Notes under the pieces: generated by a model
The model's database searches: none
Told to the model about the DNA's origin: nothing
Seen by the model: only the letters and a program-made list of their open reading frames with translations
Translations under genes and position numbers: made by a program
Shown: piece by piece, positions 1 to 64,000 of the stretch
Layout: the number at the start of each line of letters is the position of its first letter
Position numbering within the stretch: the stretch's first letter is position 1
Assembly (NCBI GenBank): GCA_963924565.1
Contig: OZ004615.1
Location: 15,748,001-15,812,000 of the forward strand
Origin: Ascidiella aspersa
Taxonomy: Eukaryota
Direction of reading: 5' to 3'
DNA length: 64,000 nt

Positions 1-1435
1 ACAGTGATGTCAAAAAGCGTGTCATTATGAACACATAAGAGTCCGACAGATAAATAACAAAAACCTCGACCTAATGTTATATTTGTAACATCATTTCTTT
101 TTACAATGGCAAACACCTTGCTTTCGTATTATTCTTTGTTACGTTTATAGTGCTGCGCAACCGGTGTGCCGCGACGTTCCCGTAGTTGCGTTAGGCCTAC
201 TTGTGTTTCAGGGTACTTTTCAATCAGTCGTATTGTAAGTATTTTGACCTTATGCAATATTTCAGGTATAAATTTATGAACATGCGCTCGAAACCCAAAA
301 AATATCATTGTAAAAATATTATTGGCATTTTATAATTAGTCTTGGGAGTTGTTTCGAAAAATATCTCAAGTTGCAAAATATAAAGCACCAATGTCTGGTT
401 TCATTTTCCAAATGCTATCAAAAGCCCTCTGTTTTCCGTTAGCTGTTGCAAGGAAGTACAATTTTTAGGACTCTAACTGGTTTCTGAAATTTTCAGAAAG
501 TCTGTAAAACCGCAAAATTAAAAGATAAAGGAATGTAATGCGTAAAACTTCCTGCGCCTTTGGCGCATTTTATTATAAACTACTTGTTTTTATATTGGCT
601 GCTCATGATATTGACTGGACCGCTTTATTTATTGAACTACTCGCCTTGGCGGTCCCAATCCACGCCATTAAGTATGGGGCGACGTAACGCATTTGAAATA
701 ATGTACAAGCTTTATTAATTTATTGTGTTGTTGAAACTTTATGTTTTTTCATTAAACGTTAAATGGGCCACCGCCATTTTTTTACTAATTTAGTGGGCCA
801 TGAGCAAAAAAAGGTTGAAAACCCCTGTCTTAGGACATCCTCTATAATAAAAGTTACGTCAATTCCCACAGATAAATATAATTTTTGTTTTAATATTATG
901 TTTGTCCAGTACATCTTTTTGCTAATGCGCGTATAAGCTACATGTTTGACCATGCAAAAAGGCTTCCTTAGATAACTATTCCCTGACCTAAGTTTCTGAT
1001 CTTAAAAAAATGTATTGCGTTTTCTGCAACAATATTCCCGGATTTGTATTGCGGAGCATTAAGCCCTTCTATTAAATTTTAAAGTCATATAGGCAGGGTT
1101 ACCATCTTCTAAAAACCAAAAATAAGCACAACAGTATATTGAGGTTTAATAAATTCTAGAATAAGACAAACTAAGCACACAACTCAAAGATAATCACGTT
1201 TCTTTGCAATAAACACATTAGTATTTTCTAAGACACTGCAGTCAAAAATAAGCATAACTCTTAGAAATAAGCGTGGTCTGGTAACTCTGCATATAGGCTA
1301 TCTTATGACAATCAATTTTTATAAAGTTTACTCGCATTGCCGATAAAGATTTACATTTTCCGCGCAAAACATATTTTTGAGCGGCAGATTGACTCAGAAC
1401 ACTATAAAAATGACGCACAGATAGAAATAAATTAT

Positions 1436-1598
1436 TATGAATGTCAACAACCAGGCGCAAAATCGCATAGTTTGTGAATGCACATTGCTTTGAATTTGGT
1501 CTCACGACATTACCGGAAGCGTTCTTGTTGAGTTGCAATTCGTCATACGTTGTGTGGTGATTAGACTTAAATCCTACGGCTGAGATAATGCTAGCCAA
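1436..1598 (+). other. Probable 5' UTR exon of UNC-93-like paralog A
   Basis: Aligns with 12237-12389 upstream of paralog B, and both end in an AA|GTAAG donor while the flanks diverge. Confidence 0.55.
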
Positions 1599-2307
1599 GT
1601 AAGCTATTATAAGAAAGTATATAGTCAGTATTCAGGTAATATTAAAAAGTGTGCGTTGACGAAATGGGGTGCGCAATTATGCAACTGAAGTCAGTTCGCG
1701 CTAAACACGAAAGTTTAGGCATTTGTAGTTAGCAAAAAATATTTTAACATTTTTAGGTGGATAGCCTCGTTGTTACCTATAAGTTATAACACTTTCGAAA
1801 CAAATCGTGTTTTGGTGTGATAATAACCGGGCCGGTGTATGTCTGCCTGTAAACGCAATTCAAGTTGTTCTTTGTAGTGTGTTTGAGCATTGTCTCCACT
1901 GCTCTAAGTGACAAACATGTTCTAACGACAAAAAAACTGTATATAATCCAATCACTAATGGTTTAAAAATCGACATGATGGAATAAAAACTTTTACACAA
2001 AAAAATAATCTCGCACTAGTGGTCTATGATATCTTAAGCATTACTCTTATTTTGCAATGATCACATAGGGCCTATATTTTTTTGGTGAGGCTGGGACTGC
2101 ACCCTCATCAGTCGAGCCTTAATCTGGCCCTGACAATATGCATACATTTAACCAACACAAACTTTTTTGTCAATAATTTTAGGACATTTTTAACAGGTAT
2201 TGCTGTTTTAAAAACTTTAGGGAATTGCTGTTTTAAAAACAATAATATACCGGTAGGACTGGAATTGCAGTTTAAGCGTGCCAAAAAATCGACATACGAG
2301 ATATATC

Positions 2308-5300
2308 ATGCCCGGGTGTTGTGCCTCCGTTGTGGCGCAATATTACATTTTAACTGTTGCCCTTCTGCTAAGTAGTTCGGTGTACATAGGTAAGTAATAC
2401 CAAACAAGATACGATACAATGTATAGACAACTTTTTTTATTTTGGATTAGCTCATTAAAAGATGGTTTAGAATAGCTGATAGGAAGCTGGTGTGCTTATG
2501 GCAAAGTACTCATTAAAAACAAAATTGAACAAAAAAATACCAATATTAGCAATCATATGGCAAAGTACTTTATAGGGTCACTTTATAAAGTAAACTATGC
2601 CCCTTTGGCCGAGGCTATATTTTTTGACAAACTTTAATATGTAGGCCTATAAACAAAAAATAAAGTCTATTCAACCAAAGGGCGCTATGCACAATATGGT
2701 ATGTGGCGCCGTTTTGACTTAATAACTCTATTATGTACAATTGTTTTAAATGAGACTACAAATGCTGTTATTTGGGAGCAATATGAAAATCTCTTTTTAT
2801 GTGTTATTTTTTTTCCAATTTCAACCAAATAAACGCAGTATTTCGAGATGCGCGCGATTAGGACTGATTATAGCCACCAAAGTTCACTGGAGAACAACAG
2901 GTGTCTTTAACAATAATTGTTTTATGACATCACGGTATGGCGCAACTTTGTGGCGTAATCCCTAAAAGTTTTCGTGGTACCCTAAAATAAAAGCACACTC
3001 ACTACAAAATCAATACCACTTAAAAGGAGTAGGGCATTGTTTAAAACAACTATTATTATTGGTCAACTTGTAATTATGTCATGAAGCAATCGGCATAACT
3101 TTATATAATAATGGTTGTTAAAAGTGCAATATTGTTTAGGAATTCTATCCTTGCAAAGCAGCGTCAACATTATGGGAAATATTGGAACAACATGTGCCAG
3201 TATTTTGTTCTTGTGTGCAATATTTCTCTTGTTGACTGCTACTCCAGTTATGTTGTTAAGGGTTGGACCAAAGTGGTGCCTTGTAACAGGAGAAATTGGG
3301 TACCTTTTCTATACTCTTGGAAATTTCTCTTTAAGTAAGTTGACAACGCGCCAAAATGCGCGCTTGACTCATTACATTGCATTATGTCAGTTCTTTCTGC
3401 CACTGCCAATATTTTATATTTGCCACAGAAAACAACATTTTTTACAGGTTATTACAGTATGATACCAGGCGCAGTGATTGGCTCTCTGGGCGAGGCGTTC
3501 GTGTGGTCTTCTGCTCCCCTTATTGTCACACACTTAGTAAAAGAAACTTGGGAAAAAAGAGATAAAGACGACCAAACCTCGCAAAGCATCGATCACCTGA
3601 GGAATAAATGGTTCGGACACTTTTACGCCATGCTGAAAGCCAGTCTGGTAGGCCATGTATAGTGGAATACATGTACTAATTGGGCCCATATATTTGGCAA
3701 AACACAATAATTCACGTCGAACGAATCATCATTATAAGACAAAACTGTGGTTACTAGCTGAAACATTATTTTTTAAAGGTACCGATAAAGTTCGATAATT
3801 TAGTGGTAGCCTACCGATAAGGCTATAGGATAGGTAATATAGTTTGATAACCATTTATTTTGTGGTTTATTGTCCAGATTATCGGCAACATTCTATCGTA
3901 TGCTGTGTTGTACGGCGGCCGGCACCTGAATGTCAACACAACAAAAGCAACCACAGACCTTTACAGCAACATTTCAATGTGCGGCAGCCGCTACTGTTAT
4001 GTAAGTGGGCAATTGGGCATAGGAAACCAGCGTAAGATTAATAGAGTTCGAATAGGAGTTAAAAAAACAGGGGCTAAAAATATATTGGGTTAATCTCTTC
4101 TTCTATTCTACAAATGTAGCATGCAGTATAAACGTTACCTTTTGAGGAGAAACATAGGAAAACGTTTGCTTGTGTCTGACAGGATTTTCATCAAACAGGC
4201 GCTAAAAACAAATACGTGCCGCAAAGTCGCTGGTCGATTCTACTGCTGGTCGGCGTCTACGCTCTCATGCAAGTCGCCAGTATCGCCATTCACTCATTTG
4301 CGCTTAAAAAAATTGTCACCAACGACGAAAACCAAGGTGCTTATGTCTTTTAACAAACTGAGCTTAGTTCGCGTCTGTCGTACAGGTCAAGAACAAGTAC
4401 TTTTGGGTCTAAACAAAAAATCAGATATGACGTCACAAGTTGCGTTATTACGTTTGGCCAATGTTCGAGTTAAAAAAAAATTAACCAAATAACTGGTGTG
4501 CAATCATGTAAGCGCGCAATAATTGCGTTTGTTCGATTTCGCATTCGTGTAACTGAGTCCACACGGCTCAAAGTTATCTATGTAGACGTAGATGACAAAA
4601 TGTGTCGCGCTTCTCGCAAATCTTGTTTGACTTTTTCGTGTCCGTTTAGCAAGCGTAAAAAGGCTTCAAAACGTTATTCTAAACTGCCATAAATAGTTTA
4701 ATAAATATATAACACAGTCATGCGTTATATATTACCTGACTACCGAAAGCAATGTATGTTTATTCAGTGACCTCTTTTAACAGTTATGTTTATATATATA
4801 TACGGATTTGTTTGCAGAAAGCCGCGTGCTATATCTTCTGGCATCATCTATCAAGACGACTTTTCGCCATATTTTTTCTCTCGATAACCTTCTATTAATG
4901 CCAGTGGGTCTCTACTATGGTGGAACTGTGTCGTACGCAGCCTCAAATTTTACAAGGGCGTTTGTTTCTTGTACGACTGGAGTGCAGCAGGTATGTTTAA
5001 ATTTTGGTTTAAACGAGGATACAGTGTGCAACATGGCACACAATAAGATATTAAATTTTGCAGAATGAATTACGCTTGAAAGGCACCCCCACATTTTCCA
5101 ACTCGTACCGGCTTTTAAAATAAGGGCTTTCATTTAAAAGTAACCATAATGATGCTGTATTATTATTTTACTCTGATCGTATCTTATAGCAAATGCATGG
5201 AAACTTTCTTGTTATGTTACTGAAAGGTTAATTGGGTATTTCCGCTTGGACCCTAACGTGCTGTTGATGGACTATCACCAATTTGTTGTAATACATTATC

Positions 5301-7281
5301 ATACACGATAATAAGGTAGCACATCCTGTCTATAAACATCTTCCAATATTTCATGGAGCTTTACACAACAAGAACTCGTTAATTAACCCATAATAATGTC
5401 TTATGGGGTACAACCGCAACTCGTTTATTAATGTATTTATAGGGATGTTCCTCCGCAGTTCCTTTTGTACATTATTCTTGCAATAAAATTAAAAAAAGAA
5501 TTATCATCCGTGTCTTTTTGAGGTGCTAGCTAGAAAAACATTACTTTCGTCCAGGGATCAAAGAAGAACATTTTTTTTTTCGGAACAATAATACAATTTG
5601 TACACAGTTACGTAATTTCAGGACGTTTTGAACAAGTAACCTTACGAAACGTAAGGTTATCGATCTAGTACACAAATATACAACTGAAATTAATTCTAGG
5701 TGATGTACGTTGTCGTCCCGGTAAAAACTGAACATGTTTACCAGTAAGGCATACCGGCCAAAGCCCTTTGTTCGGAAGGCCGTTCCGGCAGTAATTATTT
5801 TAACCGGAACGCCGTTTCGGCTAACTTTCACTCCTGTTGTTTACTGCGACACCCTTTACCCAAGGGGGGTTGGATGAGGTTGTTTGGGGTGTCGCCGTAC
5901 TTACTGTCAAACAAAAATTGAAGAAAAATAGCAATATTAGTAAAAGGAAATAAGAACAACCGCCAGTCTAACAATGGCATGTTTGACATTTGTTTTACTG
6001 AACTATAGTTTTGCTGATGACGTTCATTTATTTTTTTGCTCATCAATGGCCAAAGCATAGCGGCTGTCCCGCGACAATAAAAAAATTGGCAACTATTGAT
6101 CACGTAAAAAAATATGTGTTAATTCGTGAAAATACTATTTATTAGCAATGGTTGTTAGATGACATATTTCGATCATGTAACTTGGATGTTTTTCACGAAA
6201 TCAGCAAAAAAACTTCTTTGTTTTTATAAAATTGTAAGGACGTGATAAACTATTTCAAGCAACGGTTTTTAAGTGTTTTGTAAGTTTATGGTTTAAAAAA
6301 CGGTGGAAACAATGTTACTTTTATAGTTATTTACCCTATCCTATACTGCTGTATATAAAACATTCATAGTTATGCTTGAAGAAATGGTAAACTCAAAATT
6401 AAAAAAAAAAATTTTTAGTGGGTCCGTGACCGCTTAGGGCGCCAATAAAGGTCCGCCTAGCTTAAGAACCACGGATTTAAACAAAGATAAGTTCAACCCA
6501 AGTTAGACTCGATTCCCAAGAAACTGTGTTTAGGTATATGCACATGGTTATACTATATTGTAAACCAAATGCACAACTGCATACTTCGTTTCAACGTCAT
6601 AGATTGGACTTGTGATGTGCTTCTACGGGATTTTGAACGTCCTGACAGCTTTCGCTGTTGGTCGGTTGGCTCATCGCTTCGGGCTTGTGCCAGTTGTGAC
6701 AATCGGATTTGCCCTTGACTTGTCGGATTGGCTGACTCAACTGTTTTGGATGCCCACGAAGGCATCCCGGTACTACTGGACTTACGTCATCGCAAGTATG
6801 CTAGGAGCATCAGACGGCATTTGGCAAACAACAGCGTCCGGTGAGTAAACTTAACCATACGTAACTTAAAATGAATTACACCTAGCTTAAACATATTTTT
6901 GGTCCATGTAATAGTGCGTAAACACGCTATCAACCTGTGCTAGAAATACGCGTTAACATGTTTAAACTATCAAGTCCCCTTTACAGATCAACTTTTACCC
7001 GTTACCGTTTTTACATGCCCTAACTTTCCAACGCAGCAATTACGGCACTCTTTTACGCCGACCGTGCTGAGACTGCCTTTGCTTCGCTCAGCCTCTTTAT
7101 TGTGCTTGGCCTTTTCTTCGGGTTTTTCCTCAGCGGCAGGATCTGCGTTCGGATACAGATCTTCCTAATGATCGGCAACCTCGCGCTGGTTGCGGTTGGA
7201 TATGCTGTAGCCGAAGCTCGGAGAAGACGAAGAAAGTCTTCTGATGCCGAGAGACAAACTTTGATATCACAAAATAATTAA
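2308..7281 (+). CDS. UNC-93-like MFS membrane protein, paralog A (8 coding exons, 469 aa)
   Basis: Hand-spliced exons 2308-2389, 3140-3334, 3448-3647, 3878-4000, 4183-4336, 4818-4990, 6603-6840, 7037-7281. All introns are GT-AG with consistent phases; total 1410 nt. UNC-93-type motifs: GILSLQSSVN, GPKWCLV, G..EAFVWS, NISMCGSRYC, FTRAFVSCTTG, LGASDGIWQT, ETAFASL. Multiple TM helices. Confidence 0.9.
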
Positions 7282-7694
7282 TAATATGCGAGTTGTGTTG
7301 AAGAACTTCAGCATGATTGTCGAGATTTCTGGCCAGACGTCTCACGTAGCAATAAATGCGAATGTAAGAACTTTTGCCATTATTATGTGTTCCTTTCTTT
7401 CTGCAAATGCTCGAGTTATGTGTAATAAGTGGTCTGTAAGATTACAAGCACGACACATATTCATATTTGAAAAATAATGATTCTTTAGTAAAAGGGCTAA
7501 AAATGCGAATTAAGATGGACCCTCAAAAACTTTTCGTTAATGAAAGATTCTACCACAATTGCATTGCAATACCATGAAGCATACATGGGTAAAACGAAAA
7601 AGTGTAATGCAGTCTCCCAAGTTTCGTTTAAGAATAATTTAATCCCAAAATTAAAAAAAACTTACCGACCAAATCAAATGTTTTGCAATATTTT

Positions 7695-8030
7695 TTAAAC
7701 TTTCACGCAACTTGTACGCTTTCTGCAACCTAATATAGCATCCACATCACATTTTTGCAGTTTGGTTTGTTGATGGTTCACATTCGTGTCGAATTCGCTT
7801 CCGCTTTGTATTTCCGTCAACCATCGAATTCGGGTAAGAACTGTTCGTTTAAAATTAAGAACTGGAATAGTGCTGCAGCCACTGTTCCATAGTTGTTTTA
7901 AATCACAGCACAACTAAAGCCTATCGTTTAAGGCGATTTTTTCGTGGAGGAATTAGAATTTGCTTGTTGGTCGAAATGCCCGTTGGTGGAAATTTAAGGT
8001 AAATCGCTTCATATTGTGGTTATTCTAATG
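7695..8030. repeat. Interspersed repeat, copy 1 (second copy at ~63215-63990)
   Basis: Shared blocks caacttgtac.ctt, ttccgtcaaccatcgaatt, tgttccatag.tgttt, aatttaaggtaaatcgctt, tgtggttattctaat. Confidence 0.75.
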
Positions 8031-9598
8031 AAGTAAAGATTTGCATGCTAAAAGTGACCTAGAAGTAGTAAATTCATGTAGTTTCATATTTCTAACAGAC
8101 CTAAGCGGAGATATAAACGATTGAAAACGTAAAAACGGTCGAAATGACCGCACCGATAATTCTAGTGTTATTAAGCAATAAATTGCTAAATTATTAGGCT
8201 AAACTCAATGTTAGAAGCTTACAAAGATTTTGTTACATTGGGATTGCGTACAAGATTTGCACAAAACATGTATAAATTTATAATAGCATTTAATTTAGAA
8301 AACATTTAGGGGTGAAATGATCTACTTCTATGAACCCAAATTAGTTGTTTCTTTTTTGTGTTTCGAAGAAATGCCGACATTTTAGTGAAATTGGTTTGCG
8401 AGCTATTTTGTAGTTTGCTGGCGTTGGCCATACAATCATTATAGAATATTATGTTTTGTCATCTTCATTAACTAGAATGCAAAAAATAGAGTGATTCTCA
8501 ACATTTGCAGTGATTCTCAACATTTTTCATCCCGTGGACCCCGTTAACCTCCAAAAAAAACTCAATTCCCCTTAATAAAATTCGCACCTGCAAATAATCC
8601 TTTAGTTATTTCAGCACAAAACAGAGTAAAACCTCTTTAAAGTTGAAAATTTTTGATTTGCTATATAAGTATAAAATTATTAGTAATTAACTAATAAACT
8701 TAGCTGAATGATATTTGGCAGAAAACAAAGCAAGCAGGTGACAGTAAATAACACAGTACACGTGGCACATTGTGACTTAATAATAAGGAAATGTACACCA
8801 CAGTAGGCCTACTGCTTAGATTTTATACCAGCCTCTGCTCATAACTTGCTTCAAATTTTCATATGCATACATACAATTAGTAACCCTAACTAAAATTGAA
8901 AATAACTGACGTTTTCATTTTTGCTTTTTTATGTGAAATACTAGCTATGAAAGCAATGCAATTTTTCAATGTATTGTATATCTGAAAACAAAAAATCAAA
9001 TTTTTTTTGGTACAAACAATGCTCCTTTCAAAGTGGTGCGATCAGCAAAAATGTTGGTAACCCCTCGCTTATGCCATCACAGAAAATTGACTAATAGAAG
9101 GATAATAAACTCTCCGATTTAATTATAAGGGACAAATTATGTGATGATTTAACCTAAATCAGGCAGCATAACTTTCCGATGTAAATACTTTTCGATTTAA
9201 CCTAAATCGGAACAAAATGTTGTCCGGTTTAGGTTAGTTGGACAGTTAATTTGTCCGATTTAATTGTTGTCCTAATTAAATTAAATTTTGTCCAAATTAA
9301 CTTATATAGGTCGACTAATTTGAAGGCGCTAATCACATTAAAGTTAAGTTCGTTCTGCAATCATTTCAAAGATTTGGGCGATTTAACATAGGTTTCGAAA
9401 AGTTAAAAAACGTATTTGTCAAAGTTCCTAAAGTTTTACTTGAGAGGGTATTGGAATCAAAGGGCATTTAAGGCTTCTAACGAATCGTCTGGCATTCAGA
9501 CAAAGAAGCAGAATCACATAAAATTAAATTCGGTAATTTGAAATTTCAATTTAGGTTGAAACACATACCCGTTTACGAAGTGAAACGAATGCCTATAC

Positions 9599-10131
9599 CA
9601 GGGGTGGGCAAATGTATTCAATCGAAGAGCCATTTGCAGAAAATGCAAGTAGCAGAGAGCCTCAAAATTATTTCAATACAAAAACGGTAAATAATGCAAA
9701 TTCAGCAATACCAGAGTTGTAATATAACAAAACGGTAATAATTAACACAATAATAATAACGGTAATAAGAAAACAACAGGCAGAATATTTATCAATGTCA
9801 GTCTTTTGTTTGATTTGCTAATCTCTGAAAGCACAGCCTTATTACAATGCGATTAAGCCTTTTGTTTGATTTGCTAATCTCTGAAAGCACTGCCTTATAG
9901 CGATGGGATTACGTTGACTTGCTGTTAACTAACTTTCGGATTCTATGTCTAGTGTTACGTCATAAACGAAATGATTCCCTAAATAAAGAAATCAAAAGGG
10001 GAGAAACGTCCATAAACGTTACTCTTGGCAGCCATAATTTTTTTGAAATTTTTGCGATTCGACTAGAAGAGCAACAAAAAACATGCAGGGGAGTCGCATG
10101 TGACTCGCGAGCCGCAGTTTGCCCACCCCTG
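9599..10131. mobile_element. Non-autonomous hAT MITE
   Basis: TIRs CAGGGGTGGGCAAA...TTTGCCCACCCCTG; 8-bp TSD gcctatac/gtctatac. Confidence 0.85.
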
Positions 10132-12236
10132 GTCTATACAGTATGTTTGTAATTATTTGGCAAAATGTTTGGGATTGTCCCTTAAAAGGAGAGATTTAAA
10201 AAAAAACTTGTTGAATTTGAATGTATAAGGTAGGAATTATATTTGTGCAAATATTCAAAGTGACGTTTGATGACTATTATACATTAACTTTGAAAGCAAA
10301 ACAATCTGACAGACTTGCAGCACACCTAGCAAGGTTTTGTGGCACACAAGTGGCAGAGCATATAGGGTAGATAATAAGCTGATACTGTGAAGCGACAATA
10401 GACGATTATGAACATAATACACTCTTTACAACACCCACAGTGATCTTCGGACTACCTTACTTTTTATGTTCAAATAATTGTAAATCACTGCCTGGGACGG
10501 AGCCAATTATGACCCCGCTAAACTATATTTTCTGCCTGTTTTATATACCTATTTAAAATTGTTGGAAGCTTCGCGCAAAAACTTGTCTTTCCCAAATGTT
10601 TTACTCGTCTTCAGGCTTCTTTACAGAAAAGTGGCGCTATCTTTTCGTGTTTCTCTCGTTTTATACCGTCTATGCAAGTAATCATTGTTTACCGTAGGGG
10701 AAGCAGGGGATGCCTCATATGTTTTTTTCCAACTGTCTATACCTTTTTTTTTAATGTATTATGCGTATAAATTTTGCTTCACTAAATAGACCAATCTTCT
10801 GTTAAAAAATTGTACGAATTCTAATTTCTTAATAACAAAATTAGACGTGCGCCAAAAACGACCCAACCGAAAGTCACTCGCATATCTTAGCATGAAAGGA
10901 CAAATAGATAATCGCATAGCCGCTGATACGTGGACCGAACACGGTGAACTATATAGATGTTTATATGGCATTTTTATTCCTAGAGATTTCCTCAGTTGTC
11001 AATTATCACTGGTCAACAGCAAATTTTAAACGGAGATGTGATAGATTTTTTCGTAATGTGTGGTCTCCCTGAGAAAATTGAAAATTGAATGAAGTTAAAA
11101 ACGAAAGTTCAAAACCAATTCTGTTTTCCAGACAGATTTATACAGCCTTAATGTAGATGCGCTTCTATTAGGATTAAAATAAAACCACTTGCTTGAGATT
11201 GATGTAGTATTAAGACATTTTCTGTATATTATAGTTGAACGTCTTTTTCGGAACAAAAACGACATTTTATGCAATAAAACCCCGTCACCAAGAATTTTAG
11301 AAATGGGGAATATTTGAAAATTCCATCATAGAAGTTCTATGGTGATGACTTGAGTTATGTGTATAAAAAAGTTATGTCAGACGATTTTACGGGCCTCGTA
11401 TTACACCCGTGCATTGTTTTTAATGCGTTTTTTCGTAAAATTAAAATTCGACAATATTTTAAAAATGTGATGTGCTAGAGAAAAACTAAAGGTATATTCG
11501 AAATCAGGGCGAAATATACATCTAAGATGAAATACTTACATTCTCGTTTAGGAAAAAAAAATGAAAATTTGTTGGCCAGTGTTATGTTTCTAATATGTCT
11601 TAGCCCATTTTCTAAAATAATTTTAGCCCACAGGCGCCATGTGTCTTATAACACCCTCTTAATTGAAAGCTTGTGCCGCCACTCCGTGCCGTCGTTCCCC
11701 TGACCATATAGTTGATTTTAATCCTGCATGTATTTACATTTCTCTGCCAGGTTAACAAATTTAACCCTTACACGTATAGTGGTTTTCTAGACGAGCCAAA
11801 TCTGGTTAATAAAAAGTAACAAAATTTTAAAGAAGACAAGAAGGTTTGCTTAATTGATATCACGTTCGTATCGGAAAAGCCTTGTCCGATGTAGGCCTAT
11901 CCCAAATAGACTCAAACAGTTAATATATTTGTAAGTTTTTGGTCATTCGAGCGATCTTTTTACGTGTTATCCCCACAACCTCATAACTCCTTACATAATA
12001 ACAGGTTCTAAAGCTTAGCTGTTGTATAGCGAATATGGCGTCATATTGTGTGTATTTGAGATCCTATGTTTGACCTGGCACGCCACTATACGTTTTATGT
12101 TTCTCACGCGGTAAAAAAATGTTGCCTATACCCCTGCTGAAGCGTATGTGGATGATACTATACCCAGTTTAACACATTTTTAAGCTGTAAATTGACATAG
12201 AAAAAAATAAAACTGACACGAAGGTAGAACGAAAGA

Positions 12237-12389
12237 ATGAAGGTAAACAGTCAGCCGCAGAATCGCATTGATTTGCGAATGTATTTGGTTTCACGACGTT
12301 ACCGGAAGCGTTTCTGTTAGGGTGCAATTCGTCATACGTTGTGTAGGGATTAGACCAGTGTATCCTATGGTTGAGATGACGCTAGCAAA
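12237..12389 (+). other. Probable 5' UTR exon of UNC-93-like paralog B
   Basis: Homologous to 1436-1598 (shared tcacgac.ttaccggaagcgtt...tgcaattcgtcatacgttgtgt); ends in a GTAAG donor. Confidence 0.55.
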
Positions 12390-12794
12390 GTAAGTAATTA
12401 ATTATTGTGTGTTTGTACCAAGAAGGCTTTTGCATAAGGCAAAATGAAATCAGTTTAGGCCGGCGTTTTGCAAAATGCTGCTCTATGTCTCACTGCTGAA
12501 AGTAGATTTTGCTAAAAGCAAGCAAGCTATAACATAAATAGTATATATGTAAATAATGTTATTTAAGTGTAAGCTGCATTTAGGATTTAGCACTGACAAC
12601 GCTCTAAATAGGTGTAGGCAAGCATGTTTTCCAGGTTTGTGTACTATTAAACTATGCAATACATTGTAACTCAACTAACCATAATTTTCTTTTTGACCTG
12701 AACACAGTTCAATGATGTTTTATTAGGCTTTGCTGTTTTTTAATAAAGTTCATTTTATGCGTACTACAAAATAAAGCAATATACCGACCATATC

Positions 12795-13563
12795 ATGTCG
12801 ACCTGTTGTACCTCTGGTGTGGCACAGTATTACGTTTTAACAGCTGGCCTTCTTCTCAACACTTCAGCGTATGTTGGTAAGTAGTAACTAGGTTACACAT
12901 ATTTGCCAATGATAATAATTTTGCAATGTTTTTTTAGGAATTCTAGTTCTGCAAAGCAGCATCAACATTGTTGGAAATATTGGAACAACATGTGCCAGTA
13001 TTTTGTACTTGTGTGCTATATTTCTCTTGTTGACTGCAACTCCGGTTATGCTGCTCAGGATTGGGCCAAAGTGGTGCCTTATTGTAGGAGAAATTGGGTT
13101 CCTTTTCTATACTCTTGGAAATTTCTTTTCAAGTAAGCTGAACATGCCAAATGCAGACATGCCAACATACTTAGGCTACTACTCACATAGTATTATGTCA
13201 GCCTGTTCTACCATTGTGCGTTTCATATTTGGCACAGAAAATAACATTTCTTCACAGGTTACTACAGTATGATACCAGGCGCAGTGATTGGCTCTCTGGG
13301 CGAAGCTTTCGTGTGGTCTTCTGCCCCCCTTATTGTCACGCACTTAGTAAAAGAAACTTGGGAAAAAAGAGATAAAGACGACCAAACCTCGCAAAGCATT
13401 GATCACCTGAGGAATAAATGGTTCGGACACTTTTACGCCATACTAAAAGCCAGTCAGGTAGGCCGTAATATAATGCATTTACTATTCATACACATTAAGT
13501 TAAGGTTGTGGTCGTAAACGAGAATACTTCTACGTCTAACAAATCATCGTTATAATAGTATAA

Positions 13564-13596
<33 letters not shown>

Positions 13597-16500
13597 CTAG
13601 ACGAAATACCCGGCGTTGCCCAGGTGAAATAGAATATTTACCGGTTATTCGTAAGATCTTGGTAAAAGACATAAATAATGGAAACATGTTTTTTTAAATG
13701 TCATATCGGTTAACTATAGCGCACAACACTTGGCTAAGCATGCAATACATATTTTCAGTAACGAAAACCCGTTACGTTTGTCAATTGAGAATAACTCCCA
13801 AACGTAAAACTTTATGTTGCAGCAGCAATTGCTTAGACCTGCTTAATAGCGTTATATTTAAGCAAATACGTAATCCCGGTGCTAAACTGCGTCAAATGTC
13901 AAAAAAACCTCATTGAAAAAAAAAATGAAAAAAATGCTTACTTTTAACTACTGCAATAAACGCAATATTTCGCGAACTCTGATAAGTATTGCGTGGGTAA
14001 ACACATCGCAAGATGTCATTAGGCTTTGTCTTAGTTGGAAACTTTAAAATTTTACTTTTTTACTAAGGAAAATATACTTACTTTTATTGTTTTATTTCCC
14101 GGCAGGTAATTGCGCTTGGAAAAAAGTTTTGCGCGGATACGTTAAACTTGGACTATCTTTTACTTGAACTCTACCTAACACAAAAACTTCTCCTATATTA
14201 AATTTACTAACGCTGGGGCCTATGATACATGCTTAAACACAATCTTGGTAAGTGACAAAATCACATTGTAACATGTTGTAAACCGCATTGAGTGTGACGT
14301 AACATTTCCAGTGTGACGTAACATTGGGTGAACATCTTGCCACACACTTACATCTCACAAACTTTCTCTTTTATTATGTAGGCAAAAACTATATTAAAGC
14401 CGAAATATTTCTTGACATGCGATACGTTGAAGTAATAATTAGGCTACAGATAATATATATTGATAGTAACCATTTATTTTGTGGTTGATTGTCCAGATTA
14501 TCGGCAACATCTTATCGTATGTGGTGTTGTACGGCGGCCGACACTTGAATGTCAACACAACAAAACCAACCACAGACCTTTACAGCAACCTTTCGATGTG
14601 CGGCAGCCGCTACTGTTATGTAAGTGGGCCTACAAAGATCAGAGTAAGATTGACAGTGGAGAGGGTGTCTACGTAAACAAGGGCTTAATCATTTTTTCAC
14701 AAAGTAAGGCATGGGTGCAGATTTCAACTGAATTGAAAAACGATGTATAATTACCCTTCATTAAACGATCCCCATGGGTTTGACGGTAGGTTACTGAAGG
14801 TGCAATCCGATTCTAAATGCGGGGTTTTCTTTTTCGTTGCGATACTATTAAATCCTATAGAATGCTCAAATGGGTTGGTCCTTTGTTCTTATGCAAATGC
14901 AGCATAATAGTATAAAATTACTATATCATCATAAAAGAGCCAAAAAGGTCGAGTAGATCGACATCCTTTTATTATTTAAGACGTTTCGATACGAGCTTGC
15001 ATCATCCACATTAACTGAAGATGATACAAGCTCGCATCGAAACGTCTTATTGATTAAGATGATGTCGATCTACTCGACCTTTTTGGCTTTGCAATTTATT
15101 ACCAAGCTACATTACCGGTCCGTGCATAGTGTACCCAAGAACAAAAAAACATAGGAAAACGTTTACTTGTGTCCGCCAGGATTCACACCATCAAACTAGC
15201 GCTAAGAACAAATATGTGCCGCAAAGTCGCTGGTCGATTCTACTGCTGGTCGGCATCTACGCTCTCATGCAAGTCGCCAGTTTCGCCATCCACTCATTTT
15301 CTCTAAAGAAAATTGTCACCGACGACGATAACCCAGGTGATTATGCCACACGCCGTCCGTTAATAGCCATGCCTGAATTTACGTGTGGGTCGACCTCATT
15401 GTTTAGATCAGTGTTTCTTAATCAGGTGAATACATTTTTTGCAGGGGTGAACCAACCAAAAGGGGCGAATAAGGGTGAACTGTCAGAGATGGATGATAGC
15501 TTGCGAGCAGGGCGGATATTCCGGATGCTGTTATATATAGACGAGATAGTTTTATCGTATTATGAGACAAGGGTGAATGAAATCTGGAGATAGATGCTAT
15601 AGGGGTGAACAAAACTAAAAAAAGTTTAAGGAGCACTGGTTTTCATCTTGGTGAAGACAACACTAAAAGTTTTGGGAAAATTGTTTGCTAGCTCGTTTAA
15701 CTATCGGATCTGTGAAGTAACTGGGAAGCAAACGATAACTAAATCACAATGAAATATTGTGGTACATTGTGGCACAATAAGTATACATTTTTGTGATAAA
15801 CGTGAGCAAACCAAAAACGGCTATATTTGCAGAACGCCGACCGCTACATCTACTGATATCATCAATCAAGACGACTTTCCGCCATATTCTCTCTCTTGAC
15901 AACCTTCTATTAATGCCAGTGGGTTTCTACTACGGTGGAGTTGTGTCATACGCAGCTTCCAATTTTACTATGGCGTTTGTTTCCTGCACGACTGGAGTGC
16001 AGCAGGTACATTTTTGAAAACGTAAAGTATTGATTCAAAGCAGGGCTGCAGAGTCGGTTACAAATAACCCGAGTCCGAGTTCGGCCAAACAAATAAACCA
16101 GAGTCTGACTCCCGAGTCCCGAGTCCCGAGTCCGACTCCGCTCAAATGTGCGACTTCATCGAGCACCGAGTCCGGCCCAGACTATACAGCCTGCGTATTC
16201 CACCAATTTACGTAACTAAAGTGATGTGGATAGTCAGCAATCCAGTTATAGGGGTGTCGTATAATTCATTCACTCACAATACATGGTTGGAAAATATTCC
16301 ACCACATTATATTCATTTTGGGGGTATTGCGCATGCGCATGTCGGACTCAGGACTGGGGTAGTTTTCCGTGGTCTTACTCGAGTCCCGAGACCCGAGTCC
16401 GACTCTGACTCCGCATCCCTGATTCAAAGACATAAACTTTCAAATAAAAGTTGTAATTCGTTTTCTCAAAACTACCACGACATTCGCAAAACAGATCATT

Positions 16501-17983
16501 ATTTCAAATGTTATTACGTTCAAATCCTTACCCAAACTTCGCCCCTGTTACATGTGTTACTATGAGGGACACTACAAAAACGTTATAGTGCTGGACTTAT
16601 CTTTCTTCTTAGCCGTGTGTTATACCTAATGCCTGGAAAATATCTTGCTAGAGAAAAAAAAAAAAAAAAAAAAAAAACGTTAATTGGACATTCTCGTGTG
16701 ACCCGTAACGTACAGCGCTGATAGACTATAGCTACCAGCAAAACGTTTTGTAATACACTCCCCCAAGGTATAATAAGGTTGCACATCCTGTCAAATAAAC
16801 ATCTTCCAATCTTTCACCGAAAGTTACACAACAACAAATCGTTAATTAGCCCACAATACTGTTTTAGGGCACAACCGCTAGTCGTTAATTAACGAATGTT
16901 GTAATCTCGTATAGGGATGTACCTTCACGCAGTTCCTTCTGTAGACTATACTTGCAACAAAATTTAAGGAAGCATTACTTCAGAGATGTAATATTAATAT
17001 TGACTATATGGCTAAAGGGTGTTTGGTATTTGTGTCTCGGTTTTCTGCCGTGAAAATTATATTTATTAGCCTTCGATGTTACTTGAAATATTTGTCCCAA
17101 GATCGGATGTTTCACCAATCTTAAAGTAAGTAAAAGTAATTTATTTGTTGTATCACGATTCAAATAGCGTCACAAATCTTACACGTAGTTATAGGACTTC
17201 TCGGGAATGCTGTATTGGGGAAGTTAGGCAAGATTGATGTTTGAAAATCGTACATACAACTACATATTTTGTTGTTTACGCCCAAGGTTGGACTTGTAAT
17301 GTGCTTCTACGGCGTTTCAAACGTCTCGGCAGCCTTCGCCGTTGGTCGGTTGGCTCATCGCTTCGGGATTGTGCCAGTTGTGACAATTGGATTTGCCCTT
17401 GACTTGTCGGATTGGCTGACTCAGCTGTTTTGGATGCCCACCCTGGTATCCAGGTACTACTGGACTTACGTCATCGCAAGTATGCTAGGAGCATCGGACG
17501 GCATTTGGCAAACAACAGCGTCCGGTGAGTTTTTATTTTACTAAATTCAAAGTGAATAACCACCATGAAAATGTGATAGTGTGTAAAAAGAAAACAGTAA
17601 TAACTTGTATTTGAAATACACGTTAAGTAAATAGATGTGAATTGAGTAGAATATACAGGTTTAAATTACCACGTCCATCTATTACCCGTTACGTTTTTTA
17701 CATTCCCTAACTTTTGTGCGCAGCAATTACGGCACTCTTTTACGCCGACCGCGCTGAGACTGCCTTTGCGTCACTCAGCCTCTATACAGTGCTTGGCCTT
17801 TTCTTCGGGTTTTTCCTCAGCGGCAGGATCTGCGTTCGGACGCAGATCTTCCTGATGATCGGCAACCTCGCGCTGGTCGCAATTGGATATGCTGTAGCCG
17901 AAGCTCGCAGAAGGAGAAGAAAGTCTTCTGATGCCGAGAAACAAAAATTGATGCCAAACAATCAGGAAAAAGATGCGAACTGA
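12795..17983 (+). CDS. UNC-93-like MFS membrane protein, paralog B (8 coding exons, 475 aa)
   Basis: Exons 12795-12876, 12938-13132, 13258-13457, 14497-14619, 15180-15336, 15833-16005, 17287-17524, 17724-17983. Exon sizes and phases match paralog A except exon 5 (+3 nt) and a longer C-terminus; 1428 nt open frame. Confidence 0.9.
13596..14381. mobile_element. Helentron/DINE-1-like non-autonomous element in intron 3 of paralog B
   Basis: Begins ACTAG...acccggcgttgcccagg after a (TA)n tract and ends acaaactttctcttttattatgtag, resembling HINE/DINE-1 termini. Absent from the short homologous intron of paralog A. Confidence 0.5.
14939..15139. repeat. Fold-back repeat containing a minimal hammerhead (Penelope pLTR-like family)
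   Basis: 14939-15006 is an imperfect reverse complement of ~15020-15088; the same family occurs at 35886-36078. Confidence 0.75.
15012..15049 (+). ncRNA. Minimal type I hammerhead ribozyme motif
   Basis: taa-CTGAAGA-t-GAT(acaagctcgc)ATC-GAAA-cg-TC-tta: conserved core, stem II GAT/ATC, palindromic ACGT stem III, GUC cleavage triplet, short stem I. Confidence 0.7.
16041..16421. mobile_element. hAT MITE (GAGTCC-rich family)
   Basis: TIRs CAGGGCTGCAGAGTC...GACTCCGCATCCCTG; perfect 8-bp TSD ATTCAAAG; internal ccgagt/gactc subterminal repeats. Confidence 0.9.
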
Positions 17984-20692
17984 TTGTTTTGTGGAATTGG
18001 TAACAAATTATGTTTGAGCAACACAAAAACGTTTTTGTTTTAAATGGCATGATATAGTCATGATTCGTTGTCTCATGTTGCATTAAGTGAAGGTGTTAAA
18101 ACATTCTGACCGTTTGGATGATTAAAGTGCTAATTCTGTATTACAAGCCTGTCACACATTGTTTAACTAAGCGTTCAAAGAGCTAATTAGCATGCTGCCC
18201 ATGAAACTTGTCTTGAACGGAAAATCGGGTTCTAAAGCATTACAGGAAAATCTTTCTGCAATTACATTGTAATGACACGAAAAGGGAACACACACTTTAC
18301 GAACTATAAAAAGTAACAATTTCTCTGGCGGAACTATTTGTAGTGTCATAGTATTGAAAGTAGATTATGAAGCCAAATTAGCTTAAATATGTACGACGTA
18401 ACGATTAAAAATTGTCTAAATATGTTATAAATTTATAGGAATATCAAAGTAGGCCTAAATACTGCTATAAATAGGCGCCGCTGTTTTGACGGCGGACTGT
18501 TTGCTCTTGTTTGGGTTAGAAATAATGGGTGGGGTTAGTGTTGAAATTATACGGGAAGTAAGTGTTTTTTATTTCTAGATGTTGTTGTTATTATGTGGCC
18601 CGAAAAAAAATTTTTTTTTGGACACATGTTGTTTTTGTCCGAATTATTTTTTATTTTTTATTTTTTTTTTATTTTTTATTTTTTCAGTAAATTTTTTATG
18701 GCTCACTTTTGACAAGGAAAAAAACATAGTTGGAACATGAAATTTTCATAACTGTTAAATAACCTCCCAAAGTTGTTTTTAATATAAAAAAAAATTGCCT
18801 AGGTTCTAAGGGGTGGTTTTTAGGGGGGTAAAACTGTCATTTTTTGTTAATTTTGGTTTTCGGCACTTTTCAGAGATGAAAAAATGTAAAAAAAATCTGA
18901 TATATTTATGGATGATGGATACATGACATATACAATGCTAAGTAACAAAATGTTAAACATTAGACCTGAACTGTTTATCCGGGGGGTCAAAATGCACAAC
19001 ACTTTAGGAAATTTCACTGATATATTTACACTAGAAGGAAATGACATAAAAATCTGAAAATTTCACAAATGTTAGAGAACCATTTAAAGCTGATGTTAAA
19101 ATAAACATTTTACCTCTTGAAAATAGGGGAGTATTTTAGGGGGGCAAAATTAAAATTCGGCCATTTTTGTGTTTAGAGGTGTCTAAAAAACTAAAGAAAA
19201 CATTGTTAAATAGTTTTCAATTATAAAGACAAATTATAGGTTGCTTCACAGCAAAAATATAGAAATTAAAGTGATTTTTTGATGGAAAAAAAATTGCAAA
19301 CAAAGTGGTGTACACTGCCTGGCAGATTTTTTATTTAGACTTGCGGCGGTAAAATATGTTGTTTTGTAAGAGCAATAAGTTAATTCACTAAGACGAGACA
19401 CTTTGCACAATGGATGTTGCACGTGCTGGACAAAAAAAGCACAGCAAGGAGCCAGCCGCTTCGCGGCCAGAATAAGGCAAGCGATATGAACAAATTCTGT
19501 ATTGAAGGTTTTCTGCCGCTAGATTAGAGTAGATAGCTGTAAAGAACTAAATCGAACACATCACACTATTGATTTTTGTCCCCAATTAGAGGCGTATAGG
19601 GGTGCAAGAAAAAATTGTCAAATATTTTTCAATTACAAAGACAAGTTATAGGTTTGCTTCGCAGCCAAATTTATATTAAGACCACTGGCAATCAATCTTG
19701 TAAAAGTGCACCATGTCCAACCTATAACACGCAACTTCGGGCCACATCCGCTTTTGCCTGCTAAAGCACCGAAACTGGAAGCACAACATTGGGAGTATTT
19801 GGACACTGACAAATAAGACCCGTTGAAAAAATATAGAATAACCAAGGAATAACACCCTGGTAAAGTATAGTGGAACTGCGCTATACCCCCCCTGGTATAA
19901 TATAGTAGAACCGCGCTATAACCCCCTAGCAAAATATACAAAAACCGCACACCCTGTCTAGTTCTAAATTCGTTTTTTGTGCTGAGTCCCATATAAGAAT
20001 TATATTTTGGAGGTAAAATGTTATTAAAACGTTCAGTCGATTTCACAAAATTACGTCGTAAAGAAAAACTAAATACTTTAATTTATTACAACAAGAATTT
20101 GTTAAAAAAAACAGCGCAAAAATATAGTGCAACTGCAAGCAAATGATAAACTCAAAGTGGGTTTAAATAAATTCGTTTTCTTGCCCAATCATAGCGACGA
20201 AATGAGGAGGAGCAGGGTCAGTCCGAGGGAAATTTGCAGCCCAAAGGTTTAGTGCTTACCGTTGTACTTCCTATAATAAAAGGTATGCCAAAGTATTTCT
20301 GAAAAACGCATTGTTTATACCGGTTAGACGTAATTGCGTCATGTCTATCAAAGATCAACAAGACTTTGAAACTGGGCAGCCCAATTAAAATTACAATTCT
20401 TATTCCCATTTAGCTTGGGTTCGATTGTCCTTTTTGCTAACTCTAGAATAAACGCAACTTTTTCTATATTTCCTGTCAACGCCACAGGTTGGACCTAACA
20501 AAATGTTAACCTAAAATACAATATTTTTAAAAGCTCAAAATAATTATATATTTGCAAAGAAGAAAGAAGTGGTGTATTATACTCAATATTCAACTGAATA
20601 ATTTTTCGCAATTTCTCCAGGAGTAGCAAAAAAGGTTTAAAAATTGGCACTCTTCATTTTCAAATGACTTGAATTGACTTGAGCCTTTTGAC

Positions 20693-20731
20693 AAAAAAAA
20701 AAAAAAGAAAAAAAAGAAAAAAAAAAAAAAG

Positions 20732-20758
<27 letters not shown>
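20693..20758. repeat. Poly(A)-rich low-complexity tract
   Basis: About 65 nt of A interrupted by a few G. Confidence 0.9.
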
Positions 20759-20762
<4 letters not shown>

Positions 20763-21674
20763 ATGGGACTTTTGTTTACAATACTGCTTATAAGAGAAAT
20801 TCCTGCTTTAGAACTACGTTATAAAAGACTTCCCGCTTTAAAAAACATTAAAAGACTAAAATTAACTAGGATTTACGATACTTCGTTATGACATTCCAAC
20901 ATCATCGCGTAAACAAAGCTGTAGTACCATAACAAATAGCAAATTACTAAAACAATATAGTCGATTAAGATTCAGTCATAAGGACGACGATAGATGTGAA
21001 AGTGTATAATATGGAACGAATGGACTTATTCACAAGATCACTACCGGTAGTCGTTTAGTCAGCTTTTTGTTTGGCTGGATATTAAGCTGTTTATAGACTT
21101 GCGCGGTCTGTTCGCAGACTTTTCCAATGCTCAAAGAAAGTTTAACAATGGGCATGAATATGCTCCGCTGCGTGTTGATACGTCACGTTAAATTCTAATT
21201 TTTGCATGGCTTTGTTTGCGATTTAACTTCTGAATATACTTCAAATTTTGTTAAAATAGACTCGTTTTCAATATTTCCGTATTCCTAATGTCAGACAAAA
21301 GGAGTTCTTTTTTATATTGCGGGTGCCTTCGGAAAGACTACTGTCGCACTCAGATGACCTATCAGATTGTGGTGCAAGTAAGCCAGGCTAAAATTACGAT
21401 CTGTTCTGGCCTTTTCGAGGCGGCCGCTCTTACAGTTGGTCGAGAAATGACTATAGGTCTGCTGCAACTGGATCAATCGGTAAAGCCACTTGCCCTTTGC
21501 TTGCACCAGAGTCCTGTATTGGCCAAATGATTTAATTAGCGGACTTTACGAGGGCACCTGGTAGATTATTGTGAGTATGCCCTAATTATTGTTTAGTAGT
21601 TCTGCAGCAGGGATAGATCATAGTATATGCTCATGTAGATTGCTCACTAGTGTTATCAATTAAGAGTTCAGCTC

Positions 21675-22517
21675 CTAACCCAAAAGAGGAACATCGTCGG
21701 AACCGTCAACATGAAGGGATGAAGAATTCGACTGTTCTTCGGGCGGCGTTTCGATTAAATGTTTTGCTTGCCCGGCAAGTTTGTACAGACGATCCAACAG
21801 TTCTCTGTCGTTCATAGAAAGACAAACCTTACAAAGGAGCAGCGTTCGCGTCGCGCATAAAACTAACACGAACCCCATGGTAATGTTAATGTAGCTGATA
21901 ATTCCGAGTCGCTCGCTATTTTGCAAAACGCAGTCGAAAGTAACATCTTTGAATGCTGTACAAGTGAACACTCCTTCCGTTTCTTCTTCCTTGTGGTTAT
22001 TGACAAACGTTATCATCGTAGCACAGTAAGAAATGCTCGCTATTAAACAGATAATGCTCCTGATGCGATAGGTTCTAACAAATACATGCGATTTTTCCAT
22101 TTCGCCCAGAATCCCTTGCTTCTTTCTTTTGTTCGTGTTATTCGAATCCTTTACCCACTTGTAACTGCGCGCGGCGTTGACCACATGCGGAAAGAACTCC
22201 AAATAGCAGTTGTAAAGGTACATCAGTACGGCATATACCACATTAAGCCACCAAAAGTTTCGAAAATAGTTGAGAGACGGTTGCATGAAACAAACTTGGT
22301 TTACGTACTCCAAGTGGTAGTCCTTGAAACGGGAAATTGTTGAGTTTTCAAATTCTGACTCCACACAAACAAACGAGTCGTCGTCCGAGTGGGTAAAGAA
22401 GTACAGAGATGTGGCGATCAAAATCAGATTGCACGAAAACGAAACTTTTTCCCACCATGGCTTCAAATCGTTCTCTTTAAACAAATCCGATGAAGGCAGA
22501 ATGTGTTCCAAAGACAT
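21675..22517 (-). CDS. LRRC8/pannexin-like 4-TM large-pore channel domain protein lacking LRRs (intronless CDS, 280 aa)
   Basis: LKPWWE (cf. LRRC8 LKPWWD) before TM1. YVNQVCF...YFRNFWWLNVVYAVLMY...FFP matches LRRC8 YVDAVCY...FAKYFPYLVLLHTLIF...KFP. MEKSHVFVRTYRIRSII matches VEEGDIVYRLYMRQTII. Two Cys in each extracellular loop; four hydrophobic segments. Confidence 0.8.
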   Translation of the reverse strand: MSLEHILPSSDLFKENDLKPWWEKVSFSCNLILIATSLYFFTHSDDDSFVCVESEFENSTISRFKDYHLEYVNQVCFMQPSLNYFRNFWWLNVVYAVLMYLYNCYLEFFPHVVNAARSYKWVKDSNNTNKRKKQGILGEMEKSHVFVRTYRIRSIICLIASISYCATMITFVNNHKEEETEGVFTCTAFKDVTFDCVLQNSERLGIISYINITMGFVLVLCATRTLLLCKVCLSMNDRELLDRLYKLAGQAKHLIETPPEEQSNSSSLHVDGSDDVPLLG

Positions 22518-25500
22518 GTTAACAGTAATGCTTAAGATTTCACCCAGAAAAAACCTTTGTTCTACAAAAACACAACCTTTAGATTTGTTAATCTATCTTT
22601 GTGTGGCAAGAGTTGAAGTTGCGTTTAACATCCAAGCCTTTGGTCAAGGGTACAGCTGGTTTACTTATCTGTCAAACATCATGGAAAAAAGCACTGTAAT
22701 CCTAATTCCTCTAAATCTGAGTGGTGACGTCTTTTGCCTGGAAATGGATTATTTATGTAAATGACACTAAATTAAATCAAAATTTAGGAAACATACACTT
22801 CGAATCGAAAGTGTGTGGAATTAGATATATTTTTTTATAATTCCGTTTTGACCAACAAACAAAATGTTACTTAAAATAATTTTCTCAGCTCAAAAATCAT
22901 TGTTCATTTATTAACAATACCTTTAAAAATTGCAAACAATTTTAATAATTCTTTATAAAAGTTTTATTTTAGGAAAATTTTCATTTTGCAAATCAATTAA
23001 TCAATAAAAAAATATGCGTAATTCAGTATAAACTAATTAGTTTCATACGTATAAAACTATACTAAAAGACCTCGTCTACGTGTATATTCCAAAAAAACAT
23101 GATTAACAAGTTATTTTTGCGAGACTTAGCCACCACTTGTACAAATTTAGTTGTGAAGAAATTTGTACACTTTTATGAAGATATTTAGAGCAAATATAGA
23201 ACGAACATTAAAGTTATAGCAACGTCAATAAGGGTGTATGCCAGAATATAGACGGACGGTCTTCGCAGAAATACTCTCCGCTAAGTTTGGTGCAGTAACT
23301 TGTTATGTTTTGTCAAATAGATTAAAATCAACCAAGGTAAATGTGTCGCGGCTTCTACGCTAACTTTAACTGTACACATACCTTATTACACGTTTGCGTT
23401 AGGTTAACATTGTTTACTGACAAACATAGGGTTCTCGTCTCCGGACCACCTGACTACCGGCTGTGTTGGAACCAATTAAAAAAAAAGTAATTTAAATTCG
23501 CACCTATATATTCGTTTTTCAGCCCAAATATCGTTTATTGAAGCATAACGTCCATTTAAAGGCTACTTCATATTATACCGCTACCGATACTTTTCACAAC
23601 TTACTCTAACTTGTTTTTATGGTCTCATACACATACCAAGGTAAAATTTGTTACTAAAACGCCTTCAGGCAATTGAGAAAAAACAACGATGTGCGACAAA
23701 GGCGTCATACCAAACTTTACAGATTATATTGGTTCAATATATAGATCTTGTATAAACCTTTTCGTGAGTCGACATTGGCTTCGCTTGTCTATAGAGAAAA
23801 AACGATTACTGATGAGTAAACAACAAGACGTCACTTTCGCGTGATACTATTTCAGCCGTCACGAGGCTATGCGATGTAATTTGTCAATAACACGTTGGTA
23901 TTCGTTAAACGCTAGATAAATCTTATTCATGAAGTTTAACCAACTTTTATTTCTCGTACGCTTTTTTTGTAATATATGCATTGTGTTGGATTATAACGTG
24001 GTCAGCTGGTTATGTTTTGTCATCTCACAAGCTTACCTTAACCAAACTTCTGAAGCTACCCTTAACCAAACTTTCTGACTATTTATGCCGACGCATATAA
24101 TTATAAACGTTCACTTTGTTTCAGGAAACATTTGCAGTTCCAACTATCACGTTGAGGGTTTCAACGGTCATATTTCCGTAGTCTCTGTTTTCTGCTGTGT
24201 GGGGTATCTGTTATCTCGAATATATTGTATAATCAATAATTCTTAACTGTAGCAGGCACTTCTGATAAACTCAGCTGTATATCAAACTAGATCTGTACGC
24301 TTAGTTGCCTGTAGCGTTTGTATTTAAACTTACTTATAGAAGAACGCGTTAGTTAGTACGATTAAGACTTTGATGAATGGTTGCTTGATTGGAAATGCTT
24401 ATCTCAAGTTACAAAACTCTCGTAGGCAGAGCAGAGCTACTACGACTGTTGACTGGTCACCGTACCGCGACGCGTGCAGTCGACTGTAACGTTCTCCTTT
24501 TTTCACTTTATTTTATAGGCGCGGAAATAGAAACCTAGAAACCTGATTAATTTATTGCCCTAAGTAAACAAACAAACATTTTAGGTGTTCTGCAACGACT
24601 CCAGCCATAAGACCTAGATCAGAACAACATCAACGTCGGAATAAAACACAGTTCGGTATTAGACCAAAATAGGACTATTAATATCTAAAGGTCGTAGGAC
24701 TGTCTAAATCGCAATAAGTCCTAAATCCGTCGGAATAAGACCTAAATGGTCAGAATCAGGCCTAAGCGATACTTTCTACCCAAAACTCTACCCCTAAAGA
24801 CATCACTAACTCCCCTAAAAATTTTAACACTAACCCATTTTCTAACCCAAACCTTACCCACTAATAACCACAACTAGGGCCAAAAATGAGCTATATATCA
24901 ACATGGCAAATAGAAGCTGCACAAGATGTTAATAACTTCCTTTTAGATAATATTAGGTGCTGGTATTAACACCTGTCCTAGTCATTCAGATTTTACACCC
25001 AAAATAAAAATAAGAGTTGAAAGCTTTTCGAATTGCTAAGCATTAGCTTATAAACTTGCAAAAGCAAGGTCCGAAACATTGGGAAAAATACAGGAAGGTC
25101 TTAAAAAATCCTTATACAATAGGTCTGTTATTAATTTCATGTTTACAAGTGATGGTAAACTAGATTATGTTTACCCAAATGTTAATTCTCAACTATTTCT
25201 TCCCAGTTTGGGCGTAAAGTTACTATATATATGAGTGTGAATGTATGGGTTCGCTTTTTCTTTTTACCTTTTTCTACAGAGAAACCCTCAAAAAGCCAAA
25301 TAGGCATTTATAGGTCTGAGAACAATAGGCCTATATAGGTCTGAGAAGGAAATAGCATACCTCAATTCAGGGATTCTCCAGCATTTTTAAGCTGCGCACA
25401 GTTTCAAATTAACTGCATGTATGGAGTACCGGTATCCCTTGAAAACAATTAAAGTTTTAGGCTGATTAGAGCCTGTGTGCCGACTGTTCCTAAATAATCC

Positions 25501-28500
25501 GAGCTTATATAAACTGTAGACATAAATTGAAACTCTTTAGTTAACGCAGTTGTGGTCGGTACTGTCACAAAGCAATTCAAATGCTCATTTGTTACTCTCA
25601 CTCAGACAGTAATTACTCCAAAGAGCGTCCAAAACTTTTTGCGCGATCGTCACAAAAGATTGCTTTGAATGAAGGTTGTGGAATAAATTTAAAGTACCAG
25701 TTAAATGAATTTTTTCGCGTACTCCCGAAAGACTCCTGCGTACCCATGGGGGTACGGCGTAACCCAATTAAAGAAACAATTAAAGTTATGACTACTGCGT
25801 ATCCTTGACGAAACAGCCCCAAGAAAAGCCTAAATGGTAAAAAGATTCTGGCAGCGCGAAACTGACACCTACACCATATTTGTGACTGGCCGTTTGAGGA
25901 ATAGCAAACAAATTTTACCAAATAAAGCTGTGTCCCAAACAAAGAAAAATTAGGTATAACCCAACTGTTTTGTTGTCAAAAGTCAACTACTGCTTTGTAT
26001 TCATTATATAGGTTAGTAAGAATGCCGGGCTAAATGTTAATGTTATCCGGCCTAGATTTTACTGACAGGCGGCTCAAGACGCCCATGATTAACATTCGAA
26101 TTTCCTCTCGGCAAACGTGCTAGCCTGCCGCTGATTTGGGCTGCTTAGTTTTGTACTCTAGCTGCTACTAACAGCGATGACTTTTTACTTCGTTTAATTA
26201 CTGCTAATGTTTAAGCTAAAAAGAAAGCGTAACAGCTCACGGTATACCAACAGCAGAATACAGTAGTGTCAGTGTTTGACTTGATTCAAAGCATCATTAT
26301 TATTCGTTTAACTTTAGGTTTTAGAAAAGAACAGCAACGATACAGAAAGGAGCGATTTTAAACATAAACAAAATAAGAGTTTGCAAAGAAGCGTTTGCAG
26401 AGTTATGCAACATTTGGGGAAAGTTTTATAACCAGAGTTTTTACATCGTAAAATGTCTATTGTCTGTACTAGCTCTAAGTCGGTGCCTTAGCTCTCAAAT
26501 GCCTTCGGTATTTGTTAAATTTTCCTTGCAAGGCTTATATCGCACAATGGGTATTTTATGCTTATTTTCACACCAAAATGAAGTGAATTATGAAATTTGT
26601 TGAGCAAAAAGACGAAGTAACCGACAATTCTTTAAGGTAACTTGTCAAAGCATAACAACATGCCTATTTTTAATTTGTTTTTGTAATCATATACGATTTT
26701 GTTTCATATACATCTGCGGTGCAAATTTAGAAATCCTACTGAATAAAATCCCTACCTCCCAGTGTACGTGATAAGTGGCCACTTTCTTGTATTTATTTTG
26801 CGCAAAACTACATATTGAATCCACTGTGGCGTTCAGAGTCAGTAGGCAAATCACCACCAGACCACATATAGTATGTTTCATAAGTGAAAGTTACTTTGTA
26901 AATCGTAAAGTTTAGTCGATATCTAAAAAATAAAGTAACATTTGGCATGAATAAAAACCCCACCCCCTGGGCCCAAAAGGACTTTGACCTACTGGAATTC
27001 ACATTCGAAACACAATATGCGCCAGTGGACTATTCCGTTGTATTATTTTACAATAACCCGAAAGGTAATGGGTCAAATATTTTTAAGGATTAGGCCTACT
27101 TTATATTAGGTACACAATAATTGCATGTGATTGTTGAAAGTACTTTGATTTTCCAAAAACGGCGGACTGTAAAACCTTCGTTTCTCTGGTGCATAAAGCC
27201 AAATGGCTGAATAACAAGAACGGATGCGACGCTTCTAGCAGGATGCCCGTTAATAAACAATACTGGGAGCCGTCAGTCACACACTTATTGAGTCCAATTG
27301 AGGGTAGAAAGCGAGTGCAGCAGTAAGCTAGACGTGAAGGGTTATACTAACTAATGTAAAGTCGCCTAACGTACAGGCCTAAGTGAATTTTCTTTAAAGT
27401 AAGTTCGACCATTCTTTTTGGCTATAATTGCGATAACCAAGTGTAATTTGAATTTTGCAATTATTTTGTTTATTCAGCTGAGCAGCAAGGCCTGTAGTAT
27501 TTATCCAATTAAAAAGTGCTTTGAGTACGATTTTTTTGGCAGCTTTTCAAAAAAGGCCATTGTTTAGTATACCCATGAGAAAACATGGACTAAATTCCTG
27601 CCTTGTAAGTTTTCTGATTAGTTTAAAGTTGTGTTCGAATGTCGTGCGGTTTCAACGGGGGACTTTAACTTCTATTTCGGATGATTTTATTTATAGCGAG
27701 GATTTAACCTTTTACCAAGTATGATTTTACCAACAAGGTTGTTTTTTATAACGCCTTGTTTGATTGTCATTAAAGAAATAGTTATATTTAAGATGAAATC
27801 GTGTTGCACTAGTGGTGACTACTTTTTTAAATGCTGTTTTAAAAGTCAAGTTGTTCATCCAGAGGACTCAGCCAGGTGTTGCAAATGGTTTATCGCCTAA
27901 GCTTAAAACAATCTGATAAGTGACGAAATCTGTTAACTGGACTTCCCTAGGTTTGCCAGACGTGTAGCAAATTGTCAGTTTGTCTTGAGCTGCAAATTAT
28001 CCACCTATACGCCACTGCCAGTTTCTACATTTTACAGAATGTTTGACTATAGGACATTTCAACCACAAGGCTTTTAAGACCAACTGAACTTGTGGTGTTT
28101 TTCTATCAGACTTTGGTCACACATTAACAAAAGCGTGCGTACAGCCCTACAAATGAGTAAGACATAAATGTTACAATTATTCCTACTTTGTTGAAAGATT
28201 GGGCGTTGTCTATTCTACAGTGATCTAAAATAACTATTTTATAAGCCTAAAATGCCATGGCTTTGTCGTGTGCACGATGGTTACCCACATTACAAAACAG
28301 TAAGTTTTAAACTTTTAACGTATACTACGTAACAGTTGGTTAAGAATGTTTGTACACCAAAAAATGACGTCATATTATGCCGTCAGAGCGCATGCGGTTC
28401 GTCATTTAAATGTAATTTCCTGTTGGCTAAGCGCCATTTGCGACGCAGGCCTTCAGCCAACCATGTTTGTTTTTCAAAGCTAGCATTTGAAAAAAGTTTA

Positions 28501-31214
28501 GATTCAAATATATTTTGGTCGAACTGCTTTTGTAAAAAAAACCTAGACCTCGTCTAAATTTGGTTCCATCTAAAAAATATTTACACCATCTTAAATGCGC
28601 TAAAAAGGTTTTAAACTTTTTTGTCGCTCGAGTAAATATTTTCCTGACATTGTTTGAAGAATATAATTGGACACTATTGCCATAACGGTATTTGTGAAGG
28701 GACAGTATTGGTTGTTGTGTTAAAGATACTAATTTCAGCGGGGGCGACAATTGGGCCGATTTAACTTCAAGAATCGCGTTATATGAGCTCACTATTCATA
28801 ATATGACCACCCAAATGTGTAATAACACTGGACTTTTTAATTTAGTGGTATTTTTATTTTTGGAGACGTTGTCATATAACCGGACAAAAATGACGCCTCG
28901 CTCCTTTAGAGAAACAAATGAGGGAACTACAAAGTGTTGCTCGGGTCACAAAAAAGTTGAAGTAAAATAACGTAAAGTAAAAAAAATATAGGATATAAAT
29001 TCCAATTATGTGTCAGTTGTGCGTTCGAATCCAATTTTGACCCCCTTACCTTATCAGATTTTTCACAGTGGCGTACCCCTCGTGTTAACGGGCCCTGGCC
29101 GAAGGGAATTATTGTGTAGGAGTGTGTTCGCGTTGTGTGACGAACGTTGAGTTAGAGCAGTACACGCGGGTTGCTGGTTACTGAAAGCACGATAGTGTTT
29201 CGAGCAACGAGCGTCGTTGATTTCCTACATTTGCACCATCTCGATAGAAGTCGGATTTTTTTCGGCTCGGAATGCTGCCCTTTGTAGTTTCGGTGAAAAG
29301 AGCTGGTCAGAAAGAAACCGAAATCTGTTAGGCTTGTGTTAGGCTTGCAGTTTCACAACGGTGAAAATCTAAATTTGGATTTTTCTGTATAATCATATAT
29401 TTGTCTCAGTTAAAAAGCGCAGTTAATTGAGCAGTGGGTTTCAAAACCCTGGATGGCTAATTAGTCTATGGCGCAGTTTAAATTACTAGTTATATTATGG
29501 TATGCTATTATGACGCCTGGACCATGCGAAAACTTTCGTGTAGCCTACATGTTGTTGTGCTATTTGTGTTGCTACATAATTACATCCCTAATTAATTGCA
29601 AGTCCTAAAGAAGGCCATCAAAAATCAATTAGGCTGTTCCCTGATGTACCCATTATTAAAAAATTGAAAAACAAGCCCTTCGAAGCGAATATGCTTAAAT
29701 CAAACTGTATAACATGGCAACCTTCTATAAAACGTTAAAGTTGACCGAAAAGAACTCCTCTATATTTGTAACGAAGTTTTGCAAGGAATGTTTTGTTTAA
29801 ACGTTCTTCATTTGGTGTTATTTAGTATTCAAGCAAGAATAAGGTAGCAGGCCCGATTTAACATTTTACGGAGTATAGAAATTTATATTAGTGCAACTAT
29901 ATTATTAAACAAGACATTTTCTTGCTATTACACTTCTGTAAATCTTATGGCGTGACTATACTGACTGAATTTCCTTTCAAGGAACATCCGTTTCGTCAAT
30001 TAGCATTTCATACATCCTAAAACTATAAAAATGTCGAAGTCCAACGAATGGTTTCATTAGCGTATTTTAACAAATTAGTATTTTCTGTTTATCCCGACTG
30101 TTTTGTAATTACTGAGATATAAGAATAAATGTAACGATGTTCCGATAACTGATCAATACTTTTCAGGATAAAAAGCATTGTATTTTTCCACTATGGTGAA
30201 ATGAAAGAATCTCGCATTAGCCTTAATAACCTGTGATTCACTAAATGCCTCATTGTTTTGTGTGGTGGAATTCTCCGGCTAAAGGGTCACAAATATGCCA
30301 CTTCCGGCTTTTTTGTATCACCCTTTAATGTCAGAAAACAGTAAAATATGACGTTTTGTTATGTTGAAACAATATTTTGTATTTTTCTCCATTAACAGTT
30401 AGTCACGGTTAAAGAATGTTGTATATAGCACGACGTATGAGTGTGCGAAGTGTTACCGCACGGTTTCGATTCTTAAAATTTATTCACTTTCGAAAACTCC
30501 ATAAGTTGCGTTTTTGTTAAAACGGTTTCTGTCTTCGCAGTTTACGCAATGAATTTGATGTTTCACGCTAATCATAAAAGAAAATCTGAAAGGGGGAAAT
30601 AAGTGAACTACACATTTGTCTTCTATAGGCTGATAACTGTTAATAACCTTGGCAGGTCAGTTTAATTTTTTAGTGTGAGAAAAATGATTTTTTATTGTTG
30701 TTTGTCTTAGTTGTTTACAGCACTCAAATCAAGTCGAACACAACCTAAAGAAAAACTAAATTGTTTTATAATTAAGAAGAGACAAGAAAAAAAAAACGAA
30801 TTTTTCCACTTTAAATTTGCAGATACGAAATGTAAAGAAATCTACTGTGCATAACAAGATATATCGTTTTAGGCAAAAACTGTAGTCAAGTCACGACGGG
30901 CGGTGAACAATCAATCTTGTGTTGTCGTACGTTTGTTCGCAAAATTCCACGGGAAAATGGCCATTCACTGTGGTGGTATTTTATGCTAGCCCTGGTGAAG
31001 CACGAAGTAAACAGTATATAGATCTTTGGAAAGGAGTTTATTTTATCCTTGTCTGCTTTTATTCTCAACGGGTCTCGGCCTCCTGCATTTGTTTTGGAAA
31101 TATGTTTTAAATGTTTTGACTTATTTTGTTTAAGGTTTGGTGCCACAGTGTTAATTTCTTTTAACTAAATTTGAATAATAAAAATGGAAAACAAGTAAGC
31201 GACCCGGTAAAGCG

Positions 31215-34200
31215 ATGCGGCATTACAAAATCGTCCTGTTGGGAGCTGGCGGAGTAGGAAAGACCTCCATGACCACTCAGTTCGTCCAAGAGAAGTTTGA
31301 GGAAAAGTAAGTTTGGCGATTGGTATTTTTCTAATTTCTGTTTTTGAACTATATAGATAATCAAACTAATCTAAAGGATTTAGATCAGGGGTTCTTAAAC
31401 AGTGTCCATGATCCCGTTGGGGGTACGTAAGCTTGTTTTAAGAGGTTCACCAAGGTTTCTTGAACTATTAGTGATCATCAAGAAGCAATCAATGTTTTTT
31501 ATAAATAAAAGATTTACTTAAAAATGAAACGATTTTGCACTGAATGTATTTCGATTTCATTTTATTTTACATTTTTTGGCCGAAACAATTAGATTTATGA
31601 AGTCTATTGATATTGTGACGTCAATTTATTACGTCATGTCTAAAAATTCGTTGACAATGGTCCATGCGAAGCAAAAAATATTTTTAGGAGTCCGCGGTAA
31701 AAAAAGTTTAAGAACCCTGTTCGAGATAGACATATGTACAAAAATGCTAAATCGCCACCGAAAATATTAGCTTGGCCAAATATTGTTGCTGTCACTAATT
31801 ACCCGTGTATTATATTCCAGAACATACATTTTCCAAAAAGGTCCGACCTAGGCCATATATAGAACCCCGTACATTGAATGCGTTGGCTTTAACGGAAAAC
31901 CAATCAACCACAAAGTCATATGGTTTCCGAAACTGTTTTGTTCCCATCAAGCGCTTATTGCCGCTATATCGTTTATAAATAAATCTCTTGCCCTAAATGA
32001 CAATCAAAATCGAACAGCTTAGGTCTGCAAAAGACTATAATGCTGACTATAAGGTAAAAATCCAGCTGTCTTCACAAAGCCGAAACTTAGTTATGTTAAG
32101 ATATTTTGACAAAGTGGTGATTTTCCAAACAACATAAAGTACTCTAATTTTAAATCGAAAAAGTCAGTTTCCGACCCTTGGGGTGAAAGTAGAAGGATTT
32201 TATTACCGCAACGATGGATAATTTTCTCATCGAAACGCTTCAAAATATTTCACAGATGACATCAAAAAATTACGTTATAACGCAATGGTTCTCAAAGTAT
32301 GGGTCGCGACCCAAACATGGGTCGCGCAACGTCAAAAAATGGGTCGCTCTATGGTGATTCAATCTTGCGCAAACGAACTTTTTTCATTTCATTTTTCAAG
32401 TATTTTCAATTCAATCATGACTGAAACATTGCATCATAAGCATTTCATGTGGCTTCAACTCAGTAACCTGAGTTAAAGCATCATAAGTGGTTTTATGGAC
32501 GTTTTGATGGCAGCCAACTACAGTATAGTCATAGCCAACTACAGTAGCTATAAGACTGGTGTAAGCGGTAGCCGCACATTTGCCTTATGACTTTGACTAT
32601 TTCTTTTAGAAGATTATTCTGCTAGCTCTAATTACACACATTTATGGGCTGGTAAAAAAGGTACACACCCTCGTAAGAAATAACCTTGTCATACCAGTAT
32701 GGCGTAGCTGCAAAACTTATTGTATCGGAACGCCGTTTTGGACGGTTCCGGCATAATTTCACCAGTGCCTAACTCTTAGTCTTACTTATGTCTATGTACA
32801 TAGGCGCTATATAGATTGGGGTTACCATAACGATTTAGTAATATCGAGCGGTGATTTCATTATTCTAGTACAGGGGTTCTTAAACTGGGGTCCGTAGACC
32901 CCTTGGGGGTCCGTGAACTAATTTCAGGGGGTCCATGAAGGCCAAATTGAAATATTAGTGTGTGTTTAAAAAGTAATCAAATTAAAAAAAAGAGTATAAT
33001 TAAAAATAAAACGTTTTACCACTGAATGTCAGACTCTATTTTATCACCAGCATTTTTCTGACAGGATATTTAATTGTGACGTCAATTTATGACGTCATTT
33101 TTGAAAATTTCTTGCCTACAGGGGTCCACCCTAACCAAAAGAAAAAATTTGGGGCCCGCGGTGAAAAAAGTTTAAGAACCCCTGTTCTATTATATAAACA
33201 CAACATTCTCGGGAATTTCTTACGTTATATTAATCAATCGTGTTCTATAACAACATACAACTTTTGTCTACGCAAATGATTAGCGTACAATGCCTAATGA
33301 GATACGACAACTCTTTCAACATGCACAACCACACACACACACACTAATCCGGGATTCCACACTTTAAGGGCAATTACATTTGGCCGCATGTCCGCAATCG
33401 TTTTAATCATCAGTAAGAATGACCAAAGTTTAATACCTCACTTTGCATATGCATGAGCAGCTACTAAATTCGATTTAACTTTCTATAAACGAAACATACA
33501 TTTTCAACAATCTTTTGAGGTTATGTAGAGAAGTCTGCCCTTATGGGACGTTCCCTGAGTCGGGACATTGCGGTTACTTCGACATGCTATTAGGTAGCGC
33601 TAAACGATGTATATTATTTAAATAGCCCCTGGTAACTACAATTTTAGCACAACATTTAGGTTGGTGGTCGCCGTTTTTACAATCTGTTAATCTAAAGAAA
33701 TCAGTTTTTTTCTAAGTATATTTTTGTACTTTTATGTTGTTTAGTTCAATTCGTGTAATTTTTTTTTGTTTTAGTAATTTGTCTTATTCTAATAAACAGC
33801 CAGCATATCTTCTTTATATGGTCAAGAAGGCTGCGTAATTAAGACAGGACATTACCGTTTAACTAACTATTCTACATTTCGGATTTTGTAATTAGAGCTA
33901 CGTATTTATTGATTTATATGTTACTCTTCGTAGCAGTGGTTCTCAACCTGGGGTTGGCGAATCCCTGGGAGTTCATAGGAAGATTTCCAGGGAGTCATTG
34001 GATGCATTCGGATTTATATATATAATTTTTTAAGAATGTCATAACCATGGCGAACTAAAAGGTTAAGATAAGATTTACACTATTACCACTTCATTTGGTG
34101 GCAAACTACCAGTAAAGGTTTAGTCCTATTTTTTGTAAATAGGAGTTGCTTAACATGGAAATGTTGGAAACCCTGAGATAATACTAAAATCTCTAAAACG

Positions 34201-36872
34201 ATAGTACAACAAGAAACAAAAAACGAAATAAGAGGCAAAACCCATAGACTCTTTTATAACAGTTTCATTACATCCAGTATACACTTTTTTGTTGGAAGTC
34301 TGAATAATTGTTAAAAACACACAAAAAAAAACGTTCTTTCAACACTAATTGTGTACGTGTGATCAATTTAAATTATAGACGTGACCAATGCGACAAACGG
34401 ACTATAACAAAATGTAAACTTCCCCAACTGGTTTGTAACAACCTTTCTACGAACAAATTGCCCACATCCGCAAGTTAATTTCTCTAGGCCACTGCTGAGT
34501 CACATGTAAAGGTGACTCAAAGCTAGGTATGTGACAGCAGGAAGTGGAACAGTGTGAAAACGTTCGCAGTTCGTGACAACGTTATAATTGGTGCCTGTCA
34601 ACGCACTGCCAGTACAAAAGAACCAAGAAAATGACTTGACACCCGTACGCTTAGGTTACATATAGGCGAATAAAAACATCCCTACATATTTTTTAGGTTT
34701 TTTGTTTTATGTCTAGTATAACATTAACTTATCCCTTTGAAAAAGTTAAAAATTATATACAGCTTCAATGAAAAACGTCTGCTATGGGTTTTAAGATATA
34801 GTTAAATATGCCAAAAAGAACTAAAATGTATGGGTGAACATTTTGTTCGTAAATACTAAAAAACAGGCCGGCCGGCGGCCAGTAACACTGCAAACAATAT
34901 TTTTGTCAAGATTTACATTTGTCTCGTTTCTGCTTTATGATCTACGCGCGATAAAGTCGATGTTGGGCTTAAGTTTGCCATCAAAGCGCCTTCAGCTCAA
35001 TCAAATTGACGCACCCTAGTATGACAGCAACAAGCAAGGCTGCTAAGCTGGTTAAAATGCCCCGAGTCCGACACCGAGTCTCTAGTCCGACTCCAATTCT
35101 TCAGCCTGTATTTCACCCATTTACTTAAATAAAATAAATTGAAAAATCAGCAACCCACTCATATGGGTGTCATAGAATTCATCCACCCACTTTACATGAT
35201 TAAAAAAGATTCTATATATACTATTCCACCTTTACAATTTACTGTTGGCGGCCATATCAGATTCAAAATTTGCTACTGCACATGCGCACGTCGGATTCTG
35301 CACTCAGAGAGTTTTACGTGGTCTTCTTACCCGAGTCCCGATTAATTAACCAACTCTGCGGAGTCCGGATTCCGACTTCGGCTCCACAGCCCTGATGAAC
35401 ATAACCTGTGATTACTTGCGCACGAATTGTGGCTTCGTTATACATTTGGCACAATTTATTTGCCATTGTAGTTGTAAAGTTTTAAAAACATTTGCGTCGC
35501 GCAGTTACGAGCCAACAATCGAGGAGATCCACAAGAAGACGGTGTCGGTTGACGGGGAGCAGTTTCTGCTTGAGCTGGTCGACACCGCCGGCATGGACCA
35601 GTTCACGCAAATGCGTGAGATGTACATCCGCAACGGCGACGGATTCATTCTGGTCTACTCCATCCTGGACCCGACCACCTTCGAGGACGTCAAGTCGATC
35701 CGCGAGCAAATCGTCAGGAGCAAATACACGTGAGACAAACAGGGCTGCGCGTTGTGTCTGACTCCCGATGACAGGCGTGTAAGGCCACTATAAGGCCTGC
35801 TAGCACGCCGGCAATTGTGGGACACTGATACCGAGTGACAATGCAAAACGTTTAGCATTCCATATATTATATATAGATATATATACTTGGGCACACTATA
35901 CACGGATCTGTAATGTAGCTTGATAATAAATTGCAAAGCCAAAAAGGTCAAGTAGATCGACATCATCTTGATTATGTTGTCTTGTCATCATCTTTGATTA
36001 TGAACACATTAACTGAAGATGATATAAGCTCGTATTGATATTGATCTACTCGACCTTTTTGGCTTTGCAATTTATTATTAACCTATATATATATAAATTT
36101 GCTAATTAAATAGTCAGTTTGATATTCGACATGCACAAGCTGTTCTGTGTCACCCTGAACGGCGTCTATTAAACCAAATCGCTAAAAGAGCTTCGGCTAT
36201 TGGTAACATCTATTTTAATACTGTATTGTATTGCCTGTGTAAAATCGCGCTAAGTTCAACTTTTTTACTTGAATTCTTGTTTATAAACAACAAAAAAGTT
36301 ATATCATTACTGTACTTTTTTTGCGTCGATGGAAAAAATGTGAGATAGTTTTCTTTTAAGCATTCTGTCGAACTTACTCAGGGCAATAAAAAATATTTTG
36401 TTGGTGTAAAAAACATTTCCAGCCTTAGTTGGTTGACTTTGCCTTAGGACAATACCTCTTGCATCTGAGGTGGCCTATGCATGTTACACTTGAGTGTGTA
36501 AAATTGTTAAACCTTGAAATAATATTAAAATACCTAATCAATAATCAATTAAATTGTACGACGAAAAGGTAAAGCGTGTAAGTGTGTAATTGCAGCGAAC
36601 AAGTTCCAATCGTTCTTGTGGGAAACAAGCGAGATCTCGCCGAAGCGGAACGACAAGTAGACGAAGACCTGGCATCACAGTGCGCCGCCAAGTGGCCACA
36701 TTGTCGCTTTATAGAAACATCTGCCCGGGACCATTGTGAAGTCGAGGACGTTTTTCTCCACGTTTTAAAGGAGATAAGAAGCTTCGAAAACACTCGGAAA
36801 AATAGGGTGACTGCCCTCCACAAAGAGGCCTCCACGAGGCGAAAATCGAATGGAAGATGTAGCGTCATGTAA
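31215..36872 (+). CDS. Ras-family small GTPase, Rap-like (3 coding exons)
   Basis: Exons 31215-31306, 35505-35729, 36596-36872 with phase-2 introns. [17 protein letters not shown] (G1), YEPTIEE (G2), DTAG (G3), NKRD (G4), ETSAR (G5), CAAX CSVM. MR.YK start and [16 protein letters not shown] are Rap-like. Confidence 0.9.
31386..31719. mobile_element. hAT MITE (CAGGGGTTCTTAAAC family), degraded
   Basis: Termini caggggttcttaaac...gtttaagaaccctg; similar along its length to 32871-33184. Confidence 0.75.
32871..33184. mobile_element. hAT MITE (CAGGGGTTCTTAAAC family)
   Basis: Perfect 16-bp TIRs CAGGGGTTCTTAAACT/AGTTTAAGAACCCCTG; TSD ttctagta/ttctatta. Confidence 0.9.
35060..35393. mobile_element. 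hAT MITE, GAGTCC-rich family (partial)
   Basis: Similar to 16041-16421 and 45607-45988; right end ...ctccacagccctg. Confidence 0.75.
35886..36078. repeat. Second copy of the hammerhead-family fold-back repeat (ribozyme core broken)
   Basis: 35886-35972 is the reverse complement of ~15055-15139. 36005-36078 is a forward copy with CTGAAGATGAT but no GAAA. Confidence 0.75.
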
Positions 36873-38641
36873 CTTAATTAAGCTGATGACGACGCCAGTC
36901 TAGGTTAAACAAACATGACTGCGCACGTTTACGCCCTTGCGTCCCCAAAACTAAAACCTATAAAACAGTAGGGTAGCTACCGGCAGCAAAGTTCGAAAAA
37001 CGATAAAATCTTGACCAAACCCCAGTTTGATAAATAAACAACCCACTTTCTAAAATTAAAAATATGAATAAATTGCTAACTTTGTTAGGAATTGACAAGC
37101 AAAATTCCGCGCCTGAGAATAGAAATTATGTTCAAAAGGTTTTTTCTAAATTTATACCTATTAATGTTGAGCTGCATTAAAAATGCCTTAACTTCTTAAA
37201 TTCAAAAGCCTTGCGCGCGCGAAGTCTCTTATTTCCGATAATTACTATTTTTTAGGAAAATGTTATTTTATGTTGTTTCGCTGTGAAATGTCATGATTAA
37301 AACCAATTTTCTTTAGTTTTTTTTTATTATTTTTGATAAAAAAACATAACGATGTGGATAACATCGTTAATTGTTTAGCTTTAATTTTATTCATTGTAAT
37401 TATTTTTTGCGCATTATCAAATATGTATATAAAACCAATACTTGTTTTTTCGTTTAATAATTCAAACTAAAAAAAGGTAAATCAAAAGAAAAAGCAAATT
37501 ATTACCTAAAACAAATTTTAGGCTATAATAAGTTTTATGTGCATAGGTTAACACTTCCTTAATAATTTTTGCACTTTTTCTTGCGTATAGGTATTTGTTC
37601 TTGAGTATATAAAGAAAGTAAACCTACACTACCCTTTATAATTACTTTTTGGAAAAAAATTACCAAACAGAATATAAATTTTTGCATGAAATTACATTGG
37701 CACTAATTTATCCCATAATGTGGAATACCACACTAATAAAGATAAAAATACTTTTTGCAGTGCATCGTATATAAATGTGATTCAAATACAATTTAAGTAG
37801 GCCTACGCTCGTGGACCTTTTGTTACTTCAATATTTTGAACTTGAAAAGACCTATTCCAGATTGATGGTTAAATGTTTCCTTTTGCAATATGTAACTTTA
37901 ATTAACAAAGTAGTTTAATTCCGTTTTTCACTTTGTACTGTTTTGCATCAGTTTTGTACTTTAGCGGTGTAATTTAAACTTTAAACGCAACATAACAGTA
38001 AAAATCCCAAAAAAAAAATTCATTTTTTATTTGACCAAACCTTTATGCTGGCTTCAAGTAAATACTTCCTTTCTTTTGCTGAATTTAAAACGAAAGTTTT
38101 AAAATACTCACGGGTAACAAACAGAAAGAAATATCAAAATTTGATCGTGGTCTGTAAATGACAAGTAATAGACAACCTATTGCCAAATGCAGAACATTAA
38201 AATCTTCGGCATATTTCTGTAGTAGGCTACGCCTTAACCACACTAGGTTTAACCACAAGATAGGTTGTATTAATGTTATGTTTAATCCTAAACTGGGTGA
38301 TTATAACGGCACCATTAGCTATAAAAGATCTAAAATTGTTATGCTGTATTATAATAGATTTTGGTGGATTTACGGACCAATATAATTTGACTCGCAGGCA
38401 ACTTGTGTGAATGAATCTGGAAATATTATAACTATTAAACGAAGTGTTTCTGTAAATATTTTCAAACTGTTCACTTACTGGCTAACAGCAACAACAGAGC
38501 ATAGTGATACGAATAATTACCAGACTAAAATGGCTGTAACTTCGTCAGGTTCAAACTACACTAAGCGGCGCCCAATTTGTGATATAGTCGGCTAATTGAA
38601 ATCGTACACAAGACGTTTATACCATTGTATTGTAAATAAAG

Positions 38642-39130
38642 CAGGGAGTCTAACCGTTTGACTTTTCCGGTTCAGGTTCGTTACGGTCTCAAGGATTTTT
38701 TTTTTTTGAGCAACTTAAAAGTTCCGGTTCAGCTTCGGTTCGACCATCGTTATTTCAAAACCGGTTCATAAAGTTCCGGTTCGGATACAATATAAGTTGC
38801 GTTAAATATAAAAATGTGGGTCAATAAATTTAGAGAATTATCTTTGAATTCAAGTCATTTAATCTAAGTTACGTGACGTATTAAAAAAAAAGAAAATCAT
38901 TATTGAAAATCTGAAAAAAAATCATCGTTTTATTTAATCAATAGTTGTGACGTCATGCTAGAGTAAACCGCTTTTGTTTACAAATTCGGGTTCGGTTAAG
39001 GTTCATGTTGTTTTATTCGGTTTAGTTGCGGTCTAGCTCCTTAAAATCTTACAAATAATGGTTCAGGTTCGGTTACGGTTCGGAAAAAATTAACCCAAAA
39101 CCAGTTCATAAAGTCGGCTTCAACCCGGAT
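38642..39130. repeat. GGTTC-rich probable MITE remnant
   Basis: Starts cagggagtctaaccg; many ccggttc/ggttcg subterminal-type motifs and a duplicated cc.gttcataaagt block. Confidence 0.5.
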
Positions 39131-41997
39131 TATATCGGAATAACTAAACGTATGAGGGCGGTAGAGCTAAGCGTACGAGGCGGGTTAATTTATTTTACGT
39201 AAAAGATCGGGAAAAGTGAGACACCTTGCTTATGTTTGACGACATGATAGTTGATTTCTAGGAAATCACGACCGTTTGCACTTCCTTAACACAAGTTTTT
39301 TTTTTAGTAAATAGTCGTCCGGCAATGGTGGGCCGCGAAGCTGCAGACTATATGATTCACCGAAAAAAAACGTGAAACCATTATTTTATTGTAGTTCAAT
39401 TTCAAAACAGAATTCTACAATTCATTATTAGATTACGCGCAAGAGACATGTCAATTTACTCGATATGTTTGGCTTTGCAAATCGTTTGTTTAAAAATTCA
39501 AACAATGGATGGTAAACGATTAAAAACAGGTACTTAAATTTGGTGTCCTCTTTTTGGCTTTCTACAGTGACCGAGCCACCATTAGGACAAGGTGCAGATA
39601 AACCTGAAGCACTTAAAACACAGGTGACAAAATAAACCAGTGAAGTGATGAAAAAACGCGTAAAAAGGTAAGAAACGTCTAATAAGTTTTGTTTGTTCAG
39701 CGATGATCCAGTTTAACACTCGTCAACAGCAAATTTTGAATAGAATTTTTTTTTAATTTTGCGTGCTAAGTGAGAAGTTAATTCCTAATGGGTTTTCGGC
39801 GCTGATTCTGAAACTGTCGTATTTTTCTAACAGGTTTTTGCGATATTTGCTTTTTAATTTTTTTAATGTTTAGCTAAAAAAATGGACAGACTGCGCATTG
39901 CGATGTATCCAATAGTAATCTCTACACGCACTTTTACATCTATCTCTGATTGACATCTTTGATAAAAACAGCATTAACGAGGATTTGTTATTAAAACTGT
40001 TGCTAAATATGGTATTCAAGTAGTTCATTTCAGATGTAGAGAGTATTTGAGGGCCGAGTATGAATGTTATTTGAGCCAATCCTATTTATGAGGGGTTCTT
40101 AAACTTTTTGAGCCGCGCACCCTTGACAAAATTAAAAAGAGATAAAACAGATATTAGTGTAAGAAAACGTTGATTTATTTTTTTTGTAGAGCGCTCCTTG
40201 CAAACCCTTCACGTCCCCCCAGTAAACCGCTACTAGTTAAGTTTGGTAATAAAAGATTTTAATGAGTATGATTGGTACTTCCTGTATAATAGATGTAATT
40301 CTGCTATATTTTTATGTTAATCTTATAGGACAAAAGACAACAACGAAGTATCACTCACATCTAAGTCAAAAAGTTGTTCAAATTGTACTTTGGCTTCTCA
40401 TTATTATTAAACACCAAACGATTTCTGTTTTATAATGTTCACAGCCAACCAAATTTAAAGCGCGTACATAGCGTACATGCCAGCAATCATGAGCGGGCTT
40501 TTATTTCTAACAATTGGCTTCCAAGTTATCGGAAAAAGACAGACAGGGGAAGTGAGGCCTAGGCAGGCCGAAATATGTTTGTCCAAAGCGTTATGAAATT
40601 CGAAAGCGCACAGTCGGTTTATTCGGTTTAGGTTAAAGTAAAACCATTAGTTGTCAACGTTCATCGGTATGAGTTGGACAAATATAAAAGAACAGGAAGG
40701 ATGCAGTCGACCGTATTGAGTAACGGGGAAATGGGAATGAAGAAGTTGGAGCTTACGTAAATGTAAAAAGGAAACAAGTTTAGCTTGATATGCCTCTTAC
40801 CCTACAGAATTAGATAAAACCTTCTCTGATATTGAAGACAGATTATAGTCGATAGAATAGTATTTATTATTGGCCCTGATTTTCTATGGGAGTCGTAGAT
40901 TTTAATAAAGGGTGTTGGCCATGTGTTTACCATTCATTAGCTGTAAGGGGCTTAGGTCATAGAGATGTTTGCTTGCCTCGAGATTTTTAAACCATTCTTA
41001 AATAAGATTTCTTCCTGTGGAATTACTTGCAGTTGATTTTTGTGGGCCTACCTTAAAATGGGGTAGGACCAGACTGTTTTTCTTGGGTTTCAAAACTATA
41101 ATAGTTTAATAGTATCTTTCGTTCAAACAAATTGTAGAATCGATGTGCTATGCGGTATGTGGGCTTACTTCTATGGTTAGTACTTTTTTTCAAGAAACAT
41201 AAAAAACATATTAACATACATAAAATTGCTTTCTTATGCATTCCCTTTGACAATTTCCGTACCTTAAACTTTTTAGCAGATTAGGTTGGCAAAACATTTG
41301 TATTTAAAAGGCGATTGAACTTCGAATTTCGAAGGGGTCATTATATAGACTCCATGTTGTGACGTAAACTAAATTTGTCAACGAGGGGTTCCAAAATTGT
41401 ATCGAAGTGGAATAAAACGTTGTAAAATTTTGGATTGTAAACTCTTACACCAGGCGGGTGTAAGTTATGTTTTAACAAAACTTGAGGTGTTAAAAATTAG
41501 ACTCACCACCTTAGCGAGATGAAGATACTGTTGATAGTGTGGGTTAAATAAAAAGTAACAAGCTCTAAACTGAGGTTCTAGTGATCGCGAGTTATCGGCG
41601 TGTTGCGTAATTGGAAAACTGTCATAATTTAACGGCACGAATGTTGCATCATCCGCCCAACTTCCACGATTTTGATTTATTTGCTTCCAATTTCGTTCGA
41701 AAATAAATTCAAACCCTTACAAATTACGAGTGCAGGAAGCATCACGATGTGAATGTGAACTATCGAAAACTAAGCGGGCGGCAAAGTGCGCGAAAAAGCA
41801 GAACTGGTGGTTTTGCTTTTAGAAAAACAGGCGCGATCTGGGTCCATCCGACTCTCAAAATACCCAGATTGGAAACGTATAAAATCATTTGCGTTGTAGC
41901 GAATAAATGTTACAAAGAGCATCCAAAAGCATTAGAAAGATTCTGTTGATTGGCGGTTAATTGTCATTTATCGCAGGCTGAAATTCATTTTAACATT

Positions 41998-44900
41998 ATG
42001 AGTGGCAAGATGCTTCATTCACAAAGTTGCCTGGTTTTTGCCCTGATGCTGTCATCTCTTGCTGGATGTACTTTTTGTGAGTAAAACGATTAAACTTTGA
42101 AGCACAATAACATTGTCTACTAAGTGAAAAAAAATTAGAGATAACAATGTAAATAACCATCTTTAAAGATGAAACTAAATCTTTCTGTAGAGTATAAATT
42201 GGTATACAAAATATATATTTTTGCAGTAGCTTCAGCTGAGCACCTTAGAAAGAGCAAAAGTCTGTCATGGAGCAAGTGGACGCGCTGTAGTGTGACATGC
42301 GGCGAGGGTAAGCAGTCACGTGTTAGAATGACGTCACCAAGAGTGGAAACAAGACCTTGTTACAAGAAGTTTTGTCCAAGTAATTATATTTTTAATTTTT
42401 CAACTTACGTAAATGCTCAAGGTAAAATTGTTTGTTATTATTTACAGTTCACTTACAGGATAACGGGGCCTTAATAAGAAAATAATTTAAAATTTAGGAG
42501 CAGAGTTGTAAGACTTACGACAAATATTTTTCTGTAAGTACCCTGCCAAGGTACTCCCGGTGTAATATTATGAGGGTGCCATTATCGCTGGTCAGTAAAA
42601 ATCACAAAATATAACCATTTGTACAATCAAGTGATTCTTAAGATTGCGGCGCCCTAAAAATATCATGGCACAATTTCTACCACTATATGCCAATTTGAGC
42701 CCAACATAAGTGAACAATCGTACTTATAGTTCTATTATACTCTGCAAAGAATGTGTAAATAACATAATAATATCAGTTATGTAATCGATAGGCGTATTCA
42801 AATATGCCATGTATGTCGACTTGGATATTTGTAATACTTAAAGGATATTTTACTAACTTAAAAATGCGCGGCAAAAAGCTATCGTGAGTAACTTGGTGTG
42901 CCGCAACATACAATTTCCGAACCACTGTTATGCACAAAGGTTGAACCAAAACGTACACTGATTTATTTATCTGTGTGTTTTTACCTGTCATCATGTGTGT
43001 GTTTTTTTCTCGTGTTTTCTCGCGTCGTTAACAAACGCTGCCAACTATCCCAGGTTACCTTTCGTGGCCGCGACTCCACTTCAGTGGCAAGTTTGTGGCG
43101 GATGTAAGCACCCTGAACAACATAGCGTGCAACTACGACAACAGGCATTTTACCAGCACCGCAATATCACGTTACAACCAGCGGCAACTTTCAAAAGTTA
43201 GATTTTGATTTTAAACTAGTACTTTACGAACTTCACTATACTCACGTACCATTTATTGAGTTGTCATATCATCAGCGTTTCTAACATTTCAGAACCTGTT
43301 AATAAACATTAAAGGGAAAAACTGTTTAACGAATACAATTTAATGAGATTTAAATACAACTTTTATTAAGTTTTTTACTAAATAAATAAAAGACGTAAAA
43401 TGCATAAGGTTTCCTTTCTTCGACCAGTTGGTGGAAGTGAGAAATAACTTTTCTCACTGCACATCAAGGTGATATACATGAACATCATTACGGAAACCGA
43501 CTCTTACAATATAGAGAGTATATGAAACACATCATCGCACCTTCAAATGTGGAAAGAAAATTGCACAAAAACTCTAACATGTTGGAATTAGAAAAATGAA
43601 ACTTTCACAAGCTGCATAATTAAAACCAGAACCACGCGAATTTCACCTCTTACGAAAACCAGCAAGACAACTGGAATGCGATGGGCAGCGGTCACTTCTA
43701 CTTCGTTGGAACTCGCATCACTTCAATTTGCACAAGCCCCAACAGTTGCAGCACAAAGGCACCTATAACCAAAAGTGTTCTGCGAGGTAAAAACAACTTT
43801 TTGAAAATTGCGACTGAGTCGTGGGCTGCAAAAGCATTATGTAGTTGCGCTCTCATGTTAAGCCTGACGGAAACTATGTTACGCAATTAAGTAACCCTAA
43901 TCTTATTGGTCACATGTTATTGAACTTTGAATCGATTATGTATAAACTGCCATGATAAGTTTGAGAAGTGTCTTTACATGGTCTATGTTTTGTTGAAGGA
44001 TTATGAGATGGATTGATACATAGTCTACTATTTTTATTTCTTTGCTCATTGGAAAAGTTTACCGCTTTACGATCTTATTTTTGCAGAGGCTGAAAGGGCC
44101 CAGATGGTTACCCCTCACCCATATGAGCAGATCGCTTGCGAGGTTTGGGGACTAACCATACAGATCCCGGGGGTGTTGGAAGGACGGTATAAACCGGCCT
44201 GCAATCAGGTGGAAGGAAGTAGGTGCAAGCGGGTGGTTGATAAATTCACCAAAGGATACTCGTTTTGCAACCTGGCGCGTTTTAAAAGGTAAGAATGATT
44301 ATTACATTAAGCATGCGTAGAGCATTACCCTAAACACCCTGGGCGGTATAAAGCGCGGTTTTTGATACTTTTATCTTGCGCTGCCCTTTTTATATATATT
44401 ATCTGTCAAATTATTAAAAAAATGTTGCGTGGACGGTTAAAACGTTCTTACAGACCCGCTGGGGTGCGCATAAACCACTTCTTAAGCAATGGAGTTACAC
44501 ACTAGCGTAACAGGTTGTTTCAGCAATAACAAGATCAAGTAAAATTCACAGTGTCATATGGTTCAAATAACATTTGAAAAAACAGTTAACAAACCTTTAA
44601 AAATAAAATGAAATTAGTAAACGCAATCACTAACACTATGATTAACAGAATCGTTACTATTGTTTTAAGTTCTCCAAAACATTTGTCTGCATGTTTATTT
44701 TTTTCATTTTTGTGTTGTTTTGGAACACATCCAGCCTAATAAAATTATTGTGTAGATTCACTTCCACCGTCAGTGCTACTAAATCAGTTGAAAAATTCCC
44801 TTTCAATGCTAGAATTTTTTTTTTAATATGGCTGTACGTAAATATAGAACTTATTCCAATAAACACATATGTTTAAGATGAATTTTTTGGCAACAATTGC

Positions 44901-47900
44901 GCAACATACTTTGTGTTTTTTTGCAATAATATTACGACATGCATTACTTTTTCCAGCGTTCTACGCAACATCACTTGGTACAGTGAATTTCACAAGCGGC
45001 TATTTCATAATGCCACGAGTCTTAGCATTACGATGGTGATCGACCATTTTAATCAGATAGCCCGCTCTGGCAATGTGTCAGGAACCATAGGTAAGAAAAA
45101 AAGATGAATGTTTGCCTTACACCTAAGACATATATATAACTATTTGAGTTTCTCGTGGAATAAGTAGAACTATTATAGATGCTAGGTAATCTCTAGTACT
45201 AAAATTTGTTGAATAATTTTTTGCTTCTATGGGATAGAGCAGTAAATCCCAAACTGCGTGCCGCGGCACAATAGTGTGCCTCGAGAGATTGTAAAGTGTG
45301 CCGCGAACCTTTTTTAAAATTGGAAAATGTAGTTTTTGTAGGCATACACGCAAGCATTTTTGACTTAAATACGCACTATTTATTACAAACTATTCATATT
45401 GAGACATTTACATGTAGTTTGTCGTGTGTTAAGAGCGGCTGAAAAGTTTCTATATTGTTTTTCTGTTAAAAGTGTGCCGCGAAATATTAAAGATTTTTTT
45501 CGTGTGAGGCGAGCCCAAAAAACGTGGAAACCACTGGGATAGAGGCTTAGCGTGCAATACATTAACACTATTATTTCAGAAGAAAAAAGTTACAGGTGTT
45601 TAACCCAGGGCTGCGGAGTCGGTTAAAAATAACTCGAGTCCGACTCCCGAGTCCGACTTCGGCCGAAAAAATAAACACGAGTCCCGAGTCCGACTCCGGT
45701 CAAATGTGCGATTTTGTCAAGTCCTGAGTCAGGCCCGGACTCAGGACAGTAACTAAAATAACATTGATTTTCAGCAATCCACCTATATAGGGGTGTCGTA
45801 TAATTTATTCACTCACAAAACATGGTTGGAAAATATTTCACCATTTGCTATAACACTTTTACAATTTCCATTTGACGGCCATATGAGTTTTAAAATTCGG
45901 TACTGCGCATGCGCATGTCGGACTCGGGACTCGGGTAGCTTTACAAGGTCTTACTCGATCGACTCCCGAGTCCGACTCTGACTCCGCAGAAAATGCTTTT
46001 GGCCCTCAATCTCAATACTCCTTACCGAATGTAGAACCAAGTATTATCTAATTTAAGAAGTAAATTGACAAGTCATGTATCGATCCATAAATGGGTTAAA
46101 CAACTTGAATGGAAATAAGTGCAGCGCGGGACTAGATTACATTTATTTAAAAAAAATGTTTTTTTGTACAGGTCTGACTTCTGGCGACGACTCACTTGAA
46201 GCGATGGCATCACGGCTTATGATGCCGTTTGGAGATGCTGTGCAGACACCGTTTTACCTTTACAAACATAAGAAAATTGTTTGCATTGACATGGGAGGGG
46301 CGTTGCTCGCGTACGACAATGGCAAACCTAAGTCGAAGGGGGTTTTTCTAGCTGTTAAGGTCCAATGCCGGTAAAGTTACTTCATAATAGTGTAATAGAA
46401 AGGCTTTTATATTTTATTTCAAATTATATTTTCTTATTTTATACTTACAAATATTTTCTTTTCAGTGGCGGTTATTCTAATGTTTCTCTAGTTCTACTTT
46501 TATAAATCTTAGATTTTGATAAAATGAGTTGTCCAATAAATATATTTTCTTATTAAGATAACGACCAACCCAAATTTGGACTGATACACTTTCATATTCT
46601 TTACCGCTGAAATATGAAAGGCGTACGAAACCATCAGATCTTTGTTGATCAAAATATACGTTTGCTAGATTTCCATATTTATACGCCACCTATGTGTGCT
46701 ACAACTCAGTGGTGTCTGCAGCTGGAGATACCTACTACATTCTACAAAAGCTCACTACGAGTTACCTGGACGCCAAGGGAGACTGGTACTGGCTAAAAGG
46801 CGGAATTCTGGACGTTAGCCTTTCGCATTTGCCTTCCAGCGTTTTTCGCTTGCTTGAAAATCACAGGCTGACGATATTGCAAAAAGCTAAGCGTCGCAGT
46901 CACAGGTGAAATACGCAATCGATAGCAAAACATCTAGAGATATGTAAAAACTTATAAATTATAGTCATACAACCAATGCAAGGTTTTACACTAAGGGTGG
47001 TCAGTCAATCCAAGACCTTTTCCAAAAAAAACACATATCTTTGCTTAGCTAGATCTATTGTAAATGTTACACATCAACAACAATGTATATATCTAGGAAT
47101 TATGAACGTGTTTTTTCTTTAAAAATCGATGCATTTACGTTGGTAAAGCTTCTGGCATCTAATGAAATAATTGACCAGAAACACTTTTGAGTCAGAATCG
47201 GCATAGCATAAATAAAAATGCAAAATACTCTGTATCAATGATCAATCAAAATGGGTTACATATGGTCGATATATCGGTACATCGTCGGGCATCCTTAACA
47301 AGAATCGCTACCAGAGTAACGTTTTATTTTAGTTTCTTCAGGATACTTGTCGAAGAACCGAAGTATGGCATGAACGTTGGCGTCTTCAGTTCGGTTATTC
47401 AACGATTAAACGTCAATCAAAGCGTCGTATACAAAACATTCGCTTCAAAGTACGGCAAACCATTAAAAAATGTCCATCTTTCCATGGGATTACTACCGGG
47501 AAAAGAAATTTGTGATTGTGGATTCGAAGGTTGCACGTAGTAAGTTAAGGTTTTTCGTCGAACTTACAAACAAGCTAGATATTATAGGAGTGATAGCACG
47601 ACAACAATGGACAAGTAAGCACGTTTTGCAATCCTGCCTATCTGTATTTATTTATTTATCGTGTACCAACCGAACACCATTGAGGGTTTTACCAAAATGT
47701 CACAAACTAGAACCCCAAAATAATACTTCTTTTAACAAAAAATATGTACTATTTTATATTGTGTTTTGAGACATCAGTAATGGTACAGTGCGCAAAGTCG
47801 AAAAAGGGCCGAAAAACACAACGTTAGGAATTAATTCTGTGCATGTGGGAAAATGCCATTTAGTGACTATTAGGCAGTAACTTAAAGCACAACAATGAAA

Positions 47901-50900
47901 TAATTTGATAAACTTTCTGCAAATCAGCAAGGTTTTGTGTATTGGTATTGTTAAAGCTATGTCTGCCTATTAACTTGGCGTTGCTAAACATACGGTAAGA
48001 AGCAAATTATTTTAAACCGTGACCGTTTAAAAGTAAAAAAAAGATTACTTTTAAGAGTATTACTCCACCTTTCTCTCAGAAATAGAGCCATTTTTTTCTT
48101 TCACGGAGAAAATAAATTATCCCGACGCCTTTCGCTTGAGATAAGGAGCGCCTTTTTACACTGCTCAAATTGTTGTAGACATACCGACTGACCAACAAAT
48201 ATCGACAAATCTAGATATTAGGATTTTTGTCATGAGATATTTTAAAACTGTTTCGACATTTTGATAAAACCAACCAACAAAAAACAGTGTATTATTTTTG
48301 GTTTGTTATAATAATTGTTGTAGTTTTCTCCCTAATTATTTTTATTGCAAAATATTGTTTGTTTAGTTAGGCTGCTTAATTACGGCGAACTCTACACAGT
48401 AAAAAAACACATCCCTTCAGAATTAACCTTGTGTCAATTATTCATTCAGTCGGACAGCAGTGCCCGCGGAATCAATTCGCATCAGTAGTGATAATTCGTG
48501 GACCGGAGCATCTGGCATAAACTCCCACACGGTGTCTCTCGTGAGCGATCCTGGCAGTAACGGTTGCGGCATCGACGGTCAGGTCTACTCGTTGTACACC
48601 AAACTGAAGTGAGAGCGATTTTATCTAGTATTGAAAGGTGTAGTGATGACGCGCAAGATAGTGCGGCATAATTATACTCGTGATTTCGCATATCTTGGAT
48701 TTCGTTAAAAAATGTAAAAGTTAGACAACAATAAATTGGATTTTACAATTTGTTACTATAATTTCAAGTTTATAAATGCTCTATCACAGTAAAACGATTT
48801 TATGTTCTGCTCCCGATTCACCTGTACTGTCCTATAATAATTTACTACTCATCAAAAAACAAAAGTAATAAAAATATGGTGTTTGATAGGTGGTCTACAG
48901 CTAAAAAGATTTTTTTTAAAGTTTGCCAAAATGATTACTTGAACTTCAAAAATTTGCTATGGAAACTTTTTAACAACATAGTTTTGCGTCCTATCGGGGG
49001 GCGTCATGACCTGTTGTTGTTCTATGTGTGGGTGTTGTATTATTCGTGCACTCAATTTTGCGTCGGTGTTACCAATATTAATTTCGAATTAATATAGTTA
49101 TGGTGATACCCAGTATAAAGCGACTCGCCAAGTTATTTTTCTATATTTGTTATAAGATCCACCTTTTAATTGGGGGTATTTTTGCAGGTATGATATATTA
49201 GGCGAAACCGTGAACTTTTGCAATCCCGATGGTGCCACCGATTGCAAAATCGGTCTGGATAATCAATTGACGCAGGTTCGAGCATTTAGCGAAGTCGAGG
49301 TGCCAGATTGCCCGGGATGGCTTGACATATCAGGTGAAGTTAATAGTTTTCGTTAGCTTAACTGTTATTGATCCAAAGAAATATATTATTATCCTCAAAA
49401 AGAATATCCTGTAGCTATTGGCTTCATTTTACATTAAGGCAATTTAAAGAGTGAGGTTAATCCAATCAACAACGATAAGTGTTTTATTGCCTATTCATAA
49501 AAATCTAATAATTCTTCCTAAAAAAATTGCAAATATATACCGTTAACATAAATAAACAACGTTTTTACAATTATGTTTTTAATATATGTTGTTGCATGTT
49601 TGTGAAATGAATTGAATAAATAATGTTTTATTTTTTATTTTAAATCCCTATAATGGCTTTAGGTATATTTGAGCAATACTACAACCTGTATCCTGTAATG
49701 TGGCGAAACGGAATTATTGACTTACATGCGTACGGGGAGGTAAAACAGAAAGCGCGACTCATAAAGACTGCCATGTTTGATCTAGATTTTTCTCATCCAC
49801 GGTAAGCGATTACTTGCTATAAAACAGTGGTTCTTAACCTTGGGTAAATTACCCACATGTGGGTAATTTCAGGATAGCAGGTGGGTAATCAGCTCAACCA
49901 GAATATTTAGAATTATGGTTGTAACAAACAATGTCACAGCTGTAAGTGCCTAAAGGCCCGTTTACACTACAGCTGCACTGAGCGGAGCTGAGCTGCACTG
50001 GGCGTGGAATTGTTTTCACTACAGCTGCAGTGAGCTGCGCTGGGCGTAAAAATCGCGACAAAACGTAATGTTTTTCTATAGCTGCACTGGGCTTGAGTTT
50101 AGCAAAGCGTGGAAATCGCTCCAAATCGTATTTTTTTTTTCAGCTGCACAGGGCTTGAGTTTAGCAAAGCGTGAAACGCTTTAGCAAAGCGTGAAACGCT
50201 TGCCACAATAGAATTTAAATGCAAATTACGCCCAGCGCAGCTCAGTGCAGCTGTAGTGTAAACGGGCCTTAAGTGGTAAGTTGCTTTATTACTTGCACTT
50301 TTTTTTGATGTTTTGAGTCCTTTTGAAACAAGCACAAGGATATTTTATCATTTTTACAATTGTTTTGTCATAGTGATAATTAATTTTTGGGGCCGGTTTA
50401 CGTAGTTTATATTTATGTGACGTAATAGTAAGATTTTCTTGTATCGCTAAGCAGGCTAGCCTAGTTATTTTTTCATTATCAGTTTTCTGTTAGTGTTTAT
50501 TTTTGAAGGTATTCTTAGTAGTTATTTGGAGTAGTTCACAGTGGCTATAAGTGTGCATTTAGAGCTAGTGTTGAGATGAGCGAGCTATAATTTGTTAAAT
50601 AACACTGTTTTATATTTTTAGTATGGTAAAATAGCAAAATGAATAAAATTACATTTTGGGTAATGGGACCTTGATCTGGACCAAAATGGGTAATAAGGGA
50701 AAAATGGTTAAGAACCCCTGCTACAAAATAAACGCATGATTTTTATTAATCCAAAAACAGTTCCTATGGTAATTATTTTTTCTCGAAGTTGTTCGCGTTT
50801 TTCTTTCTTTTTCCTTTGTAATTTGCCAGATATTGTATTACTAGCGTTCGACGTCATTCACAATGAAAAAGGCGATTTGAATATGTGGCTGAAACGTAAA

Positions 50901-53900
50901 GAAATATAATTACCAAGGGAGCTGTTTTTGAACAATATAAAGTCTGGTAGCAACAGTATTATTTCAAACTCCAATCGATAGAAATTGTGTATAATGTATA
51001 GTAATTCAACTTTTGGTAGTTATTCTAAAGTATTTGTGAAACGAAATTCTGACAGCCATGTGAACAAATACTGTGGTGAAGTCGCAAATGTATTTATTTT
51101 TTTATTTCTTACAACGACTACTGTCCTGTTAGATACATGCCAGCCACGAGGGACTTGTCCCTTAGTAAGCAGAAGCTCATTTGGAATTGGATGCAATGCG
51201 GAATGCAGTTTGACACACGAAATAAAACACGCGGTTTGTACATCAAAAATAGTTCTAGCAACATAAATATACCTAATGATATTTAATTCCACGTTCGAAG
51301 TTTAAATTTATAGTTCATTTTAATACCAATACTTATTAATTATCCTAATATCCTATACAATTTTCTGCCTAAATAAAGTGGGTTTAAATCAAAACAAAAA
51401 ATTTAGTACTGGTTTAATTTTAGTGTTTATATGATATGACAGTGTTTCCCAAGTTATGAGTCTCTGCTTATTCTTTTGGTTCTCTTGTCAAAATACAAAA
51501 AAAACCTTAAAGTTTATTATAGACAAAGTTAAAAACAAATGATGAATATTAAGAAAGTGGTGAACGTCACGCTTGACATAGAGTTGTTACCTTATATTTG
51601 CAATTTGTCAACAAACATATTCCAATAAGTTGGATTCAACACGTGTAAGTTGCGGGGTGATTTTATATACACAATACACCAACAAAGACTGTAGGTGGTA
51701 CGACTCGTACCCTACAAAAATGCTTTGTTTTAAGTTTTTCAAACAGAAATAACCTATTTTATAGGATATTAACCTATTCTTCCTATAAACAGAATATTAG
51801 TTTACCCAGTTGTTATACATATAGTTAAAATTACCGAACTGAATGTGACTTGGTTACCTACTTTACACAACGTATATCAGTTTACCACATATAAGGTATT
51901 TTACGTCTAATAAACTGAAGTCACTTTTTCCCGCTTTAGCTTTTCGTAAAGCCTAGGACTAGAACTATCTGGAGTCTCGTAAATAATGAGTATCATCTTT
52001 GTATCAGCGTGAAAAATGATGTGGACAGGTTGTGTGCAGTAATATTTTCTTTTGTAGTATATGTTTTTCGTTTTGTATTTCGTCTATAATAGTGATTCGT
52101 CTGCAGCTCAGTTTTACCGCTTTTTTATTAAATATCTTGCTACATAACCCTTTCTCAATTAACACCTCTTAAACTACCAAGTTTAACAGGATAAATGCAT
52201 AATATGACTTTTGAGCTTGGCGAAAAATTATACGTTTTATTTGTAAAAGCATGCAGCTTTGGGAGCTAGCAGCTAGTTTGCTAAAACACCTCGATGTTTT
52301 GACGTAGGCCACGTCTCCTTTAATTAAAAAGTTTGCCAAGTTAAACTACGTTAATTTCGGACGTCATCTTGAAACAACTTTAAATCCCAAAAAACAAATT
52401 CCTGAATTTCCTCTTTATTAGATGAGGCCTGGGTTGCCAGATTTGCATTGTTTGAAACTTTCGAAATTTTTCGGAACAAAGAAAAATATTGGCAACCACT
52501 GGGGGAGTGGTATTTTACTCAACCCAACCTTTACCCTGCTAAAGTGCTTTCATAGATGCATAGCATTCTCATAACCGAATATAATGCAAACATGTGATTC
52601 AGAAATAGTATAACACATAACAGATTGCTCCAAATTTTGCTTCATTAAATTTTGTTTAAAATGTCGAAATCGGATTGAAAGCCATATTTAAAAAAATTGA
52701 TATAAACTGTAATAGTATTTCGTAAGCAGTAAAACGACCATTAATCGTTTTGTTTCAAACCCGTCAGGAGAATGCAGCACCGATACCGTCAAGGAAGGCA
52801 TAGTTGAATTGAAGGCCCTTATCCAAAAAATCGTCATGCTTGAACTTGCAACCATCCCCCCTTACTTCACGGCGTGGCTGAGTCTCAAGACGGAAGCCGC
52901 AAGAAACTATGAAATTGCGCGACGACTCAAGTCAATCTTTAGTGAAGAAATGCTACATATGTCCCTGGCGGCCAATATGCTGAATGCGGTGTGCATACGG
53001 GCTTAAAGTTATACATTTTTTCGTACCTATAACATTCCAATTTTGGAATGCATTCACAAGAGTTTTACTTTAAACGTTTATCATTTCGGATGACGTTTCT
53101 AATTTAATTTAAAATCATATAAAGATCGAGGCTCAAAACAGATACTTTTAAAAAAGGTTTATCCACAATCCGATGATATTTGGAGCTAACCATAAAAACA
53201 TTCAAGCTAACAACTAAATGTAATTTACATAATTTAGTTCTATGGTACTTCTCAAAATAATAAAACTAATGCCCAATATGATTTATTGAAAACACACATT
53301 GCGTTTTACAATACGTCAGCACTTTGTAGTATTGCTTTTAGGTTCGTAAGCGTAATTTGATTGCATTTAACTCGAACCTTTACCAAAGTGACAGCCGAAA
53401 TTAAATCCGGTTGTAACGTTCGTATAGATTGGAGGAACCGTAAACCTTACAAACATCAACGAACTGCCTTCCTATCCAACTCCGATTGGAAGTGGTTCTT
53501 TTTACGACATTTCAGCCAACATTCTACTTCCGTTGGAGCGCTTCTCCATTCCACTTGTCCGGGATGTATTTTCGAACGTCGAGATGCCAGCGTCAAAGGA
53601 AGATAGAAAGGTTTGGAGTAATTACATAATTATTTGTAGGGATTAGGCAATCATTGGTTGTGAAGAGTTGTACAGATGTTAGCTGCATTTCGTTGCCATT
53701 CTACAGAGTATCGGGTCGTAATGTTTTAAACCTCCCTAAGCAATAATGCTGTAATGGTCTGTCAATGCGTTTAAAGTTAAAGGTTTATTTATTGACTCAG
53801 ACCGATCAGGCTTATTTTCCAATGCAGGAACTGCTGCGAGCAGCGCAACTCTGGAAGATTCTCTTTCAGTTTACGGACGAGAAACCTACGAATAAAATGG

Positions 53901-54832
53901 CCCTGCTCTTGGAGGAACTTGCCGAAAGTGATGAAATAGACGAAGACCCGCTTCAACTAGAAGCAAAACCCTATGATTCGTTGGAAGAACTCGAAACAAG
54001 GAGCTGGTTGGCGATATACGAATACGCAAGAAAGCGATTGGATGCGCATAGAAGCTCGTTGGCCGGCACTATCGGGGGCTTGTATGGCAAATTGTTGATG
54101 CATATCATACTACTTGAATCTTGTGCAAAGCTGTACGGTTTCGACGACGGAAGGTCGAATACCAACACTATCTTCGTCGGCAACTTCTCCAAACAACTGA
54201 ATATAACCTCTTGGTACGACCCTTCCCAGAAATTCGCCCTGAACGAAACCATTGCATCGATGCAGGTATCGGATTGCAGTATGTGTGATAATTGTATTAT
54301 GTCGTCAAAAGCAAATTGCATACGCTTGTTTAAAATGAAGTTTTGCCTCACTGAAATAATTTGTCAACCCAGCTGGTCACTGTTAGTTGGCATTTAATAG
54401 CGCCTAAATTTAGATTAACAGCAAAGTAAAGGAAACATTATAATTAGATGGTACTCCACAACACCAGTATTATAGTAAATGATCAAACTGCCATGACTGT
54501 CAAATCTGTTGTAGACTGTTTTATCATTTAAACGGTGCTAATTTGAACCATACCTCGCATAGAAGTTTGTTCTATAAAATTATAAGTAATATTACAATCG
54601 ACAAAATAGACTCATATCCTACTCCATCATCCTTCGTCATTCGTTATATGCTACTTTTTCAAGGAACAAATGAGACAGGAAGAGCTTGAGATAACACAAT
54701 CGCAATCCAGTTTCGTGATCAAGAATCCTATTCCTCCAGCTTACTCGAAAGATTCCAACCTGTCGATGCCCTTGTTCCCGATCTTCGATTTACGTACGGC
54801 AATTCAAGCGGTCGTTGAAATTGTCTATCAAG
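41998..54832 (+). CDS. Secreted TSP1 + VioB/RebD/StaD-like (ferritin-like C-domain) fusion protein; at least 17 exons, >1008 aa, 3' incomplete
   Basis: Exons 41998-42076, 42227-42379, 43054-43196, 43663-43786, 44087-44288, 44957-45090, 46172-46370, 46669-46905, 47342-47539, 48450-48608, 49188-49333, 49663-49801, 51133-51233, 52768-52988, 53428-53610, 53828-54265, 54664-54832. All GT-AG, phases compatible, 3025 nt with no stop. Motifs in order: signal peptide; WSKWTRCSVTCGEG; SYLSWPRLHFSGKFVADVSTLNN; WNAMGSGHF; EVWGL; SGTIG; DPG...IDGQVY; QYYNLYPVM; YMPATRDLS; LELATIPPY; EEMLHMSLAANMLNAIGG; TIGGLY; AVVEIVYQG. Confidence 0.88.
42227..42379 (+). other. Thrombospondin type-1 repeat exon (phase 1-1)
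   Basis: WSKWTRCSVTCGEGKQSRVR...ETRPCYKKFCP: WxxW, CSVTCG and RxR motifs; a 4-Cys short variant. Confidence 0.9.
45607..45988. mobile_element. hAT MITE, GAGTCC-rich family
   Basis: CAGGGCTGCGGAGTCGG...CTGACTCCGCAG; collinear with 16041-16421. Confidence 0.85.
49825..50720. mobile_element. hAT MITE carrying a nested Harbinger MITE
   Basis: TIRs CAGTGGTTCTTAACC/GGTTAAGAACCCCTG; TSD ctataaaa/ctacaaaa. Confidence 0.85.
49954..50269. mobile_element. PIF/Harbinger-type MITE
   Basis: Long perfect TIRs AGGCCCGTTTACACTACAGCTGCACTGAGC; 3-bp TAA TSD on both sides. Confidence 0.88.
52768..54832 (+). other. Ferritin-like (PF12902/VioB C-terminal type) domain exons
   Basis: ELKALIQKIVMLELATIPPYFTAWLSL...EEMLHMSLAANMLNAIGG...PSYP...LERFSIPLVRDVFSNVEMP...TIGGLY...IFVG...LFPIFDLRTAIQAVVEIVYQG follows the family consensus as I recall it. 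Confidence 0.88.
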
Positions 54833-55151
54833 GTATGCAGTTAAAACAAACAGTTGAGTGATTCACAGCGTCGCAATCTATATTCGCCTCAGCGGTTACG
54901 CGCGCTCAACCACAGCCAGGCACTAAAGAAATTATGAACCATATATTGTATTGTCGGCCGATTTAGGATGTTGTTTACAATGTATTAGGGAAAAAAGTCT
55001 TGGTGCAAGTAAATTTTTTAAACGTTATATACAGAGTAAAATACAAACAACTGAATAAACGTAAAGCGTAACCTCAGTATGCAACACATTTTGATGGACG
55101 TTTCAGGCCTTATAAAGCGACGAACATAAAGCACTCTACCGCTATTGTTTT

Positions 55152-55351
55152 NNNNNNNNNNNNNNNNNNNNNNNNNNNNNNNNNNNNNNNNNNNNNNNNN
55201 NNNNNNNNNNNNNNNNNNNNNNNNNNNNNNNNNNNNNNNNNNNNNNNNNNNNNNNNNNNNNNNNNNNNNNNNNNNNNNNNNNNNNNNNNNNNNNNNNNNN
55301 NNNNNNNNNNNNNNNNNNNNNNNNNNNNNNNNNNNNNNNNNNNNNNNNNNN
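55152..55351. other. Assembly gap (200 N)
   Basis: Run of 200 N; the true size is unknown. Confidence 1.
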
Positions 55352-57980
55352 CATCTCCACAGGACTCAAAATTGCATTTCTACGCAAATGTGTAAAAATG
55401 CAAGTTCTACTGCCATCCAACCATAAAAAGGGTATGGACTTTGATCTACTTTTATTACAACAGTCGAGGCGCATTCATGAGCAAATTGTCAAGATCCCTA
55501 CTGCTCGCATAGACCAAAAGACGTGGCAATTACTGTCAAACGAAACTAAACATCAGCTTTTACAACATAAATGCCAAGTTCGCCACAAGCTTGACAACAA
55601 GTTCCGTTGGCTATGGGAAAAGCAAAGACGCCAAAGGAACCTTATTGGCGCTGCAGTCAATGGAAGAAAAAATCGAAACAGACGAAGCAGACAAAGGTAT
55701 CGTGCACGCAAAGCTGGAATTAAGGCGAGGGAAGAGAGACAAAATGCTAATATGATGATTATTAACAAATCAGGTCAAATGCTTGATATTAACGCTAAAT
55801 TATTGTTAGCAAAAGGGTTAAACTTTGCACCCACTCCGAACTGGAGTAATGCAATAAGGGACAAAGAATGGATTAACTTCCAATCGCACATTCGACGTAT
55901 TGAATGGGCCAACGTATTCAAAGATAAGGAAGATTCTACCAATATTTTTATACCACCTTACAAATTGAAAATTCCCAAGTTTTCCAGACCCCACAGAGAC
56001 CAATTAGATTTGGAAACAGTTATTTACGTGGAACTGGCTGAAGCTAAACTGCGAAACGTAGCTGCGACCGTGCGTAAAGAATACAAAGGCAGAAACAACC
56101 TATCCTTCCCCCTCCGAAATAGCCTAGAGTACCTCAAGCGCCTTACCTCCAGTCGGACGCTAGCATTCTGTCGGGCTGACAAAGATGGCAAAACCATTGT
56201 GGTTGACTATGAAGATTATAACTTCATTGTGGAAAATGCACTTCATGATTTCCAAAGTTTAAACCTCAACCAAAGAACTTTTCAAGCCAGATGTACAGCG
56301 CTACGAAAGACGTGCGAAGATGCAGTGAAGATGTTGCATGCACAAGACGCCATTTCGGACGATCTACTTCTCTGTTCCGTTGGGGTTAAAATCACCTTTT
56401 CTTCAGCTTCAGAACGTGGTGACGAAGCATGGAGATAATTTTTACCAGCAGAAAGATGGTATAGTTACAGGCGATAACCACTCAGTATCGCTGGCTAACA
56501 TTACAATGCATTATATAATAAAACCATGGATTGAAACCTTAAAGGAAGCACAAGTCTTTAAAAGATTCATCGATGACATTGTCTGGATTGTTGCAGGCGG
56601 AGCAGCAAACAGACACATTCAAACATCTTTGGAAAAGGCACTTGCAGCACATGGACTCCGTCTCCTATTTCGTTCCTTCTGTACAACCGACGTACGTGGA
56701 CAGGTCGACTTTCTTGACGTACTCCATGTCCCATGTGCAGAATCACCCTTCGGCTTCAAACTAAAGGATTTCAAAAAAGAAACTGCAAAACATCGGCAGT
56801 TCTTACACGGAACTTCCCACCACCCCATTTCCGTTTTTAAATCAATCATAACTGGAGAGGCGACACGCCTTAGACGACTAAACGAGATGGAGGAAGACTA
56901 CTCACTGAGCCTTCAAAATCTCGGCAAGAAATGTCTGCGGTCGCAGTTTCCTCCAAGGATGGTTAAACTCACGTTAAAAACTGCAGCACAGTTTGAAGCT
57001 AAAGTGCGCCAAAGGCAGACAAAGAAAAACAGAAAGGACCTTGTAGTTTGGCCCACAGCCTTTCCAAAGCTGCTTAAAACTACCTTAGACGAAAGAAGGC
57101 TGCAGCCACAAGCGATGCTTGTCTACAAAAGACCTCCGACACTTGGAAGCGTACTTACCAACTACCGCGCAATTAGTCAACCGGCAAGTACCATCCCTTC
57201 CACTGGAAAGTCAATCCCGTGCGGCCACTGCTGTTTATGCGGTCATTATAAACAGGCAGAGAGCATGGTCTCGAAGGTTTTCACAGTTCCCACGCGCAAT
57301 GGGAACATAGCACTGAAACAAGCACTTTGCTGCACCGACCACAGTATTTACATGGCGTCCTGTCGGCAATGTGGCGAACGATACGTCGGGCAAACAAAAA
57401 ATTCATTTGCAACAAGGTGGAGAGGCCATAGAGCAGTATGGAAAACTTTCAAGTACAAAGAAAATAACGACAAAGCAGCACTTCTGCGCCACTATGCTGA
57501 CAAACACATGTCCATGCTGAGGCAGAGTGTTTCAGCATAACATTTTTAGAAAAACCACCTTTTAATAAGTTGGACATATGTGAAGCAAAGTGGCTAAAGG
57601 TAGTCAACGCAACCATTAACATCCAAAAAATGGTTCTACCGCGAATAAGATAAACCGCTATCTTATCGCTACCCATTCGAGCCGCATTTTACCGTCTAGC
57701 ATCTCGCACTGCTCATATGTATTTTTCCCCCCTTCCTCTACTTATTTGTGTCGCCTACTCATTTATCCCAGTCGTGTTGCCTGCGAGGCTGTAGTGCTTT
57801 TCATTGCGTTTTTAGTCTATTATAATGTTTTAATATTTTATTGTTTCTTTTATTGGTTTGTTGATGGCTGCGCTCTGATTTTATTTATTTGTACTCTTAC
57901 AGGAACTGATGATGCCACTTTGGCGAAATATATTTTCCTTTAAACAAAACGTCTGATCCTGTTTTTACTCATGTTTTTAA
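55352..57980 (+). mobile_element. Penelope-like retroelement (RT + GIY-YIG endonuclease), internally deleted and frameshifted, with 3' pLTR
   Basis: Frame open from the gap (FLRKCVKMQVLLP), LAKGLNFAPTP, RADKDGKTIVVD; then FYQQKDGIVTGDNHSVSLANI, KRFIDDI, DFLDV, SHHP...KSIITGEATRLRR, CGHCCLC, SIYMASCRQCGERYVGQT (GIY-YIG). Frame breaks near 56390 and 57530; final stop at 57653. The 3' boundary is approximate. Confidence 0.92.
57901..57939 (+). ncRNA. Minimal type I hammerhead ribozyme in the Penelope pLTR
   Basis: AGGAA-CTGATGA-t-GCCA(ctt)TGGC-GAAA-tata-TT-TTCCT: stem I AGGAA/TTCCT, stem II GCCA/TGGC, palindromic ATATAT stem III, AUU cleavage triplet. Confidence 0.85.
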
Positions 57981-58663
57981 CTATGAGTTTTACTTGCTTA
58001 TAAATTTGTTGTTGGTATCACACCCCCTTAACAGCAAAACGTGCCGTCATGTATTGTCGGTGAATCACGAATTCAAAACTCCATTAACTAAAAAAAAAAT
58101 TACATCTGAGTAGAAAGTATATGTGTTTCAGAGGCCAATCATTCATCATAACACAGCCGGATTATATTACCTTTAGGTATGCGTGGATATCAAATAACCG
58201 TAATGTGAATTGTTTTTTCTACGCGGGCAGCTTAAAACCTTTAAAGCAGGCAGTCGTTCAAGGCAAAACTGCATACTAAACCGGTCCTTAACCAGCGTCA
58301 CGATTCAGTGGTTATTCCAAAACTTTGTGCTTATTTTTTTACAGTTTCGTAGAAAATACTAAAGTGCTTCTTTCTTAGAACGTGACGTTTTTAGTTTCGT
58401 GCTTAGTTGTCCTTATTTGATTAAAAATATTTTTGCTAAACATACTTCGTGACACTTAGTATAAAATATGTGTACCTTTAAAATTTCGGATTTTTTGAAC
58501 CCAAGAAGTTAAATGAACTGTTATGGCTTAAGCTGTTCCGTAGTTGAGAGGACATCAGCAACGAACTGTAATAGTGTTTCGAGATATTCTGCTTCCCTGT
58601 TTGTTATTTATCGTGATATTTATAACACCATGGTCGCGGCTTAACACTATTTAGAGACTAGAA

Positions 58664-60172
58664 CAGTTGTTCTCAACCTTTTCTGCTTCGTGGCCCCCTT
58701 TGAAAGGCTATAGAACCTCGTGGCCCTCCTGCTTATAAAAATATCTAGCGTTGTGTTTAACTGTTTTTACTTATTTTACTTCTTTCTTCACCTTAATAAC
58801 AAATATGGGTTTTAATAAACGAATAAATGTACTTAGTTTCCAAAGATTTCTAAAAATTTAACAAAATCAGTAATTTTGCAAAAAAATAACAAATCAGTCA
58901 TTTAAATTTGAATTAATATAGTAGTCATTACAAAGCTTTATCTTACAAAGGTATTTTTCACATTCGGCTCTGTTTTGTACTGAGCCAAGCGAACGTTATT
59001 AGATTCGTCGAGATGATTTCTGAATTTTCGTGTTTTTTAAAACGCGTTAGTATTACTTGAGAAATACGCTGTGCATAACCTCGCTAAATATTGGTCTAAA
59101 ATTGACCTTGAGTAACCCTGCACCATACTTGCGTTTTACGAGTTTCTTTCGCAAGTTAATGCCCTTTTAGAAAATTGCGAACTTCTGCAACTGGGCATTA
59201 GGCTACACCAGTGATCGGCAATTTTTTTGTCGTGGCCTAAAGTACGCTTTACAGAGTCCTTCTACGTAAAACCACTACGAAAACAGTGGATACGTGACGC
59301 ATATGGCACATGAAAGGATTCGAAAAAATTACTTATAGTATAAATTAACGAAATTGTACAGTTATAAGTCACACGACTTACACGGAGCCTTGATATCGAA
59401 AACATCGGCAAGCCATGATGATAATATAAAACCCAAAAACAGGTTACGCGCGAAGCGCGCCAAAAATTTTGCGTTCACTTATAAGTTGGCAAAACATATA
59501 GCTTGACGGGCACTCTCAGGGCCACACTTGGCAAGCGGGCCTAAACCACGTTGAGACAATATCAAAATCCTTACCCACACGAACTTTTAAAATACAGTAC
59601 AATGAATGTAGGGCTATCACGCGGCCCACAACTACATGATAACGCTAAGCTATTCAAAAGTAACTCGCGACCCATCATATATATGACTCTGCGGCCCACA
59701 GTTTGCCGACCACTCGGCTACACGTTAGTTGCTCGCCCAACAGCATTCGACGCACACTTTATGATTAGGCGAAGGTTATCACAAAGTAATAGGTCGCCAG
59801 AAAAAAAGCTGGCTCCGCACTACTTGGCTACATATAAAGCAGCAAAGTAATTGTTTAGCCATAGCGATCGGCCTTTATCCAAACGAACGTTCGATTAAGT
59901 GTAACTTTTCGTGATAGAACGAATCCAATTTTATACTTTAAACGTGCCTACGGACGCGTCAAAGAACGTTTTTCGTTTTAAATTTGTTACGAACGTTACA
60001 AGAAAGTTTTCCAGTCATAATAAAAATGACATATTTAAGTTAACTTGCAAATTTCGAACATAGTGATGCTTTGGTTTTGCAATACCTATAGGTACAGAGT
60101 TATGCCCGTGGCCCCCCAACGACCTCTCCGTGGCCCCCCAAGGGGGCCGAGGGCCACGGTTGAGAACCCCTT
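58664..60172. mobile_element. Non-autonomous hAT element (~1.5 kb including a nested MITE)
   Basis: Termini cagttgttctcaacc...ggttgagaacccctt; TSD gactagaa/gtctagaa; gtggcccc subterminal repeats. Confidence 0.8.
59209..59715. mobile_element. Nested hAT MITE
   Basis: Termini cagtgatcggcaa...ttgccgaccactc; perfect 8-bp TSD GGCTACAC. Confidence 0.85.
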
Positions 60173-61471
60173 GTCTAGAACATACCAATTAGAAAACCTT
60201 TCAATTATACAATACATACGCTTTACGAAGTATTAGTTTATGTTAAATATTACGATGAAGCAATTTGCGCTGAACAACCGGTTTTATTTTATTTGCTTCT
60301 CCAAACTCCATTGCCAGGATACACTAAAACATGATAGTTTTTGGGAAGTGTTGCCGGAAACGCGGCATTTGTAGTTTTATGGATAACAGTCTTGTTGAAA
60401 CTCAAACAGTCTTCATAAATATAGGTGCAAAGAAGTTTATGCTTTAAACTACATAGGGTTTATGCAGGTTCCGCTTGCACATATGTGCACGTGCGCGATA
60501 TGGATCCGTGTAACACTACATATTAAGCAGTTTGTTCCTGCAAATTTTATGTTTAACGCAAATTGACCCGGAATGACTTAGTACAATGTTGATGGTAATT
60601 TTAATAATGTGGCTATTGAATTTACGCAGGGACCGGAAAAGAAATGAAAGCAACTACTCTGACTATAGGCCTGTAAAATAAATCTATGACAAAGCAACCT
60701 TTGGGCAAAAACACCATTCAAACTAAACAATAAACGCCTGTTCGCATTAATGCAAATCACTTATATGGTGGTCGGGGAAATTTTGGTAATGATTATGAAA
60801 AACTTTTCAGCCTATTCATTATTTCAGAATATATTGCTTTATATTTTATTATTGAATATTACCCTTGTATGGCTTCCTCATTTATTTCTACTCTCACCAG
60901 CCTGTCAAAACAATAATGTTTAACGATTCTTTTAGAAAGCATCACAAGTTGTATTGTTTGTGTTCGAGATTCTCTTTTTTTGTACCAATCCATTTTTTGT
61001 TTCTCAGGAAGTCCGCTGTCGAAAAATAATTGCCTTCTACGTCTCTGAAATTATTATTGTTTGTTGGATTAAAAAGAATGCGCATAATTACATGCGCTAT
61101 AGGCACAAAGTTTTTCGTATTATATCCCCATATTTATCAACACTGAAACAGATTGATTTAATCGTTTGGATTAAAGCATGCCGTGAAACAATTTTCGTGT
61201 CTATTAGTCATGTAGAAAAGTGAGAGAACATACAATAGATATTGATTTTTTGCAATGAACATTTTGTTTTTAGTTTACTTTAAGCATGTGATGTAATAAT
61301 GTACAGTCTTCGCCAAACACGCTTTAATTACAAATTGACATTTTGTTCTTGTTATATACTGTTTACAACGACGATTAGATATCAATGTCGTTTATGGTAA
61401 TTGTTGTTGACTATTTAGCTTTATGTGTCCATACAATTTAGAGCCTTATTTGAAGTATCTCACTAGAAAAA

Positions 61472-61874
61472 ATGAAACTTGGATTACCTTTCATTGCGTT
61501 ACTTGGAATTCTTATGCTGATGCCGTTTCTTGTGGTAGTCTTTACAAAATTCTCTCCGTATAACAACTTACGTCAGATCAAATCACAAAAACATCAAACT
61601 ATTATGGCACGAAATAACATCAACAGAAACAACCAAAATAAAACTTCCCTTGGAAGTATTTCTGAAGTAAAGACTACGGAATTTTATCCAAATAAGGAAG
61701 AAAATAAACAACCGAGAGCAAACTCAGGCATTCAGTTAAATAAAACCGATGCTGTAAAAGATGACGTTGGTGGGAAAGAGCGTTCGGTTAAGGACGACAA
61801 GGACTTCATGAAAATTATGAAAGAAAGAATGACGAATAGGAGAAAAATGGTGAAAGCTGCTTGTCAACGCTTGG
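61472..61874 (+). CDS. First coding exon of a type II membrane (Golgi-type) protein, possibly carbohydrate sulfotransferase-like; further exons not identified in the window
   Basis: aaaATG start, N-terminal TM anchor, polar stem, then ERMTNRRKMVKAACQRL (R..R...+..C, as precedes the CHST8-14-type catalytic domain); G|GTGAG donor at 61875. Confidence 0.55.
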
Positions 61875-62005
61875 GTGAGCAAAACTAAGTAGATTATGGT
61901 TTACACAATGTAAACACTATTCTTTATTGTGCAATTTTAGATTTTCAAATTGGTAGTGTTCATAATAAATTAACTATTATTGCAATGTGAATTGTTTAAA
62001 CGTTT

Positions 62006-62845
62006 TCATTATAATTATTTGTCCGTTAACATTAAAATTACCGCTTAGTTGACATACCTAGAATTACCGGGAGCGGCCAAAATGACAGTTTGTCCTATAA
62101 AGAAAGGGTTCACAATTATTTAGCTTTATTTTATTCGATGTTTCATTAACTATTAAGTCTTTTCTTTTGCTTTTAAAAGAAAAAAATGCTTGTTCAAACC
62201 TTAGAACTTTTTTGGTATTGATGTGATAGGCCAGGGGTTCTTAACTTTTTTTGTATGTTTTACCCTTTTAGCCAAGACGATTATTAGATTTACCCCGAAT
62301 ACCGTATATTAAATGGTGCTCATGCATGACGTAACAATGAAGTAACTAAGATATAAAAAGTATCAATTAGCGAAGCATAACGTTACCGACCCTAAACGAT
62401 AATATAATCAAAATAGTCTACTATAGGCTATCTTCAAACTAGCAGTTATGCTGAACTCGGAAAGTAGGCTAACAATACCTACAGCTGGCACAATTTTTCT
62501 GTCCCGCCAACTTATGTGGATATTTTGATTGATAGCTCATTTACACCCTAAAACGAGGAAATTTACCCCCTAAGGAAAATTTACCCCAGGTTAAGAAAGG
62601 CTGCGATAGGTGGTCCGCCATGTGTAAAGCAGGGTCAAACTAGGCTGATATTGAGCGGCCTTAGGCAAGACCCGTTCATGTAATGATTAATTATATTTGT
62701 CCGTTAACATTAAAATTACCGCTTGGTTGACATACCTAGAATTACCGGGAGCGGCCAAAATGACAGTTTGTCCTATAAACAAAAAGTTCACAATTATTTA
62801 GCTTTGTTTTATTCAATGTTTCATTAACTATTAAGTCTTTCCTTT
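62006..62845 (+). repeat. Local direct duplication (~160 bp; ~62006-62170 and ~62685-62845)
   Basis: Near-identical tttgtccgttaacattaaaattaccgctt...tcattaactattaagtcttt blocks. Confidence 0.85.
62232..62603. mobile_element. hAT MITE
   Basis: Termini caggggttcttaac...gttaagaaaggctg; degenerate TSD tgataggc/cgataggt. Confidence 0.75.
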
Positions 62846-63437
62846 TTTTACTATTTAAAGACTTGAATCTTAGTAGCTGTGAGATTAAAAGTTTATAAGT
62901 TGTAGGTTCCATTATAACACCATGTTCTGGAATATACTTCGTTCCTCCTAACTACGAATTGCATTGTTGGCCCCCAACCTATTTAAGCCGCGTAGAGGAA
63001 AAAAGCCGCGTAGACGAAATTTTGTTTATTTTTTTTAACATTGAAGTTGATTGTAATACAGTTAATTTTCACAACGGCGAAAACAACCAAAGGGCCCTTT
63101 TTTGTATTGTGCTTACTTAATGGACCACGGGTAGATATTTAAAAGTATACAAGAACAAGAAAATTAGCAGCGCTCAGTCGCTCAGCGCGATTTGGCATAT
63201 TCAGCGCAATCCGCATGAATTTAACACAACTTGTACACTTCCCTAACTTAATACATTGCATCCAAAATACATTTTTGAGTTTGATTTTGTTGATAGTGCA
63301 CAGTTGTTTAAAATTACTTGCGCTTTCTGCTTCCGTCAACCATCGAATTTTGATAAATTGTTGACTCAAATTATAAACTGGAACTGTTACCACCTACTGC
63401 AGCATTTGTTCCATAGCTGTTTCAAAATATCATAGCA

Positions 63438-63843
63438 CAGGGGTGTCCAACAAGCGGCACGCGAACAAATAAAAAATAATTTGCTATTGCAGCCAATTGT
63501 AAAAAAATACTTAATTTTTAAAACAGTGAATTGCCATTTGTTATTCACAATATAAAACAATCGCTGCAATCATGACCACTAACAATTACTTCTAATACTA
63601 TAACATTATATTGTAGTCAAGGCTAGCATTCACATAACTATAAAGTTTGGTGTGAAGAAACTAAAAGTCAGCTCACCGACGGACATTTAGATGCAGTAAT
63701 GCGCACTGCTATAACTACACGTTTTTGTATTTGTAAAAAAAACGCTTTTATTATTAGAAAGAATTATATTACTAAACTTTTGCACGTGATGAAGTTATAG
63801 GATAAAAATTGGCACGCCGGCTTGTTTGAGTTGGACACCCCTG
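63438..63843. mobile_element. hAT MITE inserted into an older repeat
   Basis: Perfect TIRs CAGGGGTGTCCAAC/GTTGGACACCCCTG; TSD tcatagca/ccatagca. Confidence 0.9.
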
Positions 63844-64000
63844 CCATAGCACAACAAAAGGCTGTTCTTAAGGCGAACTTAATCGCGGACGAATTAGAAT
63901 TTGATTTCCGGTTAAAATGACCTTTAGCGGTAATTTAAGGTAAATCGCTTAATCTTACCTAATAATGTGGTCTGTGGTTATTCTAATATCTCCCATTTCT

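Follow-up and report, generated by a model that had tools for sequence, protein, structure and literature searches.

A short LRRC8-type pore gene without leucine-rich repeats in the tunicate Ascidiella aspersa

The vertebrate LRRC8 proteins (LRRC8A–E) of VRAC join a four-helix membrane pore to 15–17 leucine-rich repeats (LRRs). Reviews present LRRC8 genes as a vertebrate innovation or as the outcome of a fusion of a pannexin with LRRs when chordates arose, and they treat the LRR domain as essential for activation (PMC6363415, PMC12182595); copies in Nematostella are ascribed in reviews to transfer. Truncated forms have been described as well. LRRC8C cut at position 400 assembles into heptamers and, together with LRRC8A, produces basal current; a cut at 379 yields no protein, and a cut at 419 yields low current (PMC11729881). 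Loss of the LRRs from LRRC8A, as in the ebouriffe mouse, nearly abolishes current (PMC6363415). Within the pore, F143 of LRRC8D is the equivalent of R103 of LRRC8A, neutralisation of R103 raises sodium permeability, and the intracellular loop between TM2 and TM3 of LRRC8A comprises 114 aa, residues 145–258 (PMC9399500). Pannexins and innexins have four TM helices in a large-pore fold and carry two cysteines in each extracellular loop, features that they have in common with the gene described here.

This gene lies in a 64,000-nucleotide stretch of Ascidiella aspersa DNA, called the window below (Table 1). Translation of positions 22517–21675 on the minus strand gives 280 aa from an ATG start, followed by a stop, and the ORF is enclosed in a stop-free frame of 305 codons, against a maximum of 213 in 60 simulated 64-kb windows. 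A first-pass annotation, made from the sequence alone, had read it as an intronless LRRC8-like channel gene without LRRs, and the translation, the structural model and the cysteine conservation agree that an ORF with LRRC8-like features is real. The four transmembrane segments that it had proposed appear as four long helices in the model (21–43, 80–108, 145–179 and 201–230), three of which are found by hydropathy alone, and the 2 + 2 extracellular cysteines (C51/C76 and C186/C196) are invariant in 18/18 paralogues and present in 86–87 of the 87 rows of the tree described below. The intracellular loop is indeed short, at ~40 aa against 114 aa in LRRC8A and 63–82 aa in the paralogues outside group A, which consists of the window gene plus the two paralogues closest to it, and the stop, placed at ~50 aa past TM4, falls 50 aa beyond the TM4 helix. 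The signature segments LKPWW (18–22) and YVNQVC (71–76) were found as described; a third motif is likewise present, with an F–Y spacing of three residues, not two. The coding region is intronless in that it forms a single coding exon, without the splice donor seen in the group-B paralogues discussed below. Hexamers resembling poly(A) signals occur at 21536 and 20087, within the putative 3′ UTR.

Table 1. Features of the channel gene and its putative untranslated parts (positions are those of the window).
Feature	Positions	Strand	Basis
CDS, single exon, 280 aa, LRRC8-type pore without LRRs (P0001)	21675..22517	-	translation, profile, model, fold
LKPWW motif, aa 18–22, start of TM1	22452..22466	-	profile search: LRRC8 chains match, pannexin chains do not
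TM1 helix, aa 21–43	22389..22457	-	model and hydropathy
Extracellular loop 1 (EL1), aa 44–79: C51, N58 sequon (NST), D66, C76	22281..22388	-	
TM2 helix, aa 80–108	22194..22280	-	clear in model, weak by hydropathy
Short intracellular loop, ~40 aa	22074..22193	-	
TM3 core, aa 154–172; invariant R153 just before	22002..22058	-	alignment, model
Extracellular loop 2 (EL2): beta hairpin, C186, C196	21918..22001	-	alignment, model
TM4 helix, aa 201–230	21828..21917	-	model
Single cytosolic helix past TM4, aa 237–254; without splice donor (13 group-B paralogues have one)	21756..21809	-	
Acidic tail, low confidence, aa 255–280, and stop codon	21675..21755	-	
Putative unspliced 3′ UTR	19934..21674	-	colinear 2734-base X3 contig
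Putative 5′ untranslated part	22518..22713	-	X3 contig start at 22713

The homology of the window gene to LRRC8 is visible only through the family profile and the fold, because the single protein does not match PF12534. Searched by itself, the protein matched no Pfam family (PF12534 and PF00029 included), no PDB sequence in a single-sequence search, and nothing in word-indexed homologue searches, a method of low sensitivity. The PF12534 match, whose absence the first-pass annotation had named as a refutation, is missing for the single protein, and the LRRC8-type pore domain shows in the family profile and the fold. Profile A1, made from 18 family members of the same genome (18 matches from 20 candidates in the own-genome search), returned LRRC8 in all of its 23 best PDB rows (E 5.7e-11 to 9.3e-8), followed by the first pannexin-1 at 2.4e-7; the PWW region was covered by the LRRC8 matches only and omitted from the pannexin matches. 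With this region removed, LRRC8D still came first in the search with a nine-member paralogue profile, narrowly (0.0038 vs 0.038). PF12534 is matched by 9 of the 18 members (best E 0.0011) and the Innexin profile PF00876 by 0 of the 18 paralogues at E up to 1; run against the genome itself, the Innexin profile gave no candidates, and its control was likewise without a match. Connexins occur in craniates and tunicates, the tunicate ones being multi-exon (PMC6391747, bioRxiv 10.64898/2026.06.13.731801); neither the window protein nor its paralogues match PF00029, and they have two, not three, cysteines per extracellular loop.

The four-helix LRRC8/pannexin fold is shown by the AlphaFold model of the window protein (pLDDT 77.9). 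Foldseek returned LRRC8 structures for all of the matches listed (best E 2.5e-7; 6G8Z included), and VIA-align placed LRRC8A first (Z 18.2, rmsd 4.6, 247 aligned), ahead of Panx1 (Z 15.9, rmsd 3.5, 227 aligned), Cx50 (Z 12.4) and INX-6 (Z 12.2). Profile A1, both structure comparisons and the LRR scan reported below bear out an LRRC8-type pore domain without LRRs. The gene has in common with vertebrate LRRC8A–E the PWW motif before TM1, the four TM helices, the 2 + 2 extracellular cysteines, the EL2 hairpin and the post-TM4 helix, and these proteins are its best profile and fold match; it differs from them in its missing LRR domain, in the length of its loop, in an Asp in place of Arg103, in an identity of ~15%, and in its position outside the vertebrate LRRC8 clade, to which a long-branch caveat applies. 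Like the LRRC8A pore domain of 6G8Z and LRRC8C cut at 400, the engineered or patient forms without LRRs, it consists of the pore domain alone, but it is natural and family-conserved, with a shorter loop and a shorter ordered C-terminal part. Pannexins (Panx1–3 and the tunicate pannexin of PMC8769644) resemble it in fold, in the absence of LRRs and in an EL1 sequon, and are set apart by matches that skip the PWW region and by the single one of 102 homologues that matches PF00876.

The absence of LRRs, also proposed at first pass, is confirmed by the stop at aa 280 and by an LRR profile that is silent across the window with working controls. This profile, built from LRR genes of the same genome, recovered two unrelated LRR genes as a control at E 1e-25 or better and found nothing at E < 0.75 over the 64 kb. 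Scanning of 364 kb (the window and the paralogue neighbourhoods) and of 40 kb around a member on contig C6, 404 kb in total, revealed no LRR exon linked to any paralogue, and only two independent LRR genes with signal peptides. These two, which lie beside the C3 cluster of paralogues, were rejected as split LRRC8 halves in view of the signal peptides and of the Ig-like and TM segments into which the minus-strand gene runs; weak LRR-like matches downstream of the LRRC8-like gene on C1 were dismissed as bounded by stops. In 13/13 group-B paralogues, a phase-2 GT donor lies directly past the post-TM4 helix, and an independent search found a homologous second exon downstream in 12 of the 13. This exon is helical, not LRR, and encodes a conserved domain of ~100 aa (L024:1545-2063 and homologues), whose model is poor (pLDDT 52) and for which nothing significant was found in PDB sequences, Pfam or Foldseek. 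A motif resembling it was observed within the single ORFs of P0003 and P0004, and derivation of the window gene's last helix from the exon found no support (hhalign probability 2.5%). Neither the window gene nor its two nearest paralogues, both on C7, have the donor, and all three end in short tails.

The gene had been presented as a single oddity, a view that must be given up: the genome holds at least 20 LRR-less genes of this type, the window gene included, and LRR-less homologues occur in several invertebrate phyla. The members comprise the 18 matches, the C6 gene and the C1 gene, none of which was found to carry LRRs, and their number is a lower bound, as an intron-rich canonical LRRC8 could escape the genome search. 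The window gene is among the smallest; the members of group A have its short architecture in common at 33–35% identity, and a single exon encodes the pore domain in each of the 18 paralogues. Searching for the pattern KPWW[DE] yielded 23 matches (control 11), namely 12 known members, one new member and 10 attributed to chance; these 10 of the 11 extra matches were therefore not accepted as members. The new member, on C6, is 376 aa long (E 4e-6, a partly circular value). The C1 gene (L041/L042, 21.647–21.657 Mb) has six exons, is LRRC8-like with a weak PF12534 match, and has a tentative 421-aa model that likewise lacks LRRs. An N-glycosylation sequon is found in EL1 or EL2 of 16/18 paralogues, that of the window gene being NST at 58–60 (occupancy predicted), and the position of D66 is occupied in 17 paralogues by D, N, A, T, S, C or K, never by R. 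Seven paralogues of two interleaved types form a tandem cluster on C3 (30.575–30.629 Mb, L023–L028), and head-to-head pairs were also observed on C2 and C4. Elsewhere in the genome, the connexin profile gave 45 matches, a large share of which are short and incomplete, as split genes would produce, and a GH6 match above the cut-off was seen; GH6 is part of the tunicate cellulose synthase. Together, the connexins and GH6 point to a tunicate.

Among 1.84 billion representatives, the family profile found 102 homologues, of which 65 match PF12534, one matches Innexin and 10 carry LRRs. LRRs occur in none of the 37 best, and 24 of the 73 full-length rows lack LRRs and continue for over 150 aa beyond the pore; some short records may be fragments or first exons. 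Nine of the 30 clusters consulted are named, the LRR-less ones coming from Styela clava, Branchiostoma, Xenia, Acropora, Dendronephthya and Lingula, and the others being one Innexin-matching protein of Branchiostoma and two fish LRRC8. The Lingula record joins the pore to 19 fn3 domains; the same pore with other tails was observed in P0058, P0068 and P0073 (this fn3 array, a tail that is fn3-like by eye in Branchiostoma, and a weak OTU-like one). P0094 is a further LRR-bearing homologue, and the nearest Atlas clusters of one homologue are pannexin or PF12534 clusters. Read by eye, the supplement of PMC8769644 files anthozoan PWW-type proteins as innexins and includes an LRR-like tail in Nematostella A7SYJ2 and none in Exaiptasia XP_020900435.1. 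The PWW motif is absent from its chordate innexin/pannexin files, so the window gene is not the known tunicate pannexin. Two anthozoan proteins filed there as innexins, Cn_Edi_02 and Cn_Ate_02, are LRRC8-type with two tandem pore domains and no visible LRRs, and may be fused gene models. Some LRR-less records are already labelled LRRC8-like by database pipelines: those of Branchiostoma (CAH1243439.1), Xenia (XP_046862461.1), Styela (XP_039258524.1) and Exaiptasia have, like the window gene, an LRRC8-type pore without LRRs, but at 367–811 aa they have longer loops or tails, the 280-aa window protein being the minimal form. In our literature search, which covered listings and the openings of abstracts, no paper dealt with LRRC8-like proteins of invertebrates that lack LRRs, although Abascal and Zardoya (2012) may already mention such forms.

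In a tree of 87 rows (14 from the own genome and 73 of the 102 homologues, 29 partial matches having been dropped), all own rows and Styela, the one named tunicate there, fall in a 51-row clade (SH-aLRT 97), whereas a separate 14-row clade (SH-aLRT 99) holds all seven LRR-bearing rows together with LRR-less anthozoan and Lingula proteins. This split is retained in subsets of 37 and 26 rows, and a single clade of the tunicate family and vertebrate LRRC8 is rejected by the AU test (p 0.0138 under LG+G4, p 0.0008 under a C20 mixture), for a group that was named after the first tree. The branches are long, the outgroup is a single sequence, the root is weak and the basal fork open; the homologues were chosen by the tunicate family's own profile, and no LRR-bearing sequence of amphioxus or Nematostella is known to be among the rows. 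The C1 model is placed in the clade that contains the vertebrate sequences (81/91), and the AU test does not reject a grouping of this model with vertebrate LRRC8 (p 0.2), which makes the C1 gene a better candidate for an LRRC8 orthologue than the window gene. Since it has no LRRs and falls outside a clade with vertebrate LRRC8, the window gene is a member of the LRRC8/pannexin large-pore superfamily by its predicted way of working, not of LRRC8 proper.

Expression of the window gene is suggested by run X3, whose kind is not on record: one contig of 2734 bases, at depth 19, runs colinearly through the stop between 22713 and 19934, with a depth of 0–4 on its unique flanks, and thus resembles an unspliced transcript; runs X1 and X2 cover all 30 bins. 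In the RNA run X4 (6% read), a few reads in minus-strand orientation fall on both flanks, and depth is zero over 21214–22417. Against its two closest paralogues, the window gene has dN/dS values of 0.50 and 0.38 at a dS of 1.3–1.8, near saturation. Values of 0.26–0.42 were obtained for five recent C3 pairs, a sixth recent pair gave 1.54 on 6 changes, and another was without synonymous change; among group A, conservation is highest at second codon positions (0.62 vs 0.43 at third).

Several other features were observed in the window. An UNC-93-like multi-exon gene (12900–18000, plus strand; weak PF05978) is convergent with the channel gene, and deeper, divergent contigs over its exons suggest further copies elsewhere. 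Between the two genes lies a high-copy repeat insertion (18590–19962), which is polymorphic, since one X2 contig joins 18590 to 19962. Ferritin-like exons at 52716–54397 (plus strand) match PF12902 (E 1.9e-14), a VioB-like family found mainly in bacteria and fungi, and a horizontal transfer into the tunicate is possible. The plus strand further carries a Ras/Rap-like GTPase in two exons (35350–36872), a thrombospondin type-1 exon (42157–42474) and a Penelope-like retroelement with RVT_1 and GIY-YIG (55116–57540; N run near 55150–55350), and a minus-strand frame (61454–61888) resembles by eye a Golgi type II enzyme in its N-terminal anchor and stem, with no Pfam match at E 0.1.

The first-pass annotation had left a truncated LRRC8, a retroposed copy and a pre-fusion-like lineage side by side. 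Of the three, an early branch without LRRs agrees best with the results, which speak against simple truncation of an LRRC8 orthologue; retroposition is not required, and pre-fusion status is not proven, because cnidarians also have LRR-bearing forms and the root is weak. On balance, we favour, by a modest degree of belief, a branch of the LRRC8-type pore family that is old, is free of LRRs and forms a channel not gated like VRAC; this branch would have expanded in tunicates, its LRR-free state probably being older than vertebrate LRRC8. A less likely course is that an LRR-bearing LRRC8 ancestor lost its repeats early and then expanded in tunicates as a channel still, with fast evolution moving the family away from vertebrate LRRC8 in trees. 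Long branches throughout the trees and LRR-bearing forms outside chordates (Nematostella A7SYJ2, and also P0094) are consistent with such a loss, the Nematostella form implying that the LRR-free state need not be ancestral, and the LRR-less tentative model of the C1 gene, near LRRC8, makes LRR loss in tunicates plausible. The AU rejections speak against it, and the LRR-less forms of cnidarians, a brachiopod, amphioxus and tunicates would require several independent losses.

The remaining explanations concern what the window protein does, if anything. It is improbable that it acts as a non-conducting or accessory subunit tuning heteromers of the longer paralogues, or in a membrane role other than a channel: it has one of the shortest loops, ends near the cut that destabilises LRRC8C and is without the additional helical domain apparently contributed by a second exon in 13 paralogues, and vertebrate LRRC8B–E do depend on LRRC8A (PMC9399500), yet the entire pore fold is retained and the three group-A genes keep their short architecture at 33–35% identity under protein-level constraint. 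Very little weight falls on a retroposed or decaying copy without function, which would account for the single coding exon, for a contig other than C7 and for the missing X4 reads on the ORF; the frame is intact at such divergence with second codon positions the most conserved, a single-exon pore domain is the rule in all 18 paralogues, the nearby A-tract (20686–20769) lies on the strand opposite to the one expected of a retrocopy tail, and no remnant of a sense-strand poly(A) was observed. Hardest to credit is that the ORF forms the first exon of a complete LRRC8 gene and is spliced to distant LRR exons. The donors just past the equivalent helix in 13/13 group-B paralogues mean that open frames of the tunicate family can be first exons, but the window gene has no donor there, the group-B second exon is helical, the window contains no LRR, the X3 contig passes unspliced through the stop and the convergent UNC-93-like gene ends 3.7 kb downstream.

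Under the favoured reading of an old LRR-free branch, the protein is predicted to be a non-junctional large-pore membrane channel with gating unlike that of VRAC. It may assemble as a ring of six or seven subunits, alone or with its two closest paralogues, as isolated LRRC8 pore domains do. Glycosylation of the EL1 sequon at N58 would block gap-junction docking, as in pannexins, and by this analogy the sequon suggests a non-docking channel (PMC8769644). LRRC8D F143 aligns ten residues ahead of the second EL1 cysteine, and the residue of the window gene at this position, aligned to LRRC8A R103, is D66; because neutralisation of R103 raises sodium permeability, weaker anion selectivity is predicted, and replacement of Arg103 by Asp66 would remove the anion filter and let cations and small metabolites pass. 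Swelling-type gating would be lost without the LRRs and most of the intracellular loop, and opening may instead be set by the N-terminal coil, lipids, voltage or the short acidic tail. The LRRC8C and LRRC8A truncations indicate that an LRR-free pore can fold and conduct, yet activity of the window protein is not guaranteed; motif alignment appears to place its end, with only one ordered helix after TM4, near the LRRC8C 379 cut.

A wider scenario, which we put forward tentatively and with somewhat less than even confidence, is that the LRRC8-type pore was a module of the cnidarian–bilaterian ancestor, originally LRR-free, which different lineages later joined to LRRs, fibronectin-III arrays or other tails, vertebrates keeping the LRR fusion only and tunicates multiplying the pre-fusion branch. 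If this is true, the window protein would represent a minimal LRRC8-type channel of natural origin, able to open in the absence of LRRs, and a missing link between pannexins and VRAC. Widespread natural LRR-free pores of this type would revise the history of LRRC8 given in the reviews cited above. The family would supply reagents for studying pore action without LRRs and selectivity with filter residues other than Arg103, and would bear on the release of osmolytes or ATP in invertebrate chordates.

Follow-up and report, generated by a model that had tools for sequence, protein, structure and literature searches.

The question raised by this locus is whether an animal gene resembling bacterial VioB encodes an enzyme remodelled for the secretory pathway, as an earlier note on the DNA had inferred from N-glycan sequons and clustered cysteines. 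The window is a stretch of 64,000 nucleotides from Ascidiella aspersa (contig OZ004615.1, positions 15,748,001 to 15,812,000), and all coordinates below are positions in it. The gene, rebuilt from GT-AG junctions, includes 17 exons on the forward strand (42010-54832) with 1024 codons and zero stops; the span flagged previously (43054-54832) corresponds to exons 3-17. Exons 3-8 (43054-46905; individually 43054-43196, 43630-43786, 44087-44288, 44957-45090, 46172-46370, and 46669-46905) encode an N-terminal beta-barrel and beta-sandwich region, as judged by exon-by-exon tblastn to Ciona and Styela homologues and by homologue models. Exons 9-13 (47342-51233; 47342-47539, 48450-48608, 49188-49333, 49663-49801, and 51133-51233) encode an Ig-like domain and a small helical domain with the motif YMPxTRDLS. 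Finally, exons 14-17 (52768-54832; 52768-52988, 53428-53610, 53801-54265, and 54664-54832) encode the initial two thirds of a ferritin-like domain (Pfam PF12902).

Exon 1 (42010-42076) encodes a predicted signal peptide, with a Met, a short polar start, a hydrophobic core (hydropathy 3.07), and small residues, and the homologues show an equal layout. With hydropathy as a proxy for the signal peptide call, a hydrophobic N-terminus occurs in 28 of the 31 named animal homologues and in 1 of the 49 bacterial ones. In addition, no 19-residue window past residue 45 exceeded a hydropathy of 1.57 in any of the 21 sequences tested. Since the full-length homologues have neither a transmembrane nor a GPI-like tail, the protein very probably enters the ER and is then secreted in soluble form. 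Exon 2 (42227-42379) encodes one TSP1 repeat (PF00090, 32 bits against a cut-off of 21.6) carrying WxxW/WxxC, CSVTC, and RxR motifs; its Cys columns show four cysteines instead of the usual six, the middle pair being lost. All 12 tunicate sequences carry a TSP1 repeat with WxxW and CxxS/TC motifs, and a signal peptide together with TSP1 is the characteristic arrangement of the family. Judged from the sequences, TSP1 was added in tunicates, and secretion is common to sponge, cnidarian, brachiopod, hemichordate, and amphioxus members. A remodelling specific to this protein, which had been supposed, is thus not supported.

All the Cys motifs listed previously were located in the gene (positions 155/161, 212/220, 488/490/495, 561/569, 591, 667, and 681). 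The core contains 20 cysteines in about 950 aa (2.1%), and 12 of them lie in columns kept in 11 or all 12 of the tunicate sequences, which derive from only four species. These are C99, C155, C161, C351, and C362 in exons 3-8, C490, C495, C536, C591, and C667 in exons 9-13, and C681 and C921 in exons 14-17; 11 of the 12 are nearly absent in bacterial homologues. The full-length tunicate homologues have 18 conserved cysteines, 12 of which fall in the assembled part of this gene. The remaining eight core cysteines are private or nearly private to it and include both of CNQVEGSRC and both of CNPDGATDC. Two of the Cys loops listed in the earlier note are therefore peculiar to this gene. Bacterial homologues have conserved cysteines of their own (five columns at 23-45 of 49 sequences, one aligning with C161). 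Over the matched core, the median Cys content was 1.91% in tunicates versus 0.66% in bacterial homologues (n = 49) and 0.82% in VioB/StaD-like sequences (n = 6). However, animal proteins are generally richer in Cys than bacterial ones, so the percentage alone proves little. Furthermore, some cysteines were lost in pairs, namely C351/C362 in one homologue (P0008) and C495/C536 in another (P0016). Conservation across these sequences indicates that the conserved core cysteines are not due to chance, and, scored by conservation and co-loss, the majority of them are highly likely to be disulfide-paired. Candidate pairs are 155-161, 351-362, and 495-536, with 591-667 and 681-921 as more speculative ones.

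The core also contains 11 sequons (NFT125, NIT245, NAT259, NVS280, NQS456, NKT675, NLT758, NFS941, NIT947, NET961, and NLS1000), comprising the ten listed previously and NFT125. Shuffling the core 300 times gave an expected count of 7.0 (p about 0.06). The 12 tunicate sequences together have 104 sequons versus 93.1 expected (observed/expected 1.12), the coral members have 106 versus 62.3, and the amphioxus members are sequon-poor (14 versus 20.5). Only N259 (NAT, 45009-45017; 12/12 tunicate and 0/44 bacterial sequences) and N758 (8/12 tunicates) are well conserved; N947 is present in 5/12, 6 of the 11 sites occur in this gene alone, and the N280 sequon stands where Arg is otherwise near-invariant. 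We discarded sequon number as proof of glycosylation, since it barely exceeds chance and the sites are mostly idiosyncratic; as evidence for the secretory pathway it fails for the same reasons. Nevertheless, the cysteines described above and the sequons (0.94 per 100 aa of matched core in tunicates versus 0.39 in bacterial homologues and 0.12 in VioB/StaD-like sequences) are not equally frequent in bacteria, and the secretory route with probable disulfides is supported by the hydrophobic N-terminus and the enriched, tunicate-conserved cysteines. Such a pattern is an ordinary outcome of secretion and unsurprising in itself.

The results of species distribution showed that the family is multi-copy and has members in sponges, corals, a jellyfish, a brachiopod, hemichordates, amphioxus, and tunicates. 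The animal tree broadly tracks animal phylogeny, and cnidarian members group with the bilaterian ones in a single branch (97, FastTree). On these phylogenies, the window gene is a member of an old animal clade. Gene transfer into tunicates alone was discarded, given that single branch and the existence of sponge members; a deeper bacterial origin of the animal family is possible. In the database entries examined, the labels on the animal proteins are 'uncharacterized', 'hypothetical', or an automatic 'iminophenyl-pyruvate dimer synthase domain-containing'. We found no study of the animal family in the literature searched; proteomic or gene-transfer tables could list its genes under other ids.

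In the ferritin-like domain, exon 14 alone scored 53 bits against PF12902 (gathering cut-off 22.3), and the Styela homologue scored 140 bits over profile positions 1-220. The structural model is that of the Styela homologue (37% identical to the window protein; pLDDT 81.4), and it matched the ferritin-like structure 3HL1 with Z 24.6 (rmsd 2.8, 258 aligned, 24% identity). Foldseek with both homologue models gave no informative match other than 3HL1, the PDB sequence search returned TSP1 relatives plus 3HL1 at E 0.3, and the ESM Atlas matches were mainly bacterial PF12902 clusters. By analogy with ferritin-like bundles, E704 in helix 1 and E738-E739-x-x-H742 in helix 2 (52842-52958) are predicted metal ligands. 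Of these, E704, E739, and H742 do not vary among the sequences compared (12 tunicate, 7 from other animals, and 44 bacterial). In the predicted E...ExxH...E...ExxH pattern, the first three elements are retained, the Glu of a GEG motif being taken from RNA reads. The His of the last ExxH was found in 11 of 11 homologues and its Glu in 6 of 11 tunicate sequences; the window copy of this His falls in an unassembled exon. We predict that the four-helix bundle probably holds a two-metal carboxylate site activating O2 or H2O2. Outside the bundle, the Ig-like match (model residues 373-533 of the Styela homologue) has Z about 9, and the N-terminal half gave weak barrel matches at best (Z up to 5.9, VIA-align). 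This half, about 600 residues long, contains positions that are invariant from bacteria to animals, which suggests a second functional site.

Taken together, we tentatively favour, at slightly short of an even chance, a secreted, disulfide-bonded, lightly glycosylated putative di-iron oxidase that would couple small aromatic compounds, either in the tunic or in some other extracellular matrix. The signal peptide would lead the protein through the ER to soluble secretion, where disulfides of the conserved cysteines and light glycosylation would be found, and the two-metal site would activate O2 or H2O2. The weakest inference, somewhat less probable than the reading as a whole, is that the N-terminal beta-barrel holds an aromatic (such as an indole, a phenol, or a tunichrome-type catechol) for oxidative coupling and that TSP1 retains the enzyme in the matrix. 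The dimerisation carried out by VioB, the ebo neighbours of bacterial kin, and the Tuphoxin precedent (all described below) speak for this reading; the incomplete retention of the last ExxH Glu, the replacement of bacteria-invariant residues in this gene, and the weak barrel match speak against it. If the family members are extracellular oxidases, they would be testable candidates for tunic hardening and for host-made indole or phenol coupling in marine invertebrates.

The same bundle could instead belong to a secreted protein of the tunic, blood plasma, or mucus that handles metals or removes peroxide by ferroxidase, Dps-like, or Mn-catalase-like chemistry. Such a protein would bind or oxidise a metal, iron or a different one, and would act without an organic substrate. 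The helical matches that follow 3HL1 are mostly Dps, bacterioferritin, and Mn catalase chains, and VioB itself has catalase activity according to the passages of PMC9705886 on that enzyme. Furthermore, the window gene retains its bundle ligands better than its N-terminal motifs; residues invariant in 44/44 bacteria are replaced in it (the DLD Asps at 182/184 and the Arg at 280 and 534). However, the Z of 7.7-9.1 for these matches is what a shared arrangement of helices would give, the invariant N-terminal residues suggest a second site, and the neighbours of the nearest bacterial kin are small-molecule pathways. We consider this alternative unlikely. A secreted non-catalytic matrix or adhesive protein that uses the enzyme fold as a scaffold is less probable again. 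Matrix-type modules were indeed gained (TSP1 in tunicates, Kazal and LDLa in amphioxus), and the window gene combines the loss of bacteria-invariant residues with a comparatively long branch (0.74, quick tree). Nevertheless, E704, E739, H742, E804, and YMPxTRDLS are retained in all groups, and the RNA reads contain the Glu of the GEG motif.

It is very improbable that the product is cytosolic or that the locus is a decaying allele with incidental cysteines and sequons. The gene model is about 190 residues shorter than its closest homologue (1015 of 1207), since it runs up to a scaffold gap of 200 N (55152-55351); most likely, the gap hides the final exon(s). Four RNA reads splice out of exon 17 into a sequence encoding GEGSSPC, which has 0 matches in G000, and a protein search for the missing C-terminus matched only paralogues on C3. 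A Penelope-type element is situated immediately beyond the gap and could count towards decay. However, truncation of the gene by this element was discarded in favour of an assembly gap, given the onward splicing and the absence of the spliced sequence from G000. The 3' exons are transcribed and spliced at a low level: the splice 52988 to 53428 was observed in one X3 contig and three X7 reads. None of the indexed read runs is recorded as RNA. No RNA reads fell in exons 1-12 in the sampled 6% of run X7, and the only exon 16-17 junction found in a contig (run X3) is frame-shifting; both would fit decay. Candidate acceptors for exon 17 are 54664/54679 and 54740. Against this, all 17 exons are in frame, Ciona homology extends over the in-frame form of exon 17 (from 54655), the spliced reads run on beyond exon 17, and the signal peptide and TSP1 are typical of the family. 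An annotated Styela isoform without the N-terminal 187 residues could be read as favouring a cytosolic form.

The starting comparison with VioB must be revised, for sequence comparison places the window protein in a remote sister family of VioB. The two closest full-length homologues scored 22.8 (Styela) and 15.1 bits against TIGR04492, whose cut-off is 1250, and the window protein scored at most 10 bits against seven VioB/StaD-like proteins, while its best score against the other bacterial family was 176 bits. In both trees, the VioB/StaD-like sequences are set apart on a very long branch of their own (1.7-2.6 substitutions per site). In addition, the His typical of six VioB/StaD-like sequences are mostly absent here, except that the ferritin His pair is shared, and at H143 the VioB/StaD-like His is also present in 9 of 12 tunicate rows. 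A genuine haem enzyme of the VioB/StaD type, passed from bacteria to tunicates and converting indole-pyruvate imine into bis-indole pigments or defence alkaloids, is the most improbable reading, for although the family profile matches VioB over the N-terminal, middle, and ferritin regions (E 5e-30), these scores, the long branch, the animal phylogeny, and the absence of any VioA match at 80 nearest-family bacterial loci (flanks up to 6 kb) all speak against it. In animals, gene order is of little weight for such a partner. A doubtful extension of our preferred reading is a secreted di-iron coupling enzyme, sister to VioB/StaD and present from sponges to tunicates, which would make extracellular dimeric aromatic alkaloids, pigments, or cross-links and be TSP1-anchored in the tunic. 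If true, it would be a host-encoded path to compounds commonly attributed to symbionts.

Among known systems, VioB/StaD/RebD (TIGR04492, PF12902) share full-length remote homology, a PF12902 bundle with Glu/His, and a similar size. The passages of PMC9705886 on VioB describe a haem b enzyme that dimerises indole-pyruvate imine. In contrast, the window protein adds a signal peptide, TSP1, tunicate-specific cysteines, and introns, its nearest bacterial kin have no adjoining vioA-type partner, and most VioB/StaD-specific His are not shared. The nearest non-animal kin are uncharacterised bacterial 'ferritin-like' proteins of ~900 aa, fused or split into ~630 and ~350 aa, often beside ebo genes. 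They have the same invariant motifs and 27% identity to the window protein over 766 columns (best eight 160-176 bits), whereas they have no signal peptide (48/49), about one third of the cysteines, fewer sequons, and no TSP1. Of the 24 bacterial loci that have the N-terminal half, 13 adjoin ebo genes, eight of the 13 being Undibacterium or a very similar genome; in Nostoc, according to PMC6282210, ebo genes serve the export of an indole-phenol monomer prior to oxidative dimerisation. Caulobacter CC_0557 (PDB 3HL1) shares the C-terminal domain fold but is a stand-alone domain of about 300 aa, unlike the multidomain protein described here, and similar stand-alone bacterial genes adjoin GMC oxidoreductases at 45 of 56 loci. 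Finally, Tuphoxin (PMC9395347) is a tunicate phenol oxidase with TSP1, secreted into the tunic matrix, whose TSP1 fusion was proposed as a tunicate innovation. It has the same design of signal peptide, TSP1, and oxidase domain; however, its oxidase is a copper tyrosinase unrelated to the ferritin-like core, and the likeness is one of analogy, not homology.

The gene lies on the forward strand from 42010 to 54832, and six-frame translation together with splice-site reading gave 17 exons and 1024 codons without a stop; all of its introns are GT-AG. Exons 2–17 were recovered in order when the Ciona and Styela homologues were used as tblastn queries. In an earlier note, exons 3–17 had been described as a VioB-like enzyme apparently remodelled for the secretory pathway, on account of its sequons and clustered Cys. 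We found that all ten quoted sequons and every quoted Cys motif are present, along with one extra sequon; the observation stands, and the interpretation holds in part only. Upstream of the span described there, on the same strand, lie a signal-peptide-like exon (42010–42076) and a TSP1 exon (PF00090, 32 bits), and Pfam matched PF12902 in exons 14–15 (+).

By a hydropathy proxy rather than SignalP, 28 of the 31 named animal proteins, versus 1 of 49 bacterial ones, have a hydrophobic N-terminal window scoring 2.0 or more. Coral members carry such a segment without TSP1, and two amphioxus members have added Kazal or LDLa modules. All 12 tunicate sequences, a non-independent set drawn from four species, have a TSP1 with WxxW and CxxS/TC motifs. 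These motifs are sites of C-mannosylation and O-fucosylation in the ER. No later segment of transmembrane strength was present in the 21 sequences examined.

Over the matched core, the median Cys content was 1.91% in tunicates (n = 12), 1.74% in amphioxus (n = 4), 1.28% in corals (n = 10), 0.66% in bacteria (n = 49), and 0.82% in VioB/StaD-like proteins (n = 6). The core of the window protein has 20 Cys, 12 of them kept in at least 11 of the 12 tunicate sequences. Eleven of these 12 were seen in no more than 3 of the 49 bacteria; the exception is C161, where 37 of the 49 also have an aligned Cys. One paralogue lacks both C351 and C362 and a second lacks both C495 and C536; each of these joint losses is one event. 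The Cys of the CNQVEGSRC and CNPDGATDC motifs are specific to the window gene. The ratio of observed to expected sequons was 1.70 in corals, 1.12 in tunicates, 0.72 in bacteria, and 0.68 in amphioxus. The N259 sequon occurred in 12/12 tunicate and 0/44 bacterial sequences, N758 in 8/12 and N947 in 5/12 tunicate sequences, and six sites are unique to the window gene.

At a threshold of E 0.001 the homologue search gave 4308 representatives; the top 150 were listed, and names were looked up for 20. Homologues occur in Styela, Ciona, Clavelina, amphioxus, corals, a jellyfish, Lingula, two hemichordates, and the sponge Corticium. Vertebrate, arthropod, and nematode names did not appear among the homologues that could be named, though this is no proof that those groups lack the family. 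The closest proteins from bacteria, all uncharacterised, have ~900 aa and are either fused or split into genes of ~630 and ~350 aa; the best eight scored 160–176 bits against the window protein. For comparison, true VioB proteins were taken from next to vioA- and vioC-like ORFs, and relatives of one Streptomyces genome provided the StaD-like proteins (7 of 12 loci yielded usable proteins; five were dropped). These scored at most 10 bits against the window protein, and TIGR04492 matched 5 of 10 scanned proteins at 15–33 bits against a cut-off of 1250. A family profile nevertheless matched VioB remotely (E 5e-30, three regions). Thus, judged from sequence comparison, the window protein is a member of the VioB-related superfamily and not a VioB. 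The animal family is a probably secreted variant within this known superfamily; we found no study of it in the main texts of the open-access literature.

VioB/StaD formed a very long, separate branch in both trees. The tunicate sequences formed one clade, and cnidarians were sister to bilaterians (SH-aLRT 86 and 98 in one tree, 97 and 98 in FastTree). This topology fits old vertical inheritance within animals, and a tunicate-specific transfer is disfavoured. The sponge sequences branch from the unresolved base. Eleven homologues that are richer in Cys and about 1050 aa long (P0158, P0160, P0168, P0169, P0175, P0178, P0184, P0203, P0210, P0212, and P0220) group together with good support outside the cnidarian–bilaterian branch; our guess is that these are possibly sponges.

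The window gene is cut by the assembly. The model ends at EIVYQ, ~190 residues shorter than the nearest homologue, LOC100181841 of Ciona (1038 columns, 40.6% identity), and 3′ of it lie a scaffold gap of 200 N (55152–55351) and, directly after the gap, a Penelope-type retroelement (55352–57650, +). The RT (PF00078) and GIY-YIG (PF01541) matches of this element fall in two overlapping frames, and it is apparently broken. The missing tail holds six more invariant Cys in the homologues, which with the 12 above makes 18. In the ~6% of RNA run X7 that was read, four reads exit exon 17 into letters translating as GEGSSPC, a motif of the homologues; this coding sequence had no genome match at one mismatch. 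RNA depth over the gene is just 1–3, and exons 1–12 had no cover in the same part of X7. The splice from 52988 to 53428 is supported by one contig of run X3 and three X7 reads. One observation speaks against a clean gene model: the only exon 16–17 junction seen in contigs (54265 to 54740; X3, a run whose type is not on record) shifts the frame. Because the Ciona homology extends over a longer, in-frame exon 17, the acceptor at 54740 is probably an alternative, unproductive splice.

A genome search with the C-terminal portion of the Styela homologue matched only three paralogues on one contig (G000:C3), at about 31.30–31.32 Mb (−), 31.62–31.64 Mb (+), and 32.91–32.93 Mb (−). They have TSP1 and the C-terminal part and belong to the other tunicate subfamily (that of homologues P0013/P0014); in copy B, a stop falls inside one of the matched N-terminal segments, which may reflect an intron edge or damage. 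Within the introns of the window gene, 45605–45960 and 49900–50700 are high-copy interspersed repeats with DNA read depth at least 100-fold over the flanks. Elsewhere in the window are two tandem copies of an UNC-93-like membrane protein gene (about 3100–7300 and 12900–18000, +; weak PF05978 match for one exon) and a Ras-family (Rap-like) small GTPase gene (35350–36869, +; PF00071). Two further features lack a Pfam match. One is a single open frame of 305 codons with several hydrophobic segments and Cys (21678–22592, −), which resembles a pannexin/LRRC8-type channel; the other (61472–61885, +) is the opening exon of a gene for a probable type II membrane protein with a likeness to carbohydrate sulfotransferases.

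The Styela core was modelled in place of the window protein (1170 aa, 65 sequences; pLDDT 81.4, pTM 0.66). Its C-terminal half resembles ferritin-like 3HL1 (Z 24.6, with 258 residues aligned at rmsd 2.8). Ig-like sandwiches are the match for residues 373–533 (Z about 9). The modelled bacterial N-terminal part (390 aa, pLDDT 90.1) begins with a beta-barrel whose weak likeness to Diels-Alderase, dirigent, and avidin barrels (best Z 5.9) may serve as a lead only. E704, E739, H742, and E804 are invariant in 63/63 aligned sequences. Of the 11 tunicate homologues that are full-length, 10 keep the GEG Glu, all keep the last His, and six keep the Glu preceding that His. Positions 182, 184, 280, and 534 are invariant in bacteria and all four are replaced in the window gene.

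None of the 80 bacterial loci has a VioA match in its flanks. The N-terminal half is present at 24 of them, and 13 of the 24 adjoin EboB/C/E-like genes (L019, L021–L026, L032, L035, L040, L041, L049, and L055; eight are Undibacterium or very similar). The remaining 56 are stand-alone PF12902 genes, with an adjacent GMC oxidoreductase in 45. In published accounts, the Nostoc ebo cluster serves in exporting the scytonemin monomer so that it can be dimerised oxidatively (PMC6282210), VioB dimerises indole-pyruvate imine, with haem b and catalase activity (PMC9705886), PF12902 genes of fungi lie next to lodA/lodB oxidase genes (PMC4417212), and Tuphoxin is a tunicate secreted tyrosinase joined to TSP1, with tunic hardening proposed (PMC9395347). 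From these neighbours and precedents we tentatively favour a putative di-iron oxidase that, once secreted, would act on small aromatics within the matrix, the whole chain falling a little short of an even chance.

A metal or peroxide handler comes next and is unlikely, and a non-catalytic scaffold is more doubtful again. It is very improbable that the protein is cytosolic or its gene a decaying copy, and a true VioB ranks last.

What the first reader, a model, noticed from the sequence alone, without database searches (positions are those of the whole stretch)
41998..54832. Intron-rich animal gene encoding an apparently full-length bacterial VioB/RebD/StaD-like enzyme: probable domesticated horizontal transfer
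Seen: 17 GT-AG exons splice into one stop-free 1008-codon frame, and several key exons are missing from the ORF track. After the TSP1 exon the motifs run collinearly: SYLSWPRLHFSG.F.ADVST.NN, WN..GSGHF, E.WGL, DPG...IDGQVY, QYYNLYPVM, YMPATRDLS, then a ferritin-like domain (LELATIPPY, EEMLH, ..QG). Established (recalled): this order, from an N-terminal PR.HF.G to YMP.TRDLS plus a PF12902 ferritin-like domain, is the architecture of ~1000-aa VioB (violacein) and RebD/StaD (chromopyrrolic acid synthase) and of uncharacterised bacterial relatives. The characterised members are heme enzymes that oxidatively couple indole-3-pyruvate imine. Inference: a bacterial secondary-metabolism-type oxidase was acquired long ago and intronised (16+ introns holding host MITEs, so not contamination), and it is still intact.
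Basis: partly seen in the sequence, partly recalled or inferred. Interest (0 to 1): 0.95.

Follow-up and report, generated by a model that had tools for sequence, protein, structure and literature searches.

The report
Secreted VioB-superfamily oxidase gene in tunicate
This is a real, expressed, intron-rich tunicate gene for a secreted protein related along its whole length to a large bacterial enzyme family that includes the violacein enzyme VioB. It is not a VioB orthologue, its 3' end is missing from the assembly, and the same family occurs from corals to amphioxus, so any bacterial transfer was very ancient.

Summary
17 GT-AG exons (41998-54832, + strand) splice into a stop-free frame of about 1016 codons: signal peptide, one TSP1 repeat, a roughly 600-aa beta-rich domain, and a PF12902 ferritin-like domain.

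The model is not full-length. RNA reads continue past the donor at 54832 into an exon absent from the window and from the whole assembly. An N gap starts 320 nt downstream. About 190 C-terminal residues are missing, judged from the Ciona relatives.

The protein is homologous to true VioB over about 790 columns (hhalign probability 99.9%). Close tunicate relatives score 19 bits against the VioB model, whose cut-off is 1250. The family belongs instead to an abundant, uncharacterised bacterial group of roughly 900-aa "ferritin-like domain-containing proteins", about 35% identical.

Animal members come from tunicates, amphioxus, hemichordates, Lingula and a coral. They form one clade (92/91 support) with the coral at the base, and nearly all carry signal peptides. 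This fits a single pre-bilaterian acquisition followed by vertical descent, not a recent transfer.

Nine of 11 exonic variants are synonymous. The conserved Glu / Glu-Met-x-His residues align with the di-iron and haem ligands of bacterioferritin. The substrate is unknown.

Public databases already list the orthologues as "uncharacterized". I found no paper on them. The scan also flagged a paralogue elsewhere in this genome.

The parts
41998..42076 (+). Exon 1: start codon and hydrophobic signal-peptide-like N-terminus
   Evidence: ATG at 41998, open to the donor at 42076. Kyte-Doolittle maximum 2.38 over residues 11-22.
42236..42379 (+). Exon 2: thrombospondin type 1 repeat
   Evidence: PF00090, 30.3 bits against a cut-off of 21.6. 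Aligns to Ciona P0151 residues 26-69.
43054..43196 (+). Exon 3: start of the bacterial-type protein (SYLSWPRLHFSG... motif)
   Evidence: Residue 2 of bacterial P0208 aligns to model residue 75, which is the exon 2/3 junction codon. tblastn hits from the Gloeothece and Mycetohabitans N proteins.
43630..43786 (+). Exon 4 (WN..GSGHF)
   Evidence: tblastn with Ciona P0151 residues 117-167. DP model.
44087..44288 (+). Exon 5 (EVWGL)
44957..45090 (+). Exon 6
   Evidence: Ciona P0151 residues 232-279, 46% identity..
46172..46370 (+). Exon 7
46669..46905 (+). Exon 8
47342..47539 (+). Exon 9
48450..48608 (+). Exon 10 (DPG...IDGQVY)
49188..49333 (+). Exon 11. The acceptor is uncertain; 49290 is the alternative.
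49663..49801 (+). Exon 12 (QYYNLYPVM)
   Evidence: 64-66% identity to Ciona. Bacterial hits.
49786..50343 (.). High-copy repeat (MITE-like) in intron 12
   Evidence: Word depth is up to about 2000-fold above the flanks in two DNA runs.
51133..51233 (+). Exon 13 (YMPATRDLS)
   Evidence: RNA depth 0.54 on one strand only.
52768..52988 (+). Exon 14: first two helices of the ferritin-like domain (LELATIPPY, EEMLH)
   Evidence: PF12902, 54.5 bits. RNA depth 2.2. Three variants, all synonymous.
53428..53610 (+). Exon 15 (holds the invariant Phe and Glu of the ...VF..VEMP stretch). No RNA read was laid on it.
   Evidence: Zero depth.
53828..54265 (+). Exon 16: variable acidic insert plus the middle of the ferritin-like domain
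   Evidence: RNA depth 2.6.
54664..54832 (+). Exon 17. It ends in phase 1 at a good donor (AG|GTATG). This is not the last exon.
   Evidence: Four RNA reads continue from here into unassembled sequence.
55152..55351 (.). Run of 200 N. It is the likely site of the missing 3' exon(s). I did not fill it.
   Evidence: The next-exon sequence is absent from the window and the assembly. No C-terminal match in 54800-64000.

Best explanation
The locus is a functional tunicate gene. It is closest to the Ciona intestinalis trio LOC100184225 / LOC100181841 / LOC100183538. It encodes a secreted multidomain protein with four parts: a signal peptide; one TSP1 repeat; a beta-rich domain of about 500 aa with no solved relative; and a helical ferritin-like (PF12902) domain of about 450 aa.

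The last two parts together form one ancient unit, also found in true VioB and in hundreds of uncharacterised bacterial proteins of about 900 aa. In some bacteria the unit is split into two adjacent genes.

An ancestor of cnidarians and bilaterians most probably acquired this unit once from a bacterium. The gene then gained a signal peptide, cysteines and introns. It was passed on vertically with many losses and with local duplications (four copies in this genome). In tunicates it picked up a TSP1 exon placed exactly in front of the old start codon.

Shown here: gene structure, expression, purifying selection, whole-length homology, a single animal clade, and conservation of the core residues.

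Inferred: the protein is an extracellular iron-dependent oxidase. It would have a bacterioferritin-like di-iron site, with the invariant Met of E-M-x-H possibly binding haem as in bacterioferritin. It would oxidatively transform, and perhaps couple, an aromatic or enamine substrate as VioB does. The substrate is unknown and need not be an indole.

The assembled model lacks the last ~190 residues, including two ligand positions, only because of an assembly gap.
For: - Structure and frame: 17 GT-AG exons, 1016 codons, no stop.
- RNA: strand-consistent depth on exons 13, 14, 16 and 17 and none in introns. Four reads run on from 54832 into a sequence whose translation contains the family's invariant Q-G-E-G.
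- Selection: 9 of 11 listed exonic variants are synonymous, the other two are V>I and D>N.
- Orthology: 44% identity to Ciona P0151 over residues 26-1016 of 1208. In both trees the model is sister to the three Ciona paralogues (100/99).
- Bacterial kin: 35% identity over 650 columns to Chitinophaga P0208 from its residue 2. At least 580 bacterial loci. Hemichordate P0045 matches bacterial proteins of about 900 aa at E 1e-120 with 88-90% coverage.
- VioB link: hhalign probability 99.9% over 786 columns, with shared invariant residues.
- One animal clade with support 92/91 and 99.
- Signal peptides in nearly all animal members, and 12-36 Cys against a bacterial median of 5.
- E / E-M-x-H aligns to the bacterioferritin ligands in 1nf4.
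- AF2 model of P0045: pLDDT 85.5, a beta-rich N half and a helical C half that matches 3hl1.
Against: - No exon-exon junction other than the run-on at 54832 reached the tool's listing threshold. Exon 15 had zero RNA depth. Only 6% of one RNA run and only the 3' 5.5 kb of the gene were examined.
- The backbone of the tree is a polytomy. 'Bacteria as one side of a branch' appears in 37% of bootstrap trees, so the direction of transfer rests mainly on taxonomic distribution.
- My survey of eukaryotes was limited to the best 120-150 hits per search.
- The iron/haem site and the oxidase activity are inferred from alignment and from recalled biochemistry of VioB/RebD/StaD and bacterioferritin. They were not tested.
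- The true C-terminus was not seen.
Confidence: 0.72

Rival explanations
1. It is a true functional equivalent of VioB/StaD/RebD. The animal itself would dimerise indole-3-pyruvate imine to a chromopyrrolic-acid-type bis-indole.
For: Whole-length homology and a shared core with VioB. From memory: ascidians and hemichordates yield indolocarbazole, bis-indole and bromo-indole metabolites.
Against: Close relatives score 19-54 bits on TIGR04492 against a cut-off of 1250. Identity to VioB is about 25%. VioB lies on a branch of length about 1.4-1.5 outside the whole family. I did not look for a partner amino-acid oxidase next to the gene. The protein is secreted, unlike cytoplasmic VioB.
Confidence: 0.07
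2. The family was inherited vertically from an ancient eukaryotic ancestor and lost almost everywhere except in some marine animals. There was no horizontal transfer.
For: The animal sequences form one clade with the coral outside the bilaterians. The careful tree does not resolve whether that clade nests inside bacteria.
Against: No non-animal eukaryote appears among the listed hits, even though EukProt, UniRef and nr are sources. Atlas neighbours are bacterial. At least 580 bacterial loci span 10 or more phyla. The 86-row tree groups the animals with one bacterial subclade (SH-aLRT 95). The animal additions begin exactly at the bacterial Met.
Confidence: 0.12
3. The protein no longer acts as an enzyme. 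It is a secreted matrix or iron-binding protein that keeps only the fold.
For: TSP1 is a matrix-adhesion module. The protein has many Cys and sequons. Exon 16 holds a long, variable, acidic insert inside the ferritin-like domain.
Against: Every invariant core position that is assembled is kept: E, E-M-x-H, N, F, E, Y. The run-on RNA encodes the G-E-G. Most variants are synonymous.
Confidence: 0.08
4. It is a decaying pseudogene, a contaminant or an assembly artefact.
For: The 3' end is missing. A Penelope-like retroelement sits just past the gap. RNA depth is low and exon 15 is uncovered.
Against: 1016 codons without a stop. Introns carry a host high-copy repeat. The same intron-containing locus appears in contigs from two DNA runs of the species and in reads of a related organism. 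Transcripts are spliced and strand-specific. There are three more paralogues on another chromosome.
Confidence: 0.02

Closest known systems
Uncharacterised bacterial 'ferritin-like domain-containing proteins' of about 870-1000 aa (e.g. Chitinophaga qingshengii P0208, Undibacterium sp. TS12 L018, MAG P0114), and their split two-gene form (Gloeothece PCC 7822, Mycetohabitans endofungorum)
   Same: They are collinear from the first residue (MSYL..PRLHF.G) to the end of the ferritin-like domain. Identity is 30-35% over 650 or more columns, with the same invariant residues.
   Different: The bacterial proteins have no signal peptide, no TSP1, few Cys and no introns. Some sit beside ebo-cluster genes or small glyoxalase-fold proteins. 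No function is known for them either.
VioB (TIGR04492) and, by recalled literature, StaD/RebD chromopyrrolic acid synthases
   Same: Same two-part architecture and length. hhalign probability 99.9% over 786 columns. Shared PRxHFxG, YxxxYPxM, MPxTR[DE]LS, E, E-M-x-H, G-E-G and H.
   Different: About 25% identity, and HMM scores 20-60 times below the equivalog cut-off. VioB lies on a separate long branch. VioB is cytoplasmic and encoded in an operon with VioA/C/D/E.
Annotated but unstudied animal homologues: Ciona intestinalis LOC100184225/LOC100181841/LOC100183538/LOC100180317, Styela clava LOC120338304/LOC120338016, Clavelina lepadiformis LOC143461065, and Branchiostoma, Saccoglossus, Ptychodera, Glandiceps, Lingula and Oculina proteins
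   Same: Same family and the same secreted design. The tunicate proteins share the TSP1 repeat and align to all 16 exons after the first.
   Different: Identity to the window's protein is 36-44% within tunicates. Non-tunicate members lack TSP1. Databases name them only 'uncharacterized protein' or, automatically, 'Iminophenyl-pyruvate dimer synthase domain-containing protein'.
Caulobacter CC_0557 ferritin-like protein (PDB 3hl1) and bacterioferritins (1nf4, 9viw)
   Same: The helical C-terminal domain matches 3hl1 (Foldseek E 1e-8, TM 0.69 on the target; profile E 4e-21). The first two helices align with the bacterioferritin E and E-M-x-H ligands.
   Different: Those proteins are single-domain and lack the beta-rich N half. 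No solved structure covers that half or VioB itself.

Membership tests
VioB / iminophenyl-pyruvate dimer synthase equivalog (NCBIfam TIGR04492) | Whole-protein score at or above the curated cut-off of 1250 bits | tested here: not met
   The window's exons gave no TIGR04492 hit at E<=1. Ciona P0151 scored 19.1 bits, coral P0199 20.3, Lingula P0173 26.9 and bacterial P0114 53.9. True VioB loci score 1779-1908.
VioB / iminophenyl-pyruvate dimer synthase equivalog (NCBIfam TIGR04492) | Architecture of about 1000 aa: N-terminal PRxHFxG domain followed by a PF12902 domain, homologous throughout | tested here: met
   hhalign probability 99.9%, E 2e-32, 786 aligned columns covering 1-884 of the family against 1-942 of VioB. 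Shared invariant residues.
VioB / iminophenyl-pyruvate dimer synthase equivalog (NCBIfam TIGR04492) | Pathway partners (an L-Trp oxidase of the VioA/StaO/RebO type, and VioE/C/D or StaP/C) encoded nearby or elsewhere in the genome | not tested
   I did not search this genome for such partners.
VioB / iminophenyl-pyruvate dimer synthase equivalog (NCBIfam TIGR04492) | Haem-dependent coupling of two indole-3-pyruvate imine molecules | not testable with these tools
   Needs protein and an assay.
Pfam PF12902 Ferritin-like | Score above the gathering threshold of 22.3 bits | tested here: met
   Exon 14 alone scores 54.5 bits. Full-length relatives score 129-214 bits.
Pfam PF00090 TSP_1 | Score above the gathering threshold of 21.6 bits | tested here: met
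   30.3 bits in exon 2. Also present in the Ciona and Styela relatives.
Uncharacterised family of ~900-aa fused ferritin-like domain proteins (bacteria plus animals) | End-to-end alignment and the invariant core (P-R-x-H-F-x-G; M-P-x-x-R-D-L-S; E; E-M-x-H; N; F..E; Y; G-E-G; H) | tested here: met
   Every core position encoded by an assembled exon is kept. G-E-G and the last His fall in the unassembled exon, and the G-E-G is seen in the RNA run-on.
Horizontally acquired bacterial gene domesticated in animals | Integrated in a host chromosome, with spliceosomal introns and host repeats, and transcribed | tested here: met
Horizontally acquired bacterial gene domesticated in animals | Animal sequences nested within bacterial diversity with support | tested here: inconclusive
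   The quick 86-row tree groups the animals with one bacterial subclade (SH-aLRT 95). The careful 60-row tree leaves a basal polytomy. The site-heterogeneous model did not finish.
Horizontally acquired bacterial gene domesticated in animals | Absent from non-animal eukaryotes | tested here: inconclusive
   None among the named hits. Only the best 120-150 hits were listed. Short PF12902 proteins are reported in fungi (PMC4417212).

The most novel reading that the evidence does not exclude
Marine invertebrates themselves encode a secreted VioB-type coupling oxidase. It would dimerise arylpyruvate or indolylpyruvate imines outside the cell. In that case 3,4-diarylpyrrole (lamellarin/ningalin-type) or bis-indole scaffolds, or a cross-linked tunic or pigment chemistry, which are usually credited to symbionts, would be made by the animal. 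The enzyme would have been acquired from bacteria before cnidarians and bilaterians split.
Probability: 0.1. Interest if true: 0.9.

Novelty: new variant of a known kind. Interest (0 to 1): 0.62.

Why it matters
VioB, StaD and RebD are the only characterised members of this superfamily, and they build the core of violacein and the indolocarbazoles.

This work shows three things about the wider family. First, a sister family is very common in bacteria. Second, one branch has lived in animal genomes since before the Bilateria, where it was retargeted to the secretory pathway. Third, it is still under selection in tunicates, amphioxus, hemichordates, a brachiopod and a coral.

That makes it a candidate host-encoded extracellular oxidase in phyla known for unusual aromatic alkaloids, and a clean example of ancient gene domestication. 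Signal peptide, cysteines, introns and a TSP1 exon were all added at the old start codon.

It is directly testable in Ciona, which has named orthologues and genetic tools. It also warns against automatic names: 'iminophenyl-pyruvate dimer synthase domain' does not mean VioB activity.

Tried and rejected
- The spliced protein was never sent to a search, fold or profile tool. Exons were searched one by one by reference. The joined model was used only inside local scripts, for the frame check, pairwise alignments, column look-up and the trees.
- tblastn of the YMPATRDLS exon against plasmids gave nothing.
- NCBIfam on single exons gave nothing useful.
- The search for homologous proteins with Ciona P0151 alone found 5 proteins. 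With alignment A1 it mostly pulled in unrelated TSP1 proteins, because the index words come from the first 500 residues.
I read bacterial context from fetched loci instead.
- The PMSF (C20) tree made no progress in about 10 minutes. I used LG+G4 instead.
- A weak match of a paralogue's C-terminus at 57445-57522 lies inside the retroelement ORF and was rejected.
- Searches for the next exon in 54800-64000 with five tunicate C-termini gave only noise. The run-on sequence has no match in the window or the assembly.
- I did not try to fill the N run.
- Foldseek matches of the N half to complement C3, alpha-2-macroglobulin and sialidase chains have TM <= 0.16 and rmsd around 20 A. I read them as generic beta-sandwich similarity, not as homology.
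- The HGT compendium paper holds no searchable supplement.
Full report
**What is in the sequence**

Pfam finds a TSP1 repeat in 42157-42471 (30.3 bits) and the start of a PF12902 ferritin-like domain in 52716-53003 (54.5 bits). No Pfam or NCBIfam model matches the other pieces.

I took the tblastn hits of the Ciona intestinalis protein P0151 as anchors. A dynamic-programming search over AG/GT sites then gave one phase-consistent chain of 17 exons. These total 3049 nt, or 1016 codons plus one base, with no stop. Its count of 1008 codons differs only through boundary choices at exon 11 and exons 16/17.

The joined model was used only in local scripts. It was not sent to any search, profile or fold tool; those were given single exons by reference.

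**The model is not full-length**

Exon 17 ends in phase 1 at a strong donor (AG|GTATG) at 54832. In the one RNA run available for this species, four reads continue from that point into at least 30 nt that match nothing in the laid stretch. Read in frame, the run-on encodes the family's invariant Q-G-E-G and matches the paralogues.

That sequence has no match in the window or in the 308.6-Mb assembly. The Ciona relatives extend about 190 residues beyond the point where the model stops. No C-terminal similarity exists in 54800-64000.

A run of 200 N begins at 55152, followed by a Penelope-like retroelement with RVT_1 and GIY-YIG hits, both weak. So the last exon or exons are unassembled.

**Expression and constraint**

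About 6% of the RNA run was read.

- Depth on exon 13 was 0.5, on exon 14 2.2, on exon 16 2.6 and on exon 17 1.6.
- All of this was in one mate orientation, and depth in the intron bins between these exons was zero.
- Exon 15 had no reads and exon 12 almost none. This may reflect 3' bias, chance, or skipping of exon 15, and it remains open.
- No internal junction reached the tool's three-read listing threshold.

Contigs from two DNA runs of the species carry the same intron-containing locus. Reads of a related organism match both exons and introns. Of the 11 listed variants that fall in exons, 9 are synonymous and 2 are conservative, V>I and D>N. That is far from the roughly one-in-four synonymous share expected without constraint.

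The stretch 49786-50343, in intron 12, is a very high-copy repeat.

**Relatives in animals**

A scan of 1.84 billion protein representatives with exon 14 returned tunicate proteins first:

- Ciona LOC100184225, 1062/1208 aa
- Styela clava LOC120338304
- Clavelina lepadiformis

It then returned proteins from a hemichordate, amphioxus and Lingula. A whole-length search with the hemichordate protein added Ptychodera, Saccoglossus, many amphioxus paralogues and the coral Oculina patagonica. All are named 'uncharacterized protein' or, automatically, 'Iminophenyl-pyruvate dimer synthase domain-containing protein'.

The window's model is 44% identical to Ciona P0151 over residues 26-1016. The genome holds three further copies on contig C3. 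These belong to a second tunicate subfamily of the Ciona LOC100180317 type, at 46-47% identity. Some intron positions differ between the two subfamilies.

Only tunicate members have TSP1. Nearly all animal members have a hydrophobic N-terminal leader and 12-36 cysteines, against a bacterial median of 5.

**Relatives in bacteria**

- On plasmids the relatives are split into two adjacent genes: a 'hypothetical protein' of 633-662 aa and a 'ferritin-like protein' of 360-372 aa. Both hit the window collinearly.
- In genomes and metagenomes the fused form of 870-1000 aa is abundant. At least 580 loci were found in Bacteroidota, Acidobacteriota, Pseudomonadota, Actinomycetota, Chloroflexota, Planctomycetota, Verrucomicrobiota and Myxococcota.
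- Chitinophaga P0208 aligns from its residue 2 to model residue 75, which is the codon spanning the exon 2/3 junction. The alignment runs on for 650 columns at 35% identity. This agrees with note s1-792899.

**Relation to VioB**

The curated VioB model TIGR04492 has a cut-off of 1250 bits. It gives 19-27 bits for the animal proteins and 54 bits for a bacterial member. The family is therefore not VioB.

I fetched eight true VioB genes, scoring 1779-1908 bits. A profile of 127 family members aligns to them with probability 99.9%, E 2e-32, 786 columns and 25% identity. The following motifs and residues are shared: P-R-x-H-F-x-G, Y...M, M-P-x-x-R-[DE]-L-S, E, Y, E-M-x-H, N, F, E, Y, G-E-G and H. 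The two groups are sister families within one superfamily.

**Trees**

| Tree | Method | Animal clade support | Notes |
|---|---|---|---|
| 86 rows | LG+G4, quick | SH-aLRT 99 | Animal clade groups with one bacterial subclade (95) |
| 60 rows | LG+G4, careful | 92/91 | Deep backbone is a polytomy |

In both trees the coral is outside the bilaterians. Tunicates, hemichordates and cephalochordates are each 100% supported. The window's protein is sister to the three Ciona paralogues.

A single ancient origin in animals is therefore supported. A bacterial donor is inferred mainly from distribution and from the gene's architecture.

**Mechanism**

- An AlphaFold2 model of hemichordate P0045 (pLDDT 85.5, pTM 0.77) has a beta-rich half (about residues 50-470) and a helical half (about 480-935).
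- The helical half matches the Caulobacter ferritin-like protein 3hl1. The beta half has only generic beta-sandwich matches.
- No structure exists for VioB.
- The profile aligns the invariant Glu and E-M-x-H with helices A and B of bacterioferritin (1nf4..MELH.. and ..DEMRH..).
- From established knowledge of bacterioferritin, those residues are two di-iron ligands, and between them lies the Met that ligates haem.
- From memory, VioB, RebD and StaD are haem proteins.

I therefore propose a secreted iron/haem oxidase. The substrate is unknown.

Bacterial neighbours give only weak hints. A small glyoxalase-fold protein is next door in 13-16 of 52 loci. In three distant lineages the gene sits among ebo-cluster genes: TatD, a 3-dehydroquinate-synthase-like gene, EboE, UbiA and a phosphodiesterase.

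**Literature**

Full-text searches found no paper on animal VioB-like genes. The ebo papers do not mention this family.

**Verdict**

This is a real and interesting gene. It is a secreted, TSP1-fused animal branch of the VioB superfamily, of ancient and probably bacterial origin. It is not a VioB orthologue, it is not complete in this assembly, and it is not unique to this animal.

Noticed in passing
L018:3198-12335; L009:2160-8421; L010:5713-13001: In three distant bacteria the family's gene sits among ebo-cluster genes: TatD, a 3-dehydroquinate-synthase-like gene, EboE / xylose-isomerase-like, UbiA prenyltransferase and a type I phosphodiesterase. The three are Undibacterium (fused form), Gloeothece PCC 7822 and Mycetohabitans endofungorum (split form). 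The ebo papers I searched do not mention this link.
   Followed up: partly
52 bacterial loci among L018-L096, ORF directly downstream of the ~900-aa gene (e.g. L032:8871-9329, L034:9010-9444, L045:8787-9215): A small protein of about 140-150 aa from the glyoxalase / bleomycin-resistance / dioxygenase superfamily is an immediate neighbour in 13-16 of 52 loci, mostly in Bacteroidota.
   Followed up: partly
window 55398-57537 (+): Retroelement ORFs with weak RVT_1 and GIY-YIG hits, a combination typical of Penelope-like elements. They lie directly after the N run that interrupts the gene.
   Followed up: partly
window 49786-50343: Very high-copy short repeat inside intron 12. Word depth is around 80,000-200,000 in DNA runs against 45-100 in the flanks. 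It is transcribed on both strands and shows many internal deletion variants.
   Followed up: no
window 50530-50901: A few RNA reads in the gene's orientation fall in intron 12/13, where no exon is predicted and the Ciona alignment leaves no room for one. This could be an alternative exon or repeat-derived reads.
   Followed up: no
G000:C3 31.30 Mb (-), 31.64 Mb (+), 32.92 Mb (-); loci L011-L016: Three paralogues of the second tunicate subfamily (Ciona LOC100180317 type). One large exon in them spans what is exon 16, exon 17 and the missing exon in the window's gene. They have an intron where the window's exon 14 is continuous.
   Followed up: partly
G001:C75:280703-283337 (L097, L098): Undibacterium sp. 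TS12 carries a second locus in addition to its fused copy. This locus has weak VioB-model hits in two neighbouring open frames of 403 and 737 aa, possibly a split pair in the order ferritin-like then N domain.
   Followed up: no

What the first reader, a model, noticed from the sequence alone, without database searches (positions are those of the whole stretch)
49663..54832. Hypothesis: host-encoded route to bis-indole or other oxidatively coupled metabolites
Seen: candidate functional motifs are intact (YMPATRDLS; E of LELATIPPY; ExxH in EEMLH). Established: StaD/RebD/VioB make the core of staurosporine, rebeccamycin and violacein, and staurosporine-type indolocarbazoles have been isolated from ascidians and are usually attributed to symbionts. 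Inference (speculative): the animal could perform similar chemistry itself with an endogenous L-amino-acid oxidase. No partner gene (VioA/StaO, VioE, StaP) is visible in this window, and the sequence may be closer to uncharacterised bacterial relatives with another substrate.
Basis: inference. Interest (0 to 1): 0.7.

Follow-up and report, generated by a model that had tools for sequence, protein, structure and literature searches.

The report
Secreted animal cousin of violacein synthase
This sea-squirt gene encodes a distant relative of the bacterial enzymes that build violacein and staurosporine, but it belongs to a separate, unstudied branch found from sponges to sea squirts and is predicted to be a secreted metal-centre oxidase, so it likely does not make those drugs.

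Summary
The motifs are real, but the finding covers only exons 12-17 of a 17-exon, GT-AG, stop-free gene (41998-54832, 1016 aa): signal-like peptide, TSP1 module, then a body homologous end to end to VioB/StaD with a PF12902 ferritin-like domain. It is a host gene: three complete paralogs lie on another chromosome, and relatives occur in Ciona, Styela, Clavelina, amphioxus, hemichordates, Lingula, a jellyfish and sponges. It is not a VioB/StaD: the quoted motifs are shared by the whole superfamily; it scores 21 bits against a VioB/StaD profile and 318 against an uncharacterised bacterial family, has 11 of 113 VioB/StaD-diagnostic residues, and sits across a long branch from them. No tryptophan-oxidase, VioE or LodA partner was found in the genome searches. 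The last ~190 residues, with two presumed metal ligands, are missing from this assembly, probably in an N-gap. Best reading: a secreted, matrix-tethered di-metal oxidase or peroxidase with a non-indolocarbazole substrate (0.5). Host bis-indole synthesis: about 0.07. No paper on the animal family was found in nine searches, though databases already auto-label members.

The parts
41998..42067 (+). Exon 1: ATG and hydrophobic signal-like peptide (res. 1-24)
   Evidence: hydropathy 2.44 over 11 residues; no dedicated signal-peptide predictor was run; orthologs start the same way
42227..42379 (+). Exon 2: thrombospondin type-1 module, phase 1-1 exon
   Evidence: PF00090 30.3 bits, cut-off 21.6; phases
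43054..45090 (+). Exons 3-6 (43054-43196, 43630-43786, 44087-44288, 44957-45090): N-terminal beta-rich domain; begins where bacterial homologs and VioB begin
   Evidence: fold from homolog models
46172..49333 (+). Exons 7-11 (46172-46370, 46669-46905, 47342-47539, 48450-48608, 49188-49333): second beta domain and Ig-like domain
   Evidence: exon 11 has no profile match over 8 bits and rests on splice sites and frame; Ig-like fold Z about 10 in a bacterial homolog model
49663..51233 (+). Exons 12-13 (49663-49801, 51133-51233): helical linker domain with YYNLYPVM and YMPATRDLS
52768..54832 (+). Exons 14-17 (52768-52988, 53428-53610, 53828-54265, 54664-54832): PF12902 ferritin-like domain with E705, Y712, E740, H743, E805, Y900; ends at a GT donor just before the xGEG motif
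   Evidence: RNA reads of run X7 on the bins that hold these exons
54833..55151 (+). Presumed start of intron 17; single-copy in the genome
   Evidence: 54836-55151 has 1 match, itself
55152..55351 (.). 200-N assembly gap; likely place of the missing last exon(s), ~190 aa with two presumed metal ligands
   Evidence: gap; no C-terminal match in 84 kb or genome-wide; location in the gap is inferred
55352..57950 (+). Penelope-like retroelement (RT and GIY-YIG), repeated in the genome; not part of the gene
   Evidence: PF00078 E 5e-6 and PF01541 E 1e-3, both under cut-off; 14 genome matches to its first 549 bases; 3' end approximate

Best explanation
The window holds a spliced ascidian gene for a TSP1-bearing, full-length distant homolog of VioB/StaD from a separate animal branch, predicted to be secreted and likely to act as an extracellular di-metal (iron or manganese) oxidase or peroxidase on a substrate other than the tryptophan imine. 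Shown: exon structure, open frame, domain order, paralogs, animal orthologs, position outside the VioB/StaD clade, conserved carboxylate and histidine residues. Inferred: secretion (hydrophobic N-terminus, 25 Cys, 11 N-glycosylation sequons); a di-metal site in the four-helix bundle (E705, E740, H743, plus the Glu and His of the unassembled exon); tethering to matrix or cell surfaces by TSP1 (amphioxus paralogs use FN2, kringle, F5/8, Kazal or LDLa modules instead); use of O2 or H2O2 to oxidise, and possibly couple, small aromatic or amino-acid-derived molecules outside the cell. The last exon most likely lies in the assembly gap.
For: 17 exons, all introns GT-AG, 1016 codons without a stop. 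41% identity over 1027 columns to Ciona P0003 and 33-38% to other full-length ascidian homologs. Three paralogs on C3 cover animal-profile positions 2-1115 of 1120 and keep all motifs. Named relatives in Branchiostoma, Glandiceps, Saccoglossus, Lingula, Sanderia, Corticium, Ephydatia, Clavelina, Ciona, Styela (12 of 30 clusters looked up carry an animal name, 1 a bacterial name, 17 none). BLASTP best 245 bits to uncharacterised bacteria against 43.5 bits to VioB/StaD; profile scores 317.6 against 20.7. IQ-TREE, 48 rows: 14 animal rows one clade (SH-aLRT 99); mean path to uncharacterised bacteria 3.1, to VioB/StaD 5.1. Ligand-type residues kept in 51-53 of 53 animal-side rows, 45-47 of 47 other rows and 6 of 6 VioB/StaD. 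AlphaFold model of amphioxus P0010 (pLDDT 81.6): C-terminal domain matches 3HL1 at Z 25.8, rmsd 3.1, 264 aligned, then Dps, bacterioferritin and Mn-catalase folds at Z 8-11. Of 9 exonic variants among the listed rows, the 7 in the enzyme body are all synonymous. RNA run X7 has low depth (up to 1.1) on bins with exons 8-9 and 13-17, first mate on the minus strand only, as expected for a + strand RNA. LodA-like amino-acid oxidases lie in 3 of 79 bacterial loci, and PMC4417212 reports PF12902 genes beside fungal lodA/lodB: a link to peroxide or imine chemistry.
Against: No activity, metal or substrate is shown for any member of this branch. No fold was computed for the window's own protein; the models are of an amphioxus and a bacterial homolog. 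This copy lacks two presumed ligands in the assembly and departs from the superfamily at D139 (Thr) and W182 (Gly) of VioB numbering. No splice joint was listed for X7 and the bins with exons 1-5 had no reads (about 6% of the run read). Bacterial neighbourhoods give no single partner. The bacterial set was fetched with animal-derived patterns, which favours close relatives.
Confidence: 0.5

Rival explanations
1. An extracellular peroxide scavenger or iron-handling protein (catalase-like or ferroxidase-like) with no organic substrate.
For: Ferritin-like bundle with Dps, bacterioferritin and Mn-catalase matches (Z 8.7-10.8); the E-x6-Y and ExxH spacing resembles Mn catalase (recalled); genes beside peroxide-producing LodA oxidases in 3 of 79 loci and in fungi (PMC4417212); RebD is recalled to have catalase activity.
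Against: A conserved ~600-residue N-terminal part, kept beside the ferritin domain even where bacteria split it into two adjacent genes, is more than a scavenger needs; one actinobacterial subclade sits in NRPS clusters next to P450 and aminotransferase-methyltransferase genes, which suggests tailoring chemistry.
Confidence: 0.22
2. One reading: a host chromopyrrolic-acid or bis-indole synthase working with an endogenous L-amino-acid oxidase.
For: End-to-end homology to VioB; 33 of the 38 residues common to VioB/StaD and the uncharacterised bacteria within the assembled span are kept; H144 aligns with a His invariant in VioB/StaD; indolocarbazoles occur in some ascidians (PMC6950356).
Against: TIGR04492 score of the Styela ortholog 22.8 against a cut-off of 1250; 11 of 113 VioB/StaD-diagnostic residues against 32 of 47 residues diagnostic of the other branch; long separating branch; every VioB/StaD cluster fetched has a flavin tryptophan oxidase beside it, while the 79 loci of the closer family have none (2 weak hits, E 4e-6); the genome's PF01593 loci that were checked match LSD2, MAO and polyamine oxidase best; a StaO-like query gives only E 1e-3 FAD-motif hits; secretion would part it from a cytosolic pathway; the family also occurs in Ciona, Styela and amphioxus, for which I recall no indolocarbazoles; PMC6950356 ties the Eudistoma case to Salinispora and Verrucosispora.
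Confidence: 0.07
3. The family is as in the best explanation, but this copy is really truncated after exon 17 (for example by the Penelope-like insertion) and is inactive or only binds a ligand.
For: C-terminal exon(s) not found anywhere; a retroelement follows; the longest end branch among the ascidian rows (0.6); changes at D139 and W182; the three paralogs have no intron at this place.
Against: A 200-N gap lies 319 bases after a good GT donor; the DNA before the gap is unique and the DNA after it starts inside a repeat; 7 of 7 listed variants in the body are synonymous; RNA reads reach the bin of exon 17.
Confidence: 0.13
4. A non-catalytic extracellular recognition or structural protein (immune or matrix adhesion) that keeps a metal only for stability.
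For: Ig-like and beta-sandwich domains; shuffled extracellular modules and gene expansions in amphioxus and in the clade that holds the sponge rows.
Against: Near-invariance of the whole ligand-type set from sponges to ascidians is typical of catalytic sites.
Confidence: 0.08

Closest known systems
Uncharacterised ascidian orthologs (Ciona LOC100181841 and LOC100183538, Styela LOC120338304, Clavelina LOC143461065)
   Same: Signal-like peptide, TSP1, VioB-like body with PF12902; 33-41% identity; one clade
   Different: Only automatic labels (uncharacterized, or 'Iminophenyl-pyruvate dimer synthase domain-containing protein'); the window's copy lacks its last ~190 aa in this assembly
Uncharacterised bacterial ~900-aa 'ferritin-like domain' proteins (Chitinophaga, Chloroflexota, Acidobacteriota, Actinomycetota; sometimes two adjacent genes)
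   Same: Full-length homology, about 25-28% identity, best E 4e-69; 74 of 100 conserved columns shared
   Different: No hydrophobic N-terminus, about 5 Cys, no TSP1; varied neighbours, including NRPS clusters and, in 3 of 79 loci, LodA-like oxidases
Chromopyrrolic-acid / IPA-imine-dimer synthases VioB, StaD, RebD
   Same: Same domain order and ferritin-like ligand set; profile probability 99.9
   Different: About 21% identity; far below the VioB cut-off; separate clade; they are heme enzymes that work beside a flavin tryptophan oxidase and a P450 or VioE (PMC10851217, PMC10847564); several His and Cys invariant in them are absent
Caulobacter CC_0557 (PDB 3HL1), stand-alone PF12902 protein
   Same: Best structural match to the C-terminal domain of the amphioxus model, Z 25.8
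   Different: Single domain of 317 aa; named only 'ferritin like protein' in the entry

Membership tests
VioB/StaD/RebD synthases | Score above the TIGR04492 (VioB equivalog) cut-off of 1250 bits, or in the range of StaD-like proteins (about 470-520 bits for the C-terminal half) | tested here: not met
   Styela ortholog 22.8 bits; StaD-like range; the window's spliced model scores 20.7 bits on a profile of 13 VioB/StaD-like proteins. TIGR04492 itself was not run on the spliced model.
VioB/StaD/RebD synthases | Full-length homology with the same domain order | tested here: met
   HHalign of family alignment A2 against VioB: 798 columns, probability 99.9; direct BLASTP of the model finds only short stretches
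VioB/StaD/RebD synthases | Placement inside their clade and their diagnostic residues | tested here: not met
   Separate clade in three trees; 11 of 113 diagnostic columns
VioB/StaD/RebD synthases | Linked flavin tryptophan oxidase (VioA/StaO/RebO) in the same locus | tested here: not met
   None in the window and no PF01593 match near it (nearest on C9 is about 2.9 Mb away); present beside all VioB/StaD clusters fetched
VioB/StaD/RebD synthases | An L-amino-acid oxidase, VioE or StaP-type partner anywhere in the genome | tested here: inconclusive
   No LAAO among the PF01593 loci checked, no VioE (the control rang nowhere), no LodA; only best candidates are scored; P450s were not searched
VioB/StaD/RebD synthases | Heme binding and C-beta coupling of indole-3-pyruvate imine | not testable with these tools
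   Needs purified protein
PF12902 ferritin-like domain | Pfam score above the gathering cut-off | tested here: met
   54.5 bits for exon 14 alone, cut-off 22.3; 124.3 bits for the Ciona ortholog
PF12902 ferritin-like domain | Complete four-helix bundle with all conserved Glu and His residues | tested here: inconclusive
   E705, E740, H743, E805 present; the Glu of xGEG and the His of SH[YF] are unassembled in this copy and present in the three C3 paralogs
Manganese catalase / Dps / bacterioferritin | Fold and family-specific sequence match | tested here: inconclusive
   Shared bundle only (Z 8.7-10.8, well below 3HL1); no Mn-catalase Pfam hit listed or 125

The most novel reading that the evidence does not exclude
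Aquatic animals from sponges to sea squirts carry their own secreted, module-shuffled VioB-superfamily enzymes that oxidatively couple aromatic amino-acid derivatives outside the cell, and so make part of the dimeric indole, pyrrole or phenol chemistry (or matrix cross-links) usually credited to symbionts.
Probability: 0.2. Interest if true: 0.85.

Novelty: new variant of a known kind. Interest (0 to 1): 0.42.

Why it matters
It removes a tempting misreading: automatic labels call these animal proteins violacein-type synthases, and they are not members of that clade. What remains is an old, often multi-copy, apparently undescribed family of predicted secreted metalloenzymes in sponges, a jellyfish, a brachiopod, hemichordates, amphioxus and ascidians, whose closest other relatives are bacterial and which two recent gene-transfer screens (Ciona, amphioxus) do not list. 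Finding its substrate would give the first function for the larger, uncharacterised branch of the VioB superfamily and would test whether marine invertebrates do oxidative coupling chemistry with their own enzymes. Ciona and amphioxus orthologs make that test practical.

Tried and rejected
Bacterial contamination or a symbiont gene: rejected (16 GT-AG introns, chromosome-scale contig, paralogs, orthologs). A candidate exon at 51940-52028 and an acceptor at 46638: rejected because they break the frame. A chordate-only gene transfer, suggested: rejected after and the look-ups (sponge, cnidarian, brachiopod, hemichordate members); monophyly of all animal-side rows has weak support (0.56), so neither a single origin nor a donor is claimed and no one-clade test was run. 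Search for the missing C-terminus in the window plus 20 kb and genome-wide: nothing; a second read-laying across the gap gave no result, so the gap's content stays open. No RNA holder was listed in the run index. A solved VioB/StaD structure: none by sequence. Fold of the first ~220 residues: no clear match; only a weak hit to 2Q03 (Z 7.4, rmsd 3.5, 120 aligned), whose family I recall as an allene-oxide-cyclase/dirigent-like barrel, a lead only; searches with the N-terminal model were filled by its Ig-like domain; PDB profile search and Atlas gave nothing usable. A link of the actinobacterial subclade to dehydrotryptophan formation: no support found. Earlier findings of this scan: none returned. 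Nine paper searches listed no study of the animal family; subscription journals are mostly not covered.
Full report
OBSERVATION. The three motifs lie on the + strand in separate exons: YMPATRDLS at 51134-51160, LELATIPPY at 52839-52865 and EEMLH at 52944-52958. Walking splice sites upstream gives a 17-exon model from 41998 to 54832 with 16 GT-AG introns, compatible phases and 1016 codons without a stop; exon GC is 0.47 against 0.33 in introns. A first model with two wrong splice choices had 23 stops and was dropped. The finding's coordinates cover exons 12-17 only. Exon 1 encodes a hydrophobic signal-like peptide, exon 2 a TSP1 module (PF00090, 30.3 bits), exons 14-15 match PF12902 (54.5 and 20.7 bits).

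THE 3' END. Orthologs are 1200-1250 aa; the model stops at a GT donor just before the conserved xGEG. The remaining ~190 aa were not found by tblastn or by an animal profile in the window plus 20 kb, nor by two genome searches, which did find that region in three paralogs. A 200-N gap starts 319 bases after the donor; the DNA before it is single-copy and the DNA after it starts inside a Penelope-like element with 14 genome matches. The simplest reading, inferred and not shown, is that the last exon or exons are in the gap.

IT IS A LIVE HOST GENE. The window lies on a 26.6 Mb contig. Three paralogs on C3 (near 31.30, 31.63 and 32.92 Mb) cover profile positions 2-1115 of 1120 and keep all motifs. 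In RNA run X7 (same species label; about 6% read) bins holding exons 8-9 and 13-17 have depth 0.04-1.1 with the first mate on the minus strand only (one such bin, with exon 15's end, has none); bins with exons 1-5 have none, and no splice joint is listed (265 joint rows not shown). Of the 40 variant rows shown (292 more were not), I entered 37, leaving out 3 rows in an intronic repeat; 9 are exonic: the 7 in the enzyme body are synonymous, the 2 in TSP1 are conservative changes.

RELATIVES. Word-based searches gave 9 ascidian and 2 amphioxus proteins, then 29 amphioxus proteins among 67 hits. The full scan found 401 cluster representatives at E 1e-30 or better and listed 150. Of 30 clusters looked up, 12 carry animal names (Branchiostoma 3, Ephydatia 2, Glandiceps, Saccoglossus, Lingula, Sanderia, Corticium, Clavelina, Ciona), 1 a bacterial name and 17 none. 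No vertebrate or arthropod name appeared, which is not a test of absence. Most full-length ascidian and amphioxus members have a hydrophobic N-terminus and 17-37 Cys, against about 5 Cys and no such N-terminus in 56 bacterial relatives. Amphioxus paralogs carry FN2, kringle, F5/8, Kazal or LDLa modules in front of the same body. In bacteria, 250 stretches encode relatives, and 79 loci were kept; in some the N-terminal ~600 aa and the ferritin-like domain are two adjacent genes.

DISTANCE FROM VioB/StaD. Five VioB (over the TIGR04492 cut-off) and eight StaD-like proteins were fetched. Homology is real and full-length. But the model's best BLASTP score is 43.5 bits to them and 245 bits to the uncharacterised bacteria; profile scores are 20.7 and 317.6, and none of 141 new representatives scores higher on the VioB/StaD profile; the Styela ortholog scores 22.8 on TIGR04492 against a cut-off of 1250. 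In IQ-TREE (48 chosen rows, 872 columns, quick search) the 14 animal rows form one clade (99) and VioB/StaD lie across a branch of about 2.1 changes per column; FastTree on 79 and on 106 rows agrees, although support for one clade of all 53 animal-side rows is only 0.56. The model has 11 of 113 VioB/StaD-diagnostic residues and 32 of 47 residues diagnostic of the bacterial branch.

PARTNERS. All VioB/StaD clusters fetched have a flavin amino-acid oxidase beside the synthase; a profile of eight of them finds only two weak hits (E 4e-6) in the 79 loci of the closer family, 52 of which have at least 2.5 kb on both sides. Instead 3 of 79 hold a LodA-like quinoprotein oxidase, and an actinobacterial subclade sits by NRPS genes, a P450 and an aminotransferase-methyltransferase fusion. 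In the ascidian genome PF01593 gives 17 matches at six loci; three were compared with the PDB and match LSD2, MAO and polyamine oxidase best; one of the rest resembles the polyamine-oxidase locus, and two look like retinol saturase and LSD1 by recall only. A StaO-like query, VioE and LodA_C found no partner; these searches are lower bounds.

STRUCTURE. The amphioxus homolog P0010 folds at pLDDT 81.6, pTM 0.77: beta-rich N-terminal domains, an Ig-like domain, a helical linker, and a ferritin-like domain matching 3HL1 (Z 25.8), then Dps, bacterioferritin and Mn catalase (Z 8-11). A stand-alone bacterial N-terminal protein folds at pLDDT 89.6; only its Ig-like domain finds clear matches. No VioB/StaD structure was found by sequence. 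That E705, E740, H743 and the two unassembled residues bind two metals is inferred from the ferritin-like pattern (recalled) and from their near-invariance.

MECHANISM. Most likely (0.5) the protein is secreted, held on matrix or cell surfaces by TSP1, and uses a di-metal site with O2 or H2O2 to oxidise, and perhaps couple, an aromatic or amino-acid-derived substrate held by the N-terminal domains. Rivals: peroxide scavenger or ferroxidase (0.22), a truncated copy (0.13), a non-catalytic binder (0.08), a true bis-indole synthase (0.07).

LITERATURE. Passages of PMC10851217 and PMC10847564: the synthases are heme enzymes working with a flavin tryptophan oxidase and a P450 or VioE. Passages of PMC6950356: indolocarbazole-producing actinomycetes in Eudistoma. 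PMC13390645 (part 1 of 6 with Table 1, term search, and a search of its one held supplement) does not list this family; its screen excluded genes with amphioxus hits. PMC13350694 (abstract, sections 6-7, term search; supplements not read) names eleven genes; its three unannotated ones have other locus numbers than the members seen here and no invertebrate homologs. Passages of PMC4417212: PF12902 genes beside fungal lodA/lodB. Passages of PMC10880069 and PMC13336041 added nothing. RebD's catalase activity is recalled. Nine searches listed no study of the animal family, but UniProt already labels members automatically.

VERDICT. Real gene and real remote homology; the specific hypothesis is unlikely; what remains is an undescribed old animal family worth a substrate screen. 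Interest 0.42.

Noticed in passing
window 55352-57950 (+): Penelope-like retroelement (RT and GIY-YIG) in two long open frames (one ending at 56438, one at 56329-57540); a 99%-identical stretch on C6 suggests recent spread.
   Followed up: partly
window about 3300-7300 and 13200-18000 (+): Two near-identical tandem copies of a multi-exon membrane-protein gene; UNC93/MFS-like by recall, no Pfam hit for single exons.
   Followed up: no
window 35350-36870 (+): Ras-family GTPase gene in two GC-rich exons (PF00071).
   Followed up: partly
window 21678-22592 (-): 305-aa open stretch with no Pfam hit; looks like a membrane protein.
   Followed up: no
window about 61500-61880 (+) and 58120-58180 (+): Possible start of a type II membrane protein and a small exon, sulfotransferase-like by recall; no Pfam hit.
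   Followed up: no
window about 45290-46000 and 49830-50720: High-copy repeats with inverted ends inside introns 6 and 12 (depth about 100-fold in DNA reads), MITE-like.
   Followed up: no
L054, L065, L066, L069-L075, L078, L082-L085, L090, L094, L102: An actinobacterial subclade of the uncharacterised family lies by NRPS clusters, with a P450 upstream and often an aminotransferase-methyltransferase fusion, glutamate mutase or acylase: a candidate amino-acid tailoring enzyme.
   Followed up: partly
L038:269-11186, L110:4334-11769, L067:3594-10817: LodA-like quinoprotein amino-acid oxidase genes lie near family members; in L038 and L110 on the same strand with a flavoprotein-like gene following lodA, and L038 has two tandem members.
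   Followed up: partly
P0015, P0018, P0020, P0022, P0025: Amphioxus paralogs fuse the same body to FN2, kringle, F5/8, Kazal or LDLa modules; one is named LPA by its source.
   Followed up: partly
P0096, P0109, P0111, P0125, P0130, P0148, P0161: A well-supported clade of unnamed proteins nested among the bacterial rows of the tree, with somewhat more Cys; origin unknown.
   Followed up: no
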